A DNA stretch of 64,000 nucleotides from Candidatus Micrarchaeota archaeon. GTDB lineage: Archaea > Micrarchaeota > Micrarchaeia > Burarchaeales > JAKAKT01. The notes beneath the pieces are model-generated. The model had not been told where the DNA came from. It did no database searches and saw only the letters and a list, made by a program, of their open reading frames with translations. The DNA is taken from the NCBI GenBank assembly GCA_021813385.1, contig JAKAKT010000090.1, positions 2,867 through 66,866 of the forward strand, in the 5' to 3' direction. This document shows, one piece after another, positions 1 to 64,000 of this stretch. Every line of letters begins with the position of its first letter. Positions within the stretch are counted from its first letter, which is position 1. The translations under genes and the position numbers were made by a program.

Positions 1-7
1 GCGGAGT

Positions 8-877
8 TTAGTTATCTCGTTCCGAAAGATTTACCCAGACTAAATAATGGTCGCTAATCGTTGTATTAATACCGGTTTTGTAAATGCCATAATCTACGAA
101 TTCCGAGGTAGCATTTCCGTTCAGAAGAATCCTATCGTAAGCGCAGTTTGTCGCGTGCACGGTCGTATCCGCGCCTTCTGGGATAACCCAGGTCCAATTC
201 TTGAAGTGGGTCCTATTGTTTTTTGGGTAGTAGCCGCAATCGGCATTCAAATCTCCTAACACAACAGTATTCTCGCTCGCGTTTACTATCGGTTCAAGGG
301 CGGCCAGCTCGGTAGGAACCGAATCCGGAGCCGTGTGAATGTTGTATACCCGTAACTGGTAACCATCCGTCTCAAAATCGACCTCAATAGGGGGCCTCTC
401 CCACCTGTCCTTCGGGTCAGGATTAAAGTCCCTGAAACCTACAAGTTTGATGTTTTTTCGATAGATAATGCCTATCTGCTCCTTGTTTGACGAACGACCC
501 GCGCGGCTCGAATTTATGCAATTGTGGGTTGGAATCCGAGCACATAACGCTGGAAATGCGCTACCGGTTTCATCGCGGATTTCCTGGACGAACGCAATGT
601 CGTAGGCACCCAATACCCGAGCATACGCCTCAAGCAAGGTCGCATTGGATGCCTTGTGTTGTCCGAATGCCTGGAGGTTCCAGCTAGCGAGGGTTATCGA
701 CCGAACAGAGGTAGAGTTTACAGAGACGTTGCGGACAGCTTCGCCCGGCTGTCTGATTTCGCTAACGTTGCGTGCTGGCTGCAAGAATACGTAAAGGACA
801 AGCACGATAACGAGCAGGAAAACAACCAAGAGTATAAGGTTTCTTGCTCGCAAGCGTTCACCATTGTTTTTCATCAA
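8..877 (-). CDS. DNase I-like (EEP superfamily) extracellular nuclease, N-terminal TM anchor
   Basis: Translation aligns by eye to bovine DNase I across the active-site blocks: SWNLQAFG vs NIRTFG, GDLNADCGYY vs GDFNADCSYV, IPEGADTTVHATNCAYDRILL vs IPDSADTTATSTNCAYDRIVV, ISDHYLVWV vs SDHYPVEV. Both catalytic His residues are conserved. A hydrophobic N-terminal helix follows a basic start. Confidence 0.8.
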   Translation of the reverse strand: MMKNNGERLRARNLILLVVFLLVIVLVLYVFLQPARNVSEIRQPGEAVRNVSVNSTSVRSITLASWNLQAFGQHKASNATLLEAYARVLGAYDIAFVQEIRDETGSAFPALCARIPTHNCINSSRAGRSSNKEQIGIIYRKNIKLVGFRDFNPDPKDRWERPPIEVDFETDGYQLRVYNIHTAPDSVPTELAALEPIVNASENTVVLGDLNADCGYYPKNNRTHFKNWTWVIPEGADTTVHATNCAYDRILLNGNATSEFVDYGIYKTGINTTISDHYLVWVNLSERDN

Positions 878-1532
878 TCTTGTTCCCGTTCTTATCGAAC
901 AGCGTTACAGAATCGTGAGTTTTGGCCAGATAAAGTTTGGTTGTTGCTCTCGTAGGATTAAACGTCGTTCCCTTGACGGACCATTCACTATTAGGTGCGA
1001 TGATGGTTCCTGCTGGTATCGTGTAAGTTCCTTCTCCATCTGTCAGTTGCCAGCCTCCGATATCTGCCCTGGAATTGCCAGAGTTACAGAGTTGTATCAG
1101 CTGGTCGTCGGACTTTACCCCGGTTGAAGGATTGTATACGACCTTGCATATCGTAACAGTTGGTGTTTGGGTCTCCGGATTAGTAGTATTCTGTAGGGGC
1201 ACAGGTTTTACTTCAGTTTGATTTGTCGGATTCGTGGTATTCTGCGGGAGCACGGGTTTTTCTTCGGTTTTGTTTGGCCCCAACTCGGTCGTGGTGTTTG
1301 GTTGTGGCACGGTTTTGTTTGCATCTGGAACCGGCGCATCTGGACGGATAGTATTCATAACGTTCGGAATTGATGTATCCGAATCAGTAGTGTTTTGCTG
1401 GGGCGATGGTATTACTTCAGATGGATTAACCCCCGACTCGGTTTTCGCGGTAGAATTGTTCGTGCAGCCGAAAAACAAAACGACGAGCAGCAACGATGCC
1501 AAAAGGAGGACTTTCGGAGCAACCGTTCTCAT
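858..1532 (-). CDS. secreted lipoprotein with Thr/Pro/Asn-rich linker and C-terminal lamin-tail (LTD)-like domain
   Basis: Signal peptide ending in FFGC (lipobox-like). Low-complexity linker with repeated KPVLPQNTTNPTNQTE / KPVPLQNTTNPETQT. The C-terminal block ICKVVYNPSTG...DDQLIQLCNSGNSRADIGGWQLTDGEGTYTIPAGTIIAPNSEW resembles an LTD. Overlaps the downstream DNase I gene by 20 nt, which suggests an operon. Confidence 0.55.
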   Translation of the reverse strand: MRTVAPKVLLLASLLLVVLFFGCTNNSTAKTESGVNPSEVIPSPQQNTTDSDTSIPNVMNTIRPDAPVPDANKTVPQPNTTTELGPNKTEEKPVLPQNTTNPTNQTEVKPVPLQNTTNPETQTPTVTICKVVYNPSTGVKSDDQLIQLCNSGNSRADIGGWQLTDGEGTYTIPAGTIIAPNSEWSVKGTTFNPTRATTKLYLAKTHDSVTLFDKNGNKIDEKQW

Positions 1533-1593
1533 TTAATGACCGTAGTTCTATTATGATACTAAAGTATAAATACTTACGCGTCTACAATAAATA

Positions 1594-1953
1594 TTGAGAG
1601 ACCAAAGTATCCTACGGGATACGGTGGTCTTATTGAATAAGAGCTACGAGTGGATTAGTTTGCTGGTTTCCGAGGGCACGCTGGAGATTTTGAAGTATCT
1701 CGCAGAGCGAGATGTGGGACACTTTAAGGAGCTACGGAGCCTCAAAAACTTTCGCACAAAAAGGAATTTTTCATCCAACACCATCTCGCTTCGAATAAAA
1801 GAACTTGTGGGTTATGGCGCAATAGAACGGACTATCTCTGACAGTAAGGGTCGGAATCTTGTTGCTTACAGGATAACCGATGCTGGGCGTAAATGTATAG
1901 AACTTGCTGACAAATTTGACGACGAACTTTCGGTGGTTTTGAAGAAAAAATAA
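1594..1953 (+). CDS. HxlR-type winged-helix transcriptional regulator
   Basis: 119 aa. The NTISLRIKELVGYGAIER segment matches the HxlR recognition helix/wing pattern (LSxRLKELEEaGli). First gene of a tightly spaced three-gene + strand operon. Confidence 0.55.
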   Translation: MRDQSILRDTVVLLNKSYEWISLLVSEGTLEILKYLAERDVGHFKELRSLKNFRTKRNFSSNTISLRIKELVGYGAIERTISDSKGRNLVAYRITDAGRKCIELADKFDDELSVVLKKK

Positions 1954-1957
1954 TTGC

Positions 1958-2443
1958 TTGAAGGAATTAGACATGACATATAATATATTCATAAGCTACA
2001 GCTCAAAGGACCTCGAAGAAGCGAACAAAATCAAAACACTTATTGACCAAATTCCAGATGCACGGAGTTTTTTGGCGGAAACAAATTTACTTGTGGGCAG
2101 CTTAAGCCAGAATATCATTTCTGCGATACAACGGTGCGACATATTTGTAGTTCTTTATAGCAAGAATTCGCACAATTCAAGTTATGTCCAGCAGGAGATA
2201 GGAGCTGCGCGAATGAGCAACAAGCTAATTCTTCCGATAGTTCTTGACCCAGAAACCAAGCCTGACGCAATGATAAAAGAAATTGGTTATCTCGCTTTCT
2301 ATGACTCAACAAAAAGGCATGAAGAAATGAAAAAACTATACGACCACATTCTAAACGGAGCCAGGCAAAAGGCAAACAATCAAACGGTTCTCGGGCTTGC
2401 GCTGCTTTTGGTTTTGGCTGGCATCGCATCTGAAAAACATTGA
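1958..2443 (+). CDS. TIR-domain protein with C-terminal transmembrane helix
   Basis: N-terminal YNIFISYSSKDLEEANKI is the classic TIR strand-1/helix-A start. SSYVQQEIGAA matches the TIR catalytic-Glu block (S-x-W/Y-C/V-x-x-E-L/I). C-terminal VLGLALLLVLAGIA is hydrophobic. A 4-nt gap separates it from the upstream regulator. Confidence 0.7.
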   Translation: MKELDMTYNIFISYSSKDLEEANKIKTLIDQIPDARSFLAETNLLVGSLSQNIISAIQRCDIFVVLYSKNSHNSSYVQQEIGAARMSNKLILPIVLDPETKPDAMIKEIGYLAFYDSTKRHEEMKKLYDHILNGARQKANNQTVLGLALLLVLAGIASEKH

Positions 2444-2450
2444 AGGTAAG

Positions 2451-3359
2451 ATGATGGGTAAATCTCGTAAAAAGTCAAGAGAGAAACGAGTTAAGATTAG
2501 CCAACTGACGTTCCCAAAACCAGAAAAGAACTTCGTCAATGCATATCGAAATCTCACGTATCAGCATGTTATTTCCGAGCTTAAGAAGATTGAATCCACG
2601 AAAAAGACCAAACCGCCTCAGTTTGAAGAAGAAAAAAAGTATTTGGTGCAGAGTTACTCATCACAAAGTCCAGACGAGATTCAGATTGAAGACGATGACG
2701 GCACGTATTTTCCAAAACCAATTCCCTTACCTTCTGCCTTGTTCGTTCAGTTTGCTGAACCGCACGTATTGATTACTGATTGGAGCGAGGACGTTAAATC
2801 GTGGTATCATTTCCAAGAGCTTATACAGGAATTGGAAAAGCAGGCCTTCGTTTCGTATTTCCAAGGCCTTTATTATGCTTGTTTCATGTGTTCGGTTGGC
2901 TGTCTGGAGTATATTATGAAATATGAATACATACGGAAAACGCATGATGAAAGTATCTTACAAAACCAAACGTTTGGAACGATGCTAAAAAAACTGACGG
3001 ACATCAATCTCGAAAAATACAGGGAGGATTTGGAACTTGTTAATGGGATTCGCAATGGATTTTTCCATCTTAACACTGACAAACTAAAAAATTCGATTGT
3101 CGAATTGAGGACAAAACGCTACAAAAATGTAAAAATTAATACTTTAGATATGGGGACAGACCGATTAACGACTCAAACGATGGATAGAGAATACCACAAA
3201 GATACATTCGACATTCCAGATAATAAGGACATGAGCAAAATCAGTCACCATGTTTACTGCCTACTTAACAAGATTACGAATGAGTTATATGGTCCGAAAC
3301 AGCAGGCCTCATTTATCAAAGAATGCATTAGAGACTATGAAACTCGATACATGGGATAG
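2451..3359 (+). CDS. hypothetical protein with putative HEPN (DUF4145/Apea-like) domain; basic N-terminus
   Basis: 302 aa. TFGTMLKKLTDINLEKYREDLELVNGIRNGFFHLN carries an Rx4H motif (R-N-G-F-F-H) in the context typical of DUF4145-type HEPN (L..iR..gN..aH). Lys/Arg-rich N-terminal tail. Start placed at ATG 2451, 7 nt after the TIR stop, rather than the overlapping 2397. Confidence 0.45.
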   Translation: MMGKSRKKSREKRVKISQLTFPKPEKNFVNAYRNLTYQHVISELKKIESTKKTKPPQFEEEKKYLVQSYSSQSPDEIQIEDDDGTYFPKPIPLPSALFVQFAEPHVLITDWSEDVKSWYHFQELIQELEKQAFVSYFQGLYYACFMCSVGCLEYIMKYEYIRKTHDESILQNQTFGTMLKKLTDINLEKYREDLELVNGIRNGFFHLNTDKLKNSIVELRTKRYKNVKINTLDMGTDRLTTQTMDREYHKDTFDIPDNKDMSKISHHVYCLLNKITNELYGPKQQASFIKECIRDYETRYMG

Positions 3360-3402
3360 GCACACAAATAGGAAATGGAGAGAGCACTATACGGCTTCCC
3401 GC

Positions 3403-4560
3403 TCAATAAAACGCTGTCTCCTCCTCGAAAATTTTTCCATCACTGGTGACGAATTTGAGTTTTAGGTAAGGTGTTTTCGAAGAATCAAGAGGACACCCAG
3501 ATAAGGAAAGCGAACCGAAGTTATATATTATGTCTTCGTGTTCGAAGCTTCCTAATCCCAACGTGGTGCGGGAGTAATCTTGTTTCTTAACGGTGAAAGT
3601 TTTAGTGCAGGAAGTCGTTTGAGTTTCATAAATTCCATAACCGGTCTTTTCTATTATGCTTATCGTTGCTGTTCCATCCGCTGTTGACGTAGAACCTTTT
3701 TCGTTTTGGAGAATAAAATATGCCGCCAATACATTTCCCTGTTTTGATGCGTATAATGTCTTTATTCCGGTTGGCGGGAAGATGTAATTTTTGAGTTGTA
3801 GGCAACTTTCTTTCATTTGACTGTTTGTTATTCGGTTACACGCATCCTCGTCGAATATCAGATTATTATTAACGGAATACGTAACGTAATTGGAGTAGCA
3901 AACATCCTTGTTGGTCACCTGGTCGTAATAACCTTTAGCTTCGTAACTAATCTCCCGCATCGTGCCGCAGATGAAATAGTTATTTCTTATAAACGCAACT
4001 CCGAGATAACAGTTTGACAAGTAATACGGGTCCATGATTTCGTCGCACACATCGGTATTATTTTTCTGAACCGCCATAGAGACGTATTTGCTGGTATAGC
4101 AGGCTCCTACCTCTTTTTCAATTTCGTCTTTACTCATCTTCTCGGAGTTGTAGAGGTTTATACACTTGTCTTTAGTGCAAAAACCCACGTAGCACGTCAT
4201 CCCTGTCCCACATGTTGTTCCGTTCAAGACTTCGTGCTTACACTCTAAACTCGTAGTCTCACAGTAATCGCGAGTGCAGAGGTTTCCGTCGTCACAGCTT
4301 TCCGGGCATTTTTTGCATTTGCTTATATCGGTGACAGTCGTGTTGTCTGGACACGTATATGTAGGGCATTTCGAGAGGTCCATAACCGAAGTGCCGTCAG
4401 GGCAGATATATGTTTTTTGGCATTCACTTAAGTTCTTGACAACGCTACCGTCCGGGCATTCGTAGGTTTTAATAGGTCCAGTAGGGGCTTGTTGTTGAGT
4501 TGAACAACCAAATATGCCAAACGCCAAGACCAGAACGGCGAGTAGGTAAAGTGATTTCAT
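3403..4560 (-). CDS. cysteine-rich secreted lipoprotein
   Basis: Signal peptide with FGIFGCS lipobox. Three tandem ~17-aa repeats Y-x-CPDG-x-V-x-x-LS-x-C. A CPESCDDGNLCTRDYC...CKHE module is shared with the 54499-56700 protein. Confidence 0.65.
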   Translation of the reverse strand: MKSLYLLAVLVLAFGIFGCSTQQQAPTGPIKTYECPDGSVVKNLSECQKTYICPDGTSVMDLSKCPTYTCPDNTTVTDISKCKKCPESCDDGNLCTRDYCETTSLECKHEVLNGTTCGTGMTCYVGFCTKDKCINLYNSEKMSKDEIEKEVGACYTSKYVSMAVQKNNTDVCDEIMDPYYLSNCYLGVAFIRNNYFICGTMREISYEAKGYYDQVTNKDVCYSNYVTYSVNNNLIFDEDACNRITNSQMKESCLQLKNYIFPPTGIKTLYASKQGNVLAAYFILQNEKGSTSTADGTATISIIEKTGYGIYETQTTSCTKTFTVKKQDYSRTTLGLGSFEHEDIIYNFGSLSLSGCPLDSSKTPYLKLKFVTSDGKIFEEETAFY

Positions 4561-5528
4561 GAGCGCACCTTTTTTGTCATTGCCTGGATAAGAACATAGG
4601 GCCGTAAACCATCGTCCACGGTGAAATATCTCAATTTCTCCCTATTCTTAACTCCAACAGCAATGTAATCCTTCCCAAAGTTTAGCGAGATTATTTCTTT
4701 CGGCAAGATTTGAATATTTTTGAAGCTTCCTCTAAACAGGAGCTTGCTGTTAGTTATGGATAAACTTCCGGCATCAAGTTGTTTTACCGAATGGGTCGGT
4801 TCCGATTGACCTTGTGACCCACCCAGAAATACTCCTTTTGAAACTCGGACCCCCGCGTAACCGGTTGAATAACTCCGGCCTACTCTCTCTTCGAGGAGGG
4901 CCGCTGATTCGGAGTAATAGACATTCTCGTCTTTTTCTAAAACGATACCTTGCGTGTTATCGATGGACTGAAAGGTCACGTTAAGGTCTATCTTATCGAT
5001 ACCGTCTTCTTTTTTGGATACCATTTCGTCTAAAATCTCGACGATAGGGTTGTTTTTTCCCTTTCCGAAAACAATGAGTTCGTTGGAATAGAAAACACGC
5101 CAATCGTATAAGGTTTCTTTAAAATTCTGGTTTTTTGTTTTTATTCTGAACTTATCTTGCCCGAATTCGCTTTTACCGATTGGGATATACTCGGTGTTAC
5201 AAACGGAACAACCGATTATCTGTTGACTCGTTAGCCCAAACAAGCCCTTTTTTGTCTGAACTTTTACCTGTCCTTCCTTACAAAAAACACATTTGTTAAA
5301 CAAGATTCCCTCGGGCATTTCTTTATCAGTTTGGAGTTTTACTGGGTTTGCCGAGGTTTCTTCAGGCGCGAGTGGCGTCAGAACCCTCCATTTATAAAGA
5401 AACCCGAAGATTCCCATGATAAACAAAACGAACCCGATGAAGATTGGAGCCGTAAGGAAACCGAATAATAAAAGCCACCAGCGATACTTTATTGCAAAAT
5501 TCTGTAATTTTGCAGACCCCTGATACAA
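4557..5528 (-). CDS. membrane protein with zinc-ribbon and possible PH-like C-terminal domain
   Basis: Two N-terminal TM helices, then CVFC...CSVC (zinc-ribbon spacing). C-terminal beta-rich region (SLSITNSKLLFRGSFKNIQILPKEIISLNF). 4-nt overlap with the upstream Cys-rich lipoprotein gene. Confidence 0.55.
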   Translation of the reverse strand: MYQGSAKLQNFAIKYRWWLLLFGFLTAPIFIGFVLFIMGIFGFLYKWRVLTPLAPEETSANPVKLQTDKEMPEGILFNKCVFCKEGQVKVQTKKGLFGLTSQQIIGCSVCNTEYIPIGKSEFGQDKFRIKTKNQNFKETLYDWRVFYSNELIVFGKGKNNPIVEILDEMVSKKEDGIDKIDLNVTFQSIDNTQGIVLEKDENVYYSESAALLEERVGRSYSTGYAGVRVSKGVFLGGSQGQSEPTHSVKQLDAGSLSITNSKLLFRGSFKNIQILPKEIISLNFGKDYIAVGVKNREKLRYFTVDDGLRPYVLIQAMTKKVRS

Positions 5529-5602
5529 TTGTTCACCCCACGTTAAAGTTAACGAAGTTTAAGGGTTTTAAGCTTTTAGCCTCTTCCGCGTTTGTGAGGT
5601 GT

Positions 5603-6151
5603 TCAGAAGGCGCTCGGTTCCGAGATATTCGACTTCATTAGTTTCTCGCGGATAGGCGACGGTAGGAAAAACAAGGTGGCAGAGCGGCCCAGCGCTTCCT
5701 CCCGTTTCGAAACCCAACCCAAGCCCACGAAGCCGTTCAGGACCCGGATTATTGTCGTATAGGCGGGTATCTGGACTCCGTCTTTCCTGTATCCCGCCAC
5801 TATTTCTTCCGCCTTGCGACGGTCTAAAGTCGCTAAATCGATTGTCTCCTTGTCGGTTTCTATGCTCGTGGAAGAAGGCTTTTTCGGCTTTTTTGCTGGG
5901 ATGAACATTCCCCCTGTTTCTTCTACCGGTATGGAACGAATGTTTGCGACGGTGCGCATACGAAGCTTGCCGTCCTCGTGGTCCCGGATTACGCGGGTGG
6001 CGAGCCTGAAGTAGACCTGCATCGAATTAATGGCGCAACGAGCGCTGTATAGCTCCCAAATAACCTGTTGCTCGATGTGAGCAAGCGCTTCCCATTGAAA
6101 CTCCGAAGGTTGTTTCGAGGTTGGATTCGATTCTGACGCTTTTTTGACCAT
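5603..6151 (-). CDS. hypothetical protein (island-associated)
   Basis: 182-aa ORF in the AT-rich island, divergent from the integrase. No recognisable motif. Confidence 0.4.
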   Translation of the reverse strand: MVKKASESNPTSKQPSEFQWEALAHIEQQVIWELYSARCAINSMQVYFRLATRVIRDHEDGKLRMRTVANIRSIPVEETGGMFIPAKKPKKPSSTSIETDKETIDLATLDRRKAEEIVAGYRKDGVQIPAYTTIIRVLNGFVGLGWVSKREEALGRSATLFFLPSPIREKLMKSNISEPSAF

Positions 6152-6447
6152 ATAAAACCCGTTTACTTTTGTATTGCATAGTATTTCATTAGATAGCCTT
6201 ATAAATGTTTACATTTATATTAGTTAACAGGAGACAACGCAACACAATGAAAGACAAAATATGCGAACGCTCCGGAAGTGATTGAGATGGATGACAAGGC
6301 CAAACTCTTGCCAAAAAGAAGAGAGAACCGGGAATTGTTTGTCGACAAAAGAACCCGCTTAAGCGCGGTAAGGAGATTTTGCGAAATGCATCGGATAAAC
6401 ATTCAGGAAACCGAGGATGTGCTCAAAATTTTCAAGTGAGGGAGAAG

Positions 6448-7674
6448 ATGACCAAGGCAAATATCTACGGAAAGGATTTCGAGAAGGAAGTCGAGAGAAT
6501 GCTGGGCACGTTGAGCGAAGCTAACAGGAAGCCGCTCATCGGATACGTAGAACACAATCGGCAGAGAGGCGTTACATTCCAGCGCTTATACAAGATTGTC
6601 ATTAACATAAGGACATTCATAAATCGCGGTCAGGTCAGGGATATCCGCCGGACCGACGCGGGGGCCGTGAAGGAATTCTTCAACAGCACCGAGTCGCAAG
6701 GCTGCTCGATTGAAACGCTGCGGGACTACAAGATTGTCCTTTCCGGGTTTTATCGCTGGCTTCACGGCATAAAAGGGCAAACGCTGCCCCCGGAAATGGA
6801 GTTCCTTGAAGGCAGGCAATTCAAACACGTCAAGAAAAGCGGACCGGTGCTCACGGAAGAGGACATAAGACGGATGATTGATGTCTCGCTTACGCTCCGG
6901 GACAAGTGCTTTATCACGCTCCTATGGGAATCTGGCGGGCGAATCGGGGAGATACTCGGGATGCAACGAAAAGACGTGCTGGCAGAAAACAAGGACAAAC
7001 GGGAATTCCGCCTTTATTTGGATGGGAAGACCGGCCCGAGGGAGATACTGGTAGTCGATAAGTGGGGATATGCCGACCAATACCTAAACGGGTTCGTTGG
7101 AGATAGCAAAACCTCCCTGTTTTGCACAAGACACCGCGCACACGCGACTTACCCCGCGTTCAGGAAAATGCTGACCGAGACGGCAAAACGGGCGGGAATA
7201 GACAAGAAAATCAATCCGCACTGGTTCCGCCACAGCCGGGCGACCTGTTTCGCGGAGGCCGGGATGTCCCCGATGCATATGGTCCCGTATATGGGCTGGT
7301 CCAACGGCACCAAGATGATTGGGACCTACACCCACCACTCGGCCCGCTCCGCAGATAATACGATTCGCTTGCTCCACTCGGACAACAGCGAGGAATTCAT
7401 GCGGAAGAACTTCGGCGAATTGGACAGTTGCGAAAGCAGGGCGAACCGCGTCGCCGAGGAAGAACTTCTCGACAGGTTCTTCCAAAAATACGGGGGCAGG
7501 ATAATCCAGCGGTTCGTCGAAAGCTATCAGGAGCTTGAAACCTACTCGAACGCGCCTTTAACAAATAAGAAAGATGCTCCGGCCGGGATTTTCAAACCCC
7601 TAGGTTTTCACCGTTTTTTCTTTGGGGTTGATCCAGACCTTTCTTTTTCCCAAAAAGAAAGGGAAGGATTTTGA
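6448..7674 (+). CDS. tyrosine recombinase / phage-type integrase
   Basis: HWFRHSRAT (HxxR box II) and TYTHHS (catalytic Tyr) lie near the C-terminus. Start chosen at MTKANIYG rather than the upstream M at 6379. A long C-terminal tail overlaps a tRNA on the opposite strand. Confidence 0.75.
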   Translation: MTKANIYGKDFEKEVERMLGTLSEANRKPLIGYVEHNRQRGVTFQRLYKIVINIRTFINRGQVRDIRRTDAGAVKEFFNSTESQGCSIETLRDYKIVLSGFYRWLHGIKGQTLPPEMEFLEGRQFKHVKKSGPVLTEEDIRRMIDVSLTLRDKCFITLLWESGGRIGEILGMQRKDVLAENKDKREFRLYLDGKTGPREILVVDKWGYADQYLNGFVGDSKTSLFCTRHRAHATYPAFRKMLTETAKRAGIDKKINPHWFRHSRATCFAEAGMSPMHMVPYMGWSNGTKMIGTYTHHSARSADNTIRLLHSDNSEEFMRKNFGELDSCESRANRVAEEELLDRFFQKYGGRIIQRFVESYQELETYSNAPLTNKKDAPAGIFKPLGFHRFFFGVDPDLSFSQKEREGF

Positions 7675-7763
7675 ACCCGGGTCACCGGCTCGATTGGCCG
7701 TCTAGCATGCCTTGGCATTCAAGACTGAGGCCGGAATCCTTGACCGGTCTAGACTACCGGAGC
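7575..7763 (-). tRNA. interrupted tRNA (identity uncertain); candidate introns in anticodon loop and T-loop, or att-site duplication
   Basis: Minus-strand sequence GCTCCGG-TA-GTCTAGACCGGTCAAGGAT-T-CCGGC-[40 nt]-GCCGG-TGA-CCGGG-TTCAAAATCC...[~64 nt]...GGGTTTGAAAATCCCGG-CCGGAGC-A. The 7-bp acceptor stem (GCTCCGG/CCGGAGC), anticodon stem (CCGGC/GCCGG) and T-stem (CCGGG/CCCGG) are perfect. The D-arm is plausible. The T-loop sequence is partially duplicated on either side of a ~64-nt insert. Confidence 0.45.
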
Positions 7764-7818
7764 AAACGCAGGTATTTTTGGCGACTCCGAGATTTAATAA
7801 GGTTTCGAAGCCGGGTTT

Positions 7819-8871
7819 TCAATAACCCGTGATCTGGTGACAGTTGGCCTTGATCTTCGAGTCGAGGATAGAACTGCATATCTGGGAGTCTTTCAAAAGA
7901 ACCGCAGTCTCCATGTAGCAGGCGTCCTTTGTGCCTTGGTGAGAGACTTTGGCGCAGGCTGAAGCCTGCTTGTTGTTAATTGCGAATTGCGTGTAGCAGA
8001 GGTCTTTTGGCGGAACAGTGTAGTGGAGGGCATTGTCTTGGCCCACTTTTTCGCATTCGGATGCATCAGAGACGACGGGAATCCCTGGGAACAGTGTCCT
8101 ACCGCCTCCAGCCAAAACATTCGCCCCTCCCTGGCTTGGAATCGCAGAAAGATAGGGGTCGATTGCTGCGAGGATAACGCCGATATACAAGCCCATGATT
8201 AACAGAATGGGCGTTATGATGACGATGAAAGACCTTAGCACGTCCATCTTGTGGGCAATCGAGATTGCGATTGTCTCAAGGTAAATGAAATAGAGCCCCA
8301 GACCGATTGGAACCAACATGCCGATTACTCCCCCGATACACGGAATGAAGGCCAGCACGATTTCAAACGGGACGAGTAAAACACCCAATACGAGTTGGAA
8401 TAAGATAATTATTGATAGCAGGCTTGCCTGCTTTCCGAAAGCGCCAGAACCGCCAAGAATCCTTGCAATGATATAGAGCACCGCGTTCCATAGGAGGAAC
8501 ATTATGATTCCTGCTAGCGGGTAGATTACGAGCACAAATACCCCGAGCCCTGCCAAAAGGACGCCCGTATTGCCTCCTGAACCCGTTACATTGACTTCTG
8601 AACGCATGGAATTAATCCACTCAAACAGGAAGGCGATTATGAGAAAAAATAATAAGACAACTACGAATAATCCGCCTGCCACCCTGACCAGGGCTTGTAT
8701 GATACTTCCCTCCTCGAGGTCGCTCTTGAACACCGCTCTCGGGTCAGTGAAGAGCCCGGTGAGCCAGAAAGGGGTGGAACGGGATAGCCTCTCTTCCTCC
8801 ACTGGCATCTTTCCGCCTTCAGGGCCCCAGAAGGTCATCTCAGGCATCTTCCCTTCATCGTTATCTTCCAT
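7819..8871 (-). CDS. multi-pass membrane protein (Yip1-like) with C-terminal Cys-rich extracytoplasmic domain
   Basis: 350 aa with ~6 hydrophobic helices and a Cys-rich C-terminal tail. Yip1-family assignment rests only on topology and general resemblance. Confidence 0.4.
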   Translation of the reverse strand: MEDNDEGKMPEMTFWGPEGGKMPVEEERLSRSTPFWLTGLFTDPRAVFKSDLEEGSIIQALVRVAGGLFVVVLLFFLIIAFLFEWINSMRSEVNVTGSGGNTGVLLAGLGVFVLVIYPLAGIIMFLLWNAVLYIIARILGGSGAFGKQASLLSIIILFQLVLGVLLVPFEIVLAFIPCIGGVIGMLVPIGLGLYFIYLETIAISIAHKMDVLRSFIVIITPILLIMGLYIGVILAAIDPYLSAIPSQGGANVLAGGGRTLFPGIPVVSDASECEKVGQDNALHYTVPPKDLCYTQFAINNKQASACAKVSHQGTKDACYMETAVLLKDSQICSSILDSKIKANCHQITGY

Positions 8872-9182
8872 GAGGTAATTTTTTTCTCCGGGAATTAATA
8901 AAGTTATGTAAAATGGGTTTGTTTTTTCGACGAAAAATGGCCCTTTAGAACTCCCACCAACAGTACTGCACCGTTGTGCGCAGCTCTGATGCTGTGCAGT
9001 CCGCTATCGGAGGCGGGCCTGCCCGTTCGAACGGGCATGCTGTTGCTGGTGGCGCTGCAAATGATGATTCTTACGGAGGAGCCGAGGTTTTGATTTAATT
9101 CTTAATATGATTAAAAAACGAATGTTTATATGCTGGTCTTTGCATAGTTATAGGGATCTAGCAAGCACTTGATAGTGATTGT

Positions 9183-9716
9183 ATGGCTTACAACGGGCCT
9201 GAACAGCGCAAAGCGAACTGGCCAATCGCAACTTTCAGAAAAATTGGCGAAACTAGTTTCGCCAAGCCAGAGGAAAGTGGGGGAGGGGTATGCCTGGAGT
9301 TTTCCCGGCGCTGCTACATGCTCGTAGAAACTGCTCGAACGCGACTGCGAGAGGACGTCAAAGGACTCGCGGATGGCAAAATCCCTGAGATTGAAGGGAT
9401 AGCCCGGGATGCGTCCGACATTCAAGCGGTTGTTTCAAAAGTTAGAATATTGTGTTCTCAGGTCAAGGAAAATTTGAAAGTTAGAAGAGACGACACGCTG
9501 GAATTTGTGTATAACCGAAGGAGCGGCAAAATTTACGCGATTATTGAGTATTCGACTCCGTACGAAGTGAATGTTGGGGCTTCCGAAGTTGGGGCCGTCG
9601 TGTCGCTTACTGGAGGACAAACGGTCTCTGCGAGTTTTATGCTTAAAGATGAAGATACCATAACCACATTGAAGGAACTTGATAGAATGCTGCCGTGTCC
9701 TAGAATTTCCGACTGA
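9183..9716 (+). CDS. hypothetical protein
   Basis: 177-aa ORF with no recognisable motifs. Upstream hairpin-rich GC island. Confidence 0.4.
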   Translation: MAYNGPEQRKANWPIATFRKIGETSFAKPEESGGGVCLEFSRRCYMLVETARTRLREDVKGLADGKIPEIEGIARDASDIQAVVSKVRILCSQVKENLKVRRDDTLEFVYNRRSGKIYAIIEYSTPYEVNVGASEVGAVVSLTGGQTVSASFMLKDEDTITTLKELDRMLPCPRISD

Positions 9717-9730
9717 TGCTGTTATTAAAG

Positions 9731-9761
9731 GACCATTTCCTTTTTTCGACGAAAAAGAAAA
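9731..9761 (+). promoter_or_regulatory. near-palindromic TTTTTTCGACGAAAAA element plus TTTAAATA TATA-like box upstream of the HNH gene
   Basis: The same CGACGAAAAA core occurs at 8922-8937 and 49522-49532, the latter directly abutting a TATATATA box. Confidence 0.35.
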
Positions 9762-9793
9762 CGTTTAAATACTGAAATCGATAAGTTAACTGA

Positions 9794-10150
9794 ATGCGGC
9801 CCAAGCGACCAGGGGCTGTGAAGCAGCTCTTAATGCTCATAGACGAGTTTAGGTGCCAGCGCTGCCATCTTGACCTATCTAAATTTCCAGAGCTTATACA
9901 ATTGCACCATATGATAGACCGCGAGATTCTCTGGCGGGCGAGGAGGGACGGGCTGCAGAGGCAGTTCCACGAGATGAGGAGAAACATCGAATACCAGCAG
10001 ATACTCTGCCCTGCCTGCCATGCGACAGTGCATGAATGCCGGGAAAGGAACTATTTCTTCCCGAACTACAACCTCAACACTTCTGGGAACAACGTGAAGC
10101 TCGCCCTCGACAGCCAGATGAGGATGAAAGTGAGAGTGAGGGAACGATAG
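9794..10150 (+). CDS. HNH endonuclease family protein
   Basis: CQRC ... LHHMIDRE ... N ... CPACHATVH: CxxC / HH / CxxCH arrangement of an HNH nuclease. TATA-like TTTAAATA about 37 nt upstream. Confidence 0.6.
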   Translation: MRPKRPGAVKQLLMLIDEFRCQRCHLDLSKFPELIQLHHMIDREILWRARRDGLQRQFHEMRRNIEYQQILCPACHATVHECRERNYFFPNYNLNTSGNNVKLALDSQMRMKVRVRER

Positions 10151-10206
10151 ATTCCCTCACCGAACACTATTTATATTTTTAAAGCGAAGTTTTTCATGGG
10201 GGAAAC

Positions 10207-11928
10207 ATGAAGCTTCTTTTCGAGGAACCGGCCTGCACAACCTGTGGCGCGTGCCTTTCCGTATGCCCAAAGAACCCGAAATCCCTAAACCTCTTGAAAT
10301 GCAGGCACTGCCCTCCTGAAAGCGCCGGCTGCAAGCCCGCCTGCCCGAGGGGCGCGATAAAGGAGTCGAACGGGTTCCTGTTTATTGATTCCGAGGAATG
10401 CGACGGGTGCGGGAAGTGCGCGAGGCAATGCTCAAAAGGCGCGATAGAAATCGTTGAGGATAAGGCAATCAAATGCGACGCCTGCCTCGGGAAGCCGAAG
10501 TGCATCGACTACTGCCCAGAGGAAGCGCTCAGGCTCCTCAAGGAAGAAGAGGGGATTCTCGGCTGGAGGGTAAGCGGGGAGAAGGCGGGATATTCCGTGG
10601 GGATACCACGGCTCTCGCGCGAGGAAGAGGGGATAGTTAACGAGATTTGCGCAAGATTCAGGGAAAACTCGAAGAAAGGCGAGTTCGGGGGCCGGGAGGA
10701 TGCGAAGTCCGAGCTTGAGGGAATTCTAACTGGTTATTGCAAGGATTCCGGGCTCATGATGGAAACCGACCAGTTCGATTACCTCTCGAAAATAACGCTG
10801 ATGCAGGTCTGGGGTTTTGGGCCGCTTGACCCAATGCTCGCGGATGACTCGCTCGAGGAAATTGCAGTCGTGGGGTTGGGAAAGCCGGTTTATGTTTATA
10901 AGCGGGGCGAAGGGTGGCTTGAGACGGATTGCTCTTTCACTTCCCAAGAGGTTTTTGTGAATACGGTAAATAAGATGGCGAGGCCCCTTGGAAGGAGGCT
11001 CGCCTACCAAACCCCGAGAATAAATTCCGTCCTGCCTGATGGCTCGAGGCTCCACGCATCGATGCCGCCAATATCGCAGCTCGAACTGACCATTCGTAAG
11101 TTCAGGGCCAATCCAATCTCTGCTCCAGAGCTCGTCTCGCTCGGGACCTTTTCCCCGGAGTCCCTCGCCTTCCTCTGGCTCGCGATGAAAGTGGACACCT
11201 CGATTCTTATCGCAGGGAACACGGCGAGCGGGAAGACGAGCACCCTCAATGCTCTCTTTTCCTTTATCCCGCTCGAAGAGCGCGTGCTCATCACCGAGGA
11301 GACCCCTGAAATAAACATACCGCATAAGCACAGGGTTTCCCTGCTCGCGAACACAGAACTCGGGATAGGGATGGGCGAGCTTGCTTCGGACAGCCTGAGG
11401 ATGAGGCCTGACCGGCTTATTGTTGGCGAGGCAAGGACTGCGGGGGAGGCAAAGGCGCTTCTGGATGCGATAACGAGCGGGCAGGCGAGAGGGAGCTATG
11501 CGACATTCCATGCGCACTCGGCGAAAGAGGCGGTCGCGAGGATGCGCGCTCTCGGCGCGCCTGAAACCGACATCGCGTCAATCGGGCTCATAGTGATACA
11601 GAAAAGGCTTGGGGGAAGCGACAAGGGCAAGGAAGCGAGACGGGCCCTCGAGATTGCAGAAGTGAGAATGAACGGGGGCGCTGTTGAGGCAATCACGATA
11701 TATGGATATGACTACAAGACCCGCTCGCTCAAGAGGACCAAGAATCCTTCCGCAGTGGAGGAAGAGGTCATGAATGCTCTCGGGTTTGACGGGAAAATGC
11801 TCAAGAAAGAGCTTTCAGACAGGTCGAAATTCCTATGTGGGCTCGCCAAGAGGAAAACGGGCTTTTTCGAAACAGTCGTCGCAATACAGAACTATGACAG
11901 GCTGCTGGGGGGATGGTTTGATAGATGA
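10207..11928 (+). CDS. type IV pilus/archaellum-family secretion ATPase (FlaI/TadA/PilB-like) with N-terminal tandem 4Fe-4S ferredoxin domain
   Basis: Walker A GNTASGKTSTLNALF, then ITEETPEI and the GEARTAGEA His-box region typical of GspE/FlaI ATPases. The N-terminal ~110 aa hold four Cys clusters: CTTCGACLSVCP, CRHCPPESAGCKPACP, CDGCGKCARQC, CDACLGKPKCIDYCP. Confidence 0.8.
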   Translation: MKLLFEEPACTTCGACLSVCPKNPKSLNLLKCRHCPPESAGCKPACPRGAIKESNGFLFIDSEECDGCGKCARQCSKGAIEIVEDKAIKCDACLGKPKCIDYCPEEALRLLKEEEGILGWRVSGEKAGYSVGIPRLSREEEGIVNEICARFRENSKKGEFGGREDAKSELEGILTGYCKDSGLMMETDQFDYLSKITLMQVWGFGPLDPMLADDSLEEIAVVGLGKPVYVYKRGEGWLETDCSFTSQEVFVNTVNKMARPLGRRLAYQTPRINSVLPDGSRLHASMPPISQLELTIRKFRANPISAPELVSLGTFSPESLAFLWLAMKVDTSILIAGNTASGKTSTLNALFSFIPLEERVLITEETPEINIPHKHRVSLLANTELGIGMGELASDSLRMRPDRLIVGEARTAGEAKALLDAITSGQARGSYATFHAHSAKEAVARMRALGAPETDIASIGLIVIQKRLGGSDKGKEARRALEIAEVRMNGGAVEAITIYGYDYKTRSLKRTKNPSAVEEEVMNALGFDGKMLKKELSDRSKFLCGLAKRKTGFFETVVAIQNYDRLLGGWFDR

Positions 11929-13645
11929 GCTCGCAGATTCTTTCCCGCAGTTTCGTTTTTTTTCTGAAGCTGGCCTGAAAAAAACATCCGAGAGCCTGAA
12001 GCTCGCGGGGCTTCGAGCTAAACCGGGCGGGTATCTCTCTTTCTCGCTCTCCCTATCGCTCGCAGTCTTTATCCTTTCCCTCCTTTTTCTCCTCTTGTCG
12101 TTCGAGCTCTTGCTCGCCATCGCTTTTTCGCTAATTGTTTTCGCTCTCGCTTATCTTTTCCTCCTCGGGCTCCCCTCGATTCTCGCCAAAAGAAGGGCGC
12201 AGGGGATTGAATCCGACCTCCCAATCGCTCTACGCTCAATCGCCACTGAACTCGCTGTCGGGGTCTCTTTCGAGAAATGCCTCGCACACGCAGCACAATC
12301 CGGCTATTCGATAGCGCCTGAAATGGGGGAAGCGATGGCTGAGATTGAGCATGGCGGCTCGAACGTCCCCGATGCCCTCAGGGGAATCGCGTCAAGAGTG
12401 GATTCCTTGGTCGTGAAGCGCGCTGTCCAGCAGATGATAGAGGCATATGGCCACGGCTCGAAGGGTGAGGGGCTGAGGCATCTCGCCGATGAGTTGATTG
12501 AGGCTCAAAAAGCAGGAACCCGCGAGCACAGCGCGAGAATCGCCTTCCTCGGGCTCCTCTTCGTTGCAGTCTCCTGCATCGTCCCGGCTCTCTTCCAGGC
12601 TTATGCAGTCGTCGGCTCGGCATTCCTCTCCTCTGCTTTCTCTGCTTCGGACATCTGGTTCGCATATGCCATCGGGTTCCCGCTCGCTGGAAGCGCGGTC
12701 CTCTTGGCAATCTACGAGAAAACCCCGAAAAATCTTGGGAGGAGAAAAGGGGGGATTCTCTCAAAAAAACAAGTGGTTCTCGCGGATAAAACTCTTGGGA
12801 GAATGGGGATTGGCGCGGGTTTCGGGAAAGCGCTAGTTTTTCTTATTGGCGCGGCAGTTCCCATTGCCCTCATTCTGCTTTTCGGGAGCTTCGCACTCAG
12901 ATACGAGCCGTGGATTGCGCTTCTTCCCTTTGCAATCCCGGTCCTGGTTTATTTTTTAATGGTAAGGAAAATTGAAGCGAGGACTGCCGAGATTGAGGCG
13001 AGGCTGCCGGATGCCCTGCTCCATGCTTCCTCATTTTCGAAAGGAACCCCGCTTGACAAAATCATTAAATCGATTGCTGATTCGGGATACGGCCCCCTCT
13101 CCATTGAGTTCGCGGCTGCGCACAGCCAGATAAAGTCAGGGGCTGACGTGCCTTCTGCGCTAAGTTCTATCTCGGAAGAGAACGATTCGGTCCTCCTCTC
13201 TCGCGCAACTGAACTCCTCTCGCAGGCCTATTCGGCCGGCGGGGAGATGAGCATGGCGCTCAAGGAGACCGCCGCGGACATGTTCTCGATTTTCTCGATT
13301 GTGAGAGAAAGGGAATCGACCTTAGCGCTGCAGAAATACACGCTCCTTTTTGGGGGGGCGCTCCTCGTCCCCCTCGTTCTGGGGGCGATAACGAACGTGA
13401 TATCGAAACTCGGGGGGCAGGGGATGGAATTGATTTCGAGCATGAGCTCTCTTGAAAGGGCCAGCCTCATTTCTGCTTCAATTGGCGCTGCCCAGATTTA
13501 CCTAGTAATATACTCCTTGCTCGCGAGCCTGTTCATAGCCCAGCTTGGGGGAAGCTGGAGGAATTTCATCGTGTATTTCGTGATGATGGCGCCGGTCTCG
13601 CTATTCGCTTACAATCTGGCGATGAGCGTACATGTGCTTGGGTAG
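11894..13645 (+). CDS. type IV pilus assembly membrane platform protein (FlaJ/TadC/PilC-like, two T2SS-F domains)
   Basis: Polytopic membrane protein with duplicated cytoplasmic helical domains. Immediately downstream of, and overlapping, the secretion ATPase. In-frame ATG at 11894; the upstream extension to 11774 is rejected. Confidence 0.7.
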   Translation: MTGCWGDGLIDELADSFPQFRFFSEAGLKKTSESLKLAGLRAKPGGYLSFSLSLSLAVFILSLLFLLLSFELLLAIAFSLIVFALAYLFLLGLPSILAKRRAQGIESDLPIALRSIATELAVGVSFEKCLAHAAQSGYSIAPEMGEAMAEIEHGGSNVPDALRGIASRVDSLVVKRAVQQMIEAYGHGSKGEGLRHLADELIEAQKAGTREHSARIAFLGLLFVAVSCIVPALFQAYAVVGSAFLSSAFSASDIWFAYAIGFPLAGSAVLLAIYEKTPKNLGRRKGGILSKKQVVLADKTLGRMGIGAGFGKALVFLIGAAVPIALILLFGSFALRYEPWIALLPFAIPVLVYFLMVRKIEARTAEIEARLPDALLHASSFSKGTPLDKIIKSIADSGYGPLSIEFAAAHSQIKSGADVPSALSSISEENDSVLLSRATELLSQAYSAGGEMSMALKETAADMFSIFSIVRERESTLALQKYTLLFGGALLVPLVLGAITNVISKLGGQGMELISSMSSLERASLISASIGAAQIYLVIYSLLASLFIAQLGGSWRNFIVYFVMMAPVSLFAYNLAMSVHVLG

Positions 13646-13686
13646 CGACCGAAACATATTTATAGTGGAATAAATACACTATAATC

Positions 13687-13935
13687 ATGGAAAATATACG
13701 CATGACCATCGGGCTCTCCGGGATTCCCGCTCACGTGCTCGAGAGGGCGGTCGAGGAAGGGCTCTCGGGCTCAAGAAATGACGTGATAAGGCAGGCGCTT
13801 GTCCTTTATGGAGAGAAGCTCGGATTGCTTGACAACGAGGGACCTCTTGATGAAGATGCGGCTGGCGCAATCGAGGCGGCAAGAGCCACAAAGAGCATAT
13901 CCCACAAAGAACTGAAAAAGAGACTGGGGCTATGA
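13687..13935 (+). CDS. type II antitoxin (RHH/RelB-ParD-like)
   Basis: 82-aa protein. 4-nt overlap with the downstream RelE/ParE toxin gene. Confidence 0.5.
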   Translation: MENIRMTIGLSGIPAHVLERAVEEGLSGSRNDVIRQALVLYGEKLGLLDNEGPLDEDAAGAIEAARATKSISHKELKKRLGL

Positions 13936-14180
13936 GCATAGAGTGGAAGGAGCCCGCGCTTCGCGACCTTGCGAGCTTGCACAGGACCTATCACATAGCG
14001 GTTGTCAAGAGAGTAGAAGTTGCAGAAGGAAACCCATCGCATTACCTTGAGCGCCTAGTCGATAGGCCTTATTTCAAATTAAGGGTCGGTGATTACCGGG
14101 TGTTCATCGAGTGGATGAAACCGAAACGCATCATTGTCCTGCGCATCTTACATCGCAAGAAAGCGTATAAGAGAACGTGA
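13932..14180 (+). CDS. RelE/ParE family toxin
   Basis: KLRVGDYRVFIEW...IIVLRILHRK matches the RelE/ParE signature (YRLRVGDYRiiY...I.rIgHRkd). Confidence 0.7.
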   Translation: MSIEWKEPALRDLASLHRTYHIAVVKRVEVAEGNPSHYLERLVDRPYFKLRVGDYRVFIEWMKPKRIIVLRILHRKKAYKRT

Positions 14181-14459
14181 CTAGATTTTCACCGGCCTTC
14201 TCTTCTTCGGCTTCATTGCGCCCAAAAGGAAGAACACCACTAAGGAGTAGATGAAGCCAAGGACAAGGCCGAGGGAATCGAGAGGCTTTGGGAGAATCAT
14301 CCTGAGCGAGTCCAGGGAACCACGGCTATCGGGGCTTGTTCCCGGGTAGACAATTAGCTGAATCCCCAGGTCAAGTGCGAACCCAACCACAAGAACGCCC
14401 ATGAGGGTGAGCAAGTATTGGACAATCCAGTCGTTCCTGGTCATGTAGTCGTCTTCCAT
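14181..14459 (-). CDS. small membrane protein (hypothetical)
   Basis: 92 aa with two hydrophobic helices and a Lys/Arg C-terminal tail. Confidence 0.3.
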   Translation of the reverse strand: MEDDYMTRNDWIVQYLLTLMGVLVVGFALDLGIQLIVYPGTSPDSRGSLDSLRMILPKPLDSLGLVLGFIYSLVVFFLLGAMKPKKRRPVKI

Positions 14460-14508
14460 GATTAGCTATTGGGATTGGAGTATTTAAAACCAGCGAAAAA
14501 ATGAGCTG

Positions 14509-15876
14509 TTATGGGGATGTTCCGGAAAGCTTCTTTATGGAAGACTCGAGATAATGCTTTTTCGAATTTACTTTTTTCTCGAGTTCGGCCAACATTCCCT
14601 CGAGCTTCTTACCCATCAGCTTGTCCCCAGGCCCGCCTGGGAGCGTCTTGAGCGACACGTTTTTCTTCGGGTCGAGCAGGTAGGAATATTTCGGGTCAGA
14701 TATCTTTGCATCGCGATAGGCGTCCCTGAAAGGAATTCCCTCCAGGCTCATTTTCGTCGCGAAATCAGCAAGGCACATCTCGGATGTGCAGGCAGATGAA
14801 CAGGCTTTCTCGTCAATTTTGAGCCCTGAGACGATGCCTTCCATTATCTCGAGGCTGGCCTTCGCTATCCCGAATCCCTTCATTAGCGCCCCCTTTGTCT
14901 CCTGCAAATCCCTGTGATAGCCAAGTGGGAGTGCGTGCATGGTTGCTGCCACTGAAACTTCCAGGCCCAGAAGCTTCGCTGATTTCGCGCGGATGAGCTC
15001 AAGGCAATCCGGGTTGCTCTTGTGGGGCATGATGCTGCTGCCTGTGCAGTAGGAGCGCGGGAGCGAGACGAATCCGTGGGAATCGTCAGAGTACAGGATA
15101 AGGCTGCTGGAAAAAGCTGAAAGGTCCTGCATAATCGATGAGAGCGCGAAGAGGACAAACTTCGTCGTCTTTCCCCTGGAACCGACCGCATTAAGTGTGT
15201 TCAGGTAAATTGAATTGAACCCGAGCTCTTTTGCGCTTAGCTCCCGGTCGAGTGGGATGACCGAGCCGAAACTGGCTCCAGCCCCGAGAGGGGATTTGCC
15301 GAGCGACTCGATGATTGCCAATGAGAGTTCGAGGTCCTCGAGCAATGCCTCGCAATAAGCCAGAAGCCAGTGAGAGACAGAGCTCACCATCGCTTTTCGC
15401 GAGTGCGTATAGCCTGGCATCGGGCAGTCGTGCTTTTTCGAGAGCGAAATGATTTTTGAACAAAGCTGCGCTGTCTTGGTGCAGACGCCCAATAGCTCCC
15501 ACTTCGAATAGAGCGCCAAATCAAGCGCCACCTGGTCATTGCGCGAGCGGCCCGTGTGGAGCTTCTTCCCGAGGTCCCCGAGATCTTCGGTAAGGAAGGC
15601 TTCGATATTCGCATGCACATCCTCGAGCTCCTCCTTGAGCTCGAATTTGCCCTGCTTGTGAAGAGCGATTATTTTCTTTAGCCCGACAATCAACTTCTCG
15701 CTCTCGCCTGGGCTAAGGGCGCCAGCCTTGGCGAGGACTTTTGCGTGCGCAATTGAGCCGAGGGCATCCCAGAAGACAAGTTCCTGGTCGAGAAGAATGT
15801 CCTCCCCGCTCAGGTATGCCTCGACTTCCTTCGGGACGTCTTCGCCCTTCTTGCTCCAGACTTTCATATCAATCAC
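14509..15876 (-). CDS. argH: argininosuccinate lyase
   Basis: HTGRSRNDQVALDLALY fumarate-lyase signature (GSxxMxxKxN region also present). Full-length ~455 aa. Confidence 0.9.
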   Translation of the reverse strand: MIDMKVWSKKGEDVPKEVEAYLSGEDILLDQELVFWDALGSIAHAKVLAKAGALSPGESEKLIVGLKKIIALHKQGKFELKEELEDVHANIEAFLTEDLGDLGKKLHTGRSRNDQVALDLALYSKWELLGVCTKTAQLCSKIISLSKKHDCPMPGYTHSRKAMVSSVSHWLLAYCEALLEDLELSLAIIESLGKSPLGAGASFGSVIPLDRELSAKELGFNSIYLNTLNAVGSRGKTTKFVLFALSSIMQDLSAFSSSLILYSDDSHGFVSLPRSYCTGSSIMPHKSNPDCLELIRAKSAKLLGLEVSVAATMHALPLGYHRDLQETKGALMKGFGIAKASLEIMEGIVSGLKIDEKACSSACTSEMCLADFATKMSLEGIPFRDAYRDAKISDPKYSYLLDPKKNVSLKTLPGGPGDKLMGKKLEGMLAELEKKVNSKKHYLESSIKKLSGTSP

Positions 15877-15929
15877 ATATCACACAATCAAACCAAATTC
15901 GCCCGGCGCTTCGAAGCACCGAACACCTT

Positions 15930-15970
15930 GGGGCCTCGAGGCCCCAGTTTTGTGTTTTGTTTTTTGTCTG
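15930..15970 (+). terminator. perfect 16-bp palindrome GGGGCCTCGAGGCCCC followed by T-rich run (terminator-like on + strand)
   Basis: Read directly: ggggcctcgaggcccc then agttttgtgttttgttttttg. Lies between argG and argH, both on the minus strand. Confidence 0.3.
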
Positions 15971-16050
15971 TTTTTGTTTTATTTTATATTTTGTTTGCTC
16001 GTTTGTATCGTTTTGTTTGTTGTGTTTTTGTGTTTGTTCCCTTATATTAT
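15950..16050. repeat. ~100-nt T/G-rich (minus strand: C/A-rich ACAAA-type) low-complexity tract
   Basis: ttttgtgttttgttttttgtctgtttttgttttattttatattttgtttgctcgtttgtatcgttttgtttgttgtgtttttgtgtttgtt seen directly. Confidence 0.6.
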
Positions 16051-17309
16051 CATTTTCGGACTTTATTAGCCATTACGGTATTCAGGCCCCAGAGCTTTAT
16101 GAACCCAATCGCATCCTTCTGGTTGAACGTCGTGCCTTTGTCGTAGGTGGCGAGGAGCTTGTCGTAGAGCGCGTGCTCCGAGCTCCTGCCCACGACGCGC
16201 ATGCTTCCCTTGTAGAGCTTCAGCTTCACCCAGCCGTCAACGTATTCCTGAGAAGCCTCGAGGTATGCGTTCAGCGACTTCATGAGGGGCGAATACCAGA
16301 GCCCGCGGTAAACGAGGTCCCCCCACGCCTTGTCGACAAGGGGCTTGAAATCGTTCTCCTCGCGGGTCAGGACGTATTTCTCGAGGTCCTTGTGCGCGAA
16401 TATGAATGCGAGCGCTGCGGGGCACTCGTAGTTCTCGCGGGACTTCAGCCCGACTACGCGGTCCTCCATGTGGTCGATGAGCCCCACTCCATTCCTGCCG
16501 GCTACGGTGTTCATCCTCTCAACCATCTCGACCGGGTCCGTGAACTTCCCGTCCGCGCAATCGATTTCAGTTGGCACGCCTTTCTTGAAGCTTATCTTCA
16601 CGGTTTCAATCTTGTCCTGCGCCTTGTGCGGGAGAGCGACCCACTCGTAAGCGTCGTCCGGCGGCTCGGTCGCCGGGTCCTCGAGGATTCCGCACTCTAT
16701 CGAGCGGCCCCAGAGGTTTGCGTCAATCGAGTAAGGGGAATCCTTCTTCACCGGAATCAGAATGTTCTTCTGCTGGGCGTATTTTATCTCCTCGTCCCTC
16801 ATGAGGCTCCAGTCCCTCACAGGCACGATAATTTTTAGGTTCGGGTCAAGCGCCATGAATGAGACATCGAAGCGTACCTGGTCGTTTCCCTTCCCTGTCG
16901 AGCCGTGGGCAACAGCGCCGGCACCCTCCCTCTTCGCCACCTCAACGAGGTGCTTTGAGATGAGCGGGCGGGCAAGGGCGGTCGAGTTCGGGTATGCGCC
17001 CTGGTACATGCAGTTCGACTGGACCGCCTTCCACGCATAATCCGTTATGAACTCCCGCTTGGCGTCGATGAAGTGGTGCCTCGCGCCGAGCTTCTCCGCC
17101 TTCTCCTTTATCGATTTCTTGTCGACATTGCTGTATTCCTTCTGCCCGAGGTCGAGCGTGACTGCGATTACCTCGAAGCCGCAGACGTCCTGGAAGAGCT
17201 TTATCATTATCGACGTATCCACTCCTCCCGAGTAAGCGAGCACGACCTTCTTTATACCCTTGTACTGCGACAAGTCAATGTTTTTCTTTATATCTTCGAC
17301 GAGACCCAT
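16050..17309 (-). CDS. argG: argininosuccinate synthase
   Basis: AYSGGVDTS PP-loop signature. Start set at MGLVEDIKK. Confidence 0.9.
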   Translation of the reverse strand: MGLVEDIKKNIDLSQYKGIKKVVLAYSGGVDTSIMIKLFQDVCGFEVIAVTLDLGQKEYSNVDKKSIKEKAEKLGARHHFIDAKREFITDYAWKAVQSNCMYQGAYPNSTALARPLISKHLVEVAKREGAGAVAHGSTGKGNDQVRFDVSFMALDPNLKIIVPVRDWSLMRDEEIKYAQQKNILIPVKKDSPYSIDANLWGRSIECGILEDPATEPPDDAYEWVALPHKAQDKIETVKISFKKGVPTEIDCADGKFTDPVEMVERMNTVAGRNGVGLIDHMEDRVVGLKSRENYECPAALAFIFAHKDLEKYVLTREENDFKPLVDKAWGDLVYRGLWYSPLMKSLNAYLEASQEYVDGWVKLKLYKGSMRVVGRSSEHALYDKLLATYDKGTTFNQKDAIGFIKLWGLNTVMANKVRK

Positions 17310-17472
17310 AAAAACACCTCTCGCGCAGGCTAGCAATACCTAAAGAAAAAGACTCCTCTCGGTATAACCTGCACAAAACCTCCCATGGGGATTTGATGTG
17401 CGAAAGGTATTTAAGCCATTTTCGGCCAATTAATACCAAAAAGCTTAAAACGGAAATTAAATTGGTGAACCT

Positions 17473-18141
17473 ATGGCTGACAAGACCGTGGTCTCGCGCG
17501 TGTACGACGCCCTTGACGAGGACCTCTACCTGCGGAGTTCGATTAGGCTGGGGGTCGCGAATCTCTCGGCAGTCTCGGAAAAAATAAGGAAGGAGGCTGC
17601 ACCTGACGCAAGCGTAGAAGCGGTTCGCGCAGCTGTCCGGCGCTATGTGTCTGAGATGGGGGATGAGGAGACCGACGAGGGGCTGTCCCGCCTCCTGTCG
17701 AACACGGGATTCTCGCTCAAAAGCAACATCTCGGTGATTCAGGCATACCAGGACCGAAGAGTGATGCTTCGGCTCGACGAAACGCTCAAGAAGATGGGCA
17801 AGGAGTTCAACATCATCAGCTCGGGCCACGCAATAACGATAATCGCCGGCGACGACAGCGTGCAGGAAGTCATAAAGGCGATTGGGAAGGAGCACGTCAT
17901 CGGCTACAGGAGAGGGCTGCACGCGATTTACCTGAATTCCGGGAAGGAAATCAAGACCACGAAGGGATTCGTCGCTTTCGTCACCTCGCTCCTCCACAGG
18001 AAAGGGATAAACCTCATCGAGTTCTATTCGTGCTATACCGACACTGTGCTGATAGTCTCGCGGGAGGATTCTGTGAAGGCGTACGAGCTCCTCGACCATA
18101 TCATCGGGAAGAGGAAGGAGATGGCAGAAGGGGAGAAGTAG
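17473..18141 (+). CDS. ACT-domain protein (predicted amino-acid metabolism regulator)
   Basis: C-terminal ACT fold pattern (KGFVAFVTSLLHRKGINLIEFYSCYTDTVLIVSREDSVKAYELL). Divergent from argG. Confidence 0.5.
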   Translation: MADKTVVSRVYDALDEDLYLRSSIRLGVANLSAVSEKIRKEAAPDASVEAVRAAVRRYVSEMGDEETDEGLSRLLSNTGFSLKSNISVIQAYQDRRVMLRLDETLKKMGKEFNIISSGHAITIIAGDDSVQEVIKAIGKEHVIGYRRGLHAIYLNSGKEIKTTKGFVAFVTSLLHRKGINLIEFYSCYTDTVLIVSREDSVKAYELLDHIIGKRKEMAEGEK

Positions 18142-18142
18142 A

Positions 18143-19072
18143 ATGAGAATGCTTGTGACCGGGGCGGCCGGGTTCATCGGGGGCCATCTCTCAGACAAAC
18201 TGCTTAAAGAGGGGCACGAGGTCCTCGGGGTCGACAATCTCTCAGCAGGCTCCCTGGAAAACCTGCCCAAGCACAAGGAATTCGAGTTCATGAGATTTGA
18301 CATCAGGAGCAGGAAGCCGATGGGGGAAGCGTGCAGGGGAGTCGACTACATTTTCCACTTAGCAGCCGACCCATTGGTAAAGGAGAGCGCAGAAAGGCCG
18401 ATAGACAGCTTCGACATCAATGTGCATGGGACGGTGGATGTTCTCGAGGCTACTAGGAAAGCCGGGGTTAAGGGGATGCTGTTCACCTCGACATCAGCAG
18501 TTTATGGTGATGCAAAATTGTTCCCCACCCCGGAAACCCATCCAACTGTCCCGATAAGCAACTATGCGGCCTCGAAAATTGCCGCTGAAGCGTATGTTTC
18601 CTCCTACTCATCCACTTATGGTATTAGGGGGACCGTGCTTCGCTACGCAAACATCTTCGGCCCCCGCTCAGGGCACGGGGTGATGCATGACTTCTATTTC
18701 AAGCTCAAGAAGAACCCGGACGAACTCCACATGTTCGGGAACGGGAAGCAGACAAAATCGTATCTCTACATCTCGGACTGCATCGACGCGACAGTCACGG
18801 CATTCAAGAAACAGAAAGCATCCTTCGACATTTTCAACGTCGGCAGCGACAGGACATATACGGTTGATGAGATTGCCGGCTTTGTTGGAAAACATATGGG
18901 CCTTTCCCCGAAATATTCTTATGAGGGGGGCGAAAGGGGCTGGGTCGGCGATGTCACGAAGATGCGGCTCGATGTGAGGAAGCTGAAGAAACTGACCGGC
19001 TGGAAGCCGAAAGTTTCGATGAAAGAGGGAGTTAGACTTTATTTGGAGTGGCTCTCGACGCAGAAAGTGTAG
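18143..19072 (+). CDS. NAD-dependent sugar epimerase/dehydratase (GalE-like)
   Basis: N-terminal VTGAAGFIGGHL Rossmann motif; YxxxK region. Length 309 aa. Confidence 0.8.
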   Translation: MRMLVTGAAGFIGGHLSDKLLKEGHEVLGVDNLSAGSLENLPKHKEFEFMRFDIRSRKPMGEACRGVDYIFHLAADPLVKESAERPIDSFDINVHGTVDVLEATRKAGVKGMLFTSTSAVYGDAKLFPTPETHPTVPISNYAASKIAAEAYVSSYSSTYGIRGTVLRYANIFGPRSGHGVMHDFYFKLKKNPDELHMFGNGKQTKSYLYISDCIDATVTAFKKQKASFDIFNVGSDRTYTVDEIAGFVGKHMGLSPKYSYEGGERGWVGDVTKMRLDVRKLKKLTGWKPKVSMKEGVRLYLEWLSTQKV

Positions 19073-19084
19073 CTCGGGTTTCCC

Positions 19085-21802
19085 TCAGCTGCCCTTAATC
19101 TTGAATATCCTGACTGGCTGGATATTGAGCCCGCCCGGGTCGCCTTCTGGGTAGACGAGCTCGAACCCATCGATTTTTCCAAGGAAGAAGCCCCTGTAGA
19201 AATTGGAGTCATATGCCTTGCCCTTCCTGTCTGGGAGCCCGGACTGGCCGTCGTACCAGAGTTCTGGGTAGGTTGAAAGGAACCTGTCGTACGGCTTACC
19301 TTCTATGGAAACTCGGTCCATGTAGAGGGGTATCGCCCGATTTACCGTAACAACGCCCTGGCTGATATCGAAATCATTGGGCAGGTTTGATTGATTGACA
19401 TTGAACAGCACCATGACTGTTTTTCCGCCGACGTTGGATTGGCCGACGCAATAGTTCACGCCGAATGAAGAGAAGGCAAGAGGGAGGTACTGGCCGACTT
19501 GTCCTTTGATTATGCAGCGCTGGTTCAAAGCGGGCTCGGCAGGCACGTAGATATATTCGAAATCATACAGTTGGTCACAGGTGGATGTCCCTGGGCCAAC
19601 GCTCATGTTAGTCTGGTTGTTATAAACGCAGGAAAGGTATTTCAGAGCGCCCCATTTGGAAACCAGGTCTATGTCGAACAATACGTGGGTCGCGTTGAAC
19701 TTTTGCATCGTTTGCTTAAGGTCTTCCGGAGTGCCCTCCACGAACACGTCTGCCACCATCAAATCCATGGTCACATTCGAATGCTCGTTCCTAGTGACGG
19801 TCCTCCTGTTTCCGAAGAAGTTGGTCCAATGGCCGTAATCCCACCAGGACATCACCGCATCATCTTCGTGCACATTCTTGCTTATCCAATCCATTGAATC
19901 CAGCCAGTAGGCTGGGATGCGGGTGCAGTACACATAGAGGCTGAGCTGCTTGTCAATTCCTGCATTTTGCTCTGCCATAAGCTTCGAGCAGTCCCCGGGC
20001 TGGAATGTGAGCGCCGTCGGCATAACGTCAGCAAGCGGGTCGTAGAATCCTGCGAGAAGCAAACCCGCGATGAAAACCCCGTAAACGATTTTTCCAGTTT
20101 TCTTTTCCTTCTCATCGAACCCCCTAAGGAAAAGGATGTAGAGTTCCCCAAGCAAAACGGCAATTGCTATGATGAGCATAAAACCAAATTGCACGGTGTA
20201 TTTGCTCTTCTGCAATCCAACGAAAGATATCGGGAATATCATGAAGATGAAAAGCAAAGCCAGCTTGCTATTCCTCAAAGCAATTGCTAGAACAAGGACT
20301 ATGAAAGTGGCAACCAGCAGAAACGGAACATAGATGCTATTGCCCCCTATTGGGTTTGGGAGCGGTATGCCTAGGGGGATGGATATTGGATTTCCATTCT
20401 CCGACCAGAGCGACAGCTCTGACACTGCGCTTCCCAAAAGGCCAAAAGAGCGTTTCGCTTCCCCGGCGAATTCGGCCGGCGAGAGGGGGTGCTCCTCTGC
20501 GACAGTCTGCATGAGGGCGCTGTTCGGCTTTGCGAACCCAACTGCGCTCATGGCGTACTGGAAAACCACCCCCCCGATCGGGGTAACCAGCAGCAGCACA
20601 AAACCGGCTATTATCAGCAGCGCGGACATTGTGACTCGCGTGTCGAATTTTTTGGAATTGTGCTCTATGAAATAGAGTGCGGCAATTACGGCAAGAGAGG
20701 TTATGGGCAACAAAATCGTCGGAGGAATCGTAATTGAGTCCTGGCGGGGCACGTCTCTGACGACATAGGATAGGAGGACGAAAGCCAGTATGATTGCGTT
20801 TATCTCCAGTAAGGATTTCAGCGTTTCCATCTTATAGAATCTCTTAAATGACTCGAAAACAGCAAAGCCGAAGAAAATAAGGGTGACAACGGAAGTGTAT
20901 GCGGAGCCGATGTAGGTCGACATGAACGCAATACCTGCCAGCACCGCAAGGCGCTTGTCGCTCCGATTGACTGCCATGGCATAAGAGGAAAGGAAGAGGA
21001 ACGTCGAGAAAACCCCCCAGGGGGTTATCTCGGCCTCGCCAGCCACAAACTTCTCTATGAGCCTCGGGGTTATCGCCATGAACCCGGCAGCCACGACTCC
21101 GCTCAGGTGCCCGTACTCTTCCTTGACGAGCATATATGCGAAGAAGCAGATGAGGGCACCGACAACTGGCGGGTAAACATTCGCGATTGTGGAGAGCAGC
21201 AGGTTGTTATAGCTGCTTGAAATCCCGGAAAAAGCCGTGTAAGTGTTGTACCAGCCGGATTCCAAGTAGCCCGTAAGCACTATTGTGCCGTGGCCTCCTG
21301 GGCCGGGATACCAGGCGGTATTGTCGACAAGCGGAACATGGCCGACCACAAGAAGTTGCCTTGCTATGTACATGTAGAAATATGGGTCAAATTCGTAGAA
21401 CACCGGACCGATGCTCTGAACCCTGATGAAGAATGCGAGCAGCATCATCAGCAGGATAACCAGCGGGATTGAATCCCGATTGAACGAAAAAATGGGTTGC
21501 GGAACCTTCATCCTGAACCAATCGGGCTCATTCCTTGCTTCGTAGAAAAACCAGGCCATCCCGATTGCCGTGGTTATTATTATTCCAGCTATGGTCAGCG
21601 TGAAAGAATATGGGAAGCCGATTGTATTTAGGGTGTAAGTTACCACTGTAGGGACTATCAGCCCTAAGGTGAACCCGAAGCAAATGATTTCAAACAGCGA
21701 GAGCTTTGAATTCCGAAGCAGGGGCAGGGCAATCGCTACCCCAGGGATGATTATGGACAGGAATATGGGTATTGCTGCGATAATGAACTCTGAGACCCCC
21801 AA
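19085..21802 (-). CDS. aglB: archaeal oligosaccharyltransferase AglB (STT3 family)
   Basis: WWDYGHW (WWDYG) motif. ~13 TM N-terminal domain plus soluble C-terminal domain. 905 aa. Confidence 0.85.
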   Translation of the reverse strand: MGVSEFIIAAIPIFLSIIIPGVAIALPLLRNSKLSLFEIICFGFTLGLIVPTVVTYTLNTIGFPYSFTLTIAGIIITTAIGMAWFFYEARNEPDWFRMKVPQPIFSFNRDSIPLVILLMMLLAFFIRVQSIGPVFYEFDPYFYMYIARQLLVVGHVPLVDNTAWYPGPGGHGTIVLTGYLESGWYNTYTAFSGISSSYNNLLLSTIANVYPPVVGALICFFAYMLVKEEYGHLSGVVAAGFMAITPRLIEKFVAGEAEITPWGVFSTFLFLSSYAMAVNRSDKRLAVLAGIAFMSTYIGSAYTSVVTLIFFGFAVFESFKRFYKMETLKSLLEINAIILAFVLLSYVVRDVPRQDSITIPPTILLPITSLAVIAALYFIEHNSKKFDTRVTMSALLIIAGFVLLLVTPIGGVVFQYAMSAVGFAKPNSALMQTVAEEHPLSPAEFAGEAKRSFGLLGSAVSELSLWSENGNPISIPLGIPLPNPIGGNSIYVPFLLVATFIVLVLAIALRNSKLALLFIFMIFPISFVGLQKSKYTVQFGFMLIIAIAVLLGELYILFLRGFDEKEKKTGKIVYGVFIAGLLLAGFYDPLADVMPTALTFQPGDCSKLMAEQNAGIDKQLSLYVYCTRIPAYWLDSMDWISKNVHEDDAVMSWWDYGHWTNFFGNRRTVTRNEHSNVTMDLMVADVFVEGTPEDLKQTMQKFNATHVLFDIDLVSKWGALKYLSCVYNNQTNMSVGPGTSTCDQLYDFEYIYVPAEPALNQRCIIKGQVGQYLPLAFSSFGVNYCVGQSNVGGKTVMVLFNVNQSNLPNDFDISQGVVTVNRAIPLYMDRVSIEGKPYDRFLSTYPELWYDGQSGLPDRKGKAYDSNFYRGFFLGKIDGFELVYPEGDPGGLNIQPVRIFKIKGS

Positions 21803-21879
21803 GCTAAGCTACCTCCCGGAAGCTACCTCATATTCTACGGATAAATATATAAAACGATGCGGGGTTTAACAGTGTCTTC

Positions 21880-22533
21880 ATGGGAGGCGCTCGCGAGGTT
21901 GTCCAGATGGAGAACAAACGCACTGATTTCAGTTTCTCAGAACCGTTTTTAGGAGCCTATCTTGTTGAAAACGTGAAGGACTACTCGATAGATGCAAAAA
22001 CAATCGTGTTGAACCTGGGAAAGCGCGGGGTTGAAATGACTGGGGATGAGCTGAAGCCCCTGAGTTCGTCCGTTTATTCGAAAATTTCGATTGAGAAGGC
22101 GGAAAAACTAGCCTGCATAGAACTCGAAGCGGACCTAGACCTGCGCGAAACTTTCCCTTTTTCAGAAGAATTGAAGGCAAAGTGGCAGCACGTCCATGAG
22201 ATTTTTCCGCTGCCTCAGTTGAAAAAGACCAAATTGTGGAGGTCCGGAAAAGAAAGAATCCGGAATATCGAATTCAACCTGTGGTTTGCATCCGCAGGCA
22301 CAAATTGCGGTTTGCACAACAAACATGAATTCAGGGAAATTCACACGCAAGTTTATGGCCTTGGAAGGATGCAAAAATTTCTCGATAACGATATTAAATC
22401 CTTGTATAACGAAGTGTTCATGGGTCCGGGGCATACTCACGGGCCGTTCTATAACAAGAAAGGGGAATACCCTTGGCACCAATATTATGCTGATAGCGAC
22501 TGCATTTGGATGGCAGTTGAATTTTATGACTAA
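21880..22533 (+). CDS. hypothetical protein
   Basis: 217-aa ORF with coding-like composition and no recognisable motif. Confidence 0.35.
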   Translation: MGGAREVVQMENKRTDFSFSEPFLGAYLVENVKDYSIDAKTIVLNLGKRGVEMTGDELKPLSSSVYSKISIEKAEKLACIELEADLDLRETFPFSEELKAKWQHVHEIFPLPQLKKTKLWRSGKERIRNIEFNLWFASAGTNCGLHNKHEFREIHTQVYGLGRMQKFLDNDIKSLYNEVFMGPGHTHGPFYNKKGEYPWHQYYADSDCIWMAVEFYD

Positions 22534-22551
22534 CGGGTAAAGGGGTTTTGC

Positions 22552-23688
22552 ATGAACCGAATCCTTGTCTCCGGTGGTGGGCCGGCTGGATGCATTGCTG
22601 CCCGTTCTGCTGCGCTAAATGGAGGCAGGGTTTGCCTATACGAGGAGCACCGGCGGATTGGGGAACCGGTACAGTGTTCAGGGCTAATATCAAAAAAGGG
22701 CCTTGACTCAATCGGGGTCAATTATTCGGCGGCCCTGCTGAATGAGATTAGGGGGGCGGATGTACATGCTGGCGGAGCGTCGATGCGCATACTGGCAGGC
22801 GAAACGAAGGCATTCGTCCTGGACCGGGCGAATCTGGATTGCGCTTATGCTGAGGCGGCTGAGAAGGAGGGCGTGCGGATAGTTTTGGGAGAAAGGGCGC
22901 CACTTCATCCGTCTGGGGGGGAGATACTGATTGGTGCTGACGGGGTTTTTTCAAGAACTGCGGCTGCGAATGGGTTCCCTGAGCAGCGAAGGCTTGTCGT
23001 CTGCTACCAGAGAGAATTTACAAACGCAAAGCCGGCTGACAGGCGCCTTGTTTCGGTTTATCTGACTAAGCTTTCGCCTGGTTTCTTCGGGTGGGTTATC
23101 CCGATAAATGAAGAACGGGTGCGGGTGGGCCTCGGGGTTTCAAAAGGAGGGAACCCGAAAAGGCAGTTTGAGAAGTTCATAGGAAAGCTGAACGGGGTGC
23201 TCGATGGTGCAAAGCCGGATACGTCTCTTGCAGGATTCATCCCGCTATCCCCTCGAACCGAGACTGTGTCAGGGGACGTTATGCTCGTTGGGGATGCTGC
23301 TGGGCAGGTGAAGGCTCTTTCGGGCGGGGGCGTCTATTTTGGGTGTAGCTGCGCCTCAATAGCCGGGAAGGTGGCGGCTCTTCATCCGGAAAATTTATGG
23401 AGGTATGAGCAGGCGTGGAGGAGAGAATTCTCGCGCGACCTTCAGGTTCACGGGTTTTTGAGAGGCGCGCTCGATGCCATCCCGGAATTCGCCTTGGGCC
23501 TGGCAATCCGCGCAGGAGGCTTCCTTGGAGCCGACGGATTCCTCGTCAGGTACGGGGACATGGACAGGCCGAGCGAGATAGCCAGGGCATTTAGGGAGGA
23601 CTCGGCCTCGAGACTGGGGAAACGTTTTAATAACGTCGCATCAATATTTACGAGTAGTGAATTAGGTGGTGGCTCGAATGATCCCTAG
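22552..23688 (+). CDS. geranylgeranyl reductase family FAD-dependent oxidoreductase
   Basis: ILVSGGGPAGCIAARSAA dinucleotide-binding motif. Size and pattern typical of archaeal GGR. Confidence 0.75.
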   Translation: MNRILVSGGGPAGCIAARSAALNGGRVCLYEEHRRIGEPVQCSGLISKKGLDSIGVNYSAALLNEIRGADVHAGGASMRILAGETKAFVLDRANLDCAYAEAAEKEGVRIVLGERAPLHPSGGEILIGADGVFSRTAAANGFPEQRRLVVCYQREFTNAKPADRRLVSVYLTKLSPGFFGWVIPINEERVRVGLGVSKGGNPKRQFEKFIGKLNGVLDGAKPDTSLAGFIPLSPRTETVSGDVMLVGDAAGQVKALSGGGVYFGCSCASIAGKVAALHPENLWRYEQAWRREFSRDLQVHGFLRGALDAIPEFALGLAIRAGGFLGADGFLVRYGDMDRPSEIARAFREDSASRLGKRFNNVASIFTSSELGGGSNDP

Positions 23689-24370
23689 GCATGTGGCGAT
23701 AATACCTGACGGCAACAGGCGATGGGCGAAAGCGCACGGCAAGAGCCTTGTCGAGGGATACCTGGCGGGGATTGACAAGGCGAGCAAGACTCTGGGGTGG
23801 GGGAGGGACCTCGACGTAAAGGAGCTTACCTTCTGGGGCCTTTCAACTGAGAACCTTTCAAGAAATAAACTGGAGATTAGCACTCTAATGCGGCTTTTCG
23901 AACTTAAATTCAAGGAAGTCACTAGGGTTAGCGATTTCAAGGACAACGGCATTCGGTTCAGGGCTTTTGGGGACAGGGACCTGCTTCCTGCTGGCATCAG
24001 GAGGCATGTGAACACCCTGGAGGAATCCACTCGGGACCATTCCAACTATTTCGTGAACCTTCTACTTGGATACGGGGGGAGGTATGAAATAATCTCTGCA
24101 TGCAACGCCGCGATTAGCGATTATGAAGCAGGGCGGATAAAGGCTGTAGACGAGAAGAGCATCTCGCGTTATCTGCCAACAGGCGGGCTCACTGACCCTG
24201 ACCTGATAATCAGGACCTCCGGCGAGCAAAGGCTGTCCGGCTTCTTACCTTGGCATAGCGCGTATAGCGAATTCTTTTTCTCAAAGGCGCTCTGGCCCGA
24301 CTTCACGAAGGAGGAGCTGGGCAGGGCAGTCGATGATTACGGGGAGAGGAAGCGAAGGTTCGGCAGATGA
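23666..24370 (+). CDS. uppS: cis-prenyltransferase (undecaprenyl/ditrans,polycis-polyprenyl diphosphate synthase)
   Basis: HVAIIPDGNRRWA signature; RTSGEQRLSGFLPW near the C-terminus. Confidence 0.85.
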   Translation: MVARMIPRHVAIIPDGNRRWAKAHGKSLVEGYLAGIDKASKTLGWGRDLDVKELTFWGLSTENLSRNKLEISTLMRLFELKFKEVTRVSDFKDNGIRFRAFGDRDLLPAGIRRHVNTLEESTRDHSNYFVNLLLGYGGRYEIISACNAAISDYEAGRIKAVDEKSISRYLPTGGLTDPDLIIRTSGEQRLSGFLPWHSAYSEFFFSKALWPDFTKEELGRAVDDYGERKRRFGR

Positions 24371-24419
24371 AAGCATTGAGAATAATGAATAAAACCAGGG
24401 GCTCGCTCGGAATGGAAAG

Positions 24420-24773
24420 ATGAGAATAATAAACAAGACTAGGGGTTCAGCCGTAGAGGAGAACCCGATTATCGCCAACTCATTCTTCACTCGACTTCGC
24501 GGCTTGATGTTTCGGGCCAAATTTCCTAGAACGATGCTGTTTGTTTTTCCCGAGATTTCGATAAGGAGAAATTCGATTCACTCATTCTTCGTATTTTTCG
24601 AATTCGATGCCGTTTATTTGGATGAAGAAAAAAAAGTCATCGACATTTTCGAGCGAGTTAGGCCGTTTACGTTCTATATTGAGCCCAAAAAACCTTCGGC
24701 GTATCTTCTGGAGCTCGAGGCCGGGGCAGTGAAGAGATTGAAGATTGGGATTGGGGACCAGATTGAGTTTTGA
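24420..24773 (+). CDS. DUF192 family protein
   Basis: TRLRGLMFR motif of DUF192/COG1430. Size ~117 aa. Confidence 0.55.
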   Translation: MRIINKTRGSAVEENPIIANSFFTRLRGLMFRAKFPRTMLFVFPEISIRRNSIHSFFVFFEFDAVYLDEEKKVIDIFERVRPFTFYIEPKKPSAYLLELEAGAVKRLKIGIGDQIEF

Positions 24774-25184
24774 TTAGTCTATTGCTTCTGAAATTTTCAC
24801 TCTTGTTTTCTCCATTTCCCCGCTTTCATATTTCTTTTTCAGGTGCGATAGTATTATCCCATCTCCCCCGAAACGCGGGATTATGTGGAAATGGGCGTGG
24901 GGGACGAGCTGCTCGGCCGCCCTCCCGTTGTTCTGCGTGATGTTTATGCCCGGGGCGCCTGTCGCTTTTTTTACTGCGATGGCAACGTTTCTCACAACTC
25001 TCGCCAATTCCCCGATTTCTTTCTCAGGGATGTCGGCGATTGTCTCGTAATGGTTTTTCGGGATGACGAGCGTGTGGCCCTTGTTCAGGGGGCTTATGTC
25101 GAGGAAAGCGAGCGAACCCCTGTCCTCATAAACAATCGAGCTTGGGATTTCTTTCCTGACGATTTTGCAGAAGATGCAATCCAT
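24774..25184 (-). CDS. HIT family (histidine triad) hydrolase
   Basis: HAHFHIIPR histidine-triad motif. Confidence 0.8.
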   Translation of the reverse strand: MDCIFCKIVRKEIPSSIVYEDRGSLAFLDISPLNKGHTLVIPKNHYETIADIPEKEIGELARVVRNVAIAVKKATGAPGINITQNNGRAAEQLVPHAHFHIIPRFGGDGIILSHLKKKYESGEMEKTRVKISEAID

Positions 25185-25216
25185 TGATTCACCCCGAAAA
25201 CAAAACAGGCCGGTGC

Positions 25217-26164
25217 CTATTTTCCAAGACGATTTTTCTCTTTAAACCAGTCTAGGAATAGACCCATCCCCGTAGCTATAGGGACTTTTGGCGTATACCC
25301 GAGAAGTTTTCTCGCTTTACCGATGTTTGCATAAGTTGTCGCTACCTCTCCCATCTGGGTATCAATTAACTCGAGATTGGCTTTCTTTCCCAATCCCTTC
25401 TCAATCAAATCGACTAAATCCATTATGTTGACGGGGTTAGAACGGCCGAGATTGATTATCTCAAAATCCATTGGTTTCTCAAGCGCCGAAACTATTCCCT
25501 GAACTGTATCGGAGATATAGGTATAATCCCTGCTCGTGTCCTTGCCAAATATTTGAATCTTTTCCCCAAGAGAAATTTTCTTCGAAAATTTGTGAATCGC
25601 GAGGTCTGGCCTCTGCCTTGGCCCGTATACCGTGAACAAGCGGAGGCAAGTAATCGGCATCCCGTACATCTGGTTGTATGTTGAGCAATAGATTTCAGCC
25701 CCTCGCTTACTGGCAGCATAGGGGGATAGCGGAAAAATCGAGCCATCTGACTCTGAGAATGGGGCGTTAGCATTGCCATACACGCTTGAGGAGGAAGCGA
25801 AAACGAGGGGGGCGCCGGTGGATTTCATGGACTCGAGTACGTTCACAGTGCCTAGAACATTGGCCTTCAAATAACCGGATGGGTCGTTTATTGATGGCCT
25901 GATCCCTGCCTTGGCGGCAAGATGGACCACTCTTTCCGGTTTCCATCCCATTATTTTTTTCATTGCGTTAAAATTTCTGATGTCGGCCTTGCGAAATGAG
26001 AATGAATCGGAGGGGAGAAGGCCCTTCAGATTGTCCTTCTTGATTTTGACATCATACATCGGATCGAAGTTATCAATTCCAAGAATATCATGGCCGTCAT
26101 GAACGAGCCTCTCGCAAAGGTTTGACCCTATGAAACCGGCACAGCCCGTCACTAGAACGCGCAT
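25217..26164 (-). CDS. NAD-dependent sugar epimerase/dehydratase
   Basis: VTGCAGFIGSNL Rossmann motif; YAASKRGAE catalytic YxxxK. Confidence 0.8.
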   Translation of the reverse strand: MRVLVTGCAGFIGSNLCERLVHDGHDILGIDNFDPMYDVKIKKDNLKGLLPSDSFSFRKADIRNFNAMKKIMGWKPERVVHLAAKAGIRPSINDPSGYLKANVLGTVNVLESMKSTGAPLVFASSSSVYGNANAPFSESDGSIFPLSPYAASKRGAEIYCSTYNQMYGMPITCLRLFTVYGPRQRPDLAIHKFSKKISLGEKIQIFGKDTSRDYTYISDTVQGIVSALEKPMDFEIINLGRSNPVNIMDLVDLIEKGLGKKANLELIDTQMGEVATTYANIGKARKLLGYTPKVPIATGMGLFLDWFKEKNRLGK

Positions 26165-26269
26165 AAAAATCTGGTTAAGAGATGGCGCCCCATTTTAATA
26201 AATCTATCCTGATGAAAACGCCCTATGGGCACTAAAAAACAATTTGCCATATCCCCCGTATCGTGCCCC

Positions 26270-27067
26270 TTATTTCAGGGTGCCGGATGCCCTCCAGCTG
26301 ACTCCCTTATAACTTGATATGCTTATGTCAGAAAACTCTTGTTCGTTAAGCCAGCCCGTTACTGTCTCTCGCTTAATGAAGAAAGTCCGGGGGGCGTTTA
26401 GCTTATCGAAAACATTTAATGCATTCATCTTGAACCCAATTTTTCTCCAGTTTTGGAAATAATAGAAGAATGGGAGAAAATTTAGCGGCAGCAAATAAAT
26501 CGTATAAACCGGGATGTAAACCAGGAGTGTTAAAAGAGTTGAAAAAAGGGAAAGCAAACGCTTCCCGATTTTTTGAAAAAAATATTTTTTTGAAAATTCG
26601 AGAAGCGTCCTGTTTAAGAAATTTCCCTCATAGGAATAGACCCACACAATCATCCTTCCGCCTTTTTTTAATGCTTTCTTGATGTTGTTGAATGAAGCCG
26701 TTGGGTCCTCGGTATGATGCAAAACCCCGATTGAATACACTATGTCAAACTTTCTGTCAAAATGGATTGTCCCTATGTCCCCCTCCATTATTTCGATGTT
26801 TTTTATATTCTTCGTTTTTTCCCTTGCTATGTCCGCGGTGTTCAAATCAACCCCGACGGCTCTCCTGCAATTCTGGGCAACCAGGATAAGGTGGTCCCCT
26901 CCCCCGCATCCGCAGTCCAGAACGTCCGTCCCTGCAAAGTCTTTCAGTTCGTTGGGCTGAATCCATTCGGAAAAAAGAAAGCTGTTGTCATTGGTGAAAT
27001 TATTCCACTGCCAGTGCCATTCGTCTTGTTTCTTCTGCATATGCTCCCCCAATCCCATAGCGAACAA
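26270..27067 (-). CDS. class I SAM-dependent methyltransferase
   Basis: VLDCGCGGGDH motif I; acidic motif II downstream. Confidence 0.7.
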   Translation of the reverse strand: MFAMGLGEHMQKKQDEWHWQWNNFTNDNSFLFSEWIQPNELKDFAGTDVLDCGCGGGDHLILVAQNCRRAVGVDLNTADIAREKTKNIKNIEIMEGDIGTIHFDRKFDIVYSIGVLHHTEDPTASFNNIKKALKKGGRMIVWVYSYEGNFLNRTLLEFSKKYFFQKIGKRLLSLFSTLLTLLVYIPVYTIYLLPLNFLPFFYYFQNWRKIGFKMNALNVFDKLNAPRTFFIKRETVTGWLNEQEFSDISISSYKGVSWRASGTLK

Positions 27068-27146
27068 AGTGATGCGAGCCTCGATGTGCTTGAATCTGAT
27101 GCCAAAAGTTTTATCTACTTTTCATTTACTTATTGGTGCGATTAGC

Positions 27147-28004
27147 ATGCTTTCCATAATAATTCCGGTTTATAACGAGGAGGGCGGGATAAAGGACACT
27201 ATAAGCCGGGTTCTGGCAGTCATAAAAAAAATTGATGCAAAGACGGAAGTAATTTGTGTAGACGACGGGTCCCGGGATAAATCTGCCGGAATAATAATGG
27301 GGTTCAAGGACGTAAAACTCATCAGGCATAAGATAAACCGCGGTTATGGCGCATCCCTGAAAGATGGCATATCTGAGGCTAAGGGGGAGTACATAGCGAT
27401 AACGGATGCGGATGGAACGTACCCCATAGAGGACTTGCCAAAGCTATTCGAAGGGATGGACGAGTATGACATGGTAATTGGCTCGAGGACCGGGGGCAAT
27501 GTCAAGGTCCCGTTGCTCAGAAGGCCCATAAAAGCTGTATTGAACTGGACAGCGAGCTATATCGCCGGGAGGACAATCCCGGACCTGAACTCTGGGTTCA
27601 GGATTTTCAAAAAAGACCTTGCGCTAAAGTATTGGCACCTGTTTCCGGACGGATTTTCCTTCACGTCCACCTTGACCATGGCTGCCTTGACGAATCAGTT
27701 TGCTGTGAAATTTGTCCCAATCGATTATAACGAACGGATTGGCGCTTCGACAATTCACCCGATAAAGGACACGATACGGTTTGGGAATCTGCTTTTCATG
27801 TTGGCGGTTTATTTCAAGCCAATGAAAGTTTTTCTCCCGATAGCAGTAATGTTCCTTATGCTTGCCCTGGTAAGGGGTTATCGGGACCTCGTTGTGGTGA
27901 GTAGCCTGGGCAATCTTGCGATGGCTTTCTTCATCCTCTCTGTACAGACTTTCTTTTTCGGCGTCTTGGCGGAGATGATAAACAAGCGCGCATCTAGCAG
28001 ATAA
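27147..28004 (+). CDS. GT2 family glycosyltransferase (dolichyl-phosphate sugar synthase-like)
   Basis: SIIIPVYNEEGGI ... VDDGSRD ... TDADG (DxD) motifs. C-terminal TM helices. Start at ATG 27147; the upstream extension is rejected. Confidence 0.8.
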   Translation: MLSIIIPVYNEEGGIKDTISRVLAVIKKIDAKTEVICVDDGSRDKSAGIIMGFKDVKLIRHKINRGYGASLKDGISEAKGEYIAITDADGTYPIEDLPKLFEGMDEYDMVIGSRTGGNVKVPLLRRPIKAVLNWTASYIAGRTIPDLNSGFRIFKKDLALKYWHLFPDGFSFTSTLTMAALTNQFAVKFVPIDYNERIGASTIHPIKDTIRFGNLLFMLAVYFKPMKVFLPIAVMFLMLALVRGYRDLVVVSSLGNLAMAFFILSVQTFFFGVLAEMINKRASSR

Positions 28005-28037
28005 CGGGCCAGTCATCGTAATTCGGGCTGTGGTTGA

Positions 28038-29885
28038 ATGTGCGGGATTTGCGGGTTCGATAAACCTGATAAAAAGCTAATTAAGAGAATGGCGGACCTC
28101 ATGCGCCACAGGGGGCCGGATGATTCCGGAACGTTCGTGGATTCTTCGGTTTCGCTTGGGCATCGAAGGCTTAGCATCATCGACCTTAGCGAACACGGCA
28201 AGCAACCAATGTGCAATGAGGATGGAACAATCTGGCTTGTTTTCAATGGCGAGGTTTATAATTTCAAAGAGTTGAGGAAAACCCTTAAGTCACATAAATT
28301 TTCGTCTAATACCGACAGCGAGGTACTGATTCACCTCTACGAGGACTTTGGCTTGCGGATGCCAGAGATGTTGGAAGGGATGTTCGCCTATTGCATTTAT
28401 GACTCAGATAAGAAAAAGCTCTTTCTTGCAAGGGATAATTTTGGCATAAAGCCGCTTTATTACTATTATGATGGAGCCAATTTCGCCTTCGCTTCCGAGA
28501 TGAGGCCGATACTCGCGTTTGGCATAAAGCTGGAGATTAATCCTTTCGCATTCAATCAGTTCATCAGCATGCGGTATGTCTATTCCCGAGAGTCCATATT
28601 CAAGAATGTGTTCAGGGTGCTGCCGGGCCATATGGTGACAATTGACTTGAAGAACCGAAAGCTTGAGGACCGGGAATACTGGAGGCTTCCTGGGTTGAGC
28701 CCCTCGACTCCAAACGCTTCGCCCAGTGGGTTGCTGGAAAAAATAAATAAATCCGTTGAATCGATGCTTGTTGCCGACGTCCCGATAGGGGTATTTCTAA
28801 GTGGCGGAATCGATTCAAGCGCCATAGTTGCCTTAATGAGGGGGGCATCGAAGGATTCCGAAATCAAGACTTACTCGATAGGCTTCGAATACGGGGAGGG
28901 AGTGAACGAAACACCGTATGCTAAGGAAGTGAGCGAGCTCTTTGGCACCAGGCACACTGAATTCGTTCTGCCGGCTGATTCGTTTAAGGAGCTGCCCAAG
29001 CTTTGCGGTTATTTGAGCGAACCCATGGCGGACCCGGCACTGCTTCCGCTCTTTTACCTTTCCCGTTTCGCTTCGAAACATGTCAAAGTGGTGCTGACAG
29101 GAGACGGGGCGGATGAACTGTTTGGGGGGTATGACCAGTATAGGATATTATCGACGCAGGAGAAACTGAGGAATTTCCGGTTCTTGCTGAATAACGGGCT
29201 AGCCCGAACTGCGATGTCGAAAATTCCCTATTCTGTATTGGATAGGATTTATCGCTATTCCTCGGATTTGGGGGAAATGGGCAGGAGGCGGGCCATTGAC
29301 ATAATCACTTCGAAAAACATGCAAGAGGCGTATTTCAATGTTTTCAATGCCTTCTCATCCGAAGAGAGGAAGCTCCTTTTAGGGAAGAATTACGCTGATG
29401 TCGCAGAGCAATTTGAAATGCGCACGATGGAGGATGTTTTGAAATTCGATTTCTCGAAATTGCTTCCAGAAGGGTATCTGATGAAGACCGACTCGATGAC
29501 GATGGCAAATTCGCTGGAAGCAAGAGTGCCGTATCTTGGCCGTGAACTCGCGGGATACGTACTGGGCCTACCCCTTGGCCTTAAGCTCCGGGGGGGCACC
29601 ACTAAGTATCTGTTCAAGAAGTCTATGGAGGGAACTCTTGCGAATGGCATCGTATATAGGAAAAAGCAGTCCTTTCACCTGCCCATAGACAAATGGATTG
29701 GCAATGAACTGATGCCGCAGGTCGAGGAATACCTCTCCCCGTCAGAGATAAAGGCCCACGGGCTTTTCGATTACGAACATATAAAAAAGATAAAAGAGAA
29801 TTTCTCCAGTTCAAGACTGTATTATGCTCGGCAGCTATGGAATCTGCTCACGTTCCAAATGTGGTATAATTCGTTTCGTGATTAG
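28038..29885 (+). CDS. asnB: asparagine synthase (glutamine-hydrolysing) family protein
   Basis: N-terminal MCGICG Ntn-amidotransferase start; SGGIDSS PP-loop. Confidence 0.85.
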   Translation: MCGICGFDKPDKKLIKRMADLMRHRGPDDSGTFVDSSVSLGHRRLSIIDLSEHGKQPMCNEDGTIWLVFNGEVYNFKELRKTLKSHKFSSNTDSEVLIHLYEDFGLRMPEMLEGMFAYCIYDSDKKKLFLARDNFGIKPLYYYYDGANFAFASEMRPILAFGIKLEINPFAFNQFISMRYVYSRESIFKNVFRVLPGHMVTIDLKNRKLEDREYWRLPGLSPSTPNASPSGLLEKINKSVESMLVADVPIGVFLSGGIDSSAIVALMRGASKDSEIKTYSIGFEYGEGVNETPYAKEVSELFGTRHTEFVLPADSFKELPKLCGYLSEPMADPALLPLFYLSRFASKHVKVVLTGDGADELFGGYDQYRILSTQEKLRNFRFLLNNGLARTAMSKIPYSVLDRIYRYSSDLGEMGRRRAIDIITSKNMQEAYFNVFNAFSSEERKLLLGKNYADVAEQFEMRTMEDVLKFDFSKLLPEGYLMKTDSMTMANSLEARVPYLGRELAGYVLGLPLGLKLRGGTTKYLFKKSMEGTLANGIVYRKKQSFHLPIDKWIGNELMPQVEEYLSPSEIKAHGLFDYEHIKKIKENFSSSRLYYARQLWNLLTFQMWYNSFRD

Positions 29886-31262
29886 ATGGAAAAGGTCCTG
29901 TTGTTTAATCCGCCCTATGAAAAGGACATCGTCCTTAGGGATTACGCTTGCTCAGAAAAAAGCAAGGCCGATTACAACTGGCCCCCGATAGACCTCCTGG
30001 CCATGAGCGGATTGCTGAAGGACCACTTCGATGTGCACGTTCTTGATTCGGTTGCCATTGGGCAGGGGCGCCAAGAAGCAATCGAGTATGTCAAAAAGCT
30101 CGCCCCAAAACACGTCATATCGCTCACAGGGTCGGTGTCTTTGAAAGGGGATATGGCGTTGCTCGAGGAAGTGAAGAGGCAGGCCGGCTGCTCGGTTTAT
30201 GTCACTGGCGACGTACCGGTTTTCGAATCCGCCGAGTTGCTGAAATACTTCGGGTTCATTGATGCGGCGATACTTGACTTTACCTCACCGGGAATTGTTC
30301 CGCTGCTTAATGGGGAAAAAAACCTCCAGGATGTCATTGTAAGGAGAGGGAAGAAAATAATTCAATTCGAGCAAAGCAAGCGGGCGTCCTTTGAATACCC
30401 GATACCAATGCATGAGAAGTTCCCGCTGGATAAATACTCGCTTCCTTTCTCGAGATACAGCCCCATGACGTCCGTACTAACTAACGTATTCGGCTGCCCG
30501 TACAAGTGCACTTTCTGCTCATCGAACAAACTGGCGTTCAAATACAGGAAAATCGAGAATGTCATGGAGGAGCTTGAGCACGTCAATTCAATGGGATTGA
30601 AGGAGGTCTATTTCAGGGATTTCACATTCACTGTAAATGAAAACAGGGTCAGGGACATTTGCAATGGGATGATAGAAAGAAAGCTGGATTTCATATGGTG
30701 GTGCGAGGGGCGGTTCGACAATGTGAATGAGGAACTGCTGAAGCTCATGGCAAAGGCCGGCTGCTACCTGATATTTTTCGGAGTCGAATCCGGCGTCCAG
30801 TCAATACTGGATAAGACGAATAAGGGGATTACGCTCAATGACGTTGAGAAAAAACTCAAGCTTTGCTCGAAATACGGGATAGAGACCCTTTGCTCTTACA
30901 TTCTCGGGCTGCCGTGGGACACTGAGCAAACCATAAATGAGACCATAGAATTCGCTGCGAACAGCGGCTGTGATTATGCGTCATTCAACACTTATGTGCC
31001 AAGATACGGCTCGTCCTTGAGAGAGATTGTCGGGCCGGGGAAATTCGACGTCTCCGAAGCGGAGAAGCTCGACTCATCCGAAGAGCCCAGCATTTCAGTG
31101 AGCATCGACAGCGAGAGATTGGGCGCCCTCAGGAAAAAAGCCATAAGGAGGTTCTACATGAGGCCGGGTTATATCGCAAAGAGATTTTTTAGATTGCGGA
31201 CTTCCCACCAGTTCGAGACTTTGATTAAGAACGGATTGGCTGTTTTAAAGAGAACGTTTTAG
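29886..31262 (+). CDS. B12-binding domain radical SAM protein
   Basis: CPYKCTFCSS (CxxxCxxC) radical SAM cluster preceded by a B12-binding-like N-terminal domain. Adjacent to asnB-like and GT genes. Confidence 0.7.
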   Translation: MEKVLLFNPPYEKDIVLRDYACSEKSKADYNWPPIDLLAMSGLLKDHFDVHVLDSVAIGQGRQEAIEYVKKLAPKHVISLTGSVSLKGDMALLEEVKRQAGCSVYVTGDVPVFESAELLKYFGFIDAAILDFTSPGIVPLLNGEKNLQDVIVRRGKKIIQFEQSKRASFEYPIPMHEKFPLDKYSLPFSRYSPMTSVLTNVFGCPYKCTFCSSNKLAFKYRKIENVMEELEHVNSMGLKEVYFRDFTFTVNENRVRDICNGMIERKLDFIWWCEGRFDNVNEELLKLMAKAGCYLIFFGVESGVQSILDKTNKGITLNDVEKKLKLCSKYGIETLCSYILGLPWDTEQTINETIEFAANSGCDYASFNTYVPRYGSSLREIVGPGKFDVSEAEKLDSSEEPSISVSIDSERLGALRKKAIRRFYMRPGYIAKRFFRLRTSHQFETLIKNGLAVLKRTF

Positions 31263-31317
31263 GGTTAGCGAGTTTCTTGAAGGATGGGAGACGGGAAGCG
31301 CGAGCCTGCCTGAAAAA

Positions 31318-31674
31318 TCATTTTTCTATTCTATAGACTGCTAGGTCAAGCTTCGACCAGCGCTCGGAAAATATGCCCCTGCTTGCATATGTCTTGTTTA
31401 GGATTTGGGTTGTCTTATGACTCCGGAGAATGCGGTTTGCAAGCTCTTTGTCTTCTGGGGCGGGATATTCCCTGAAAACTGCCAAGTAAGCCGAGCCGTG
31501 GGCCCCTATTGCTGCTGATATGTGCTCATAGCTGTTGTCGTACCCGTATTTGGAATGGATTTTCCCGACATCCAGATAGTCCCGTTTTCCTAGATCGTCC
31601 TGGAGAAGGTACGCCAGGCCATCCCCAATGATTAAGGAGCCCTCATCGGTTGCTGAGTACAAGTCGTTGACCAA
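31318..31674 (-). pseudogene. probable C-terminal fragment of the upstream GT-C glycosyltransferase (frame-shifted)
   Basis: Open frame begins right after the stop of 31632-32771, in a different frame. The combined length (~500 aa) matches the intact paralog at 37254-38720 (488 aa). Confidence 0.35.
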
Positions 31675-32771
31675 ATCGAGGTTCCTCCGCTGTTCCCGTT
31701 ATTTATTGCCATTATCGCTCCGGAGCAGAAGAGCAGTAAGATTCCGGAGATTATATAAAGAATATCCAGTTTGATGAATCTCTTTGCTGCGTTCTCCAAC
31801 CAAGCAGCGTAATCTATTAGCATCAGCGGGATGACCGGCAGCAGGTACCGGTAACAGGAGAATATGGAAAATCTCGGAAGGAGAACCCAGGTTGAAACCA
31901 ACCAGAAGAGGGTAAACACTAGGTATGCCAAAACCGAGAGCAGCGTGCTTTTGTCTCTTTTAATGGCGTTGGCGATGAAGCCTGGAAGCATTGCCGGGTA
32001 TAGAACGGTAAGATAGATTGTAGTGAGCACAATGTTCAGGAGCAGGAATTCCGGGAGGTCTGATAGGCTAATGAACAGGCCTCCTTCTTGCTGGAAGTAG
32101 GAGTATCCCCCAAAAAACAGTGACCCGGTGACGTAGTAGTTGAATGCCAAGTATAAGATGAAGAACGGCGCTAGCATAGCTCCCGAGAGAATGGCTCTTT
32201 TTTTGTTGGAGAAAAACTCAAGAACCAGCAATGGAAGGAAAAACGCCAGCCCAGCAGGCCGTACCAAGAAAGAAAGGCCGAAGAAAAGCGGGGAGAGCCA
32301 GTAATGTTTTGAGAACTTGAGGTAATAGAACCCAGCGAAAAGCAGCACTGCCAATGGATAATCGCTGTATATCCTCTGATTGAAATAAACGAAAACTGGG
32401 AAAAATAAGTAAATGATGCTGGAGAGCGGGTTCAATCCGAGCTGCTTCACGATTCTGTAGAAAAGGAAGAAGCCGAACGCATGGAGCAGGAGGCCGACCA
32501 TGAAAGAAGCATGGATTCCGAAAATTATTGCCGGGAGGAGCAATAATGACTGGCCCGGCGGGTACATGCTGAAATACCTGGCCCCGTTGCTCACGAAGAG
32601 ATAACCCAGTTCATCTGATTCCAGCCAGAGCTTTCCGTGCAGGAACAGCGAAGCTGCCCGGAGATATTGGGATTCATCGTTATCCAGGTAATATTTTGGG
32701 TAGAACGTAAGAAACAGGAGAACATATAACACGAAAAACGCAACAAGCGCCTGCTTTGAATCGATTTTCAT
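31632..32771 (-). CDS. GT-C family glycosyltransferase (PMT_2/ArnT-like), apparently truncated
   Basis: Polytopic membrane protein with an N-terminal DNDESQYLRAA acidic-loop motif, characteristic of ArnT/PMT-type GT-C enzymes. Confidence 0.55.
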   Translation of the reverse strand: MKIDSKQALVAFFVLYVLLFLTFYPKYYLDNDESQYLRAASLFLHGKLWLESDELGYLFVSNGARYFSMYPPGQSLLLLPAIIFGIHASFMVGLLLHAFGFFLFYRIVKQLGLNPLSSIIYLFFPVFVYFNQRIYSDYPLAVLLFAGFYYLKFSKHYWLSPLFFGLSFLVRPAGLAFFLPLLVLEFFSNKKRAILSGAMLAPFFILYLAFNYYVTGSLFFGGYSYFQQEGGLFISLSDLPEFLLLNIVLTTIYLTVLYPAMLPGFIANAIKRDKSTLLSVLAYLVFTLFWLVSTWVLLPRFSIFSCYRYLLPVIPLMLIDYAAWLENAAKRFIKLDILYIISGILLLFCSGAIMAINNGNSGGTSIWSTTCTQQPMRAP

Positions 32772-32913
32772 TTCGAAGCCCTTTTGGTTGATGAGTTTAT
32801 ATGATTACGACACCTATTCAAACATTTCTGTCATAAATGATGGGGAGTTGGCTGAGTTTAAGCGCTCGGCCCCAAATGGATTGGCAGGATGAACACTCGG
32901 GGTTTCGTACAAT

Positions 32914-33168
32914 ATGCTCAAGAAAATCATAATTTTCGTGGATGAGGGCTTTTGCTGGGAAGACGAGCTCGCCCGGGAATTCGGGATTGGAAAGGAGGAA
33001 CTCGAACCCGAGCTCGACGAGCTTTGCAAAAAGGGCTACCTGAAAGTCATCGAGACTAATGCGAAGGGGATGTGCGCTGCTGGGGAGAACATGCGGGACG
33101 ACGCAGGAGTCGGGAGGAAATTCGCCCTCACCGGGAAGGGAAAAGGTTTTATTAGTAGGAGATTGTGA
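32914..33168 (+). CDS. small hypothetical protein (possible winged-helix)
   Basis: 84-aa ORF upstream of glyA. ELAREFGIGKEELEPELDELCKKGYLKV resembles a wHTH. Confidence 0.3.
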   Translation: MLKKIIIFVDEGFCWEDELAREFGIGKEELEPELDELCKKGYLKVIETNAKGMCAAGENMRDDAGVGRKFALTGKGKGFISRRL

Positions 33169-33226
33169 GCACCCACCATTCAACTTATATTATTTCTTCC
33201 CCTAATTGGGTTCAGGAGGGTGGATT

Positions 33227-34462
33227 ATGTTAAGCACGAGTGATCCTGAGATTTCAAAATTGTTAAAGTCTGAACTTGAGAGGCAGAAGAAGACATTGGG
33301 CCTTATTGCGAGCGAGAACTACTGCTCGATGGCTGTTCTTCAAGCGCAGGGCTCGGTCCTTTCGAACAAGTATTCCGAGGGATACCCGAAGAAAAGGTAT
33401 TACGCGGGAAACCAGTTCGTGGATGATGTCGAGACTATTGCGATTGAACGGGCGAAGAGGCTCTTCGGGGCAGAGCACGCGAATGTCCAGCCCCACGCGG
33501 GGGCGATTGCGAACCTCGCGGCGTATGTTGCGCTCCTGGAACTCGGGGACAAGCTGATGACGCTCTCGCTCGCGCAGGGCGGGCACCTCACCCACGGCTC
33601 CCCGGTCAATTTCTCCGGGAAATGGTACAAGATAATACATTACGAGCTCGACCCTGAGACGAGCATGCTGAATTACGATTCAATAGAGAAGCTCGCAAAA
33701 GAGCAGAAGCCGAAGGCGATTCTCTGCGGCTACACCGCCTACCCCAGAACCATAGACTTCAAGAGGTTCAGGGAGATTGCCGACAGCTCCGGGGCGCTCA
33801 TGATTGCGGATATGGCGCACATCGCAGGACTCGTCGCAGGAGGGGCCCACCCGAGCCCCGTCCCGTATGCGGATGTTGTCACGAGCACCACCCACAAGAC
33901 CCTGAGGGGCCCGAGGGGCGCGTTCATACTTTCAAAAGAAAAGCACGCGAAATCTGTGGACAAGGCCCTATTTCCGGGAATCCAGGGGGGACCATTCGAC
34001 CACTCGATTGCTGCGAAAGCCGTATGCTTCGGGGAAGCGATGAAGCTGGAGTTCAAGGATTACGCGATTCAGATAGTGAAGAACGCGAAAGCGCTGGCGA
34101 ACGAGCTGATGGGGCTCGGTTACGACCTGGTCTCCGGCGGGACTGACAACCACCTGATGCTCGTGGACTTGACGAGGAAGGGGGTTTCAGGGAAGGACGC
34201 GCAGGACGCTCTCGAGAAAGCCGGGATAATCCTGAACAAGAACATGGTCCCGAAGGACACGCGCTCCCCATTCATCACAAGCGGGCTGCGGATTGGGACG
34301 CCCGTCCTCACAACAAGAGGGATGAAAGAGGGCGAGATGAAGGATGTTGCGAGATTGATTGACCGGGTCTTGACGAACATTGGGGACGCGGGCACGATAA
34401 CGAAGGTAAAAACTGAAGTCGTAGAGTTGTGCGAGAGGTTCCCGGCATATAAGGAATTGTGA
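33227..34462 (+). CDS. glyA: serine hydroxymethyltransferase
   Basis: Colinear with SHMT throughout, including the TTHKTLRGPRG PLP-lysine region. GGAGGG RBS before ATG 33227. Confidence 0.9.
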   Translation: MLSTSDPEISKLLKSELERQKKTLGLIASENYCSMAVLQAQGSVLSNKYSEGYPKKRYYAGNQFVDDVETIAIERAKRLFGAEHANVQPHAGAIANLAAYVALLELGDKLMTLSLAQGGHLTHGSPVNFSGKWYKIIHYELDPETSMLNYDSIEKLAKEQKPKAILCGYTAYPRTIDFKRFREIADSSGALMIADMAHIAGLVAGGAHPSPVPYADVVTSTTHKTLRGPRGAFILSKEKHAKSVDKALFPGIQGGPFDHSIAAKAVCFGEAMKLEFKDYAIQIVKNAKALANELMGLGYDLVSGGTDNHLMLVDLTRKGVSGKDAQDALEKAGIILNKNMVPKDTRSPFITSGLRIGTPVLTTRGMKEGEMKDVARLIDRVLTNIGDAGTITKVKTEVVELCERFPAYKEL

Positions 34463-34560
34463 GAAGTGAGGTGTAGCGAGAAGTGCCGGGCCTGAGCGGG
34501 GCGTCGATGATTGCTTGCGCAAGGCTGTGACCGGTTCGCGGATGCGGGTATGTTGGGATT

Positions 34561-35403
34561 ATGGCGACTGTAATAGACGGGCGGATGGTTGCAGGAGAGG
34601 TCCTGGACGGCGTAGCTGCAGAGATATCCAAGACAGGGCTCAAGCCGAGGCTCGCAATCGTGATGGTCGGGAACGACCCTGGCTCGCAAATCTACGTGAG
34701 GCTCAAGGAGAAGGCTTGCGCGAGGGTCGGAATCGTTTCAACGAACTATTTCCTGCCCGAGAACACGAAGCAGGAAGAGCTGCTCAAGCTCGTGAAAAAG
34801 CTCAACAAGGGGCCGGACAACGGAATCCTTGTCCAGATACCGCTCCCGAAGCACATCGACCCTGAGGTCATCCTTGAGGCTGTCGACCCTGAGAAGGATA
34901 TTGACGGCCTGACTGAGCAGAACCTCGGGAGGCTCTTCTTCGGGACAAACCCGTATCCACCGTGCACTCCGGGGGGGGTGCTAAAGCTCCTGGACAGGTA
35001 TGGGGTCAACATTGAGGGAAAGGACGTGGTGATGGTCGGGAGAAGCAAAATTGTCGGGAAGCCAATCGCGATGATGCTCACGAACAAGAATGCAACTGTA
35101 ACTTTATGCCACTCGAAAACCAGGAATCTCGCAGGCCATGCGAGGCGCGCTGAGATATTGGTTGTTGCTGTCGGAAGGCCGAAGATGTTTACGGCCGACA
35201 TGGTCCGCGAAGGGGCGGTTGTCATTGATGTCGGGATAAACAGACTAGACGGAAAAGTTGTCGGGGACGTCGATTTTGAAAGCGTGAAGGGGAAGGCGTC
35301 GTTCATTACCCCTGTCCCCGGGGGAGTCGGGCCGATGACAATCGCGATGCTTATGAAGAACACCCTTCGGGCCTGCCAGAGGCAGGCCAAGACGAAAGGC
35401 TGA
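34561..35403 (+). CDS. folD: bifunctional methylenetetrahydrofolate dehydrogenase / methenyl-THF cyclohydrolase
   Basis: MATVIDGR...; YVRLKEKAC, PGGVGPMT and other FolD blocks. Confidence 0.9.
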   Translation: MATVIDGRMVAGEVLDGVAAEISKTGLKPRLAIVMVGNDPGSQIYVRLKEKACARVGIVSTNYFLPENTKQEELLKLVKKLNKGPDNGILVQIPLPKHIDPEVILEAVDPEKDIDGLTEQNLGRLFFGTNPYPPCTPGGVLKLLDRYGVNIEGKDVVMVGRSKIVGKPIAMMLTNKNATVTLCHSKTRNLAGHARRAEILVVAVGRPKMFTADMVREGAVVIDVGINRLDGKVVGDVDFESVKGKASFITPVPGGVGPMTIAMLMKNTLRACQRQAKTKG

Positions 35404-35418
35404 TTTTTTAGTGGTTTT

Positions 35419-36690
35419 ATGGGCTGCACCTACGAGGAGGCTCTCGAGAGGCTTTACTCCTTGGCACGCGCGCTTCCTCCGCGCCAGTATCTCCGGGGGA
35501 TGAAAAAGCTGCTTAATGGGTTAGGGAACCCGCAGGAAGATTTTGAGTCAATAATCGTTACCGGAACCAACGGGAAGGGGTCTGTCACTGCAATGACTGC
35601 AAGCGCTTTGAGGAGAGAGGGACTTAAGACTGGCAGGTATGTTTCCCCTCACATCGATGATTTCAGGGAAAGGATATGCATAAATGAAAAGATGATTCCA
35701 AAAAATAGAGTTGCAGAGCTGTATGAAACGATTTGGAGAAAAACGAGAGCAGGCGAGCCAGTGACATTTTTTGAGTTCATCACTTCAATGATGTTCCAGT
35801 TTTTTTCAGAAGAAGAGGTCGATTGTGCTGTTCTGGAAGTGGGGCTTGGCGGTAGGCTGGATGCGACAAATTTGGCACGCTCAAAATTGGGTGCGATAAC
35901 GGGAATCGGGCTCGAGCATACGGATGTTCTTGGACGGACTCTTTCTGCAATTGCGAAAGAAAAGGCGGGGATTGCCAGGAAAGGCGGGGCGCTTGTGACT
36001 GCCGAAGAGAAAAAAGAGCCGCTGGGGGTTATCGGGGCAGTTTGCCGGGATAAGCGAGCGAGGCTCTTTGGGGTCGGGAAGGACATAACTTTCAAGCGAA
36101 TTGCGTGCACGAGCGAGCGAAATGAGTATGCGATAAGGGGGCTTAACGGAACTTATTTGATTTCACTATCGATGCTAGGGGCGCACCAAGGGAGGAATGC
36201 TGCTGTGGCTGCTGGGCTGGCGGGGTTGATGGGTGCTGGCGAGGAGGCGATTGAACGTGGAATTGGCGAGGCGAAGCTCCCTTGCAGGCTTGAAGTGGTT
36301 TCGAGAAACCCAGTCACCGTTATGGACTGCGCGCATAACCCCCAGGCGGCAAAGGAGTTGTCGCGCTCTTTGGGGTTGTTCGATTACGAAAAACTCGTTT
36401 TGGTTGTTGGAATGATGAAGGACAAGGACCAAGCGGGTTTCCTTGAGGAACTGGCGCCAAAAGCGGATTATTTGGTATTAAACGAGCCGGACTACGGGCG
36501 GGCGATGCCCCTGGGCGGGTTGTTTGAAATCGGAAGAGGGTCCTGCGACAAAGTTATTGGAGTCAAGGATGTCCGAACCTCGATCGAAATGGCGAAATCC
36601 CTCGCAGGCGGAAATGACTTAATATGCATAGCCGGCTCAATTTACATGCTGTCCGAGGCGCGGGGCCATAAGAGCGGTGTTACCCAATGA
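35419..36690 (+). CDS. folC: folylpolyglutamate synthase / dihydrofolate synthase (Mur ligase family)
   Basis: VTGTNGKGSV P-loop of Mur ligase/FolC. Confidence 0.8.
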   Translation: MGCTYEEALERLYSLARALPPRQYLRGMKKLLNGLGNPQEDFESIIVTGTNGKGSVTAMTASALRREGLKTGRYVSPHIDDFRERICINEKMIPKNRVAELYETIWRKTRAGEPVTFFEFITSMMFQFFSEEEVDCAVLEVGLGGRLDATNLARSKLGAITGIGLEHTDVLGRTLSAIAKEKAGIARKGGALVTAEEKKEPLGVIGAVCRDKRARLFGVGKDITFKRIACTSERNEYAIRGLNGTYLISLSMLGAHQGRNAAVAAGLAGLMGAGEEAIERGIGEAKLPCRLEVVSRNPVTVMDCAHNPQAAKELSRSLGLFDYEKLVLVVGMMKDKDQAGFLEELAPKADYLVLNEPDYGRAMPLGGLFEIGRGSCDKVIGVKDVRTSIEMAKSLAGGNDLICIAGSIYMLSEARGHKSGVTQ

Positions 36691-37250
36691 ACAAAGCAGA
36701 ATTGAGGAGGATAATGAAGGAGACGCTTGCGAAACAGCCGAGCTTGGAGAGGGAGAGGAAAAGCAAGCTGATTGTAGGTAGGTTGGTAAGCCTCGGGGAA
36801 TATTCCAAGGCAAAGACAATACTCACTTATGTCTCGATGGACGAAGAGGTTTCGACCAGGGAACTCATCCCAAGGGCAATTTCAGATGGAAAATGCGTGG
36901 TCGTGCCGGCAGTTTCCCATGATGAGAAAACGATGACTCTGCACGAGATAAAGTCGCCTGAAGAGCTCGGGCCAGGGTACAGGGGAATAAACGAACCGAA
37001 GAACCGGGGGACTTGTTTTGAGTGCGAGAGGATTGATTTGGCGATTGTGCCTGGCCTCGCATTCGACAAGAGGGGAAACCGCTTGGGAAGGGGGAAGGGG
37101 ATGTTCGACAAGCTATTCGCTGCAGCTGGCTGCATAAGGATTGCTCTTGCCTTTGATTTTCAGGTTGTTGGCGAGGTGCCAGTCGAGGCTTACGATGTGC
37201 CGGTTCATTTCGTGGTAAGTGAAAACAGGATCCTTAAAGTTGGAAGGTGA
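36687..37250 (+). CDS. 5-formyltetrahydrofolate cyclo-ligase
   Basis: KAELRRIMKETLA...YVSMDEEVSTRELI...VPGLAFDKRGNRLGRGKGMFD pattern of MTHFS. Confidence 0.8.
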   Translation: MNKAELRRIMKETLAKQPSLERERKSKLIVGRLVSLGEYSKAKTILTYVSMDEEVSTRELIPRAISDGKCVVVPAVSHDEKTMTLHEIKSPEELGPGYRGINEPKNRGTCFECERIDLAIVPGLAFDKRGNRLGRGKGMFDKLFAAAGCIRIALAFDFQVVGEVPVEAYDVPVHFVVSENRILKVGR

Positions 37251-37253
37251 CGG

Positions 37254-38720
37254 ATGAAGGGCTATAGACAACTTTTGATTGCGATTATACTTCTCTCTTT
37301 GGTTGGTAGAGTTTACTTTTCCCTGCGGCCGTTGGATGGCCACGAGGCATTGTTCGCGCAGCCAGCCGAGGAGCTCCTCGCGAACCAGCGATTGGAACCA
37401 ACGTATCTCGGCACCCCGATTTTCTATAAGCCCCCTCTCTCGTTTTATACTTACGCTGCTTTTATCGGACTTTTTTCCTGGCTTCCTGCTCCGATTGAGC
37501 TCATATACCGTCTGCAGCCTTTGTTTTTTGGAGCACTTTCGATATATCTCGTATATTTGCTCGTGAAAAAGCTTTTTGATGAGGACATCGCACTTATCTC
37601 ATGCACTGCATACGCAGTTTCGAACTTGGCGATATTCATACACGCTGAGATGAATAGTGATTCGCTCTTAAACTTTCTTGTCCTGGCCTCGATATTGTTT
37701 TATGTGAGGGGCGGGAGAAAAGATCTTGCCTTCGGATGGCTTTTTTCCGCATTTGCATATTTAACAAAAACAAGCATGTCATTCGCAATTCCGGTAATTG
37801 CAATCGCCTACGCGCTCACGTGCGAAAAGAAGAGGCTACGGGACCCTGTTTTTCTCGCTTCCCTTTCCGGGCCGCTGTTCGGGCTTCTGGTTTGGATGCT
37901 CTTTTTCAACCACGGCGGCAGTGGAGGAGTTGGCGGGCAGGTTGAACAGGACATCTTCAGGAGGTTCACACACAGCCCATATTCGGTCCTGGTCTCGTTC
38001 TTCTCATTCACGGCTCTCTTTGCCCCGTGGATTATTGCTTCGGTGATTGGAATATTAGGGGTGCTTAGAAGGCAGCGCGACGGAAAGGAAAACTTCTTCC
38101 TTTGGTGGACGGCACTGGGAGTAATCCCGCTTTTTTCGGATCCAATAAGCACCAGTTACATAATGCCTATCCTGCCAGCATTTTCTTTTTTCGCAGCAAT
38201 GGGAATCGATGATGAGAAAGACGCAAGGCTGCGGACTGCGCTGCTTGTGCTTTTTTTTGTTGGAACGTTGCCCTTGTTTGCAATACAGGCGAATCCTGTC
38301 TGGGAGAGTTATTCGGAAAGGGATGTTGGAACGTACATTGCGAACGAACCGGGAGTCCTCCTAATCACGAGGGACCCTCTTAATTGCATTGTCTTTTACA
38401 AGCACAAGGCCGAAGGGATGGGAAATTACGTGCCCGTGAGCGAGCTGATGCGCTGCACTCCAGGGGGAAGCTATGACTGCCTGAAGATCTTTGATTACAA
38501 CTGGAGCAGCATCAGTTATTATGTTATAGAAAATGACGGGCCCCTCCTGTTTCTTTCGAGGGATAGCGAATTCATAGATTACAACATATCCGAAACAAGG
38601 CTTGTTGTTGTTAGCCAGCCTCTCGAGGCATTTTTCCTCAGGCATCCGGAAAGCAAGGAGTTCTCGCTCGACAGGAATTTCTCGGGATACTTCCTGGCGT
38701 ATCGGAGAACTTCTGGGTGA
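37254..38720 (+). CDS. GT-C family glycosyltransferase (PMT_2/ArnT-like)
   Basis: Polytopic membrane protein with a DGHEALFAQPAEE N-terminal loop motif. 488 aa. Confidence 0.6.
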   Translation: MKGYRQLLIAIILLSLVGRVYFSLRPLDGHEALFAQPAEELLANQRLEPTYLGTPIFYKPPLSFYTYAAFIGLFSWLPAPIELIYRLQPLFFGALSIYLVYLLVKKLFDEDIALISCTAYAVSNLAIFIHAEMNSDSLLNFLVLASILFYVRGGRKDLAFGWLFSAFAYLTKTSMSFAIPVIAIAYALTCEKKRLRDPVFLASLSGPLFGLLVWMLFFNHGGSGGVGGQVEQDIFRRFTHSPYSVLVSFFSFTALFAPWIIASVIGILGVLRRQRDGKENFFLWWTALGVIPLFSDPISTSYIMPILPAFSFFAAMGIDDEKDARLRTALLVLFFVGTLPLFAIQANPVWESYSERDVGTYIANEPGVLLITRDPLNCIVFYKHKAEGMGNYVPVSELMRCTPGGSYDCLKIFDYNWSSISYYVIENDGPLLFLSRDSEFIDYNISETRLVVVSQPLEAFFLRHPESKEFSLDRNFSGYFLAYRRTSG

Positions 38721-38787
38721 GATGGTATTTGCTTCTTCTGAATAGAATGCTTTAAATTCTATTGGCGAGAATATTCTTCCGAGGGAT

Positions 38788-39405
38788 ATGGCCATAAGGG
38801 TAGCAGTTCTCGCGAGCGGCAGGGGCTCGGATTTCCAGTCGATAATGGATGGAATCGCGAAAGGCGATGTGGACGCCCGGATAGTTTTGCTTATAGCTGA
38901 CAAGCCTGAGGCCAAGGCAATCGAGCGGGCGGAAAAAAACGGGATTCCGCACAAGGTGATTTCTCCTTCAAACTATAAGGACAGGCTTGAGCACGACAGG
39001 GCAGTTAAAACGGCACTCGACGAAGCAAGGGCGGACTTGGTTGTCCTGGCGGGTTATATGCGGATACTCAGGGACAGGGAATTCCTTAAAGCCTATTTTG
39101 GAAAAATCATCAACATACATCCGTCGCTTCTTCCGGCTTTCCCCGGCGCCCATGCCCAGAAGGACGCTTTCGAACACGGGGCGAAGGTCTCTGGCTACAC
39201 GATTCATTTCGTCGATGACAGCCTCGATGGCGGGCCAATAATCCACCAGGAGGCCGTGAACATTGGCGACTGCAAGAGCGCAGAAGAAACGGCTGAGAGA
39301 ATCCTTGCGCGCGAGCACGCCGGGCTCCCTAAAATCGTGGACTCGTTCTCAAAGGGGGAGTATTTTATACGAGGCAGAAGGGTCGAATACAGGAAGAGGA
39401 AATAG
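38788..39405 (+). CDS. purN: phosphoribosylglycinamide formyltransferase
   Basis: VLASGRGS ... NIHPSLLP ... catalytic His/Asp context typical of PurN. Confidence 0.85.
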   Translation: MAIRVAVLASGRGSDFQSIMDGIAKGDVDARIVLLIADKPEAKAIERAEKNGIPHKVISPSNYKDRLEHDRAVKTALDEARADLVVLAGYMRILRDREFLKAYFGKIINIHPSLLPAFPGAHAQKDAFEHGAKVSGYTIHFVDDSLDGGPIIHQEAVNIGDCKSAEETAERILAREHAGLPKIVDSFSKGEYFIRGRRVEYRKRK

Positions 39406-39424
39406 TCCTCAATTGGTTGTTTTG

Positions 39425-40573
39425 ATGGGTGTTGACGATTTCCGAAAACGAGCGGACAATCTCTTCTTGGAAGCCGAGAGGCTCGAGGATGCGGCCACGA
39501 AGATGGGGGGAAAGGGGGCGGCTTCCACAATGACCTGCTATGCGGAGATACGGGGCCTTATAGCGGACCTGAGAGAGCTCGAATCCAGGGAGCGGGAGAT
39601 TGAGAACTCTGACATCGCAACAAAGCTAAAGTTCTCCCGCAAGGCTAAGAAGGCTGGCAAGGGGTTCTGGCGCATTGTGAGGGAGATAAACGCGCTCCAC
39701 GCGAAAGGGGAGATGGAGGAGAAGGACGCGAAGCAGTTTGGGAAGGTCCTTGAGCTGATAAAGGTCAAGAAACTCCTTGAGGCTGAGCGGGAGCTTTTCC
39801 CGTTCAAAAGACTTGAAGCGCTCGCAAAAGAGAGGGAAAAAATCCATTCGGAAATCGATGTCCTCACAGAAGAGATAGAATCGAGAATCTCTTACCTGCG
39901 AAATGAGCTCACGAGCGTAATTCCGAAAGAAAAAATCGAGGAGCTCGCGAAGGGAAGGGAGCGCTATCAATGGGCCACCGAGATTGTGAAGGGGTATGAC
40001 GAATGGAGGGTTGAGCAGGTTGAGAAGCTGATGCGATTGCCTGTAGCCAAGCTGATAAAAGCGTGCGCATCGAACGATGACCTTTTCGGATTGGGCTTCC
40101 CAAAACCCAGGGATATGCTATCCTTAGAGGAATTTGGGGACTTCCTTGTCTCATCGAAAATCAACGGCGACGCCAAAGAGGTTTTGGGCCTTCGTGACCT
40201 CGAGCCTGAGGAGCTCAGGGGCATTGTCGCGGACCACCACCAATTCAGGCGGCTTGCGAGCGAGAATTCGCGGTGGCTCGAGGCGGTTGCAGAGCTCAGG
40301 AGTAGCGACTTCTTGCGATTCGATTTCGGGAACGATGAAAGGAAGAGGAAGCTGCTCTTGGCCCTTGGGCTTGCAAAAGAAAAAAATCTCGAGGAAAGGG
40401 TTGGGGCCCTGGCGCAGGTTGGCCGGAAGGAATTCGAGGAGTGGAAGGCCGCAAGCATGACGCTGGAGGGCCGGCTTAGCGCCCAAAAGAACATCGATGA
40501 GCGCTCTATTAACTCTGAACTCAGCGAACTCGAACGCATTAGGGGCGAATTGCCGCTAGGGACAGAGGATTGA
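39425..40573 (+). CDS. coiled-coil protein, hypothetical
   Basis: Long Glu/Lys/Arg/Leu heptad-like sequence. Start moved to ATG 39425 to avoid overlapping purN. Confidence 0.45.
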   Translation: MGVDDFRKRADNLFLEAERLEDAATKMGGKGAASTMTCYAEIRGLIADLRELESREREIENSDIATKLKFSRKAKKAGKGFWRIVREINALHAKGEMEEKDAKQFGKVLELIKVKKLLEAERELFPFKRLEALAKEREKIHSEIDVLTEEIESRISYLRNELTSVIPKEKIEELAKGRERYQWATEIVKGYDEWRVEQVEKLMRLPVAKLIKACASNDDLFGLGFPKPRDMLSLEEFGDFLVSSKINGDAKEVLGLRDLEPEELRGIVADHHQFRRLASENSRWLEAVAELRSSDFLRFDFGNDERKRKLLLALGLAKEKNLEERVGALAQVGRKEFEEWKAASMTLEGRLSAQKNIDERSINSELSELERIRGELPLGTED

Positions 40574-40599
40574 ATCGCCCAGCTGAATGAGAGCTTTGA

Positions 40600-40880
40600 T
40601 AATAAGGGAGTTGGCAGAGAAAAAAACGATTTTTATGGAAAATAAACGGCAAAAAAGAGATTCTGTTGTTTTTTTAGGCAAAAAGAGACAGAAAATGGAG
40701 AATTGACGCCAAAAACTCTTTAAAATGGTTTTTTTCCTGTTCTAGCTGATAAAAAAATTGATTTTTTAGCAGTGGGTTTATAGAGCTAAAGAAACCCGAA
40801 AATTACCTCGTAAAATAGACCCTGGAAAAACCCCCAAAAAACGAATTTTTTTAGCCTTTTCGAGGTTTGGCTTGTATGGT
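40600..40880. promoter_or_regulatory. long AT-rich nrdD upstream region with phased A/T tracts; TATA-like TTTATATA at 40891-40898; tandem GGGCGACC x2 at 40947-40962
   Basis: A5-7 and T6-7 runs recur every ~30-33 nt. A tandem direct repeat sits in the 5' leader. Confidence 0.35.
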
Positions 40881-40998
40881 CTCCACAACCTTTATATACC
40901 CCATAGTTAGTATTCCTTACCGCGCTCGACCACAACATCTAGTATTGGGCGACCGGGCGACCAGCAAGGAAAGAACGAATGATTGAGGGTGAGGAAAG

Positions 40999-43158
40999 AT
41001 GCTCTTTAACACCAAGATAAAGAAAATACGCAAGCGAGACGGGCGGGTAGTCGAATTCGACCAGTCTAAGGTAACAAGCGCGATATTCAAGTCAGCGAAG
41101 GCAGTTGGCGGGAGCGATGAGAAGCTAGCAGAGCAGCTTTCCGATAAGGTTGTGATGGCTCTTGAGAGGAAGTACAAGAGCTGGGAGATTCCGGAAGTCG
41201 AGGAGATACAGGACATCGTTGAGAAGGTCCTCATAGAGGAGGGGCATGCGAAGACTGCGAAAGCATTCATACTTTACAGGGACCAGAGGGCCAAGATTAG
41301 GGAGTCAAAGCTCGTGGTCGACTATATCGACAACACCATAGACAACTACCTGAGGCAGAGCGATTGGCGCGTGAACGAGAACAGCAACTCCGCCTACTCG
41401 CTCTCCGGCCTCCTGATGCACGCAGCTGGGACCGTCGTCGCCAACTATACGCTGAGCAATGTTTATCCGCCAGAGATAAGCAACGCGCACAAGAACGGCG
41501 ACTTCCATATACACGACCTCTCGATGGGGATATCCGGGTATTGCGCTGGCTGGAGCCTGCGGCAGGTTATTAGCGAGGGCTTCAACGGTGTTCCTGGGAA
41601 GATTGACTCCAGGCCAGCGAAGCACCTGAACTCAGCACTTTGGCAGATGATAAACTTCATGGGGACCCTCCAGAATGAATGGGCTGGCGCCCAGGCCTTC
41701 AGCTCCGTCGACACATATCTCGCTCCATTCGTGAAATACGATGCGCTGGACTACAAGCGCGTGAAGCAGGCAATTCAGGGATTTGTTTTCAACATGAACG
41801 TGCCTAGCAGGTGGGGGGGCCAGACTCCGTTCTCGAATATCACTCTCGACTGGACGGTTCCTGAGGACATGGCCACGAGAAGAGCGATTGTCGGTGGTGG
41901 AGAGCAGGACTACACTTACGGCGACTGCGTTGACGAGATGGCCCTCATAAACAGGGCGTTTATAGAAGTTATGACCGAAGGGGATGCAAAGGGCAGGGTG
42001 TTCACATTCCCGATTCCCACTTACAACATCACTCGGGATTTCGACTGGGACAGCAGCAACGCAAGGCTTCTCTTCGAGATGACTGCGAAATACGGCTTGC
42101 CATATTTCCAGAATTTTATCAACAGCACGCTCAAGCCGAGCGATGTGAGGAGCATGTGCTGCAGGCTTCAGCTTGATGTGAAGGAGCTCAAGAGCAGGGG
42201 AGGGGGGCTCTTCGGAGCAGGGGAGATGACGGGTTCTGTCGGGGTAGTGACTATCAATCTGCCCCGCGTGGGATTCCTGTCGAGGGACGATAACGATTAT
42301 TTTGAGAAGCTCGCGGAGCTGATGGACCTTGCCAGCAGGTCCCTCGAGATAAAGAGGGAGGTCGTGCAGAAGAACATAGATAACGGGCTCATGCCATACT
42401 CTAAGAGGTATCTCGTGAGCCTGCACAACCACTTCTCGACCATAGGAATAAACGGGATGAACGAGTCGCTCACAAACTTCATGGGCGCAGGGATAGCCAC
42501 GCCGGAAGGGAAGGCCTTTGCTCTTCGCACCCTCGATTTCATGCGGGAGAAGCTGCGCGAGTTCCAAGACTCGACGGGGGTTCTCTATAACCTAGAGGCG
42601 ACGCCCGCCGAGGGCACCAGCTACAGGCTCGCAAAAATTGACAAGGTGAAGCACCCTGAGATGATTACCGCCAATGAAGCTGCCGTGCAGAAGGGCGCCG
42701 CGCCATACTACACGAACTCGACGCACCTGCCCGTGAACTACACCGACGACCTATTCGAGGCACTCGAGCACCAGGACGACCTGCAGATGAAATATACGGG
42801 GGGAACTGTGTTCCACGGGTTCCTTGGGGAGAACATCAGCAGCCCGGAGGCTTGCGGAAAGCTCGTGAGAAGAATCGCTTACAACTTCAGGCTGCCGTAT
42901 TACACTATAACACCAACGTTCAGCGTCTGCCCTGAGCACGGCTACATAGCTGGAAGGCACGGGGAATGCCCAAAGCCGAAGAACGGGAATGGTGAACGGT
43001 GCGGGAGAAGCTGCGAGATTTACAGCCGCGTTGTCGGGTACTTCAGGCCAGTGCAGAATTGGAACTTGGGTAAAAAGCAAGAGTTCAGCGACCGCAAGGA
43101 ATATTCCGAAATGGTCGCGACTGCCAGCACGTATGGCGCGAAAGTCTTGGTGAAGTAG
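40999..43158 (+). CDS. nrdD: anaerobic ribonucleoside-triphosphate reductase (class III)
   Basis: N-terminal ATP-cone. C-terminal Zn-ribbon (CPEHG...C..C) and glycyl-radical region RVVGYF. 719 aa. Confidence 0.9.
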   Translation: MLFNTKIKKIRKRDGRVVEFDQSKVTSAIFKSAKAVGGSDEKLAEQLSDKVVMALERKYKSWEIPEVEEIQDIVEKVLIEEGHAKTAKAFILYRDQRAKIRESKLVVDYIDNTIDNYLRQSDWRVNENSNSAYSLSGLLMHAAGTVVANYTLSNVYPPEISNAHKNGDFHIHDLSMGISGYCAGWSLRQVISEGFNGVPGKIDSRPAKHLNSALWQMINFMGTLQNEWAGAQAFSSVDTYLAPFVKYDALDYKRVKQAIQGFVFNMNVPSRWGGQTPFSNITLDWTVPEDMATRRAIVGGGEQDYTYGDCVDEMALINRAFIEVMTEGDAKGRVFTFPIPTYNITRDFDWDSSNARLLFEMTAKYGLPYFQNFINSTLKPSDVRSMCCRLQLDVKELKSRGGGLFGAGEMTGSVGVVTINLPRVGFLSRDDNDYFEKLAELMDLASRSLEIKREVVQKNIDNGLMPYSKRYLVSLHNHFSTIGINGMNESLTNFMGAGIATPEGKAFALRTLDFMREKLREFQDSTGVLYNLEATPAEGTSYRLAKIDKVKHPEMITANEAAVQKGAAPYYTNSTHLPVNYTDDLFEALEHQDDLQMKYTGGTVFHGFLGENISSPEACGKLVRRIAYNFRLPYYTITPTFSVCPEHGYIAGRHGECPKPKNGNGERCGRSCEIYSRVVGYFRPVQNWNLGKKQEFSDRKEYSEMVATASTYGAKVLVK

Positions 43159-43164
43159 GTTAGG

Positions 43165-43884
43165 ATGGGACATCGGCCCGGAGTTGATTCTTTGGAGATT
43201 AAAGGCCTCATGATGTCCTTCATCGACTACCCTGGCAACATTTGCGTTACTATATTTACCGGCAGGTGCAACTACCGCTGCCCGTTCTGCCAGAACGCGA
43301 CCCTCGTCCTTTCGCCCGAGAAGCTTGAGACGATTTCTCTAGAGAAAGCGCTAGCCGAGATACAGAAGCGAAAGAGACTGATTGACGGCATAACGATAAC
43401 TGGGGGGGAACCGCTGATGAACGGGGATTTGCCGACGCTGATTGAGCCAGTGAAGAAGATGGGCCTTTTGGTGAAGCTTGACACCAACGGGGCTTACCCC
43501 GAAGAGCTTGAGGTTTTGATTGGAAAAAATCTCCTTGATTATGTCGCAATGGACATAAAGAGTTCCCAGGACAAGTATTCGAACGCATGCGGCGTGAAAG
43601 TCGACTTGGACGCTGTCAATCGTTCAGCCAAACTGCTCCTTTCCTCTAAAATCGATTATGAGTTCAGGACTACTGCGGTTCCTGGGCTTGTAGAAAAGGA
43701 AGACATGGAAAAGATTGGCCAGTGGCTCGAGGGCGCGAAGAATTACTATCTCCAACAGTTTATCCCGGGCGAGTCGCTTTCCGAGGAGTATAGAAGGAAG
43801 GACCCGCACCCGCCTGAAAGACTTGCCGAGTTTGCGAAAATCGCCGAGAGATACTTTTTAAATGTTGGAGTGAGAGGGTTATAG
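43165..43884 (+). CDS. nrdG: anaerobic RNR activating protein (radical SAM)
   Basis: CNYRCPFCQN (CxxxCxxC) near the N-terminus. Immediately downstream of nrdD. Confidence 0.85.
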   Translation: MGHRPGVDSLEIKGLMMSFIDYPGNICVTIFTGRCNYRCPFCQNATLVLSPEKLETISLEKALAEIQKRKRLIDGITITGGEPLMNGDLPTLIEPVKKMGLLVKLDTNGAYPEELEVLIGKNLLDYVAMDIKSSQDKYSNACGVKVDLDAVNRSAKLLLSSKIDYEFRTTAVPGLVEKEDMEKIGQWLEGAKNYYLQQFIPGESLSEEYRRKDPHPPERLAEFAKIAERYFLNVGVRGL

Positions 43885-43969
43885 TTGCAATGTAAGTTTG
43901 GCGCTTGCGAGATGGAGCTGTGGGCTCGAGGCGCCGTGTTATCTTATGTGATTTTCAAGAGGTGAAAGT

Positions 43970-44308
43970 ATGTTCCATCCAGGGAAGGTTATCTATGTTT
44001 TCAACTGCGGCAAGGACGAAGTTTCGGCTAACGGGGAGGCCCAAGCGACTGTGATTATGTGGGACGAGAATATGATTACGCTCGAGGTCCACCCTCGCAT
44101 AAAAGGGAACGTCAGGGAGGGGGACATTGTGCTCGTCGATTACAGACCTATAGAGAAGCTGAATATGCCCGTGCCTAAGCAGGCCATAGTGAAGATATTG
44201 CGGGGCAAGAAGGCAAAGGACCTCTGGGCGGAGTATGCCGAATACCACGAAAAAAGGAAGAGGTCGGCGAACAGGCTGCCAACTGCACCCCAAGGTTATA
44301 TAGGCTAA
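43970..44308 (+). CDS. hypothetical protein
   Basis: 112-aa ORF with no recognisable motif. Confidence 0.35.
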   Translation: MFHPGKVIYVFNCGKDEVSANGEAQATVIMWDENMITLEVHPRIKGNVREGDIVLVDYRPIEKLNMPVPKQAIVKILRGKKAKDLWAEYAEYHEKRKRSANRLPTAPQGYIG

Positions 44309-44402
44309 CTCAATTACTTGGGGCGCATATGGGAAGGGGGGGGCGTAAGCTCACTTTAGGCTGATCAAGCGACTCGAGTCGTTATTTTCGGGGCTGCGAT
44401 AG

Positions 44403-47051
44403 ATGAAGCACGATTGGGATATGCTAAGCGTGCAGGAAACGATGAACCTCTTGAAGACTGGAGAGTCTGGGCTCTCGAAAGTGGAGCTAGGCTTTCGGCG
44501 CAAGAGATATGGCCCCAATACCCTTGCGAGAAAAAGAATCAGCGAACTCGATATCCTGCTCAGGCAGTTTCGGAGCATGTTCCTCTGGATTCTCATTCTT
44601 GCGTCACTCTTCTCGTTGTTTGCAAAAGAGACGCTAAACGCGATAGTCATCGCTGCACTCACGGTCTTCGTCTGCGTTCTAGGCTTCTTCCAAGAATACA
44701 AGGCGAACAGGGCTGTCGAGGCTCTTAGGGTGATGCTCGACCCCCAGGCGAGGGTCGTGCGAGATGGCTGCTTGGGGAGCGCTTCCGCTGCATCGCTTGT
44801 CCCAGGGGACATAATTGTGCTCTGCACAGGGGACAAGATTCCTGCTGACGCAAAAATAATGGAAACCCCGGGAATCAGGATTGACGAATCCATGATAAGC
44901 GGGGAGAGCGAGCCTGTCGAAAAGCACCTTGGGGGAATCCTCCTCGCTGGCTCGCATGTCGCCTATGGCAGGTGCAACGCCATCGTCTTCGCGACAGGCA
45001 TGAACACCAGGATTGGGAAGATTGCGGAAGAGATTCAGGCTCCGGAAAAGGAAATCCCGCTGATGGCTCAGACAAGGGGGCTGACCCAGAAAGTCGCCTA
45101 TGCGGTCCTGGCTGTGAGCGCAGTCACTATGGCTGCCGGCATCATCCGCGGCTACCCGCTAGTCGACACGTTCATACTCGCGGTTGCGGTGACTGTCGCT
45201 GGCATGCCTGAAGCGCTCCCGCTGACAGTCACGATAGCTCTTGCCATAGGGATGAAGCAGATGGCACATGACAAGGCGATACCGAAAACTATGACCGCAG
45301 TCGAGACGCTCGGCTCAGTGACTGTCATATGCACAGACAAGACGGGAACGATAACGAAGAACGAGATGACTGTGAGCAAGATGTATGTGGATAGGGAGGT
45401 TTTCGATGTAACGGGAGATGGATACGAACCGAAGGGCGGCTTCACCTTCGCGGGGAGCGAGGTCAGCCCTTCAGCAAGGCCGACGATGCACAAGCTCCTG
45501 GTCGCGACAACTCTCTGCAACAATGCAAATCTTTGCGAAAAGGGAGGGGCGTGGAAAATCCTCGGGACGCCGACCGAAGGGGCGCTGCTCGTTGCATCGG
45601 CAAAAGCTGGCATTTGGAAACACGACAGCGAGAAAGCGCATCCGAGAATTTTTGAAATACCGTTCACTTCCGAAGCTAAGTTGATGGTGACTGTAAACAG
45701 GCACAAGGAAAAGACAGTCGCGTTTATGAAAGGGGCCCCTGAAAGAGTCCTGCATAGGTGCAACGGGGTTGAGGAAGGCGGCAAAGTCCGGGATTTCGAA
45801 CAGGGGGAGTTCGAGCGGCTCATACACATTGACCGGGACATGGCATCCGGGGCGCTGAGGGTTCTTGCAGTCGCTTACAAGCCCATAACTGGGAAAATCG
45901 AGCTTGAGAAGCTTGACAGGGGATATGTTTTCCTTGGTTTTGTCGGGATGTTCGACCCGCCAAGGAAGGAAGTGGCGAGTTCTATAGCAACTTGCAAGCG
46001 CGCAGGGATAAGGGTGGTGATGATAACCGGGGACCACCACCATACTGCCCTTGCAATAGCAAAGCTCATAGGTTTAGATGGCGGGCCGAAAATCCTCACT
46101 GGAAGCGAGCTGGCAAGAATTGATGATAAGGGACTTGAACAGATTGTCGACGGCATATCGATATTCGCAAGAACGCATCCTGACCAGAAACTCCGGATAG
46201 TGAACGCACTCAAAGCAAGGGGGCACATTGTCGCTATGACCGGGGACGGGGTGAATGACGCGCCTGCGATAAAGAGCGCACACGTGGGGTTAGCGATGGG
46301 CATTGCAGGAACAGATGTGAGCAAAGAGGCCGCGGACATCATACTTGCGGACGATGATTTCTCGACCATAGTGGCGGCAATCAGGAGAGGGCGGGGAATC
46401 TACGAGAACCTGCGAAAATTTACCGCATTCCTGCTCTCATCGAACAGCGCTGAGATCTCAATCAATCTCCTTGCCTTGCTTTTGCTCCCGCTCCTCGGGG
46501 TGTGGGACCCCGTCATTCCCCTGTTGGCGCTCCAGATACTGCTGCTGAACCTGATAATAGATGGGATGCCTGCAGTGGCCCTTGGGATAGACCCGGTGAG
46601 GCCGGACGTGATGGAAGGGCCCCCGATAAAACCGCGGGAGCCATTGCTATCAGGCGGGGATTGGTTCATGGTGTTATTCACTGGGGCATTCATCGCGCTG
46701 GTGTCGCTTGCAGTCTTCACAATCCACATGAGGGACATCGGGCTCGCGAGGACGATGACGCTCGCGACGCTTACCTCATTCGAGCTGTTCAGCGTGCTGA
46801 ATTTTCGCTCCATGAAAAGATCAATTACCGAGTCGCTTTTCATATGGAACAAATGGATGCTTTTATCATTCGCAGCTGCGCTCGCAGTTCTGCTCATCGC
46901 CATATACGAACCCTTCATGCAGGCTACATTCAGCACCGTTGCCCTTTCGCCGCAGCAGCTCGCGCTCGCATTCGCGATAGGCGCGTCAGCAATACCCGTG
47001 ATGGAAATAAGGAAATTTCTCGCAAAACGAGCCGTCTTATCCTCGGGTTAA
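44403..47051 (+). CDS. P-type cation-transporting ATPase (type II, Ca2+/Mg2+-like)
   Basis: ICTDKTGTITKN (DKTGT), TGDGVNDAPA, MITGD motifs. ~10 TM helices. 882 aa. Confidence 0.9.
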   Translation: MKHDWDMLSVQETMNLLKTGESGLSKVELGFRRKRYGPNTLARKRISELDILLRQFRSMFLWILILASLFSLFAKETLNAIVIAALTVFVCVLGFFQEYKANRAVEALRVMLDPQARVVRDGCLGSASAASLVPGDIIVLCTGDKIPADAKIMETPGIRIDESMISGESEPVEKHLGGILLAGSHVAYGRCNAIVFATGMNTRIGKIAEEIQAPEKEIPLMAQTRGLTQKVAYAVLAVSAVTMAAGIIRGYPLVDTFILAVAVTVAGMPEALPLTVTIALAIGMKQMAHDKAIPKTMTAVETLGSVTVICTDKTGTITKNEMTVSKMYVDREVFDVTGDGYEPKGGFTFAGSEVSPSARPTMHKLLVATTLCNNANLCEKGGAWKILGTPTEGALLVASAKAGIWKHDSEKAHPRIFEIPFTSEAKLMVTVNRHKEKTVAFMKGAPERVLHRCNGVEEGGKVRDFEQGEFERLIHIDRDMASGALRVLAVAYKPITGKIELEKLDRGYVFLGFVGMFDPPRKEVASSIATCKRAGIRVVMITGDHHHTALAIAKLIGLDGGPKILTGSELARIDDKGLEQIVDGISIFARTHPDQKLRIVNALKARGHIVAMTGDGVNDAPAIKSAHVGLAMGIAGTDVSKEAADIILADDDFSTIVAAIRRGRGIYENLRKFTAFLLSSNSAEISINLLALLLLPLLGVWDPVIPLLALQILLLNLIIDGMPAVALGIDPVRPDVMEGPPIKPREPLLSGGDWFMVLFTGAFIALVSLAVFTIHMRDIGLARTMTLATLTSFELFSVLNFRSMKRSITESLFIWNKWMLLSFAAALAVLLIAIYEPFMQATFSTVALSPQQLALAFAIGASAIPVMEIRKFLAKRAVLSSG

Positions 47052-47052
47052 T

Positions 47053-47550
47053 TTATCCCCCGTCTAAGCTAAAGTGTCGGTGGAGGCTGCCCCAGCTGTC
47101 ATTGGACCGTATGTTCTCAAGGAGGTATTCGACCCAGGAGAGGTGCTGCTCTTCCTCTTTTATTACGATGTCGAGGCCCTCGCGCAGCTTCTCGTCGGCG
47201 AATGATTTCGCGACCGTGTAGAACTCTACTGAATGCTTCTCAGTGTCGCGGGCGTGCTCGAGAATCAGAAGGTCGATTTCAGATGCGCTCTTTCCCTTGT
47301 AGTCTTTTGCCTTGGGGAACAATCTTGGAGTCATTAGGAGCTTGACAGAAGTTTTGTCCCCCTTGCCGTGCTTCTTTAGGGCACTCTCGAAAAAAGCCTT
47401 GTGCCTCTTCTCCTCATTCGCGAGGAAAACGAGCGTCCCCCTGCCGTTCTCGTCCTTTATCCTCTTTGCCGACTTGGTGTAGAAGTTGATTCCCTCTTTT
47501 TCAATGCTGATTGCAGTATGCAGTATGTCCCTTATGTTCATGAAAATCAC
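47053..47550 (-). CDS. ferritin-like/rubrerythrin-family diiron domain protein
   Basis: AISIEKEGINFY ... EEKRH ... EHARDTEKH ... EEEQH: paired E/ExxH ligand pattern of ferritin-like diiron proteins. Confidence 0.55.
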   Translation of the reverse strand: MIFMNIRDILHTAISIEKEGINFYTKSAKRIKDENGRGTLVFLANEEKRHKAFFESALKKHGKGDKTSVKLLMTPRLFPKAKDYKGKSASEIDLLILEHARDTEKHSVEFYTVAKSFADEKLREGLDIVIKEEEQHLSWVEYLLENIRSNDSWGSLHRHFSLDGG

Positions 47551-47562
47551 CTTTGTCCGGCG

Positions 47563-49479
47563 TCATGCCGGGCCATATTCGACAATGGCCCTGAGCCATT
47601 CAGCGACCCCCCACGCCTGGGAGAAGCAACCCCTGGCTTCGAGGGTCTTCGCATCGAAAAGCTCAGGAACAGTCCCCATTCCATTTTCCTCAACGAATCC
47701 TTTTAAAGGTTTAAGGATTTCCGATACCGCGTCCCTCCCCTTCACCCTTGCGCACGCATCCGCATAAGGCCCGATAAGCCAGCTCCAAACCGCCCCATTG
47801 TGGTAGGCAATATCCCGATTGCGCCTGTCTCCAACGTAAGGGCCACGGTATTTTTGGTCGGATTTCGAAAGGGAGCGCAACCCGTAGGGGGTGAGGAGTT
47901 CTCTTTCAACAGAATCCAAAACATCCCGTTCCTGCTCGCTGTTTAGAATTCTGAACGGAAGCGAAACCGCAAATATCTGGTTAGGCCGTTTTGATGAATC
48001 GATTGGATCGATTGTGTCGAAGAGGCACTTGCCCGTACTGTTCCAGAATTTGCCAAAGCTCGCCTTGGCAGAGCCTGAAAGCTCATTCAACTCGTGGGCT
48101 AGGGCCCGCTCGCCGAACCTGTTCGCAAGAGCATGGGCAATTTCGAGGGAATTGCACCAGAGTGCGTTTATCTCGACGGGCTTGCCGTTCCTCGGGGTCA
48201 CCGGGCTTCCATCGACAAACGCATCCATCCAGGTGAGCCCCGGTCCGCATGAAATCAGGAAGTCGGCATCCATGCGGACCCCGGTTGTCCCGTGCCGATA
48301 AGCGCTGATTATCTCTTTTATTTTGCCCCAAATCCTCTCCTTGAAAAACGCCTCGTCCCCGGTTTTCTCAAGATATTTGTTTGAAGTGAGAATGAACCAG
48401 AGCGAAGCGTCTGCTGAGTTGTAGGATGCGCCCTCCCCATTGTCGGAGAATACGTTGGGGACAAGCCCGTTAGCGATTTTCTGTGCGAATGTGTCGAGGA
48501 CTGACCTCGCGAATTCGCCCCTGCCTGCGCAGAGGGCGAGGCCAGGAAGCGATATCATCGAGTCCCTGCCCCAGTCTGCGAACCAGTGGTAGCCGGCAAT
48601 GACGGTCCCTGAGTGCGTCGAGCGCCTTTTCACGAGAAATGAGTCCGCCGAATACGCCAGGGACTCTGGGGCCTTATGCGCTTTCTCCCTGAGCGCCTTG
48701 AGCCTCACAAGCTCAGTCCTGTAGATGGCATCTGGATTTTCCTTTATCGCGGGCCCGTCAGTGGCGATTATGTGAAAAGTTGAATGGCCATTAATCGAAA
48801 TAGAAAAGGCCCCGGGGCTGAAGTGATTGTCCGAATCCCCCTCGCCCCTCGCTGTCTCGAGGTCGTAGAGCATGTTCAGGTACCAGGTTTCTGTCTGGGA
48901 GAACGCGCAATGGTCTGACTCGAGAAAAAGGCATTGCCTATTGCCATTTTTTATCGCCGTGCCATTCGGGCCGGATAACTGCGATAACGGGAGCCGGCTG
49001 TTCGTGTTAGCGTGAAAGTCCCTGTCGTTTGTGAGAGGGACAAGCGATATCTCGAGAGGTTCCGCGGACTGGACGTCATATCTGACAATCGTTGCATTTT
49101 TCCCGTGGACCATAAAGACTGTTTTTCGTATTTTCGCCCCCCCGACAGAATACTCGAATGTCGGAACGGGGTTCAGCGAAAAAGAAACCTGGTGCTCGTG
49201 GCCCTTGGGGTAAATCACTCCGGGGTATTTGTTCGTCGAAAGGGCGTATTCCTTTCCCCTGATTTTAACCGTCTCCTCAAGTTTCGAGAGGAGGAGCCTG
49301 CGCTCCACGGGCGGGTTGAGCGACGCCACCAGGAGGCCGTGGTATTTCCGCGTGTTGGCCCCGATTATCGTCGAGGATGCATATCCCCCGAGCCCGTTCG
49401 CCACAAGCCATTCTTTCTCTTTGGCAGACTCGTAGTTGAGCTGCTCCCTCCCTATTGCGACCATGAGACACTCTCTCAC
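47563..49479 (-). CDS. glycogen debranching enzyme (amylo-alpha-1,6-glucosidase, archaeal/bacterial GDE type)
   Basis: GYHWFADWGRDSMISLPGL signature of the GDE C-terminal (alpha/alpha)6 catalytic domain. N-terminal GDE_N-like region. Confidence 0.8.
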   Translation of the reverse strand: MRECLMVAIGREQLNYESAKEKEWLVANGLGGYASSTIIGANTRKYHGLLVASLNPPVERRLLLSKLEETVKIRGKEYALSTNKYPGVIYPKGHEHQVSFSLNPVPTFEYSVGGAKIRKTVFMVHGKNATIVRYDVQSAEPLEISLVPLTNDRDFHANTNSRLPLSQLSGPNGTAIKNGNRQCLFLESDHCAFSQTETWYLNMLYDLETARGEGDSDNHFSPGAFSISINGHSTFHIIATDGPAIKENPDAIYRTELVRLKALREKAHKAPESLAYSADSFLVKRRSTHSGTVIAGYHWFADWGRDSMISLPGLALCAGRGEFARSVLDTFAQKIANGLVPNVFSDNGEGASYNSADASLWFILTSNKYLEKTGDEAFFKERIWGKIKEIISAYRHGTTGVRMDADFLISCGPGLTWMDAFVDGSPVTPRNGKPVEINALWCNSLEIAHALANRFGERALAHELNELSGSAKASFGKFWNSTGKCLFDTIDPIDSSKRPNQIFAVSLPFRILNSEQERDVLDSVERELLTPYGLRSLSKSDQKYRGPYVGDRRNRDIAYHNGAVWSWLIGPYADACARVKGRDAVSEILKPLKGFVEENGMGTVPELFDAKTLEARGCFSQAWGVAEWLRAIVEYGPA

Positions 49480-49573
49480 CGAGTATTTTTAAAGAAATGC
49501 CTAAAAACTTACCTCGATGTCTCGACGAAAAATATATATACCTATCCGTCGATACACTTTCGAGGTGAACCTC

Positions 49574-49789
49574 ATGGGAAAGAGAGTTGGTAAGGAGAAA
49601 GTAGACAGGGAGCCCGGGTATCTTTATTTCGTCGGAAAAGACGGCTATGTTTGGAGGGCCCCGATGAAGAGGAACAAGAAGGGAAGCAAGAAGAAAGTCG
49701 GAACCGAGAAAATCGACAAGAAGTCCGGCTTCATGTACTACCTCGACAAGGGCGGGTACGTTGCGGAAGCTGAGATGAAGAACGCTTAG
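49574..49789 (+). CDS. small basic protein with internal duplication
   Basis: Two ~27-aa repeats: GKEKVDREPGYLYFVGKDGYVWRAPMK and GTEKIDKKSGFMYYLDKGGYVAEAEMK. TATATATA box 37 nt upstream of ATG 49574. Confidence 0.4.
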   Translation: MGKRVGKEKVDREPGYLYFVGKDGYVWRAPMKRNKKGSKKKVGTEKIDKKSGFMYYLDKGGYVAEAEMKNA

Positions 49790-49841
49790 GTTTCTCTTCG
49801 AGACCTTTTTTCTTTTTTTGTTTTTTATTTTTATTCCCTAC

Positions 49842-50489
49842 TCACTTACTTGTTCTTGTGTATTCCATAGAATACCCAACAATATCCGCGAACGTCTTCA
49901 GAACGAGAGAAGCTGTCATCAGCAATTGATTCCCGAAAAAAACGAAAAGAACCCATCCGAAGAGAATGGCCAAATTCATTGGGATAACCCTGACATAAGG
50001 GAACCAGAAGAGTTTCCATAGCTCGGAACCGTCCATATTCAACCCTTTGTTTTTTATGAAGTTGTTATAATACGAGAAGAGGTGGCTAACGAAGAAGGCC
50101 ATAATGCTAAAAGCGATCAATGTCACCTCACTAATCTTTTGCGGCGTATCAGGTACTGCAAACATAAAAAACCAGGTATAAGATGCAAGAAAAACGAACA
50201 TGAAAAAGCCATAATGGAAAAAGAAAAATGTTCCGAGCACTAGTCTGGCAAACTTAAGCTGCTTAGTCGGGGCCAATCCCGGGGCGTAGATTCGCACTTC
50301 ACCAGTAACGTTTGCCGTAAACATCTTCAACAGATTGAAAAATCCAATGATGGCGCTCTGGAGACAAAAAATCAAAAGCAGTGTGGCGAAGTTCCAGTTT
50401 TCTAATACTGCGAAAAAAATCGTCACGAGGTTCGCTAGCAACAAGGCCCACAACGATTTATCTTTCCAGTTTATCCTCATTATGTTCAT
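49842..50489 (-). CDS. hypothetical polytopic membrane protein
   Basis: 215 aa, Phe-rich, ~6 TM helices. Confidence 0.45.
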   Translation of the reverse strand: MNIMRINWKDKSLWALLLANLVTIFFAVLENWNFATLLLIFCLQSAIIGFFNLLKMFTANVTGEVRIYAPGLAPTKQLKFARLVLGTFFFFHYGFFMFVFLASYTWFFMFAVPDTPQKISEVTLIAFSIMAFFVSHLFSYYNNFIKNKGLNMDGSELWKLFWFPYVRVIPMNLAILFGWVLFVFFGNQLLMTASLVLKTFADIVGYSMEYTRTSK

Positions 50490-51022
50490 CTAGTTCCACT
50501 CTTGTAAAGCGATTTCCCCTTCGAATCAATCGCAACGATGAGGGGGCCGAAGTTCTCTACCTCCAACTCCCATACTCCCTCGGCCATTCCCAGGTCTGGC
50601 CAGTGCAACGCGACGACCCGCTTGACCATCGAAGCCCCGACTGCCGCGCAGCCGCCCGTGAAAGCGAGGTAAACGCATCTCCCCTTCATCGCCTCGACCA
50701 CTTTCTTTCCCATGCCCCCCTTGCCGACTATCGCCCTGGCCCCGAACCGTTCAATCACATCCGGCTCGAAATCGTCCATCCTCGAGCTTGTAGTCGGGCC
50801 GAATGAAATGCACTTCCAGTCTCCATCCTCGTTTTTCATAATCGGGCCTGCGTGGAAAAGGACGAGCGAGTCCTCGAATTTGAAGGGCAATTTCTTCGCC
50901 TTCAGCATTCTTTTGTGTGCTGCGTCCCTAGCCGTGAATATCCTTCCTGATAGAAAGACGGTGTCCCCGCATCTCAGGGCGCGGATTGTTTCAAGTGAAA
51001 TCGGCGCGTTTATTTTCTTCAT
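50486..51022 (-). CDS. fumB: class I fumarate hydratase, beta subunit (C-terminal domain)
   Basis: FGPTTSSRMD and GKGGMG blocks typical of the tartrate/fumarate Fe-S hydro-lyase beta region. Confidence 0.85.
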   Translation of the reverse strand: MKKINAPISLETIRALRCGDTVFLSGRIFTARDAAHKRMLKAKKLPFKFEDSLVLFHAGPIMKNEDGDWKCISFGPTTSSRMDDFEPDVIERFGARAIVGKGGMGKKVVEAMKGRCVYLAFTGGCAAVGASMVKRVVALHWPDLGMAEGVWELEVENFGPLIVAIDSKGKSLYKSGTR

Positions 51023-51026
51023 CGCA

Positions 51027-51881
51027 TCAAACCATCCAGGTATGCCCGTGCCTCCTCAAAGCGATGCTCGCTCTCCTGTCAGCCCAGCAAGAGAGGGCGA
51101 GCGCAATGGGCATCGTGGCGGTGTGGCAAGAAGCGGATTCGATGTTTACTGCGAGGGCAGTAGTTCTGCCCCCGAGGCCCATCGGGCCTATCCCGGTCCC
51201 ATTAACGAGAGAGAGAAGCCTCCCCTCCAGGAGAGCGAGACGCTTATCCTTGTTTTTTTCGCGGAGCGGGCGGATGCTTGCGATTTTGGCGAGCTCGAGG
51301 CATTTTTCGCTGGTCCCCCCAACCCCTATCCCGAGGATGTATGGGGGGCATGGCTTCCCGCCCATCGCAGTTACTTTTTCGAGAACTAGCTTTTCAATTT
51401 CCTTCTCGCCTGAGCCCGGCCTAATCATCCAGAGCGCACTCATATTCTCGGTGCCGGCTCCTTTTGGGGCAAATGTGATTTCCAAGTGGCTCCCGTCGAA
51501 GAGAGAGTAGTGAACTACTGGGATTCCTGCCCCTGAATTGTCGAGGGAATTCTCGCGAGACAGCGGCTCGACGATATTCGGCCTCAGTATTGACTTTGAG
51601 GTGGCAATCCTCACCGCTTGCCGAAGTTCCCCTTCGATATCGAAAACATGGTCGCATCTTCGCCCGATTCGCACAAAAAAAACCGGAACACCCGTATCCT
51701 GGCAGATGGGAACGTTTTCCTTTCTGGCAAGCCCGATGTTTTTGAGCATCAGGGAGATGTTCGCCTTGGCTATGCTGCTCTTCTCTTTCCTGCCAGCGGC
51801 CAAGAGGGCATTTTCGACATCGCCAGGCAGGTGCGTAACGCCCTTCTCGATAAGCTTCACGAGGATTTCCCGAAGGTACAT
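51027..51881 (-). CDS. fumA: class I fumarate hydratase, alpha subunit (N-terminal domain)
   Basis: CQDTGVPVFFV Fe-S hydro-lyase alpha signature. Confidence 0.85.
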   Translation of the reverse strand: MYLREILVKLIEKGVTHLPGDVENALLAAGRKEKSSIAKANISLMLKNIGLARKENVPICQDTGVPVFFVRIGRRCDHVFDIEGELRQAVRIATSKSILRPNIVEPLSRENSLDNSGAGIPVVHYSLFDGSHLEITFAPKGAGTENMSALWMIRPGSGEKEIEKLVLEKVTAMGGKPCPPYILGIGVGGTSEKCLELAKIASIRPLREKNKDKRLALLEGRLLSLVNGTGIGPMGLGGRTTALAVNIESASCHTATMPIALALSCWADRRASIALRRHGHTWMV

Positions 51882-51891
51882 TTCATTAGCC

Positions 51892-52359
51892 TCAGAACTT
51901 TGTGATTATGGAATCAACGATTCCCCCGCTCAGGAGGAAGAGCGCGCTGAGCATTGCAGAGTAGAATGAAAGCTTCCTGAAAAAAGCCCTTGCACCGACG
52001 CTCTTCTTGCCAAATGTCACCTCGGTGTAGTGGCCGTAGGAACCGCTGATGGAGAAGAGAAGGAGGCTCGTAAGTGCGAGAATGAAGCCTACGGGTATGA
52101 TGATGCGCTGGTAGTTTTCCTGCATGTTTGAAAAGCCGCCGAACTCCCCCATTTTATAGCTTGGCCTGTAGAACAGGTTCGCGAGTATTGCCGCCAGAAT
52201 GCACAGGAATGAGAACACGAGCAATATTAAAAGAACCCTCCGGCCCTCGTCATCCCAGAGGCTCGATATAAGGGGGACCCTTACCAAAGAACCTTCTCCG
52301 GGTTTCTTTTCCGGGGGCGGGGATTTCTTTGCCTCTTTCTTGGTTTCGGGTTTTTTCAT
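51892..52359 (-). CDS. hypothetical membrane protein with Lys/Pro/Glu-rich N-terminus
   Basis: 155 aa, 3-4 TM helices. Confidence 0.4.
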   Translation of the reverse strand: MKKPETKKEAKKSPPPEKKPGEGSLVRVPLISSLWDDEGRRVLLILLVFSFLCILAAILANLFYRPSYKMGEFGGFSNMQENYQRIIIPVGFILALTSLLLFSISGSYGHYTEVTFGKKSVGARAFFRKLSFYSAMLSALFLLSGGIVDSIITKF

Positions 52360-53031
52360 TCAATCACAAACAACTGTCCCGGAATGTTTTTTCCCAAGGA
52401 GCGCTGCCTCTATGTCACTGGTTCCTATGAAATGGGCCTCAATTCCAGAGCGCGCGATTATTTTGCAGGCGAAGGAATCGAATACGAAGTTCTCGCCTGG
52501 CTTCCTCGAGTCGCCTTTGGAAGCGAGCCCCGAGAGCTCTTGGAATTTCATCTTCGAAATCTTCCTGGCTGATGAATCCTTCCTTGGGTCAGCCGTGTAA
52601 ATCCCGTCAACGTTGCTTATGTTCACTATGCGCCCGGCCCCAAGAAGTTCCGCGAGCAGTGCGGCGTCAGTGTCAGTTGTTATCCCCGGTATCGTTCCCC
52701 CCATCACTACAATCTTGCCAGTGCTCGCAGAGAGCGCTGCTTCCTCGAATGTTTTCGGGACAGCGGGCCATGCATTTTTCCCAAGCGCTGCAATCAGAAG
52801 CGATGCGTTCTGCCGGGTCGCGAGAATCGCCGCCTTGTCTGCGAGGAACTGCGAGCCCCCCAGTTCCCTAATCGCGCCTGCATAGGCCCGGGCAGGCTTG
52901 CCCCCCCCGGTGACGATTGCAAGCGGGTTCTTCGAGTGCACCCTGATGAAAACCCGCGAGAGCTCCCTCAGGAACTTCTTGTCCGGCTCGCCGGGGTTTA
53001 TTACGCTCCCGCCTACAGAAACGATTATCAA
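52360..53031 (-). CDS. pyrH: uridylate (UMP) kinase, archaeal type
   Basis: IVSVGGSVI ... AIVTGGGKPAR ... amino-acid kinase fold blocks of archaeal PyrH. Confidence 0.85.
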   Translation of the reverse strand: MIIVSVGGSVINPGEPDKKFLRELSRVFIRVHSKNPLAIVTGGGKPARAYAGAIRELGGSQFLADKAAILATRQNASLLIAALGKNAWPAVPKTFEEAALSASTGKIVVMGGTIPGITTDTDAALLAELLGAGRIVNISNVDGIYTADPRKDSSARKISKMKFQELSGLASKGDSRKPGENFVFDSFACKIIARSGIEAHFIGTSDIEAALLGKKHSGTVVCD

Positions 53032-53129
53032 CGCACCACCTCAATCCCGAGAAACGAAAAACCATGATGTTATCGCGGCTTCTTCGCGCCTCAGTAGGTA
53101 TATTATATAAACCATTCATAAATATTCGC

Positions 53130-53702
53130 ATGGCAAAGGAAAGCAAGGTCGAAAAGGAAATCGCGGGGATGGCCCTTGAACTCAAGAAGCGGGAGGGGGC
53201 GCAGGACGAACTTTTGAAATTGACGAGGGAGCTTGTCAGGGAATGCTCAATAGCGGTCAAGCTCGTCCATTCGTGGGATTACGACGGGGCCGGGGGGCAG
53301 GTCGGGAAGGCGAAGGCGCTCCTCGCGAAAATAAGGAAACTCGAGGCAGGCTTCGAGCACATCGTTTCCCAGTCATACCAGGAATACGCCGAGATATCGA
53401 TTCTGATGGCAATTGTTAAGAAAAAGGAAAGCCCGACCCACCGGGAGCTCGGGATTCCCTTCGAGTCCTTCATGACCGGCCTTCTTGACTGCATCGGGGA
53501 ATTGAGGAGGCAGATGCTTGAGGAGCTGAGACGGGGGAAGAAGAAGGAGGCGAACTACTATTTCGAAACCATGAGCCGGATGTACGAGGCGACGATTCCG
53601 CTCCGGTTCTCCAATTCGATACTGCCGAACTTCCGGAAGAAGCAGGATGTGGCAAGAATGCAGGTGGAGAGCGCGCGAAGCGAGCTGCTTCGAAGCGGGT
53701 GA
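53130..53702 (+). CDS. hypothetical alpha-helical protein (possibly translin-like)
   Basis: ~190 aa, all-helical, acidic/basic heptads. Translin resemblance is weak. TATA-like TATATTATATAAA ~25 nt upstream of ATG 53130. Confidence 0.3.
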   Translation: MAKESKVEKEIAGMALELKKREGAQDELLKLTRELVRECSIAVKLVHSWDYDGAGGQVGKAKALLAKIRKLEAGFEHIVSQSYQEYAEISILMAIVKKKESPTHRELGIPFESFMTGLLDCIGELRRQMLEELRRGKKKEANYYFETMSRMYEATIPLRFSNSILPNFRKKQDVARMQVESARSELLRSG

Positions 53703-53772
53703 ATGGCGATTGAATTGGGATTGCAAATTATGAAAATGCAAGCAGAAGCGAAATTTGTTGTGGGGTGCTGGG

Positions 53773-54477
53773 ATGATATCTGTCGTGATACCGACGCTGA
53801 ACGAGGAGAAATTCGTGAGGATGTGCCTTGAGTCGCTGAAGAAGCAGGATTACAAGGGCGAATACGAGATAATACTGGTCGATGGCCACAGCACTGACAA
53901 GACCGCCTCAATAGCGAAGGAATACACGGACCGGGTCCTCCTCTTGCCTCCAAAAGGCCCGGGAATGGCGAGGAACTACGGGGCGACGCAGGCGAAGTAT
54001 CCTGTTGTTGCGTTCATAGACGCGGATTGCCTTGCACCGCCGAATTGGCTCTCGAGGGTCGAGGAGGATTTCAGGGACCCGAAGCTCGTCGGGCTGGGCG
54101 GAGTCCTGAGGCCGCAGGAGGGCCTTGCCCTGGACAAGGTGATGTTCAAGGTCAATTCCGACTGGTGGGTGAGGCTGTCGGCTATTTTTGGGATATACCA
54201 GCTCTACGGGAACTGTTGCGCGTACCGCAAGGACAAGTTCTTCGAGCTCAAGGGGTTCGACACTAATGTAAGCTTCTGGGAGGACACCGAGCTGTCGATG
54301 AGGATGAAGAAAATCGGGAAGCTCCATATAGACGGCGGATGGTGGGTCGAAACCTCTACGCGGAGGTTCAGGCAGATGGGTTACCCGAAGGTGTTCTGGG
54401 TGAACCTCAAGGCATTCGTGAGCTTCTCACTCCACAGGCCGATAAAGACGAAGTACTTCCAGGAGATAGAGCATTGA
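53773..54477 (+). CDS. GT2 family glycosyltransferase
   Basis: ISVVIPTLNEE ... ILVDGHSTD ... IDADC (DxD) motifs. Confidence 0.8.
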   Translation: MISVVIPTLNEEKFVRMCLESLKKQDYKGEYEIILVDGHSTDKTASIAKEYTDRVLLLPPKGPGMARNYGATQAKYPVVAFIDADCLAPPNWLSRVEEDFRDPKLVGLGGVLRPQEGLALDKVMFKVNSDWWVRLSAIFGIYQLYGNCCAYRKDKFFELKGFDTNVSFWEDTELSMRMKKIGKLHIDGGWWVETSTRRFRQMGYPKVFWVNLKAFVSFSLHRPIKTKYFQEIEH

Positions 54478-54498
54478 GAATCTGCTTGGGCCACAACA

Positions 54499-56700
54499 TC
54501 ATTTAACGTTGTAGCAGTTCTCGCCCTGCTTCGCCCCAGTAACGCCATAGCTAACGACACAGGTCATGTTATAGAATTGGTTGTAGTAAATCTCTGAAGT
54601 GCCAGAGAACGCGCCATCCCATGCGGTCTCTGTCCTGTTGGCATGGCACCACCAGTTCCCAATGAGTATGTCCCCCCGGTAATCCTCTATGCCGGTTATA
54701 GTATAGTCGCGTCCATCGAAGCGCTTCGTAACCCCTGGGACACAATAGAACTGGAAGCAGTATGGGCCCCTCCACGATGTATCATACGTGACGTTGAAGC
54801 GGAGGGTTTTTGCGTATAAAATTTCGCCTTTTTCAATCTCATACCCGCCATAACCGAAGAGCACGAGCTTCCTTTCCACCGTGTCCTTCGCGTAGAGGTC
54901 GCCGAATGCGCCGCTCATTGTCGCAATGCAATCAACTGACGAATGGGCTGCAGCCCTGCAGGTGGAATCTGCCTCAGACCGCAGCCTGAGCGCGCCTTCA
55001 GCAAAGACCGTCATGGGCTCATTGAGCGGGTTGTTTATCCTCACCCGGACGATATAGTTCTCGCAGTTGAATGTCGAGTAATACTTGGGCTCGTCCGAGA
55101 GGAAAAACGCGTCAGCATCAAGCGGCTTATAAGTCGAGGAGCATGTTCCGCAGTCCTGTGGGCAAGAGAAGCACTCTTCCCCGCTTTCGCAGAACCCGTT
55201 CCCGCAGCAGCCCTTAAGGGCTACGATTGCGCACTCGCCGTCTAAGCAGGTCTTCTGCTTGCAATTGGAAGGAGGGGGGAGTATCTTGAACCCTTTAATT
55301 GCCGAGTCGAAGAGCAAATAGTCCCTGTCGTACGACCCTCTTAGGGCGGTGTACTCTAGCTTGTATGCCCGGCCTTTTCTGTAGGATATCACGGTCTTTT
55401 GCTTGATGGGAAATCCCTGGCTAACGAAGCTGACTGCATAATATTTCGCCGCATTGCCATCGAGGGTTTGGTCGCCCGAGTCCAGGAGCGAATAGCCGGA
55501 AACGTTTCCGACTTGGGAAAGCGATTCGCTGACATAGTCGCCAAGCAGGTATGTCGGGACCGTGGGCATGAGGTATACGGCTATGCTTGGCAGGAATGGT
55601 TCTTTCTGGCATCCGCGCCAGGGGAATAGCCTGAACTTCACTGGGTCGTATTTTTGCTTGGTCTCCACAAACCCGAGCATGTATGTCCTGCCTTGATAGA
55701 TGAAATATTGGTGGGTTTGCGCCTCCGGCTCCCATTCCCCGGACCTGTTCGAGAATCCTGTTATATGGAGTGTTATCAACAGGTCATCGACGTTCTTTTT
55801 CTCCTCATATCCGAACGTCATGTTGACCATTGTTGCACCGAGCAGCGTTATCTCTGAGCCTGAGCCTGATGCAAAAACGATGTCCGCTTTCACTTCGTCA
55901 ACGAATTCGGTCCCATGGTAACGGATTGGAGCGATGAGAACATAGGCGGCTGAGCCGGGGTCGGAAGTCTTGTTCGATATTTTGAAAACCAGGCCGTTGA
56001 AGGCATCCGTAGTCTGCGGATTGCCGACGACCGGGAAGATTGAATAGCCGTTGATCACATCGGTATAGAGCCCGTCTTCGAAATACGACCCCTCGGAACA
56101 GTTCTGTTTCTCCTCCGGCCCTAGAAGAAGCACCCCTCCCTCGTTCTTCTTTGAATCCTCATCAAGTCTCCAGCTTTCAGGCACGTTGGTCCCGAACATG
56201 TATTTTACATTAGAATACCCCGGGAAATCGGTGTAGCCTGAACATCCGACCATGTTTTGGCTCCTTCCGTTGTGGGTGCAGTTGAAACCGGTTTCTGGAC
56301 CGCACGCATCCAGGGTGCATGGATTCCCATCGTCGCAGTCAGGCGGGCATGAGCCACAGTCACCAAGGCAGTTGTCGCGATTCTCCCCGCTTTCGCAGAT
56401 TCCATCCCCGCAGCAAGGAATCTTCACCGTGTGGCTGCATTCGTAGCCCGTGTCCTTGCCGCACTTGTCGATGGTGCATTTGTTCCCATCGTCGCAGCTT
56501 GACGGGCAGAGGTCCGCCTCGCATAGGGTTGGGTCCAGAACAATCGTCCCGTCGGGGCATGTGAAGTTCTGGGTGGGGGTGGAATTGGTCGTGTTTGTTG
56601 TGTTTGGTTGAGGCCCAGGACCACCGCCGCATCCTAAAAGCAAAACTGAACAAAATAGTAACAACGCCAATTTTTTCATGATAATTGTTAATGCGAGCAT
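54499..56700 (-). CDS. large cysteine-rich secreted lipoprotein
   Basis: Signal peptide ending LLGCGGG. Repeated CPxxCDDGNxCTxDxCG...C.H and CCG(D/N)G(I/F)CESGE modules. 733 aa. Paralogous modules occur in the 3403-4560 protein. Confidence 0.65.
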   Translation of the reverse strand: MLALTIIMKKLALLLFCSVLLLGCGGGPGPQPNTTNTTNSTPTQNFTCPDGTIVLDPTLCEADLCPSSCDDGNKCTIDKCGKDTGYECSHTVKIPCCGDGICESGENRDNCLGDCGSCPPDCDDGNPCTLDACGPETGFNCTHNGRSQNMVGCSGYTDFPGYSNVKYMFGTNVPESWRLDEDSKKNEGGVLLLGPEEKQNCSEGSYFEDGLYTDVINGYSIFPVVGNPQTTDAFNGLVFKISNKTSDPGSAAYVLIAPIRYHGTEFVDEVKADIVFASGSGSEITLLGATMVNMTFGYEEKKNVDDLLITLHITGFSNRSGEWEPEAQTHQYFIYQGRTYMLGFVETKQKYDPVKFRLFPWRGCQKEPFLPSIAVYLMPTVPTYLLGDYVSESLSQVGNVSGYSLLDSGDQTLDGNAAKYYAVSFVSQGFPIKQKTVISYRKGRAYKLEYTALRGSYDRDYLLFDSAIKGFKILPPPSNCKQKTCLDGECAIVALKGCCGNGFCESGEECFSCPQDCGTCSSTYKPLDADAFFLSDEPKYYSTFNCENYIVRVRINNPLNEPMTVFAEGALRLRSEADSTCRAAAHSSVDCIATMSGAFGDLYAKDTVERKLVLFGYGGYEIEKGEILYAKTLRFNVTYDTSWRGPYCFQFYCVPGVTKRFDGRDYTITGIEDYRGDILIGNWWCHANRTETAWDGAFSGTSEIYYNQFYNMTCVVSYGVTGAKQGENCYNVK

Positions 56701-56741
56701 ATTTATAATTTCTGCGAAATGAATAAAGAGGAGGTTTTCTC

Positions 56742-57944
56742 ATGAGAAACATATTCGTCGAGCCGTCGTGCGAGTTGCCAATAGAACGCAGGATGTTCGA
56801 GATGGTCGAGAGAAAAGGGATAGGCCACCCCGACACCCTCATAGACGGGATAGTCGAGACTTTCAGCGCCAATCTTTGCAAGGAATACCTCAAGCAAGCA
56901 GGATTCATAATGCATCACAACGTCGACAAGGGGCTGATTTGCGGGGGCAAAACCAAGCCGGATTACGGCGGCGGGAATTTCCTGAAGCCCATTCGCGTCA
57001 TACTTTGCGGTAGGGCGACGAACGCCATGGGAAAGGTCGAAGTCCCGGTTGATGAAATCGGGCTTAACACGGCAAAAGGCTTCCTCAAGTCCCATTGCAG
57101 GAACCTTGACATCGAAAAACACGTTTTGTTCGAATCATACGTCTCGTCTGGCTCGGCCGACCTGGTTGATGTTTTCAAGAGGGAGAGGGCCATGCCGTTA
57201 GCGAATGACACGAGCTTTGGCGTTGGCTTCGCCCCATTCAGCGAGACCGAGAACCTTGTGCTCGCAACCGAGAGGATGCTCAATTCGCCAGAATACACGA
57301 AAAAGAACCCGTTCGTTGGGGAGGACATAAAGGTCATGGGGGTACGGGAAAAGGATTCCGTAAGCCTCACTGTTGCCTGCGCATTCGTCTCCAAGCACGT
57401 GAGCGGGCTTTCCGAATACAAGGAGTTCAAGGCGCGAATGACTGAGGACATATTGAGAGAGGCAAAGGGGCACACGAAAAGAAAAGTGGAAGTCTCAGTG
57501 AACACGGCTGACAATTACAAGGAGGACTGGGTGTACATAACAGTTACCGGGCTCTCCTGCGAGATGGGCGATGACGGGAGCGTTGGGAGAGGGAACAGGG
57601 TGAACGGGCTGATTACCCCCTGCAGGCCGATGACTATGGAAGCAGCTGCTGGAAAGAACCCGGTCAACCACGTAGGGAAGCTCTACAGCGTGCTCGCGTT
57701 CGACATCGCGAGGGACATCATCAGGAAGCACCCGTGCGTGAAGGACTGCGAGGTGAAACTGCTTTCCCAAATCGGGGTTCCGATAGACCACCCGAAAAGC
57801 GCGGAATTGAAAGTTCTGTTGAATGATGGGGAGAAGTTCGAGAACCACAAGAAAGCGCTGACCGAAACAGTTGACTCGTGGCTCGCGAACATCACCGAGC
57901 TCACGCACAGGATAATCGAGGGGAAAACGAAGGTTTACTACTAA
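56742..57944 (+). CDS. S-adenosylmethionine synthetase, archaeal type
   Basis: [15 protein letters not shown]-terminal signature of archaeal MAT. 400 aa. Confidence 0.9.
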
Positions 57945-58046
57945 TGCTAAACTAATCGCCCTCGCGCGCAGTGCACGTCGCGATGCCTATTCGACTCCAT
58001 TAGTGCCTCTAGCCAGCAAAACCTTCTTTAACTTCGTTTGGCATAA

Positions 58047-59066
58047 TCAGGTGTAGCTCCTTCTCAGTTCACCGACTGCCCTCATCGCCCAGAGGTAGGA
58101 GAGCAATGCCGCAAGCAGGATTACTCCTGTCCCTGCCAGCATCTCGAAATCGAGGGCATTCGAGGCCGCGCGGGCCATCACCGAGATTGGGGTGTAGACC
58201 GTCAGCGGGTTGTAGGGAAGCACCATCGAGACCATGACGAGCATGCCGACAACTGAGGAGAACGCGTTCGCCTCCCTGACGGTTTTTGATTTGCAGGAAA
58301 TCACGACGCTTAGGGCAACGAGGAGGAGCGAGATTGCGAATGAGACGAGCAGAAGAAGCGGAATATTCGAAGTCGGAATCTGCCAGGAAACGAGCAGGAG
58401 CCAGGCAGCTGAGCAGATGACCGAGACGAGGACCAGGGGGACTGTCTTGTAAAACGCAATCGAGGAGTTTGATATTGGCGAGACGAGGAGCAATTCAATC
58501 GTGTTCCTCTTTCTTTCAGTGAAGATGCTCTGGGTTGAAATGGACATCGCAACGACTGCCGGCAGGATTATGCATATCGGGATGAGCATCCCGTATCCCA
58601 TCTGCACGAATTCCGCTGTCCCATCGAAATTCCGTTCGACCTGAAAATCGAAGTTATGCGCGGCGAGCGCTTCATCGAACGATACTTTTTCCGAGACGGA
58701 CTTTATCTTGGCTATGGCGAAGCCGGACATTATGTTCGATGGGTCCGTCTTCACGGTCTTTGCTTCGGTGTCTATGGCTGCTGCTGCACTGTTCGGTGAA
58801 AATGTGGAAGGGACCGGGGGCGGGGCGCCATCGGTTGTGTTGACCACCAGCACCCGGACCCCGGAGGTCTCGAGACTTTTTATCAGGTCGGTTTGGTTAG
58901 AGTTTATGGTCACTGTGATTGGCACCTGTGTTTTTGAAATCTGCGAGTAGCTCACGTAGATGAACAGGAGCATCGAGATTAGGATGAACTGCACAACTAT
59001 CGAGAACAGGAACGCGCGGTCCATCGTTATTTCGCCGAACTCTTTTCGGGCAAGCGTTTTTCTCAA
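58047..59066 (-). CDS. ABC-2 type transporter permease
   Basis: N-terminal TM, large extracytoplasmic loop, then 5 TM helices. 4-nt overlap with the upstream permease. Operon with the ABC ATPase. Confidence 0.6.
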   Translation of the reverse strand: MRKTLARKEFGEITMDRAFLFSIVVQFILISMLLFIYVSYSQISKTQVPITVTINSNQTDLIKSLETSGVRVLVVNTTDGAPPPVPSTFSPNSAAAAIDTEAKTVKTDPSNIMSGFAIAKIKSVSEKVSFDEALAAHNFDFQVERNFDGTAEFVQMGYGMLIPICIILPAVVAMSISTQSIFTERKRNTIELLLVSPISNSSIAFYKTVPLVLVSVICSAAWLLLVSWQIPTSNIPLLLLVSFAISLLLVALSVVISCKSKTVREANAFSSVVGMLVMVSMVLPYNPLTVYTPISVMARAASNALDFEMLAGTGVILLAALLSYLWAMRAVGELRRSYT

Positions 59067-60712
59067 ATAATCCCCTGCCTAAGCCATAGCTGCACAATCT
59101 GGGTAATCCACGGCAGCATGTAGTTGTATGCCGAATGAATCGCGGTGGCGACTGCGATGCCGCAGAGCCACCAAAGCCCCCCCATGCTCAATTTGATTGG
59201 GCCGAGCCGGCCCTTAACCGAGCTGTCGGCCCTGCTTATTCCGTAAGCGAATATTACCGCGCCCGCTCCGCTGCTCACGACGTGCGCGATTATTGCCATT
59301 ATCCTCGCGACCAGTATGAGCCGGGCTGAATGGGAAACCCAGGCTGTCGGGACAAACAGCAGGCTCTCCCCGAACCCATATGAGAAGCCGACGACAATTC
59401 CCAGAAGAATCCCGTTCCTCAATCCGCTCGGCCTCAACACATAAACTCCTATTCCCTTGAGGAATTCCTCGACCAGGGCGAGCAGCACGACGAGCAGGAA
59501 GGGGAGGAGCGAATGGAACCCATAGGTGAAGATTAGGAGGGCCGATGCTATGAACTGAATCGGGGTGGTAAGGGAAAAAGCGACGAAGCCCATGCCGATT
59601 GCCGCCCTGTACCCCCCACCTAAAATGTCAATCATCCCCTCGTAAAGCTGCTTAATCCCAGGCTTGATTGAGAATGCGAACGCTTCGGTCGAAAATGCCG
59701 AGAGCGCCAGGACGAGCGCTGAAATCGCTATGATGAGCAGAACGGCGACAGGATAAACCGGGAACGCGGCGGCCTCTGTCACCTGCCTCGCGACGTAAGT
59801 CGCAGGCGAGATGTCCGCGAGAAACTGGGTTTGGGGGATTATCGTAAGCATTGTGATTAGGAAAAGCGCTGTGAAGATGACTGTCGAGGAGATTGATGAC
59901 GCAAGCGTGGCTTCCTGGACATTGCGTGAGATTGAGGATACGAGCGCATTCATTGCCACCATCAGGAAAGAGACTGCGAGGAGTACAATGAAAACCCCGA
60001 ATGGGTCAATGAAATGGAAGCCGGCGAAATAAACTATGGCAATCCAAATCGCTCCGACTACTCCTACGAACAGCATGTTCGCGAGCACTTTCGAGAGCAG
60101 GATTCTCCTCCGGTCTATCGGGGTCGAGAAAAGAACCTCGAGCACCCTGTTCTCCCTGTCGTATGCTATGCTCTGTATTATCGGAAGGCCCCAGAGGAAG
60201 ACTGGCGAGAACAAAAGAATCGGCGTCAGGAGGCCGCGCACAAGGTCCTGGAGCCCGGTGTCCTCGTTAAAATTATACTTGCTTCCTCCATCCGGCCTCA
60301 CCACCTTGTCAACGGCCTCCTTTACCGCAAGCTCTGCAAGGACGGAGATGGGCCGATTGCTCCCTATGAATGTCCCGGATGTCTCATTCACTATGTAGAT
60401 TGCATGGACTTGGCCTTCGGAGAGCATATTCTGGGCGGTGCGGAGGTCCGTCTTTATAACGCTGGCAGAGGTGATTTTCTCAAGCTCAGCGACCGACGGG
60501 TGGTATCCTCCCTCTACAACTGCGATTTTCACGAGCTTGTTCGAGATTGGAAGCGATGAGAAGAGGTTGCCCTTGGAGAACGACCCCACAGTATCGAGCA
60601 GCACCCCGGTTATGAACAAGGTTGCGAGGAAGCTGAAGAATATCGTGCCAAGGAACCGCCAATCGGTAAATGATGACTTAAGTTCCTTTTCCGCAAGGCC
60701 CATCAAAAGCAC
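59063..60712 (-). CDS. fusion membrane protein: ABC-2 permease-like N-terminal half plus CPBP (CAAX protease/Abi) like C-terminal half
   Basis: C-terminal region has VEEFLKG (EExxx[R/K]) and, later, HSAYN (HxxxN). Spacing matches CPBP motifs 1 and 3. N-terminal half resembles ABC-2 permease topology. Confidence 0.45.
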   Translation of the reverse strand: MLLMGLAEKELKSSFTDWRFLGTIFFSFLATLFITGVLLDTVGSFSKGNLFSSLPISNKLVKIAVVEGGYHPSVAELEKITSASVIKTDLRTAQNMLSEGQVHAIYIVNETSGTFIGSNRPISVLAELAVKEAVDKVVRPDGGSKYNFNEDTGLQDLVRGLLTPILLFSPVFLWGLPIIQSIAYDRENRVLEVLFSTPIDRRRILLSKVLANMLFVGVVGAIWIAIVYFAGFHFIDPFGVFIVLLAVSFLMVAMNALVSSISRNVQEATLASSISSTVIFTALFLITMLTIIPQTQFLADISPATYVARQVTEAAAFPVYPVAVLLIIAISALVLALSAFSTEAFAFSIKPGIKQLYEGMIDILGGGYRAAIGMGFVAFSLTTPIQFIASALLIFTYGFHSLLPFLLVVLLALVEEFLKGIGVYVLRPSGLRNGILLGIVVGFSYGFGESLLFVPTAWVSHSARLILVARIMAIIAHVVSSGAGAVIFAYGISRADSSVKGRLGPIKLSMGGLWWLCGIAVATAIHSAYNYMLPWITQIVQLWLRQGII

Positions 60713-60753
60713 ACTCTCTTTAAACTCGACCCTGAATCCGACCAGGCCATACC

Positions 60754-61644
60754 TCAGGGTTCGACTTTCCTGGTCACCTTCACGAAAACATCCTCGAGAG
60801 TCGGGGTTATTGTGTCAATTGAGAGTATTTTCGCCTTTGCCTTCTTTGCCTGCTCGAGGATTCTTTCGGTCCCCTCCTGGATGGTTTTAACCGGGACAAT
60901 CACGTTCCTCCCCTTTCTCTTCGCCTTGAGAGACGAAACGAGAGACTCGCTCTCGGTATCGAAGACAACTTTCAGGAAAAACGTTTTACTCATGGCTGCC
61001 TTGAGGTCTTCTGGCTTGCCTTTTGCCGCAACGGCCCCTGAGTCGAGGATTGCCAGTTCGTCGCAAAGGAAGTCCGCTTCCTCCATGTAATGGGTGCACA
61101 TTATGATTGTCCTTCCGGCGTCCCTCATCTGGAGCACCTTCTCGCGCAGGTCCCTTGCGGACGCCGGGTCGAGACCCATCGTCGGCTCGTCGAGGATGAG
61201 CAGTTTGGGGTCATTCACGAGGGCGCGGGCGACGGATAGCCTCTGCCTGAGGCCCTTTGAGTATTCGCCGATTTTCCTCCCCGCGTGCTTCTCGAGGCCC
61301 ATGAACCTTACGAGCTCGCGTATGTCATAATTTGTATCGTAAAGCTGGGCGAAAAGCTCGAGGTATTCGTTTCCTGACATGTAGTCATAGACGCGGGGCT
61401 CCTCGGGCAAGTAGCCTATTATTTTCCGTATTTCTTGCGGCTTCTCGTTGATGTCCATCCCGAGAATCGAGGCCTTCCCCGAAGTCGGCTTTAAGATTGT
61501 CGCGAGCATCTTGACTATCGTGCTCTTGCCGGCCCCGTTGGGGCCGACAATCCCGAATATCTCGTGGTCCTTGACGGTGAAGCTCACGCCTCCGACAGCC
61601 TCGAAGTCGCCGAATTTCTTCGTCAGGTTCTCTACTGTTATCAC
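60754..61644 (-). CDS. ABC transporter ATP-binding protein
   Basis: GIVGPNGAGKST Walker A; LSGGxxQR-like GLRQRLSVARAL; LLILDEPTMGLD Walker B. Confidence 0.9.
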   Translation of the reverse strand: MITVENLTKKFGDFEAVGGVSFTVKDHEIFGIVGPNGAGKSTIVKMLATILKPTSGKASILGMDINEKPQEIRKIIGYLPEEPRVYDYMSGNEYLELFAQLYDTNYDIRELVRFMGLEKHAGRKIGEYSKGLRQRLSVARALVNDPKLLILDEPTMGLDPASARDLREKVLQMRDAGRTIIMCTHYMEEADFLCDELAILDSGAVAAKGKPEDLKAAMSKTFFLKVVFDTESESLVSSLKAKRKGRNVIVPVKTIQEGTERILEQAKKAKAKILSIDTITPTLEDVFVKVTRKVEP

Positions 61645-61734
61645 GGTGAAGAATTAACAAAGAAACAATATAAAGTGATAAGTGTTCAACGTTAATCGCT
61701 GGCTGAAACAAAATGACACGGGACGGGGGAGCTG

Positions 61735-62811
61735 ATGGGTAAGGACACAAGAATCGCGACTGTTTTCGGGACAAGGCCCGAAATCATAAAGATGTCGCTA
61801 CTGGTGCCGATGCTCGACAAATCATTCGAGCACTCCTTTGTCTATACCTCGCAGCACTATTCCGCCAATATGGCCGAAATCTTTTTCGATGAGCTTGGCG
61901 TTAGGAAACCTGACCACATGCTCGGGGCCAATTCCTCGGATTATGCAACGTTGCAACTGGCAATAGAAAAATCTTTCGAAAAAATCAAGCCAACGCACGT
62001 CGTAGTTTATGGGGACACGAACTCGACCCTCTCGGGCGCACTTGCTGCAAAAAAATCCGGGGCGAAAATAATTCACGTGGAAGCGGGGCTCAGGAGCTTT
62101 GATTCGAGAATGCCTGAGGAAAGGAACCGGATTGAAACGGACCGCATCTCCTCGCTGCTCCTTACACCAACGAACCTCACAAAGTCTTTCATCGAACAGG
62201 AAGGGCTCGGCGGGAAGATTTCCGTCGTTGGAAATACCGTCGTCGATGCTTGCCTCCGCTATATCAAGAGGGCGGATGAGCAGGAAGTTTTGGGAAAATT
62301 CGGGGTTGAAAAGGACGGATATGTCCTTGTGACTGCACATAGGCAAGAAAACGTTGATTCTCCGGAGAACATCGTCCGTATATTGAAAACTTTCGAGAAA
62401 ATTGACAAGGCGATACTTTTTCCCATACATCCTAGAACCAAAAAGCATCTCAGCGAGCGAAACTACCAAATCCCGAAAAACGTAAGGGTTCTCGAAGCGG
62501 TTGGCTATCTCGATTTCCTTCCTCTCCTGAAGAACGCGAGCCTGGTCCTGACTGACTCCGGGGGGGTCCAGGAGGAGGCGATAACGCTGAAAGTCCCCTG
62601 CCTCACCCTCCGCTATTCGACGGAGCGATGGGAGACCATAATCGGGGGCGGGAATTTCCTCGTCGGCCTGGAACCTGAGCTCGTTTCTTACTATGTGAGG
62701 ATGATTTTTGGCTCGGGCTTGGGCGAGCGGATGAGGGGGGCGAAGAATCCGTATGGGAATGGCAAAGCGTCAGAAAAATGCTTCGGCGAGATGGTAAGGT
62801 TCGTTGAGTGA
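61735..62811 (+). CDS. wecB: UDP-N-acetylglucosamine 2-epimerase (non-hydrolysing)
   Basis: VFGTRPEIIKM N-terminal signature. 358 aa. Confidence 0.85.
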   Translation: MGKDTRIATVFGTRPEIIKMSLLVPMLDKSFEHSFVYTSQHYSANMAEIFFDELGVRKPDHMLGANSSDYATLQLAIEKSFEKIKPTHVVVYGDTNSTLSGALAAKKSGAKIIHVEAGLRSFDSRMPEERNRIETDRISSLLLTPTNLTKSFIEQEGLGGKISVVGNTVVDACLRYIKRADEQEVLGKFGVEKDGYVLVTAHRQENVDSPENIVRILKTFEKIDKAILFPIHPRTKKHLSERNYQIPKNVRVLEAVGYLDFLPLLKNASLVLTDSGGVQEEAITLKVPCLTLRYSTERWETIIGGGNFLVGLEPELVSYYVRMIFGSGLGERMRGAKNPYGNGKASEKCFGEMVRFVE

Positions 62812-62880
62812 GCATTGGCACAATATCCCCGTATTACAATACAATAAAAAGGTTTTGAGGCAAAAGGATTCAGCCAAAAC

Positions 62881-63690
62881 GTGGTGCCAATGGTTCTCAA
62901 TCGACACTCGCGCGAGATACGCAAGCAAGTTGTCCACGCGGTGTCTAGGTCGAATTCCTCCCATATAGGCTCGGCTCTTTCTACAGTAGATGTTCTCGTA
63001 GCCCTTTACTTTTCAGCTATGCGGATTTATCCTAAGGACCACAAGCACCCTGAGAGGGACAGGTTCCTGTTGAGCAAGGGCCATGGTTGCGCAGCCCTTT
63101 ATGCCACGCTTTCCAGGGCCGGGTTTTTCGAAGAGGAGGAGCTTGAAAAATTCCATGTTGACGGGGGGAAACTGCCTGGGCATTCAACCCTTCATTGCGC
63201 CCCGGGCATCGAAGCATCGACTGGCTCGCTCGGCCACGGGCTCCCGATTGGGGTGGGCATGGCGCTTGCAGCGAGGATTGACAAGAGAAAATACAGGACG
63301 TTTGTGCTTATGGGGGATGGCGAATGCGACGAGGGATCCGTCTGGGAGGCGGCTCTATTCGCAGGCAACGCCAAGCTCGATAACCTTATCGCAATAATTG
63401 ACTACAACAAGATTCAAAGCTTTGGGTATACGAAAGAGGTCCTTGACCTGGAGCCATTGAAAGCAAAATGGGAGTCCTTCGGCTGGTCCGCTATTGAGCT
63501 CGATGGGCACGACCTGGCAGCATTGACAAAAACCCTTGGTTCGATTCCTTTCGAAAAAGGGAAGCCGAGCCTTGTCATCGCCCATACGGTTAAGGGCAAG
63601 GGAGTCTCGTTCATGGAGAACCGGCTCGAATGGCATTATAAGTCTCCTAATGAAGAGCAGAAGAAAAGGGCATTAGAGGAGTTGGAATGA
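62881..63690 (+). CDS. tkt: transketolase, N-terminal subunit (split archaeal form)
   Basis: GHGLPIGVGMALA ... LMGDGECDEGSVWEA ... TPP-binding GDG motif. Confidence 0.85.
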   Translation: MVPMVLNRHSREIRKQVVHAVSRSNSSHIGSALSTVDVLVALYFSAMRIYPKDHKHPERDRFLLSKGHGCAALYATLSRAGFFEEEELEKFHVDGGKLPGHSTLHCAPGIEASTGSLGHGLPIGVGMALAARIDKRKYRTFVLMGDGECDEGSVWEAALFAGNAKLDNLIAIIDYNKIQSFGYTKEVLDLEPLKAKWESFGWSAIELDGHDLAALTKTLGSIPFEKGKPSLVIAHTVKGKGVSFMENRLEWHYKSPNEEQKKRALEELE

Positions 63691-64000
63691 GAAACGCATT
63701 CATACGGAACCTGACAGAGCTCGCCCGCAAGGATGCGCGAATCGTCCTTGTGACCGCAGACATGGGATTTTCCGTATTCGAGAAGTTCATGGAGGAATTC
63801 CCGGATAGGGCATTCAACACCGGCATAGCTGAGCAGAACTCGGTCGGGATAGCCTCCGGGCTCGCTCTTTGCAAAAAGATTCCCTTTGTTTATTCCATAG
63901 CCCCATTCGTAACAATGAGGCCTTTCGAGCAGGTCAGGATAGATGTTTGCTACCAGAATCTCCCTGTAAAGCTGGTCGGCGCTGGAGGAGGGCTGACATA
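63689..64000 (+). CDS. tkt: transketolase, C-terminal subunit (partial, runs off window)
   Basis: RNAFIRNLTELARKDARIVLVTADMGFSVFEKF...FNTGIAEQNSVGIASGLAL matches the transketolase pyrimidine-binding domain start. Start overlaps the stop of the N-terminal subunit gene. Confidence 0.75.

Follow-up and report, generated by a model that had tools for sequence, protein, structure and literature searches.

Why would the motor ATPase of an archaeal type IV pilus carry a ferredoxin at its N-terminus? The question is raised by a gene in a stretch of 64,000 nucleotides (the window) from contig JAKAKT010000090.1 of a Candidatus Micrarchaeota archaeon. An earlier note on this DNA had proposed that a pilus ATPase carries an Fe-S-type domain in front of its N-terminal and RecA-like domains, and that this domain would couple pilus assembly to the cellular redox state. 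The fusion proved to be genuine and conserved, while the coupling is plausible and serves here as the leading hypothesis.

The ATPase gene and its neighbours

The ATPase is encoded by a single unbroken reading frame with an ATG start (ORF list, Table 1). Its start is well supported, since the TATA-like sequence TTTATATTTTTA lies upstream and homologs from independent assemblies show the same M-[KR]-L opening. With a continuous ORF of 573 aa and a supported start, the Cys-rich region is not an upstream ORF of its own. TTTATATTTTTA is a putative archaeal promoter for the ATPase-TadC pair. A scan for bacterial sigma-70 promoters and terminators yielded counts equal to background; its models are bacterial and the host is an archaeon.

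The platform protein contains two T2SSF matches (E 2.8e-16, Pfam), while its match to the ArlJ/FlaJ model of NCBIfam is weak. Based on the gene call in locus L001 and on the sequence, the platform gene probably starts at ATG 11894; the start of the longest ORF at 11774 is less likely. As the earlier note had stated, the gene overlaps the 3' end of the ATPase gene, here by 35 nt, and the two are predicted to be translationally coupled. A platform gene follows the ATPase gene in most of 86 related loci, either as one gene or split in two. A 1036-aa ATPase-TadC fusion in locus L040 was considered and rejected, as the ORF list gives two genes of 463 and 566 aa.

Two motif scans of the 64 kb detected no pilin gene with a class III signal peptide, in line with the previous description. 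The lack of adjacent pilins is normal for this ATPase gene family; pilin-like ORFs were found a few kb from the ATPase in four related genomes (L005, L022, L064 and L082), and a Peptidase_A24 gene adjoins a second system in L006. The small protein encoded upstream of the ATPase had been called an HNH nuclease. A CxxC...HH...N...CxxCH pattern can indeed be recognised by eye, but no significant Pfam or NCBIfam match was obtained. Using tblastn, this protein was found beside the ATPase only in the closest relatives (L007, 88%; L020, 83%; L009, 65%).

The same window encodes NrdD and its activase NrdG (class III anaerobic RNR) as well as rubrerythrin (Pfam), marker genes of an anaerobic host. That the ATPase-TadC pair is cargo of an integrase-bearing island was also considered and is not supported: its GC content of 0.546 matches the rest of the window, the low-GC stretch being positions 1-6000, and in L020 the pair lies beside argH, with no ParDE.

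Table 1 Features of the ATPase locus and their positions in the window
Feature	Position	Strand	Basis or remark
Small Cys/His-rich protein, 118 aa, HNH-like motif	9794..10150	+	Directly upstream of ATPase
TATA-box-like TTTATATTTTTA	10170..10181	+	By reading; 26-37 nt 5' of ATG
Polyferredoxin-fused FlaI/GspE2/TadA-type assembly ATPase, 573 aa	10207..11928 (incl. stop codon)	+	ORF, Pfam, AF2
Four-cluster ferredoxin domain, residues 1-113, predicted 4 x [4Fe-4S]	10207..10545	+	16 Cys
Cys group I, C10-x2-C13-x2-C16-x3-C20-P	10234..10269	+	Alignment
Cys group II, C32-x2-C35-x6-C42-x3-C46-P	10300..10347	+	Alignment
Cys group III, C65-x2-C68-x2-C71-x3-C75	10399..10431	+	Next residue S here, P in most homologs
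Cys group IV, C90-x2-C93-x5-C99-x3-C103-P	10474..10518	+	Alignment
Linker ending in LGW (L118-G119-W120)	10546..10566	+	Marks start of ATPase core
Walker A, G337-N-T-A-S-G-K-T344	11215..11238	+	G337, T339, G342, K343, T344 invariant
Asp/Glu box, E364-E-T-P-E368	11296..11310	+	E364, P367, E368 invariant
Walker B region, R400-P-D-R-L-I-V-G-E408	11404..11430	+	R400, P401, D402, R403, E408 invariant
His-box histidine, H435	11509..11511	+	Invariant
TadC/FlaJ-like platform protein, 583 aa, two T2SSF repeats in one polypeptide	11894..13645	+	Pfam
GGR-UppS-DUF192 block	22552..24773	+	Pfam; about 10.6 kb from ATPase here

The ATPase core

The protein is a member of the secretion ATPase superfamily GspE/PilB/FlaI/TadA/VirB11, with a match to T2SSE (PF00437) at residues 241-468 (E 2.9e-31, 108.9 bits compared to a cut-off of 24.9, Pfam). 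Invariance of the motif residues in Table 1 was judged over an alignment of 66 orthologs, both those that carry the Fe-S domain and those that lack it. Based on its motifs the ATPase should be catalytically intact, and based on its family it should be hexameric. The AF2 monomer model of the full-length protein (pLDDT 90.3, pTM 0.73) contains the fold of the N-terminal domain and the RecA-like C-terminal domain (Foldseek E about 3e-33 to 2OAP and 4II7). The top matches in the PDB are AfGspE2 (2OAP), FlaI (4II7) and CpaF (8RJF), with phmmer E-values of 7.6e-43 to 1.8e-37 and Foldseek TM values of 0.63-0.73 over about 446 columns. The score for the FlaI/ArlI equivalog NF058587 (199 bits, NCBIfam) falls below the cut-off of 550. 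Archaellum genes (FlaH, FlaB, archaellins, FlaF/G) are absent from the window region and the related loci, where only the TadC/FlaJ-like neighbour occurs.

In the AF2 model, pLDDT falls to 74 across residues 111-120. G119 and W120 do not vary among the 66 aligned orthologs, irrespective of the presence of the Fe-S domain, and orthologs without the domain open at M-LGW. Because these begin exactly at the invariant LGW, the Fe-S domain is probably accessory.

The N-terminal ferredoxin domain

As the earlier note had anticipated, Pfam found the Fer4 and T2SSE families in one polypeptide, with the Fer4 families matching residues 3-109 (Fer4 E 1.6e-8). The motif CxxCxxCxxxCP had been described as occurring twice, next to two variants. 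Four groups are present, but the exact motif is found only in group I; group II reads CxxCx6CxxxCP, group IV reads CxxCx5CxxxCP and group III ends in CS in the window protein. Concerns that the Cys residues might not be conserved were not borne out, as none of the 16 varies across an alignment of 29 sequences and, among 60 homologs bearing the Cys domain, each is retained in 50-60.

The previous reading as a tandem 4Fe-4S ferredoxin domain has to be replaced: instead of two clostridial ferredoxins in tandem, this is a nested four-cluster domain of the HycB/NrfC/DmsB type, with cluster binding predicted. The 16 Cys in four groups, with extended spacing in II and IV, correspond to ferredoxins of this type, and the fold match to its solved members spans the whole domain. 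The nested scheme assigns the ligands as I1-3 + IV4, IV1-3 + I4, II1-3 + III4 and III1-3 + II4. Four homologs lack exactly II4 and III1-3, which is the ligand set of one cluster, and three others lack I1 (one of them also I3) and IV4, which is part of the set of another. Under the nested scheme, the 12-Cys and 13-14-Cys forms would keep three complete clusters, as opposed to two under a tandem scheme. Nested ligation therefore fits the Cys losses in the reduced variants, which is indirect evidence in its favour.

It is hardly credible that the domain is an artefact, be it a mis-joined upstream ferredoxin gene or a zinc-binding Cys region mimicking ferredoxin spacing. Such readings are refuted as far as sequence analysis reaches, even though precomputed Pfam matches to Fer4 are often 'faint' and gene callers at times mis-start this gene. 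In one case, the gene call (P0028) starts inside Cys group IV, and the same contig (L012) encodes the full ORF with 16-17 Cys. As gene callers sometimes truncate the domain, its frequency in protein databases is underestimated.

An exhaustive HMMER search identified ferredoxins of 130-180 aa with 16 Cys as the nearest non-fused relatives, with identities of 36-42% to the window domain. When the 125-aa N-domain by itself was used in a word-index search, 6 candidates were obtained, none of them significant. The group II motif 'C.HC.PE.A.C...CP' recurs in stand-alone 16-Cys ferredoxins. One relative (P0142) is the last gene in an operon of porCDAB and two polyferredoxins, i.e. in the PorE/PorF position, and PorF has been reported as electron donor to POR (PMC4902934). 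These relatives support a derivation of the fused domain from electron carriers.

Distribution and history of the fusion

Among the 80 best species-representative loci, 39 have the fusion, and all named loci belong to Micrarchaeota or Iainarchaeum (Diapherotrites). It is thus conserved in related genomes. Its description as unusual holds for the superfamily in the literature searched, in which no published polyferredoxin-pilus ATPase fusion was found, but not within Micrarchaeota and Iainarchaeota, where it is common. Judged from MAG names, the sole basis for this observation, domain bearers apparently tend to come from sediments and domain-less forms from acid-mine or hot-spring settings.

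Elsewhere in Micrarchaeota and Iainarchaeota, the GGR-UppS-DUF192 block mostly sits directly before the ATPase gene (tblastn, 86 loci). The order GGR-UppS-DUF192-ATPase-TadC is common to orthologs with and without the Fe-S domain, and tblastn over the 86 loci detected no separate Fe-S ORF in those without it. Domain-bearing and domain-less ATPases are best regarded as one orthologous pilus-type locus. A ferredoxin-dependent geranylgeranyl reductase is known in Methanosarcina. As its main role, electron donation by the Fe-S domain to the syntenic geranylgeranyl reductase was considered and rejected: domain-less lineages keep GGR together with UppS and DUF192, which makes such a function unlikely, and two genes intervene.

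Divergence is alike for the Fe-S domain and the ATPase core (identities of 44.5% and 47.7%, r = 0.83, 43 loci), compared to an identity of 38.8% for TadC, and the domain is probably under purifying selection. In the ATPase-core tree, built by neighbour joining with midpoint rooting rather than as a supported maximum-likelihood tree, the domain is present in every sequence from Iainarchaeum and the basal Micrarchaeota, with about four losses. The fusion appears to be ancestral in the Micrarchaeota and Iainarchaeota locus, with several losses, and in some lineages the domain has presumably been lost or trimmed cluster by cluster.

Possible roles of the domain

As the most likely role, we tentatively propose that the fusion provides an N-terminal control module, by which cluster integrity or redox state conditions the motor. 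Lying outside the catalytic core, this accessory module would require bound clusters for folding and could pass electrons to and from the low-potential ferredoxin pool in a fermentative anaerobe. Cluster occupancy or redox state could then set the packing of the N-terminal domain on the ATPase ring or on TadC, and pili, presumably for attachment to surfaces or a host, would be assembled only under anoxic, Fe-S-replete and reduced conditions. In the description of PMC8561730, Micrarchaeota ferment in a POR-dependent manner, possess type IV pili and lack an electron transport chain. Against the control reading, the gene tables of the loci compared show no conserved redox partner or regulator in the ATPase neighbourhood. 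Many orthologs function without the domain, which could therefore be nearly neutral; this speaks against a control role. The same applies to the number of clusters, as the Fe-S sensors FNR, NsrR, IscR, SoxR and WhiB have one cluster per subunit and four-cluster proteins are classically electron wires.

A structural or mechanical module is a somewhat unlikely alternative, in which the clusters serve only as the scaffold of a compact cap at the N-terminus, by which the ATPase docks to TadC or the hexamer gains stability, redox being irrelevant. Such a cap would move with the ATP cycle and resemble the N-terminal Fe-S domain of ABCE1/Rli1; when compared, the domain showed no structural similarity to the ABCE1 Fe-S domain.

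True electron transfer, with a four-cluster chain (24 clusters per hexamer) wiring the ferredoxin pool to a partner, is in our view quite unlikely. The partner could be an acceptor at the base of the pilus, in the membrane or on the surface, or else an enzyme recruited to the motor. The fold and the nearest relatives, all of them electron-wire proteins (HycB3, the Fe-S subunits of AOR/WOR5, PsrB/NrfC, FdnH and the polyferredoxin in the PorE/PorF position), are in line with this reading. The 12-Cys variants lack FS3; if this is the chain end, as we assume by formate dehydrogenase-N, a contiguous three-cluster chain stays. A need for electron sinks would also be created by POR fermentation without an electron transport chain (PMC8561730). 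However, no gene for an acceptor, a hydrogenase, a cytochrome or another redox protein is conserved beside the locus (86 loci), cofactor motifs are absent from TadC, and many lineages do without the domain. We also know of no carrier for an electron path from the cytoplasm across the membrane to the filament.

In a variant of this reading, low-potential transfer would be gated by ATP, as in the nitrogenase Fe protein or the activators of benzoyl-CoA reductase; the Fe protein and such 'archerase' activators are models for this kind of electron flow. It is a long shot that a ring of 24 [4Fe-4S] clusters on the hexamer performs real electron transfer, either ATP-gated or from fermentation to an acceptor at the pilus base. 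If it did, the organelle by which a DPANN symbiont attaches would have a link to the disposal of electrons or to redox exchange with a host.

Redox or cluster control of the motor remains the preferred reading. Type IV filament motors are under intensive study, and to our knowledge their N-terminal control inputs are either nucleotides or partner proteins. If an Fe-S module acts in control, it would be a new kind of input for this motor family, namely redox, oxygen or iron status. The fusion spans two sister DPANN phyla, which are hard to grow and presumably rely on pili to attach to surfaces or hosts. Orthologs that lack the domain or have three clusters provide natural controls.

Comparison with known systems

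Compared to AfGspE2 (2OAP), FlaI (4II7/4IHQ) and TadA/CpaF (8RJF), the window ATPase has the same two-domain fold and catalytic motifs, and it is paired with a T2SSF platform gene as in AfGspE2/FlaI/TadA-type systems. None of the solved AfGspE2, FlaI and CpaF structures features an Fe-S domain, and the matches span only window residues ~170-551.

The ferredoxin domain shares its 16-Cys layout with its closest stand-alone relatives, and through P0142, the relative in the PorE/PorF position, it can be likened to the polyferredoxins of the methanogen por operon. PorE and PorF are separate small proteins of a redox operon, whereas the window domain is covalently fused. HycB3 (HDCR, 7QV7), AorA (8C0Z), WOR5 (6X6U), PsrB/NrfC (2VPW), FdnH (1KQG) and the DmsB family are free-standing oxidoreductase subunits. 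In contrast to subunits of the HycB3/PsrB/FdnH type, the window domain is part of a motor ATPase, with no oxidoreductase at the locus.

MshEN, the c-di-GMP-binding N-terminal domain of bacterial MshE/PilB/GspE-type ATPases, controls assembly. Like the proposed Fe-S module, it is an accessory N-terminal signal-binding domain on a type IV pilus extension ATPase, although the two have unrelated folds and ligands (c-di-GMP versus Fe-S) and no sequence similarity was detected. In ABCE1/Rli1, a ferredoxin-like Fe-S domain likewise precedes an ATPase at the N-terminus of one polypeptide, and its clusters are needed for mechanical function; the dependence of ABCE1 activity on this domain parallels the control proposed for the pilus motor. 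AapX, an Fe-S protein of Sulfolobus, has a genetic connection to the Aap pilus (bioRxiv 10.64898/2026.04.22.720090), which is an archaeal type IV pilus; like the window protein, it brings Fe-S together with this type of filament.

Sequence and predicted structure

The ATPase gene is a single reading frame in which 16 cysteines form four groups within the N-terminal 113 residues. Pfam places the secretion-ATPase domain T2SSE over residues 241-468 (E 2.9e-31) and matches residues 3-109 to a set of 4Fe-4S ferredoxin families (Fer4, E 1.6e-8; Fer4_9, Fer4_7 and Fer4_6 score above or near their cut-offs over the N-terminus). This domain search bears out, save for small details, the ferredoxin-type cysteine domain that the earlier note had placed ahead of a FlaI/TadA-family ATPase. 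The platform gene said to overlap its 3' end was likewise found: it encodes a two-repeat T2SSF protein (Pfam), TadC/FlaJ-like, and most likely starts at an ATG 35 nt inside the ATPase gene.

In the AlphaFold2 model of the full-length protein (pLDDT 90.3, pTM 0.73), the ATPase part matches the archaeal secretion ATPase AfGspE2 (2OAP), the archaellum ATPase FlaI (4II7/4IHQ) and TadA/CpaF (8RJF) with Foldseek E values of about 1e-30 to 1e-33, a likeness also seen at sequence level. Walker A, Asp box, Walker B and His box are invariant in 66 orthologs. By sequence and model together, the protein is an intact assembly ATPase. Identity with archaellum FlaI was rejected: the score of 199 bits falls short of the equivalog cut-off (550), and archaellum genes are absent nearby.

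Modelled alone (pLDDT 89.7), the N-terminal domain superposes with 108-119 of 124 residues on four-cluster Fe-S subunits, with superposition values of 11.6 for HycB3 of hydrogen-dependent CO2 reductase, 10.3 for PsrB/NrfC and 8.4 for FdnH. By this superposition, the modelled domain is a HycB/NrfC/DmsB-type 'four-cluster' ferredoxin, with two predicted sub-domains built from Cys groups I+IV and II+III. Its clusters would be nested, with ligands I1-3+IV4, IV1-3+I4, II1-3+III4 and III1-3+II4 (I1 being the first Cys of group I). In four homologs with 12 Cys, the missing residues are precisely II4 and III1-3, which make up the full ligand set of one cluster; three further homologs have lost I1 and IV4 (and one of them I3), which serve another cluster, and one variant retains groups I and IV only. 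Three-cluster versions comprise the database proteins P0070/P0072/P0079/P0094 and P0081/P0107/P0110 and the related loci L027, L044, L046, L050 and L056. Such Cys-reduced variants keep complete clusters under the nested scheme and leave orphan ligands under a tandem one. This pattern of loss would be expected if the cysteines truly ligate cubane clusters, and the natural variants support the four-cluster scheme. An irregular 11-Cys type (P0097, P0103, P0106, P0114, P0118) fits neither scheme cleanly. Hence, of the 'tandem 4Fe-4S ferredoxin domain' noted earlier, the predicted Fe-S-type domain stands, while superposition and Cys-loss variants replace the tandem arrangement with a nested four-cluster one. 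In sequence and predicted fold alike, nothing that marks a 4 x [4Fe-4S] electron-transfer protein is missing from the module.

Distribution and evolution of the fusion

The cysteine region is not a separate upstream ORF: the continuous frame is encoded identically on six independently assembled contigs. The 120 top-scoring database homologs divide evenly: 60 carry 10 or more Cys within residues 1-130, and the other 60 have 0-9, mostly 0-5. Contrary to the concern that the cysteines might not be conserved, each of the 16 positions is kept in 50-60 of the 60 Cys-bearing homologs, and none of the 16 varies across a curated alignment of 29 sequences, which includes stand-alone ferredoxins and extends down to 35% identity. 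At sequence level, an artefact or a zinc-binding domain is effectively excluded.

With one genome scanned for each GTDB species and the ORFs of the best 80 loci re-derived from DNA, the N-terminal Cys count is cleanly bimodal: 39 loci have 12 or 15-18 and carry the domain, which is thus conserved in related genomes, and 41 have 0-2. The named loci among these 80 all belong to Candidatus Micrarchaeota/Micrarchaeia or Candidatus Iainarchaeum (Diapherotrites), the remainder being unclassified archaea. A second search, seeded with a distant member, again returned the fused form under only the names Diapherotrites/Iainarchaeum and Micrarchaeota. Gene-calling errors account for some 'short' database entries: P0028, annotated as a 467-aa ATPase, begins inside Cys group IV, and its contig (L012, 3424-5085) encodes a 578-aa ORF with the entire domain. 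Start-codon miscalls thus hide the Fe-S domain in some public annotations.

The order geranylgeranyl reductase (GGR), cis-prenyltransferase UppS, DUF192, ATPase, TadC (single gene or split in two) is conserved and is the same for ATPases with and without the Fe-S domain; the two forms are therefore orthologs. No separate ferredoxin ORF was found in domain-less loci, whose proteins start at LGW, the invariant motif found just after the Fe-S domain in fused proteins. The ATPase core was also placed in a rough, midpoint-rooted neighbour-joining tree. There the domain is present in every Iainarchaeum-type sequence and in the basal Micrarchaeota sequences, and those without it fall into one large and about three small groups, all derived. 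An ancestral domain that was lost repeatedly would be the parsimonious reading.

Mean identity to the window protein is 44.5% for the Fe-S domain vs 47.7% for the ATPase core (r = 0.83), and that of TadC is 38.8%. The domain, diverging in step with the core and better conserved than TadC, is therefore under purifying selection and no recent swap-in. The module is covalently attached to the ATPase as encoded and is maintained by selection.

Genomic neighbourhood

The GGR-UppS-DUF192 block no longer adjoins the ATPase-TadC pair in the window and its closest relatives (L007, L009, L020). There the pair, having moved away, has a small HNH-like gene on one side and argH on the other. The HNH-like gene has no Pfam or NCBIfam family and is kept upstream of the ATPase in these relatives only (L007 88%, L020 83%, L009 65%); the 177-aa ORF before it gave zero matches. 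In L020, a 73%-identical relative, only about 370 nt separate TadC from argH, so that the ParE/antitoxin-like pair of the window looks like a recent insertion.

Features of the window and cysteine groups of the ATPase
Feature	Position	Strand	Remark
Low-GC stretch	1-7674		
TIR/ThsB-like protein	1958-2443		in low-GC stretch
Tyrosine integrase	6379-7674		in low-GC stretch
177-aa ORF	9183-9716		
118-aa Cys/His-rich ORF, HNH-like pattern	9794-10150		directly upstream of ATPase
Putative TATA-like A/T-rich element TTTATATTTTTA	10170-10181		26-37 nt 5' of ATPase ATG
ATPase gene	10207-11928	+	one 573-aa reading frame, ATG start
Cys group I	C10/13/16/20-P		residues
Cys group II	C32/35/42/46-P		residues
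Cys group III	C65/68/71/75		residues
Cys group IV	C90/93/99/103-P		residues
TadC platform gene	11894-13645	+	most likely start ATG 11894
Small antitoxin-like ORF	13687-13935		upstream of ParE
ParE toxin	13932-14180		between TadC and argH
AglB/STT3 oligosaccharyltransferase	19085-21802	-	
GGR-UppS-DUF192 block	22552-24773		
Geranylgeranyl reductase	22552-23688		
Cis-prenyltransferase UppS	23666-24370		
DUF192 gene	24420-24773		
Class III anaerobic ribonucleotide reductase NrdD with ATP-cone, radical-SAM activase; rubrerythrin	40999-43884 and 47053-47550		

The 64-kb window contains no pilin genes, which agrees with the earlier note; related genomes have them within 6 kb in occasional cases only, and a locus that lacks them is therefore normal for this family. 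In most Micrarchaeota/Iainarchaeota loci, a DUF192/COG1430 gene directly precedes the ATPase gene and shares its strand, often with a gap below 100 nt and independently of the Fe-S domain (L003-L086), an adjacency broken in the window. DUF192 may belong to the pilus-type system as an accessory component that has so far gone unrecognised. AglB/STT3, GGR and UppS are clustered (19085-24370) and adjoin the ATPase-TadC pair in relatives, pointing to a 'surface glycosylation plus pilus' neighbourhood that is conserved.

The metagenomic contig L006, whose ATPase is named Diapherotrites at NCBI, encodes a second, different system directly upstream of its DUF192 and Fe-S ATPase system (2158-7564: Peptidase_A24 prepilin peptidase, 802-aa T2SSE ATPase, two T2SSF genes); two type IV filament machineries are therefore possible side by side in these genomes. 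L019 has a second, distant ATPase match as well. Relatives of about 1040 aa with other extra domains (PF23989, FtsK-like PF01580; P0307, P0313, P0321, P0322, one named Candidatus Hydrothermarchaeales) show that this ATPase family has gained large extra parts in other cases too.

The low-GC stretch (GC 0.40-0.46 vs about 0.52 elsewhere in the window) also holds lipoprotein-like ORFs and probably represents either an integrated element or a defence island; tRNA genes were not found in the window.

Domain relatives and proposed function

Searched exhaustively with HMMER, the 125-aa domain gave 72 cluster representatives at E <= 1e-10. The best 150 matches included 147 newly returned proteins: 10 with ATPase motifs (the fusion itself), 4 resembling fusion fragments and 133 others, 71 of which are ferredoxins below 200 aa with 15-18 Cys. 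Three inspected stand-alone proteins share the four-group layout, including the unusual second group 'C.HC.PE.A.C...CP'. One of them, P0142, is encoded at the end of an operon in which two polyferredoxin genes trail porCDAB, and occupies the PorE/PorF position; PorF of Methanococcus maripaludis is reported as electron donor to pyruvate oxidoreductase (PMC4902934). Genuine electron transfer to some partner, a rather improbable role, would suit the wire-type fold of the domain, although a conserved acceptor is lacking.

NrdD, its activase and rubrerythrin in the window mark an oxygen-sensitive anaerobe. Micrarchaeota were described from genome analyses as fermenters that use pyruvate:ferredoxin oxidoreductase, with type IV pili present and an electron transport chain absent (PMC8561730).

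Since orthologs function without it, the Fe-S module is accessory. A purely structural or docking role, paralleling the Fe-S domain of ABCE1, is conceivable by analogy and seems unlikely. The simplest model and the likeliest of these readings, reasonable if tentative, is control of the motor by cluster integrity or redox state. We infer that a domain of this kind would fold only around its clusters and would equilibrate with low-potential ferredoxins. Tethered to the ATPase N-terminal domain, which is expected to move during the ATPase cycle, it could make motor activity or motor-TadC coupling conditional on its clusters. Filament assembly would then be limited to anoxic, reduced, Fe-S-replete conditions.

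Comparison with known systems

The Fe-S fusion is an unexpected combination for a well-studied motor family and is conserved across two phyla. Domain-less and three-cluster orthologs supply natural controls, and the prediction is directly testable with recombinant protein. Automated annotation already flags the fusion (JGI 'CpaF family ATPase/ferredoxin', UniRef '4Fe-4S ferredoxin...'), and its sequences are therefore already public. Full-text literature searches found no description of it, and the architecture appears uncharacterised.

That type IV filament ATPases can carry accessory domains at the N-terminus is already known. Bacterial MshEN c-di-GMP sensors are such domains, and a 2026 survey of archaeal systems reports 'variable N-terminal domains' on these ATPases. 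Neither this survey nor a 2016 census of archaeal type IV pili mentions a ferredoxin domain on the ATPase. Their sole Fe-S link is AapX of the Sulfolobus Aap pilus (bioRxiv 10.64898/2026.04.22.720090), which is a protein separate from the ATPase, whereas the Fe-S domain of the window protein is fused to it.
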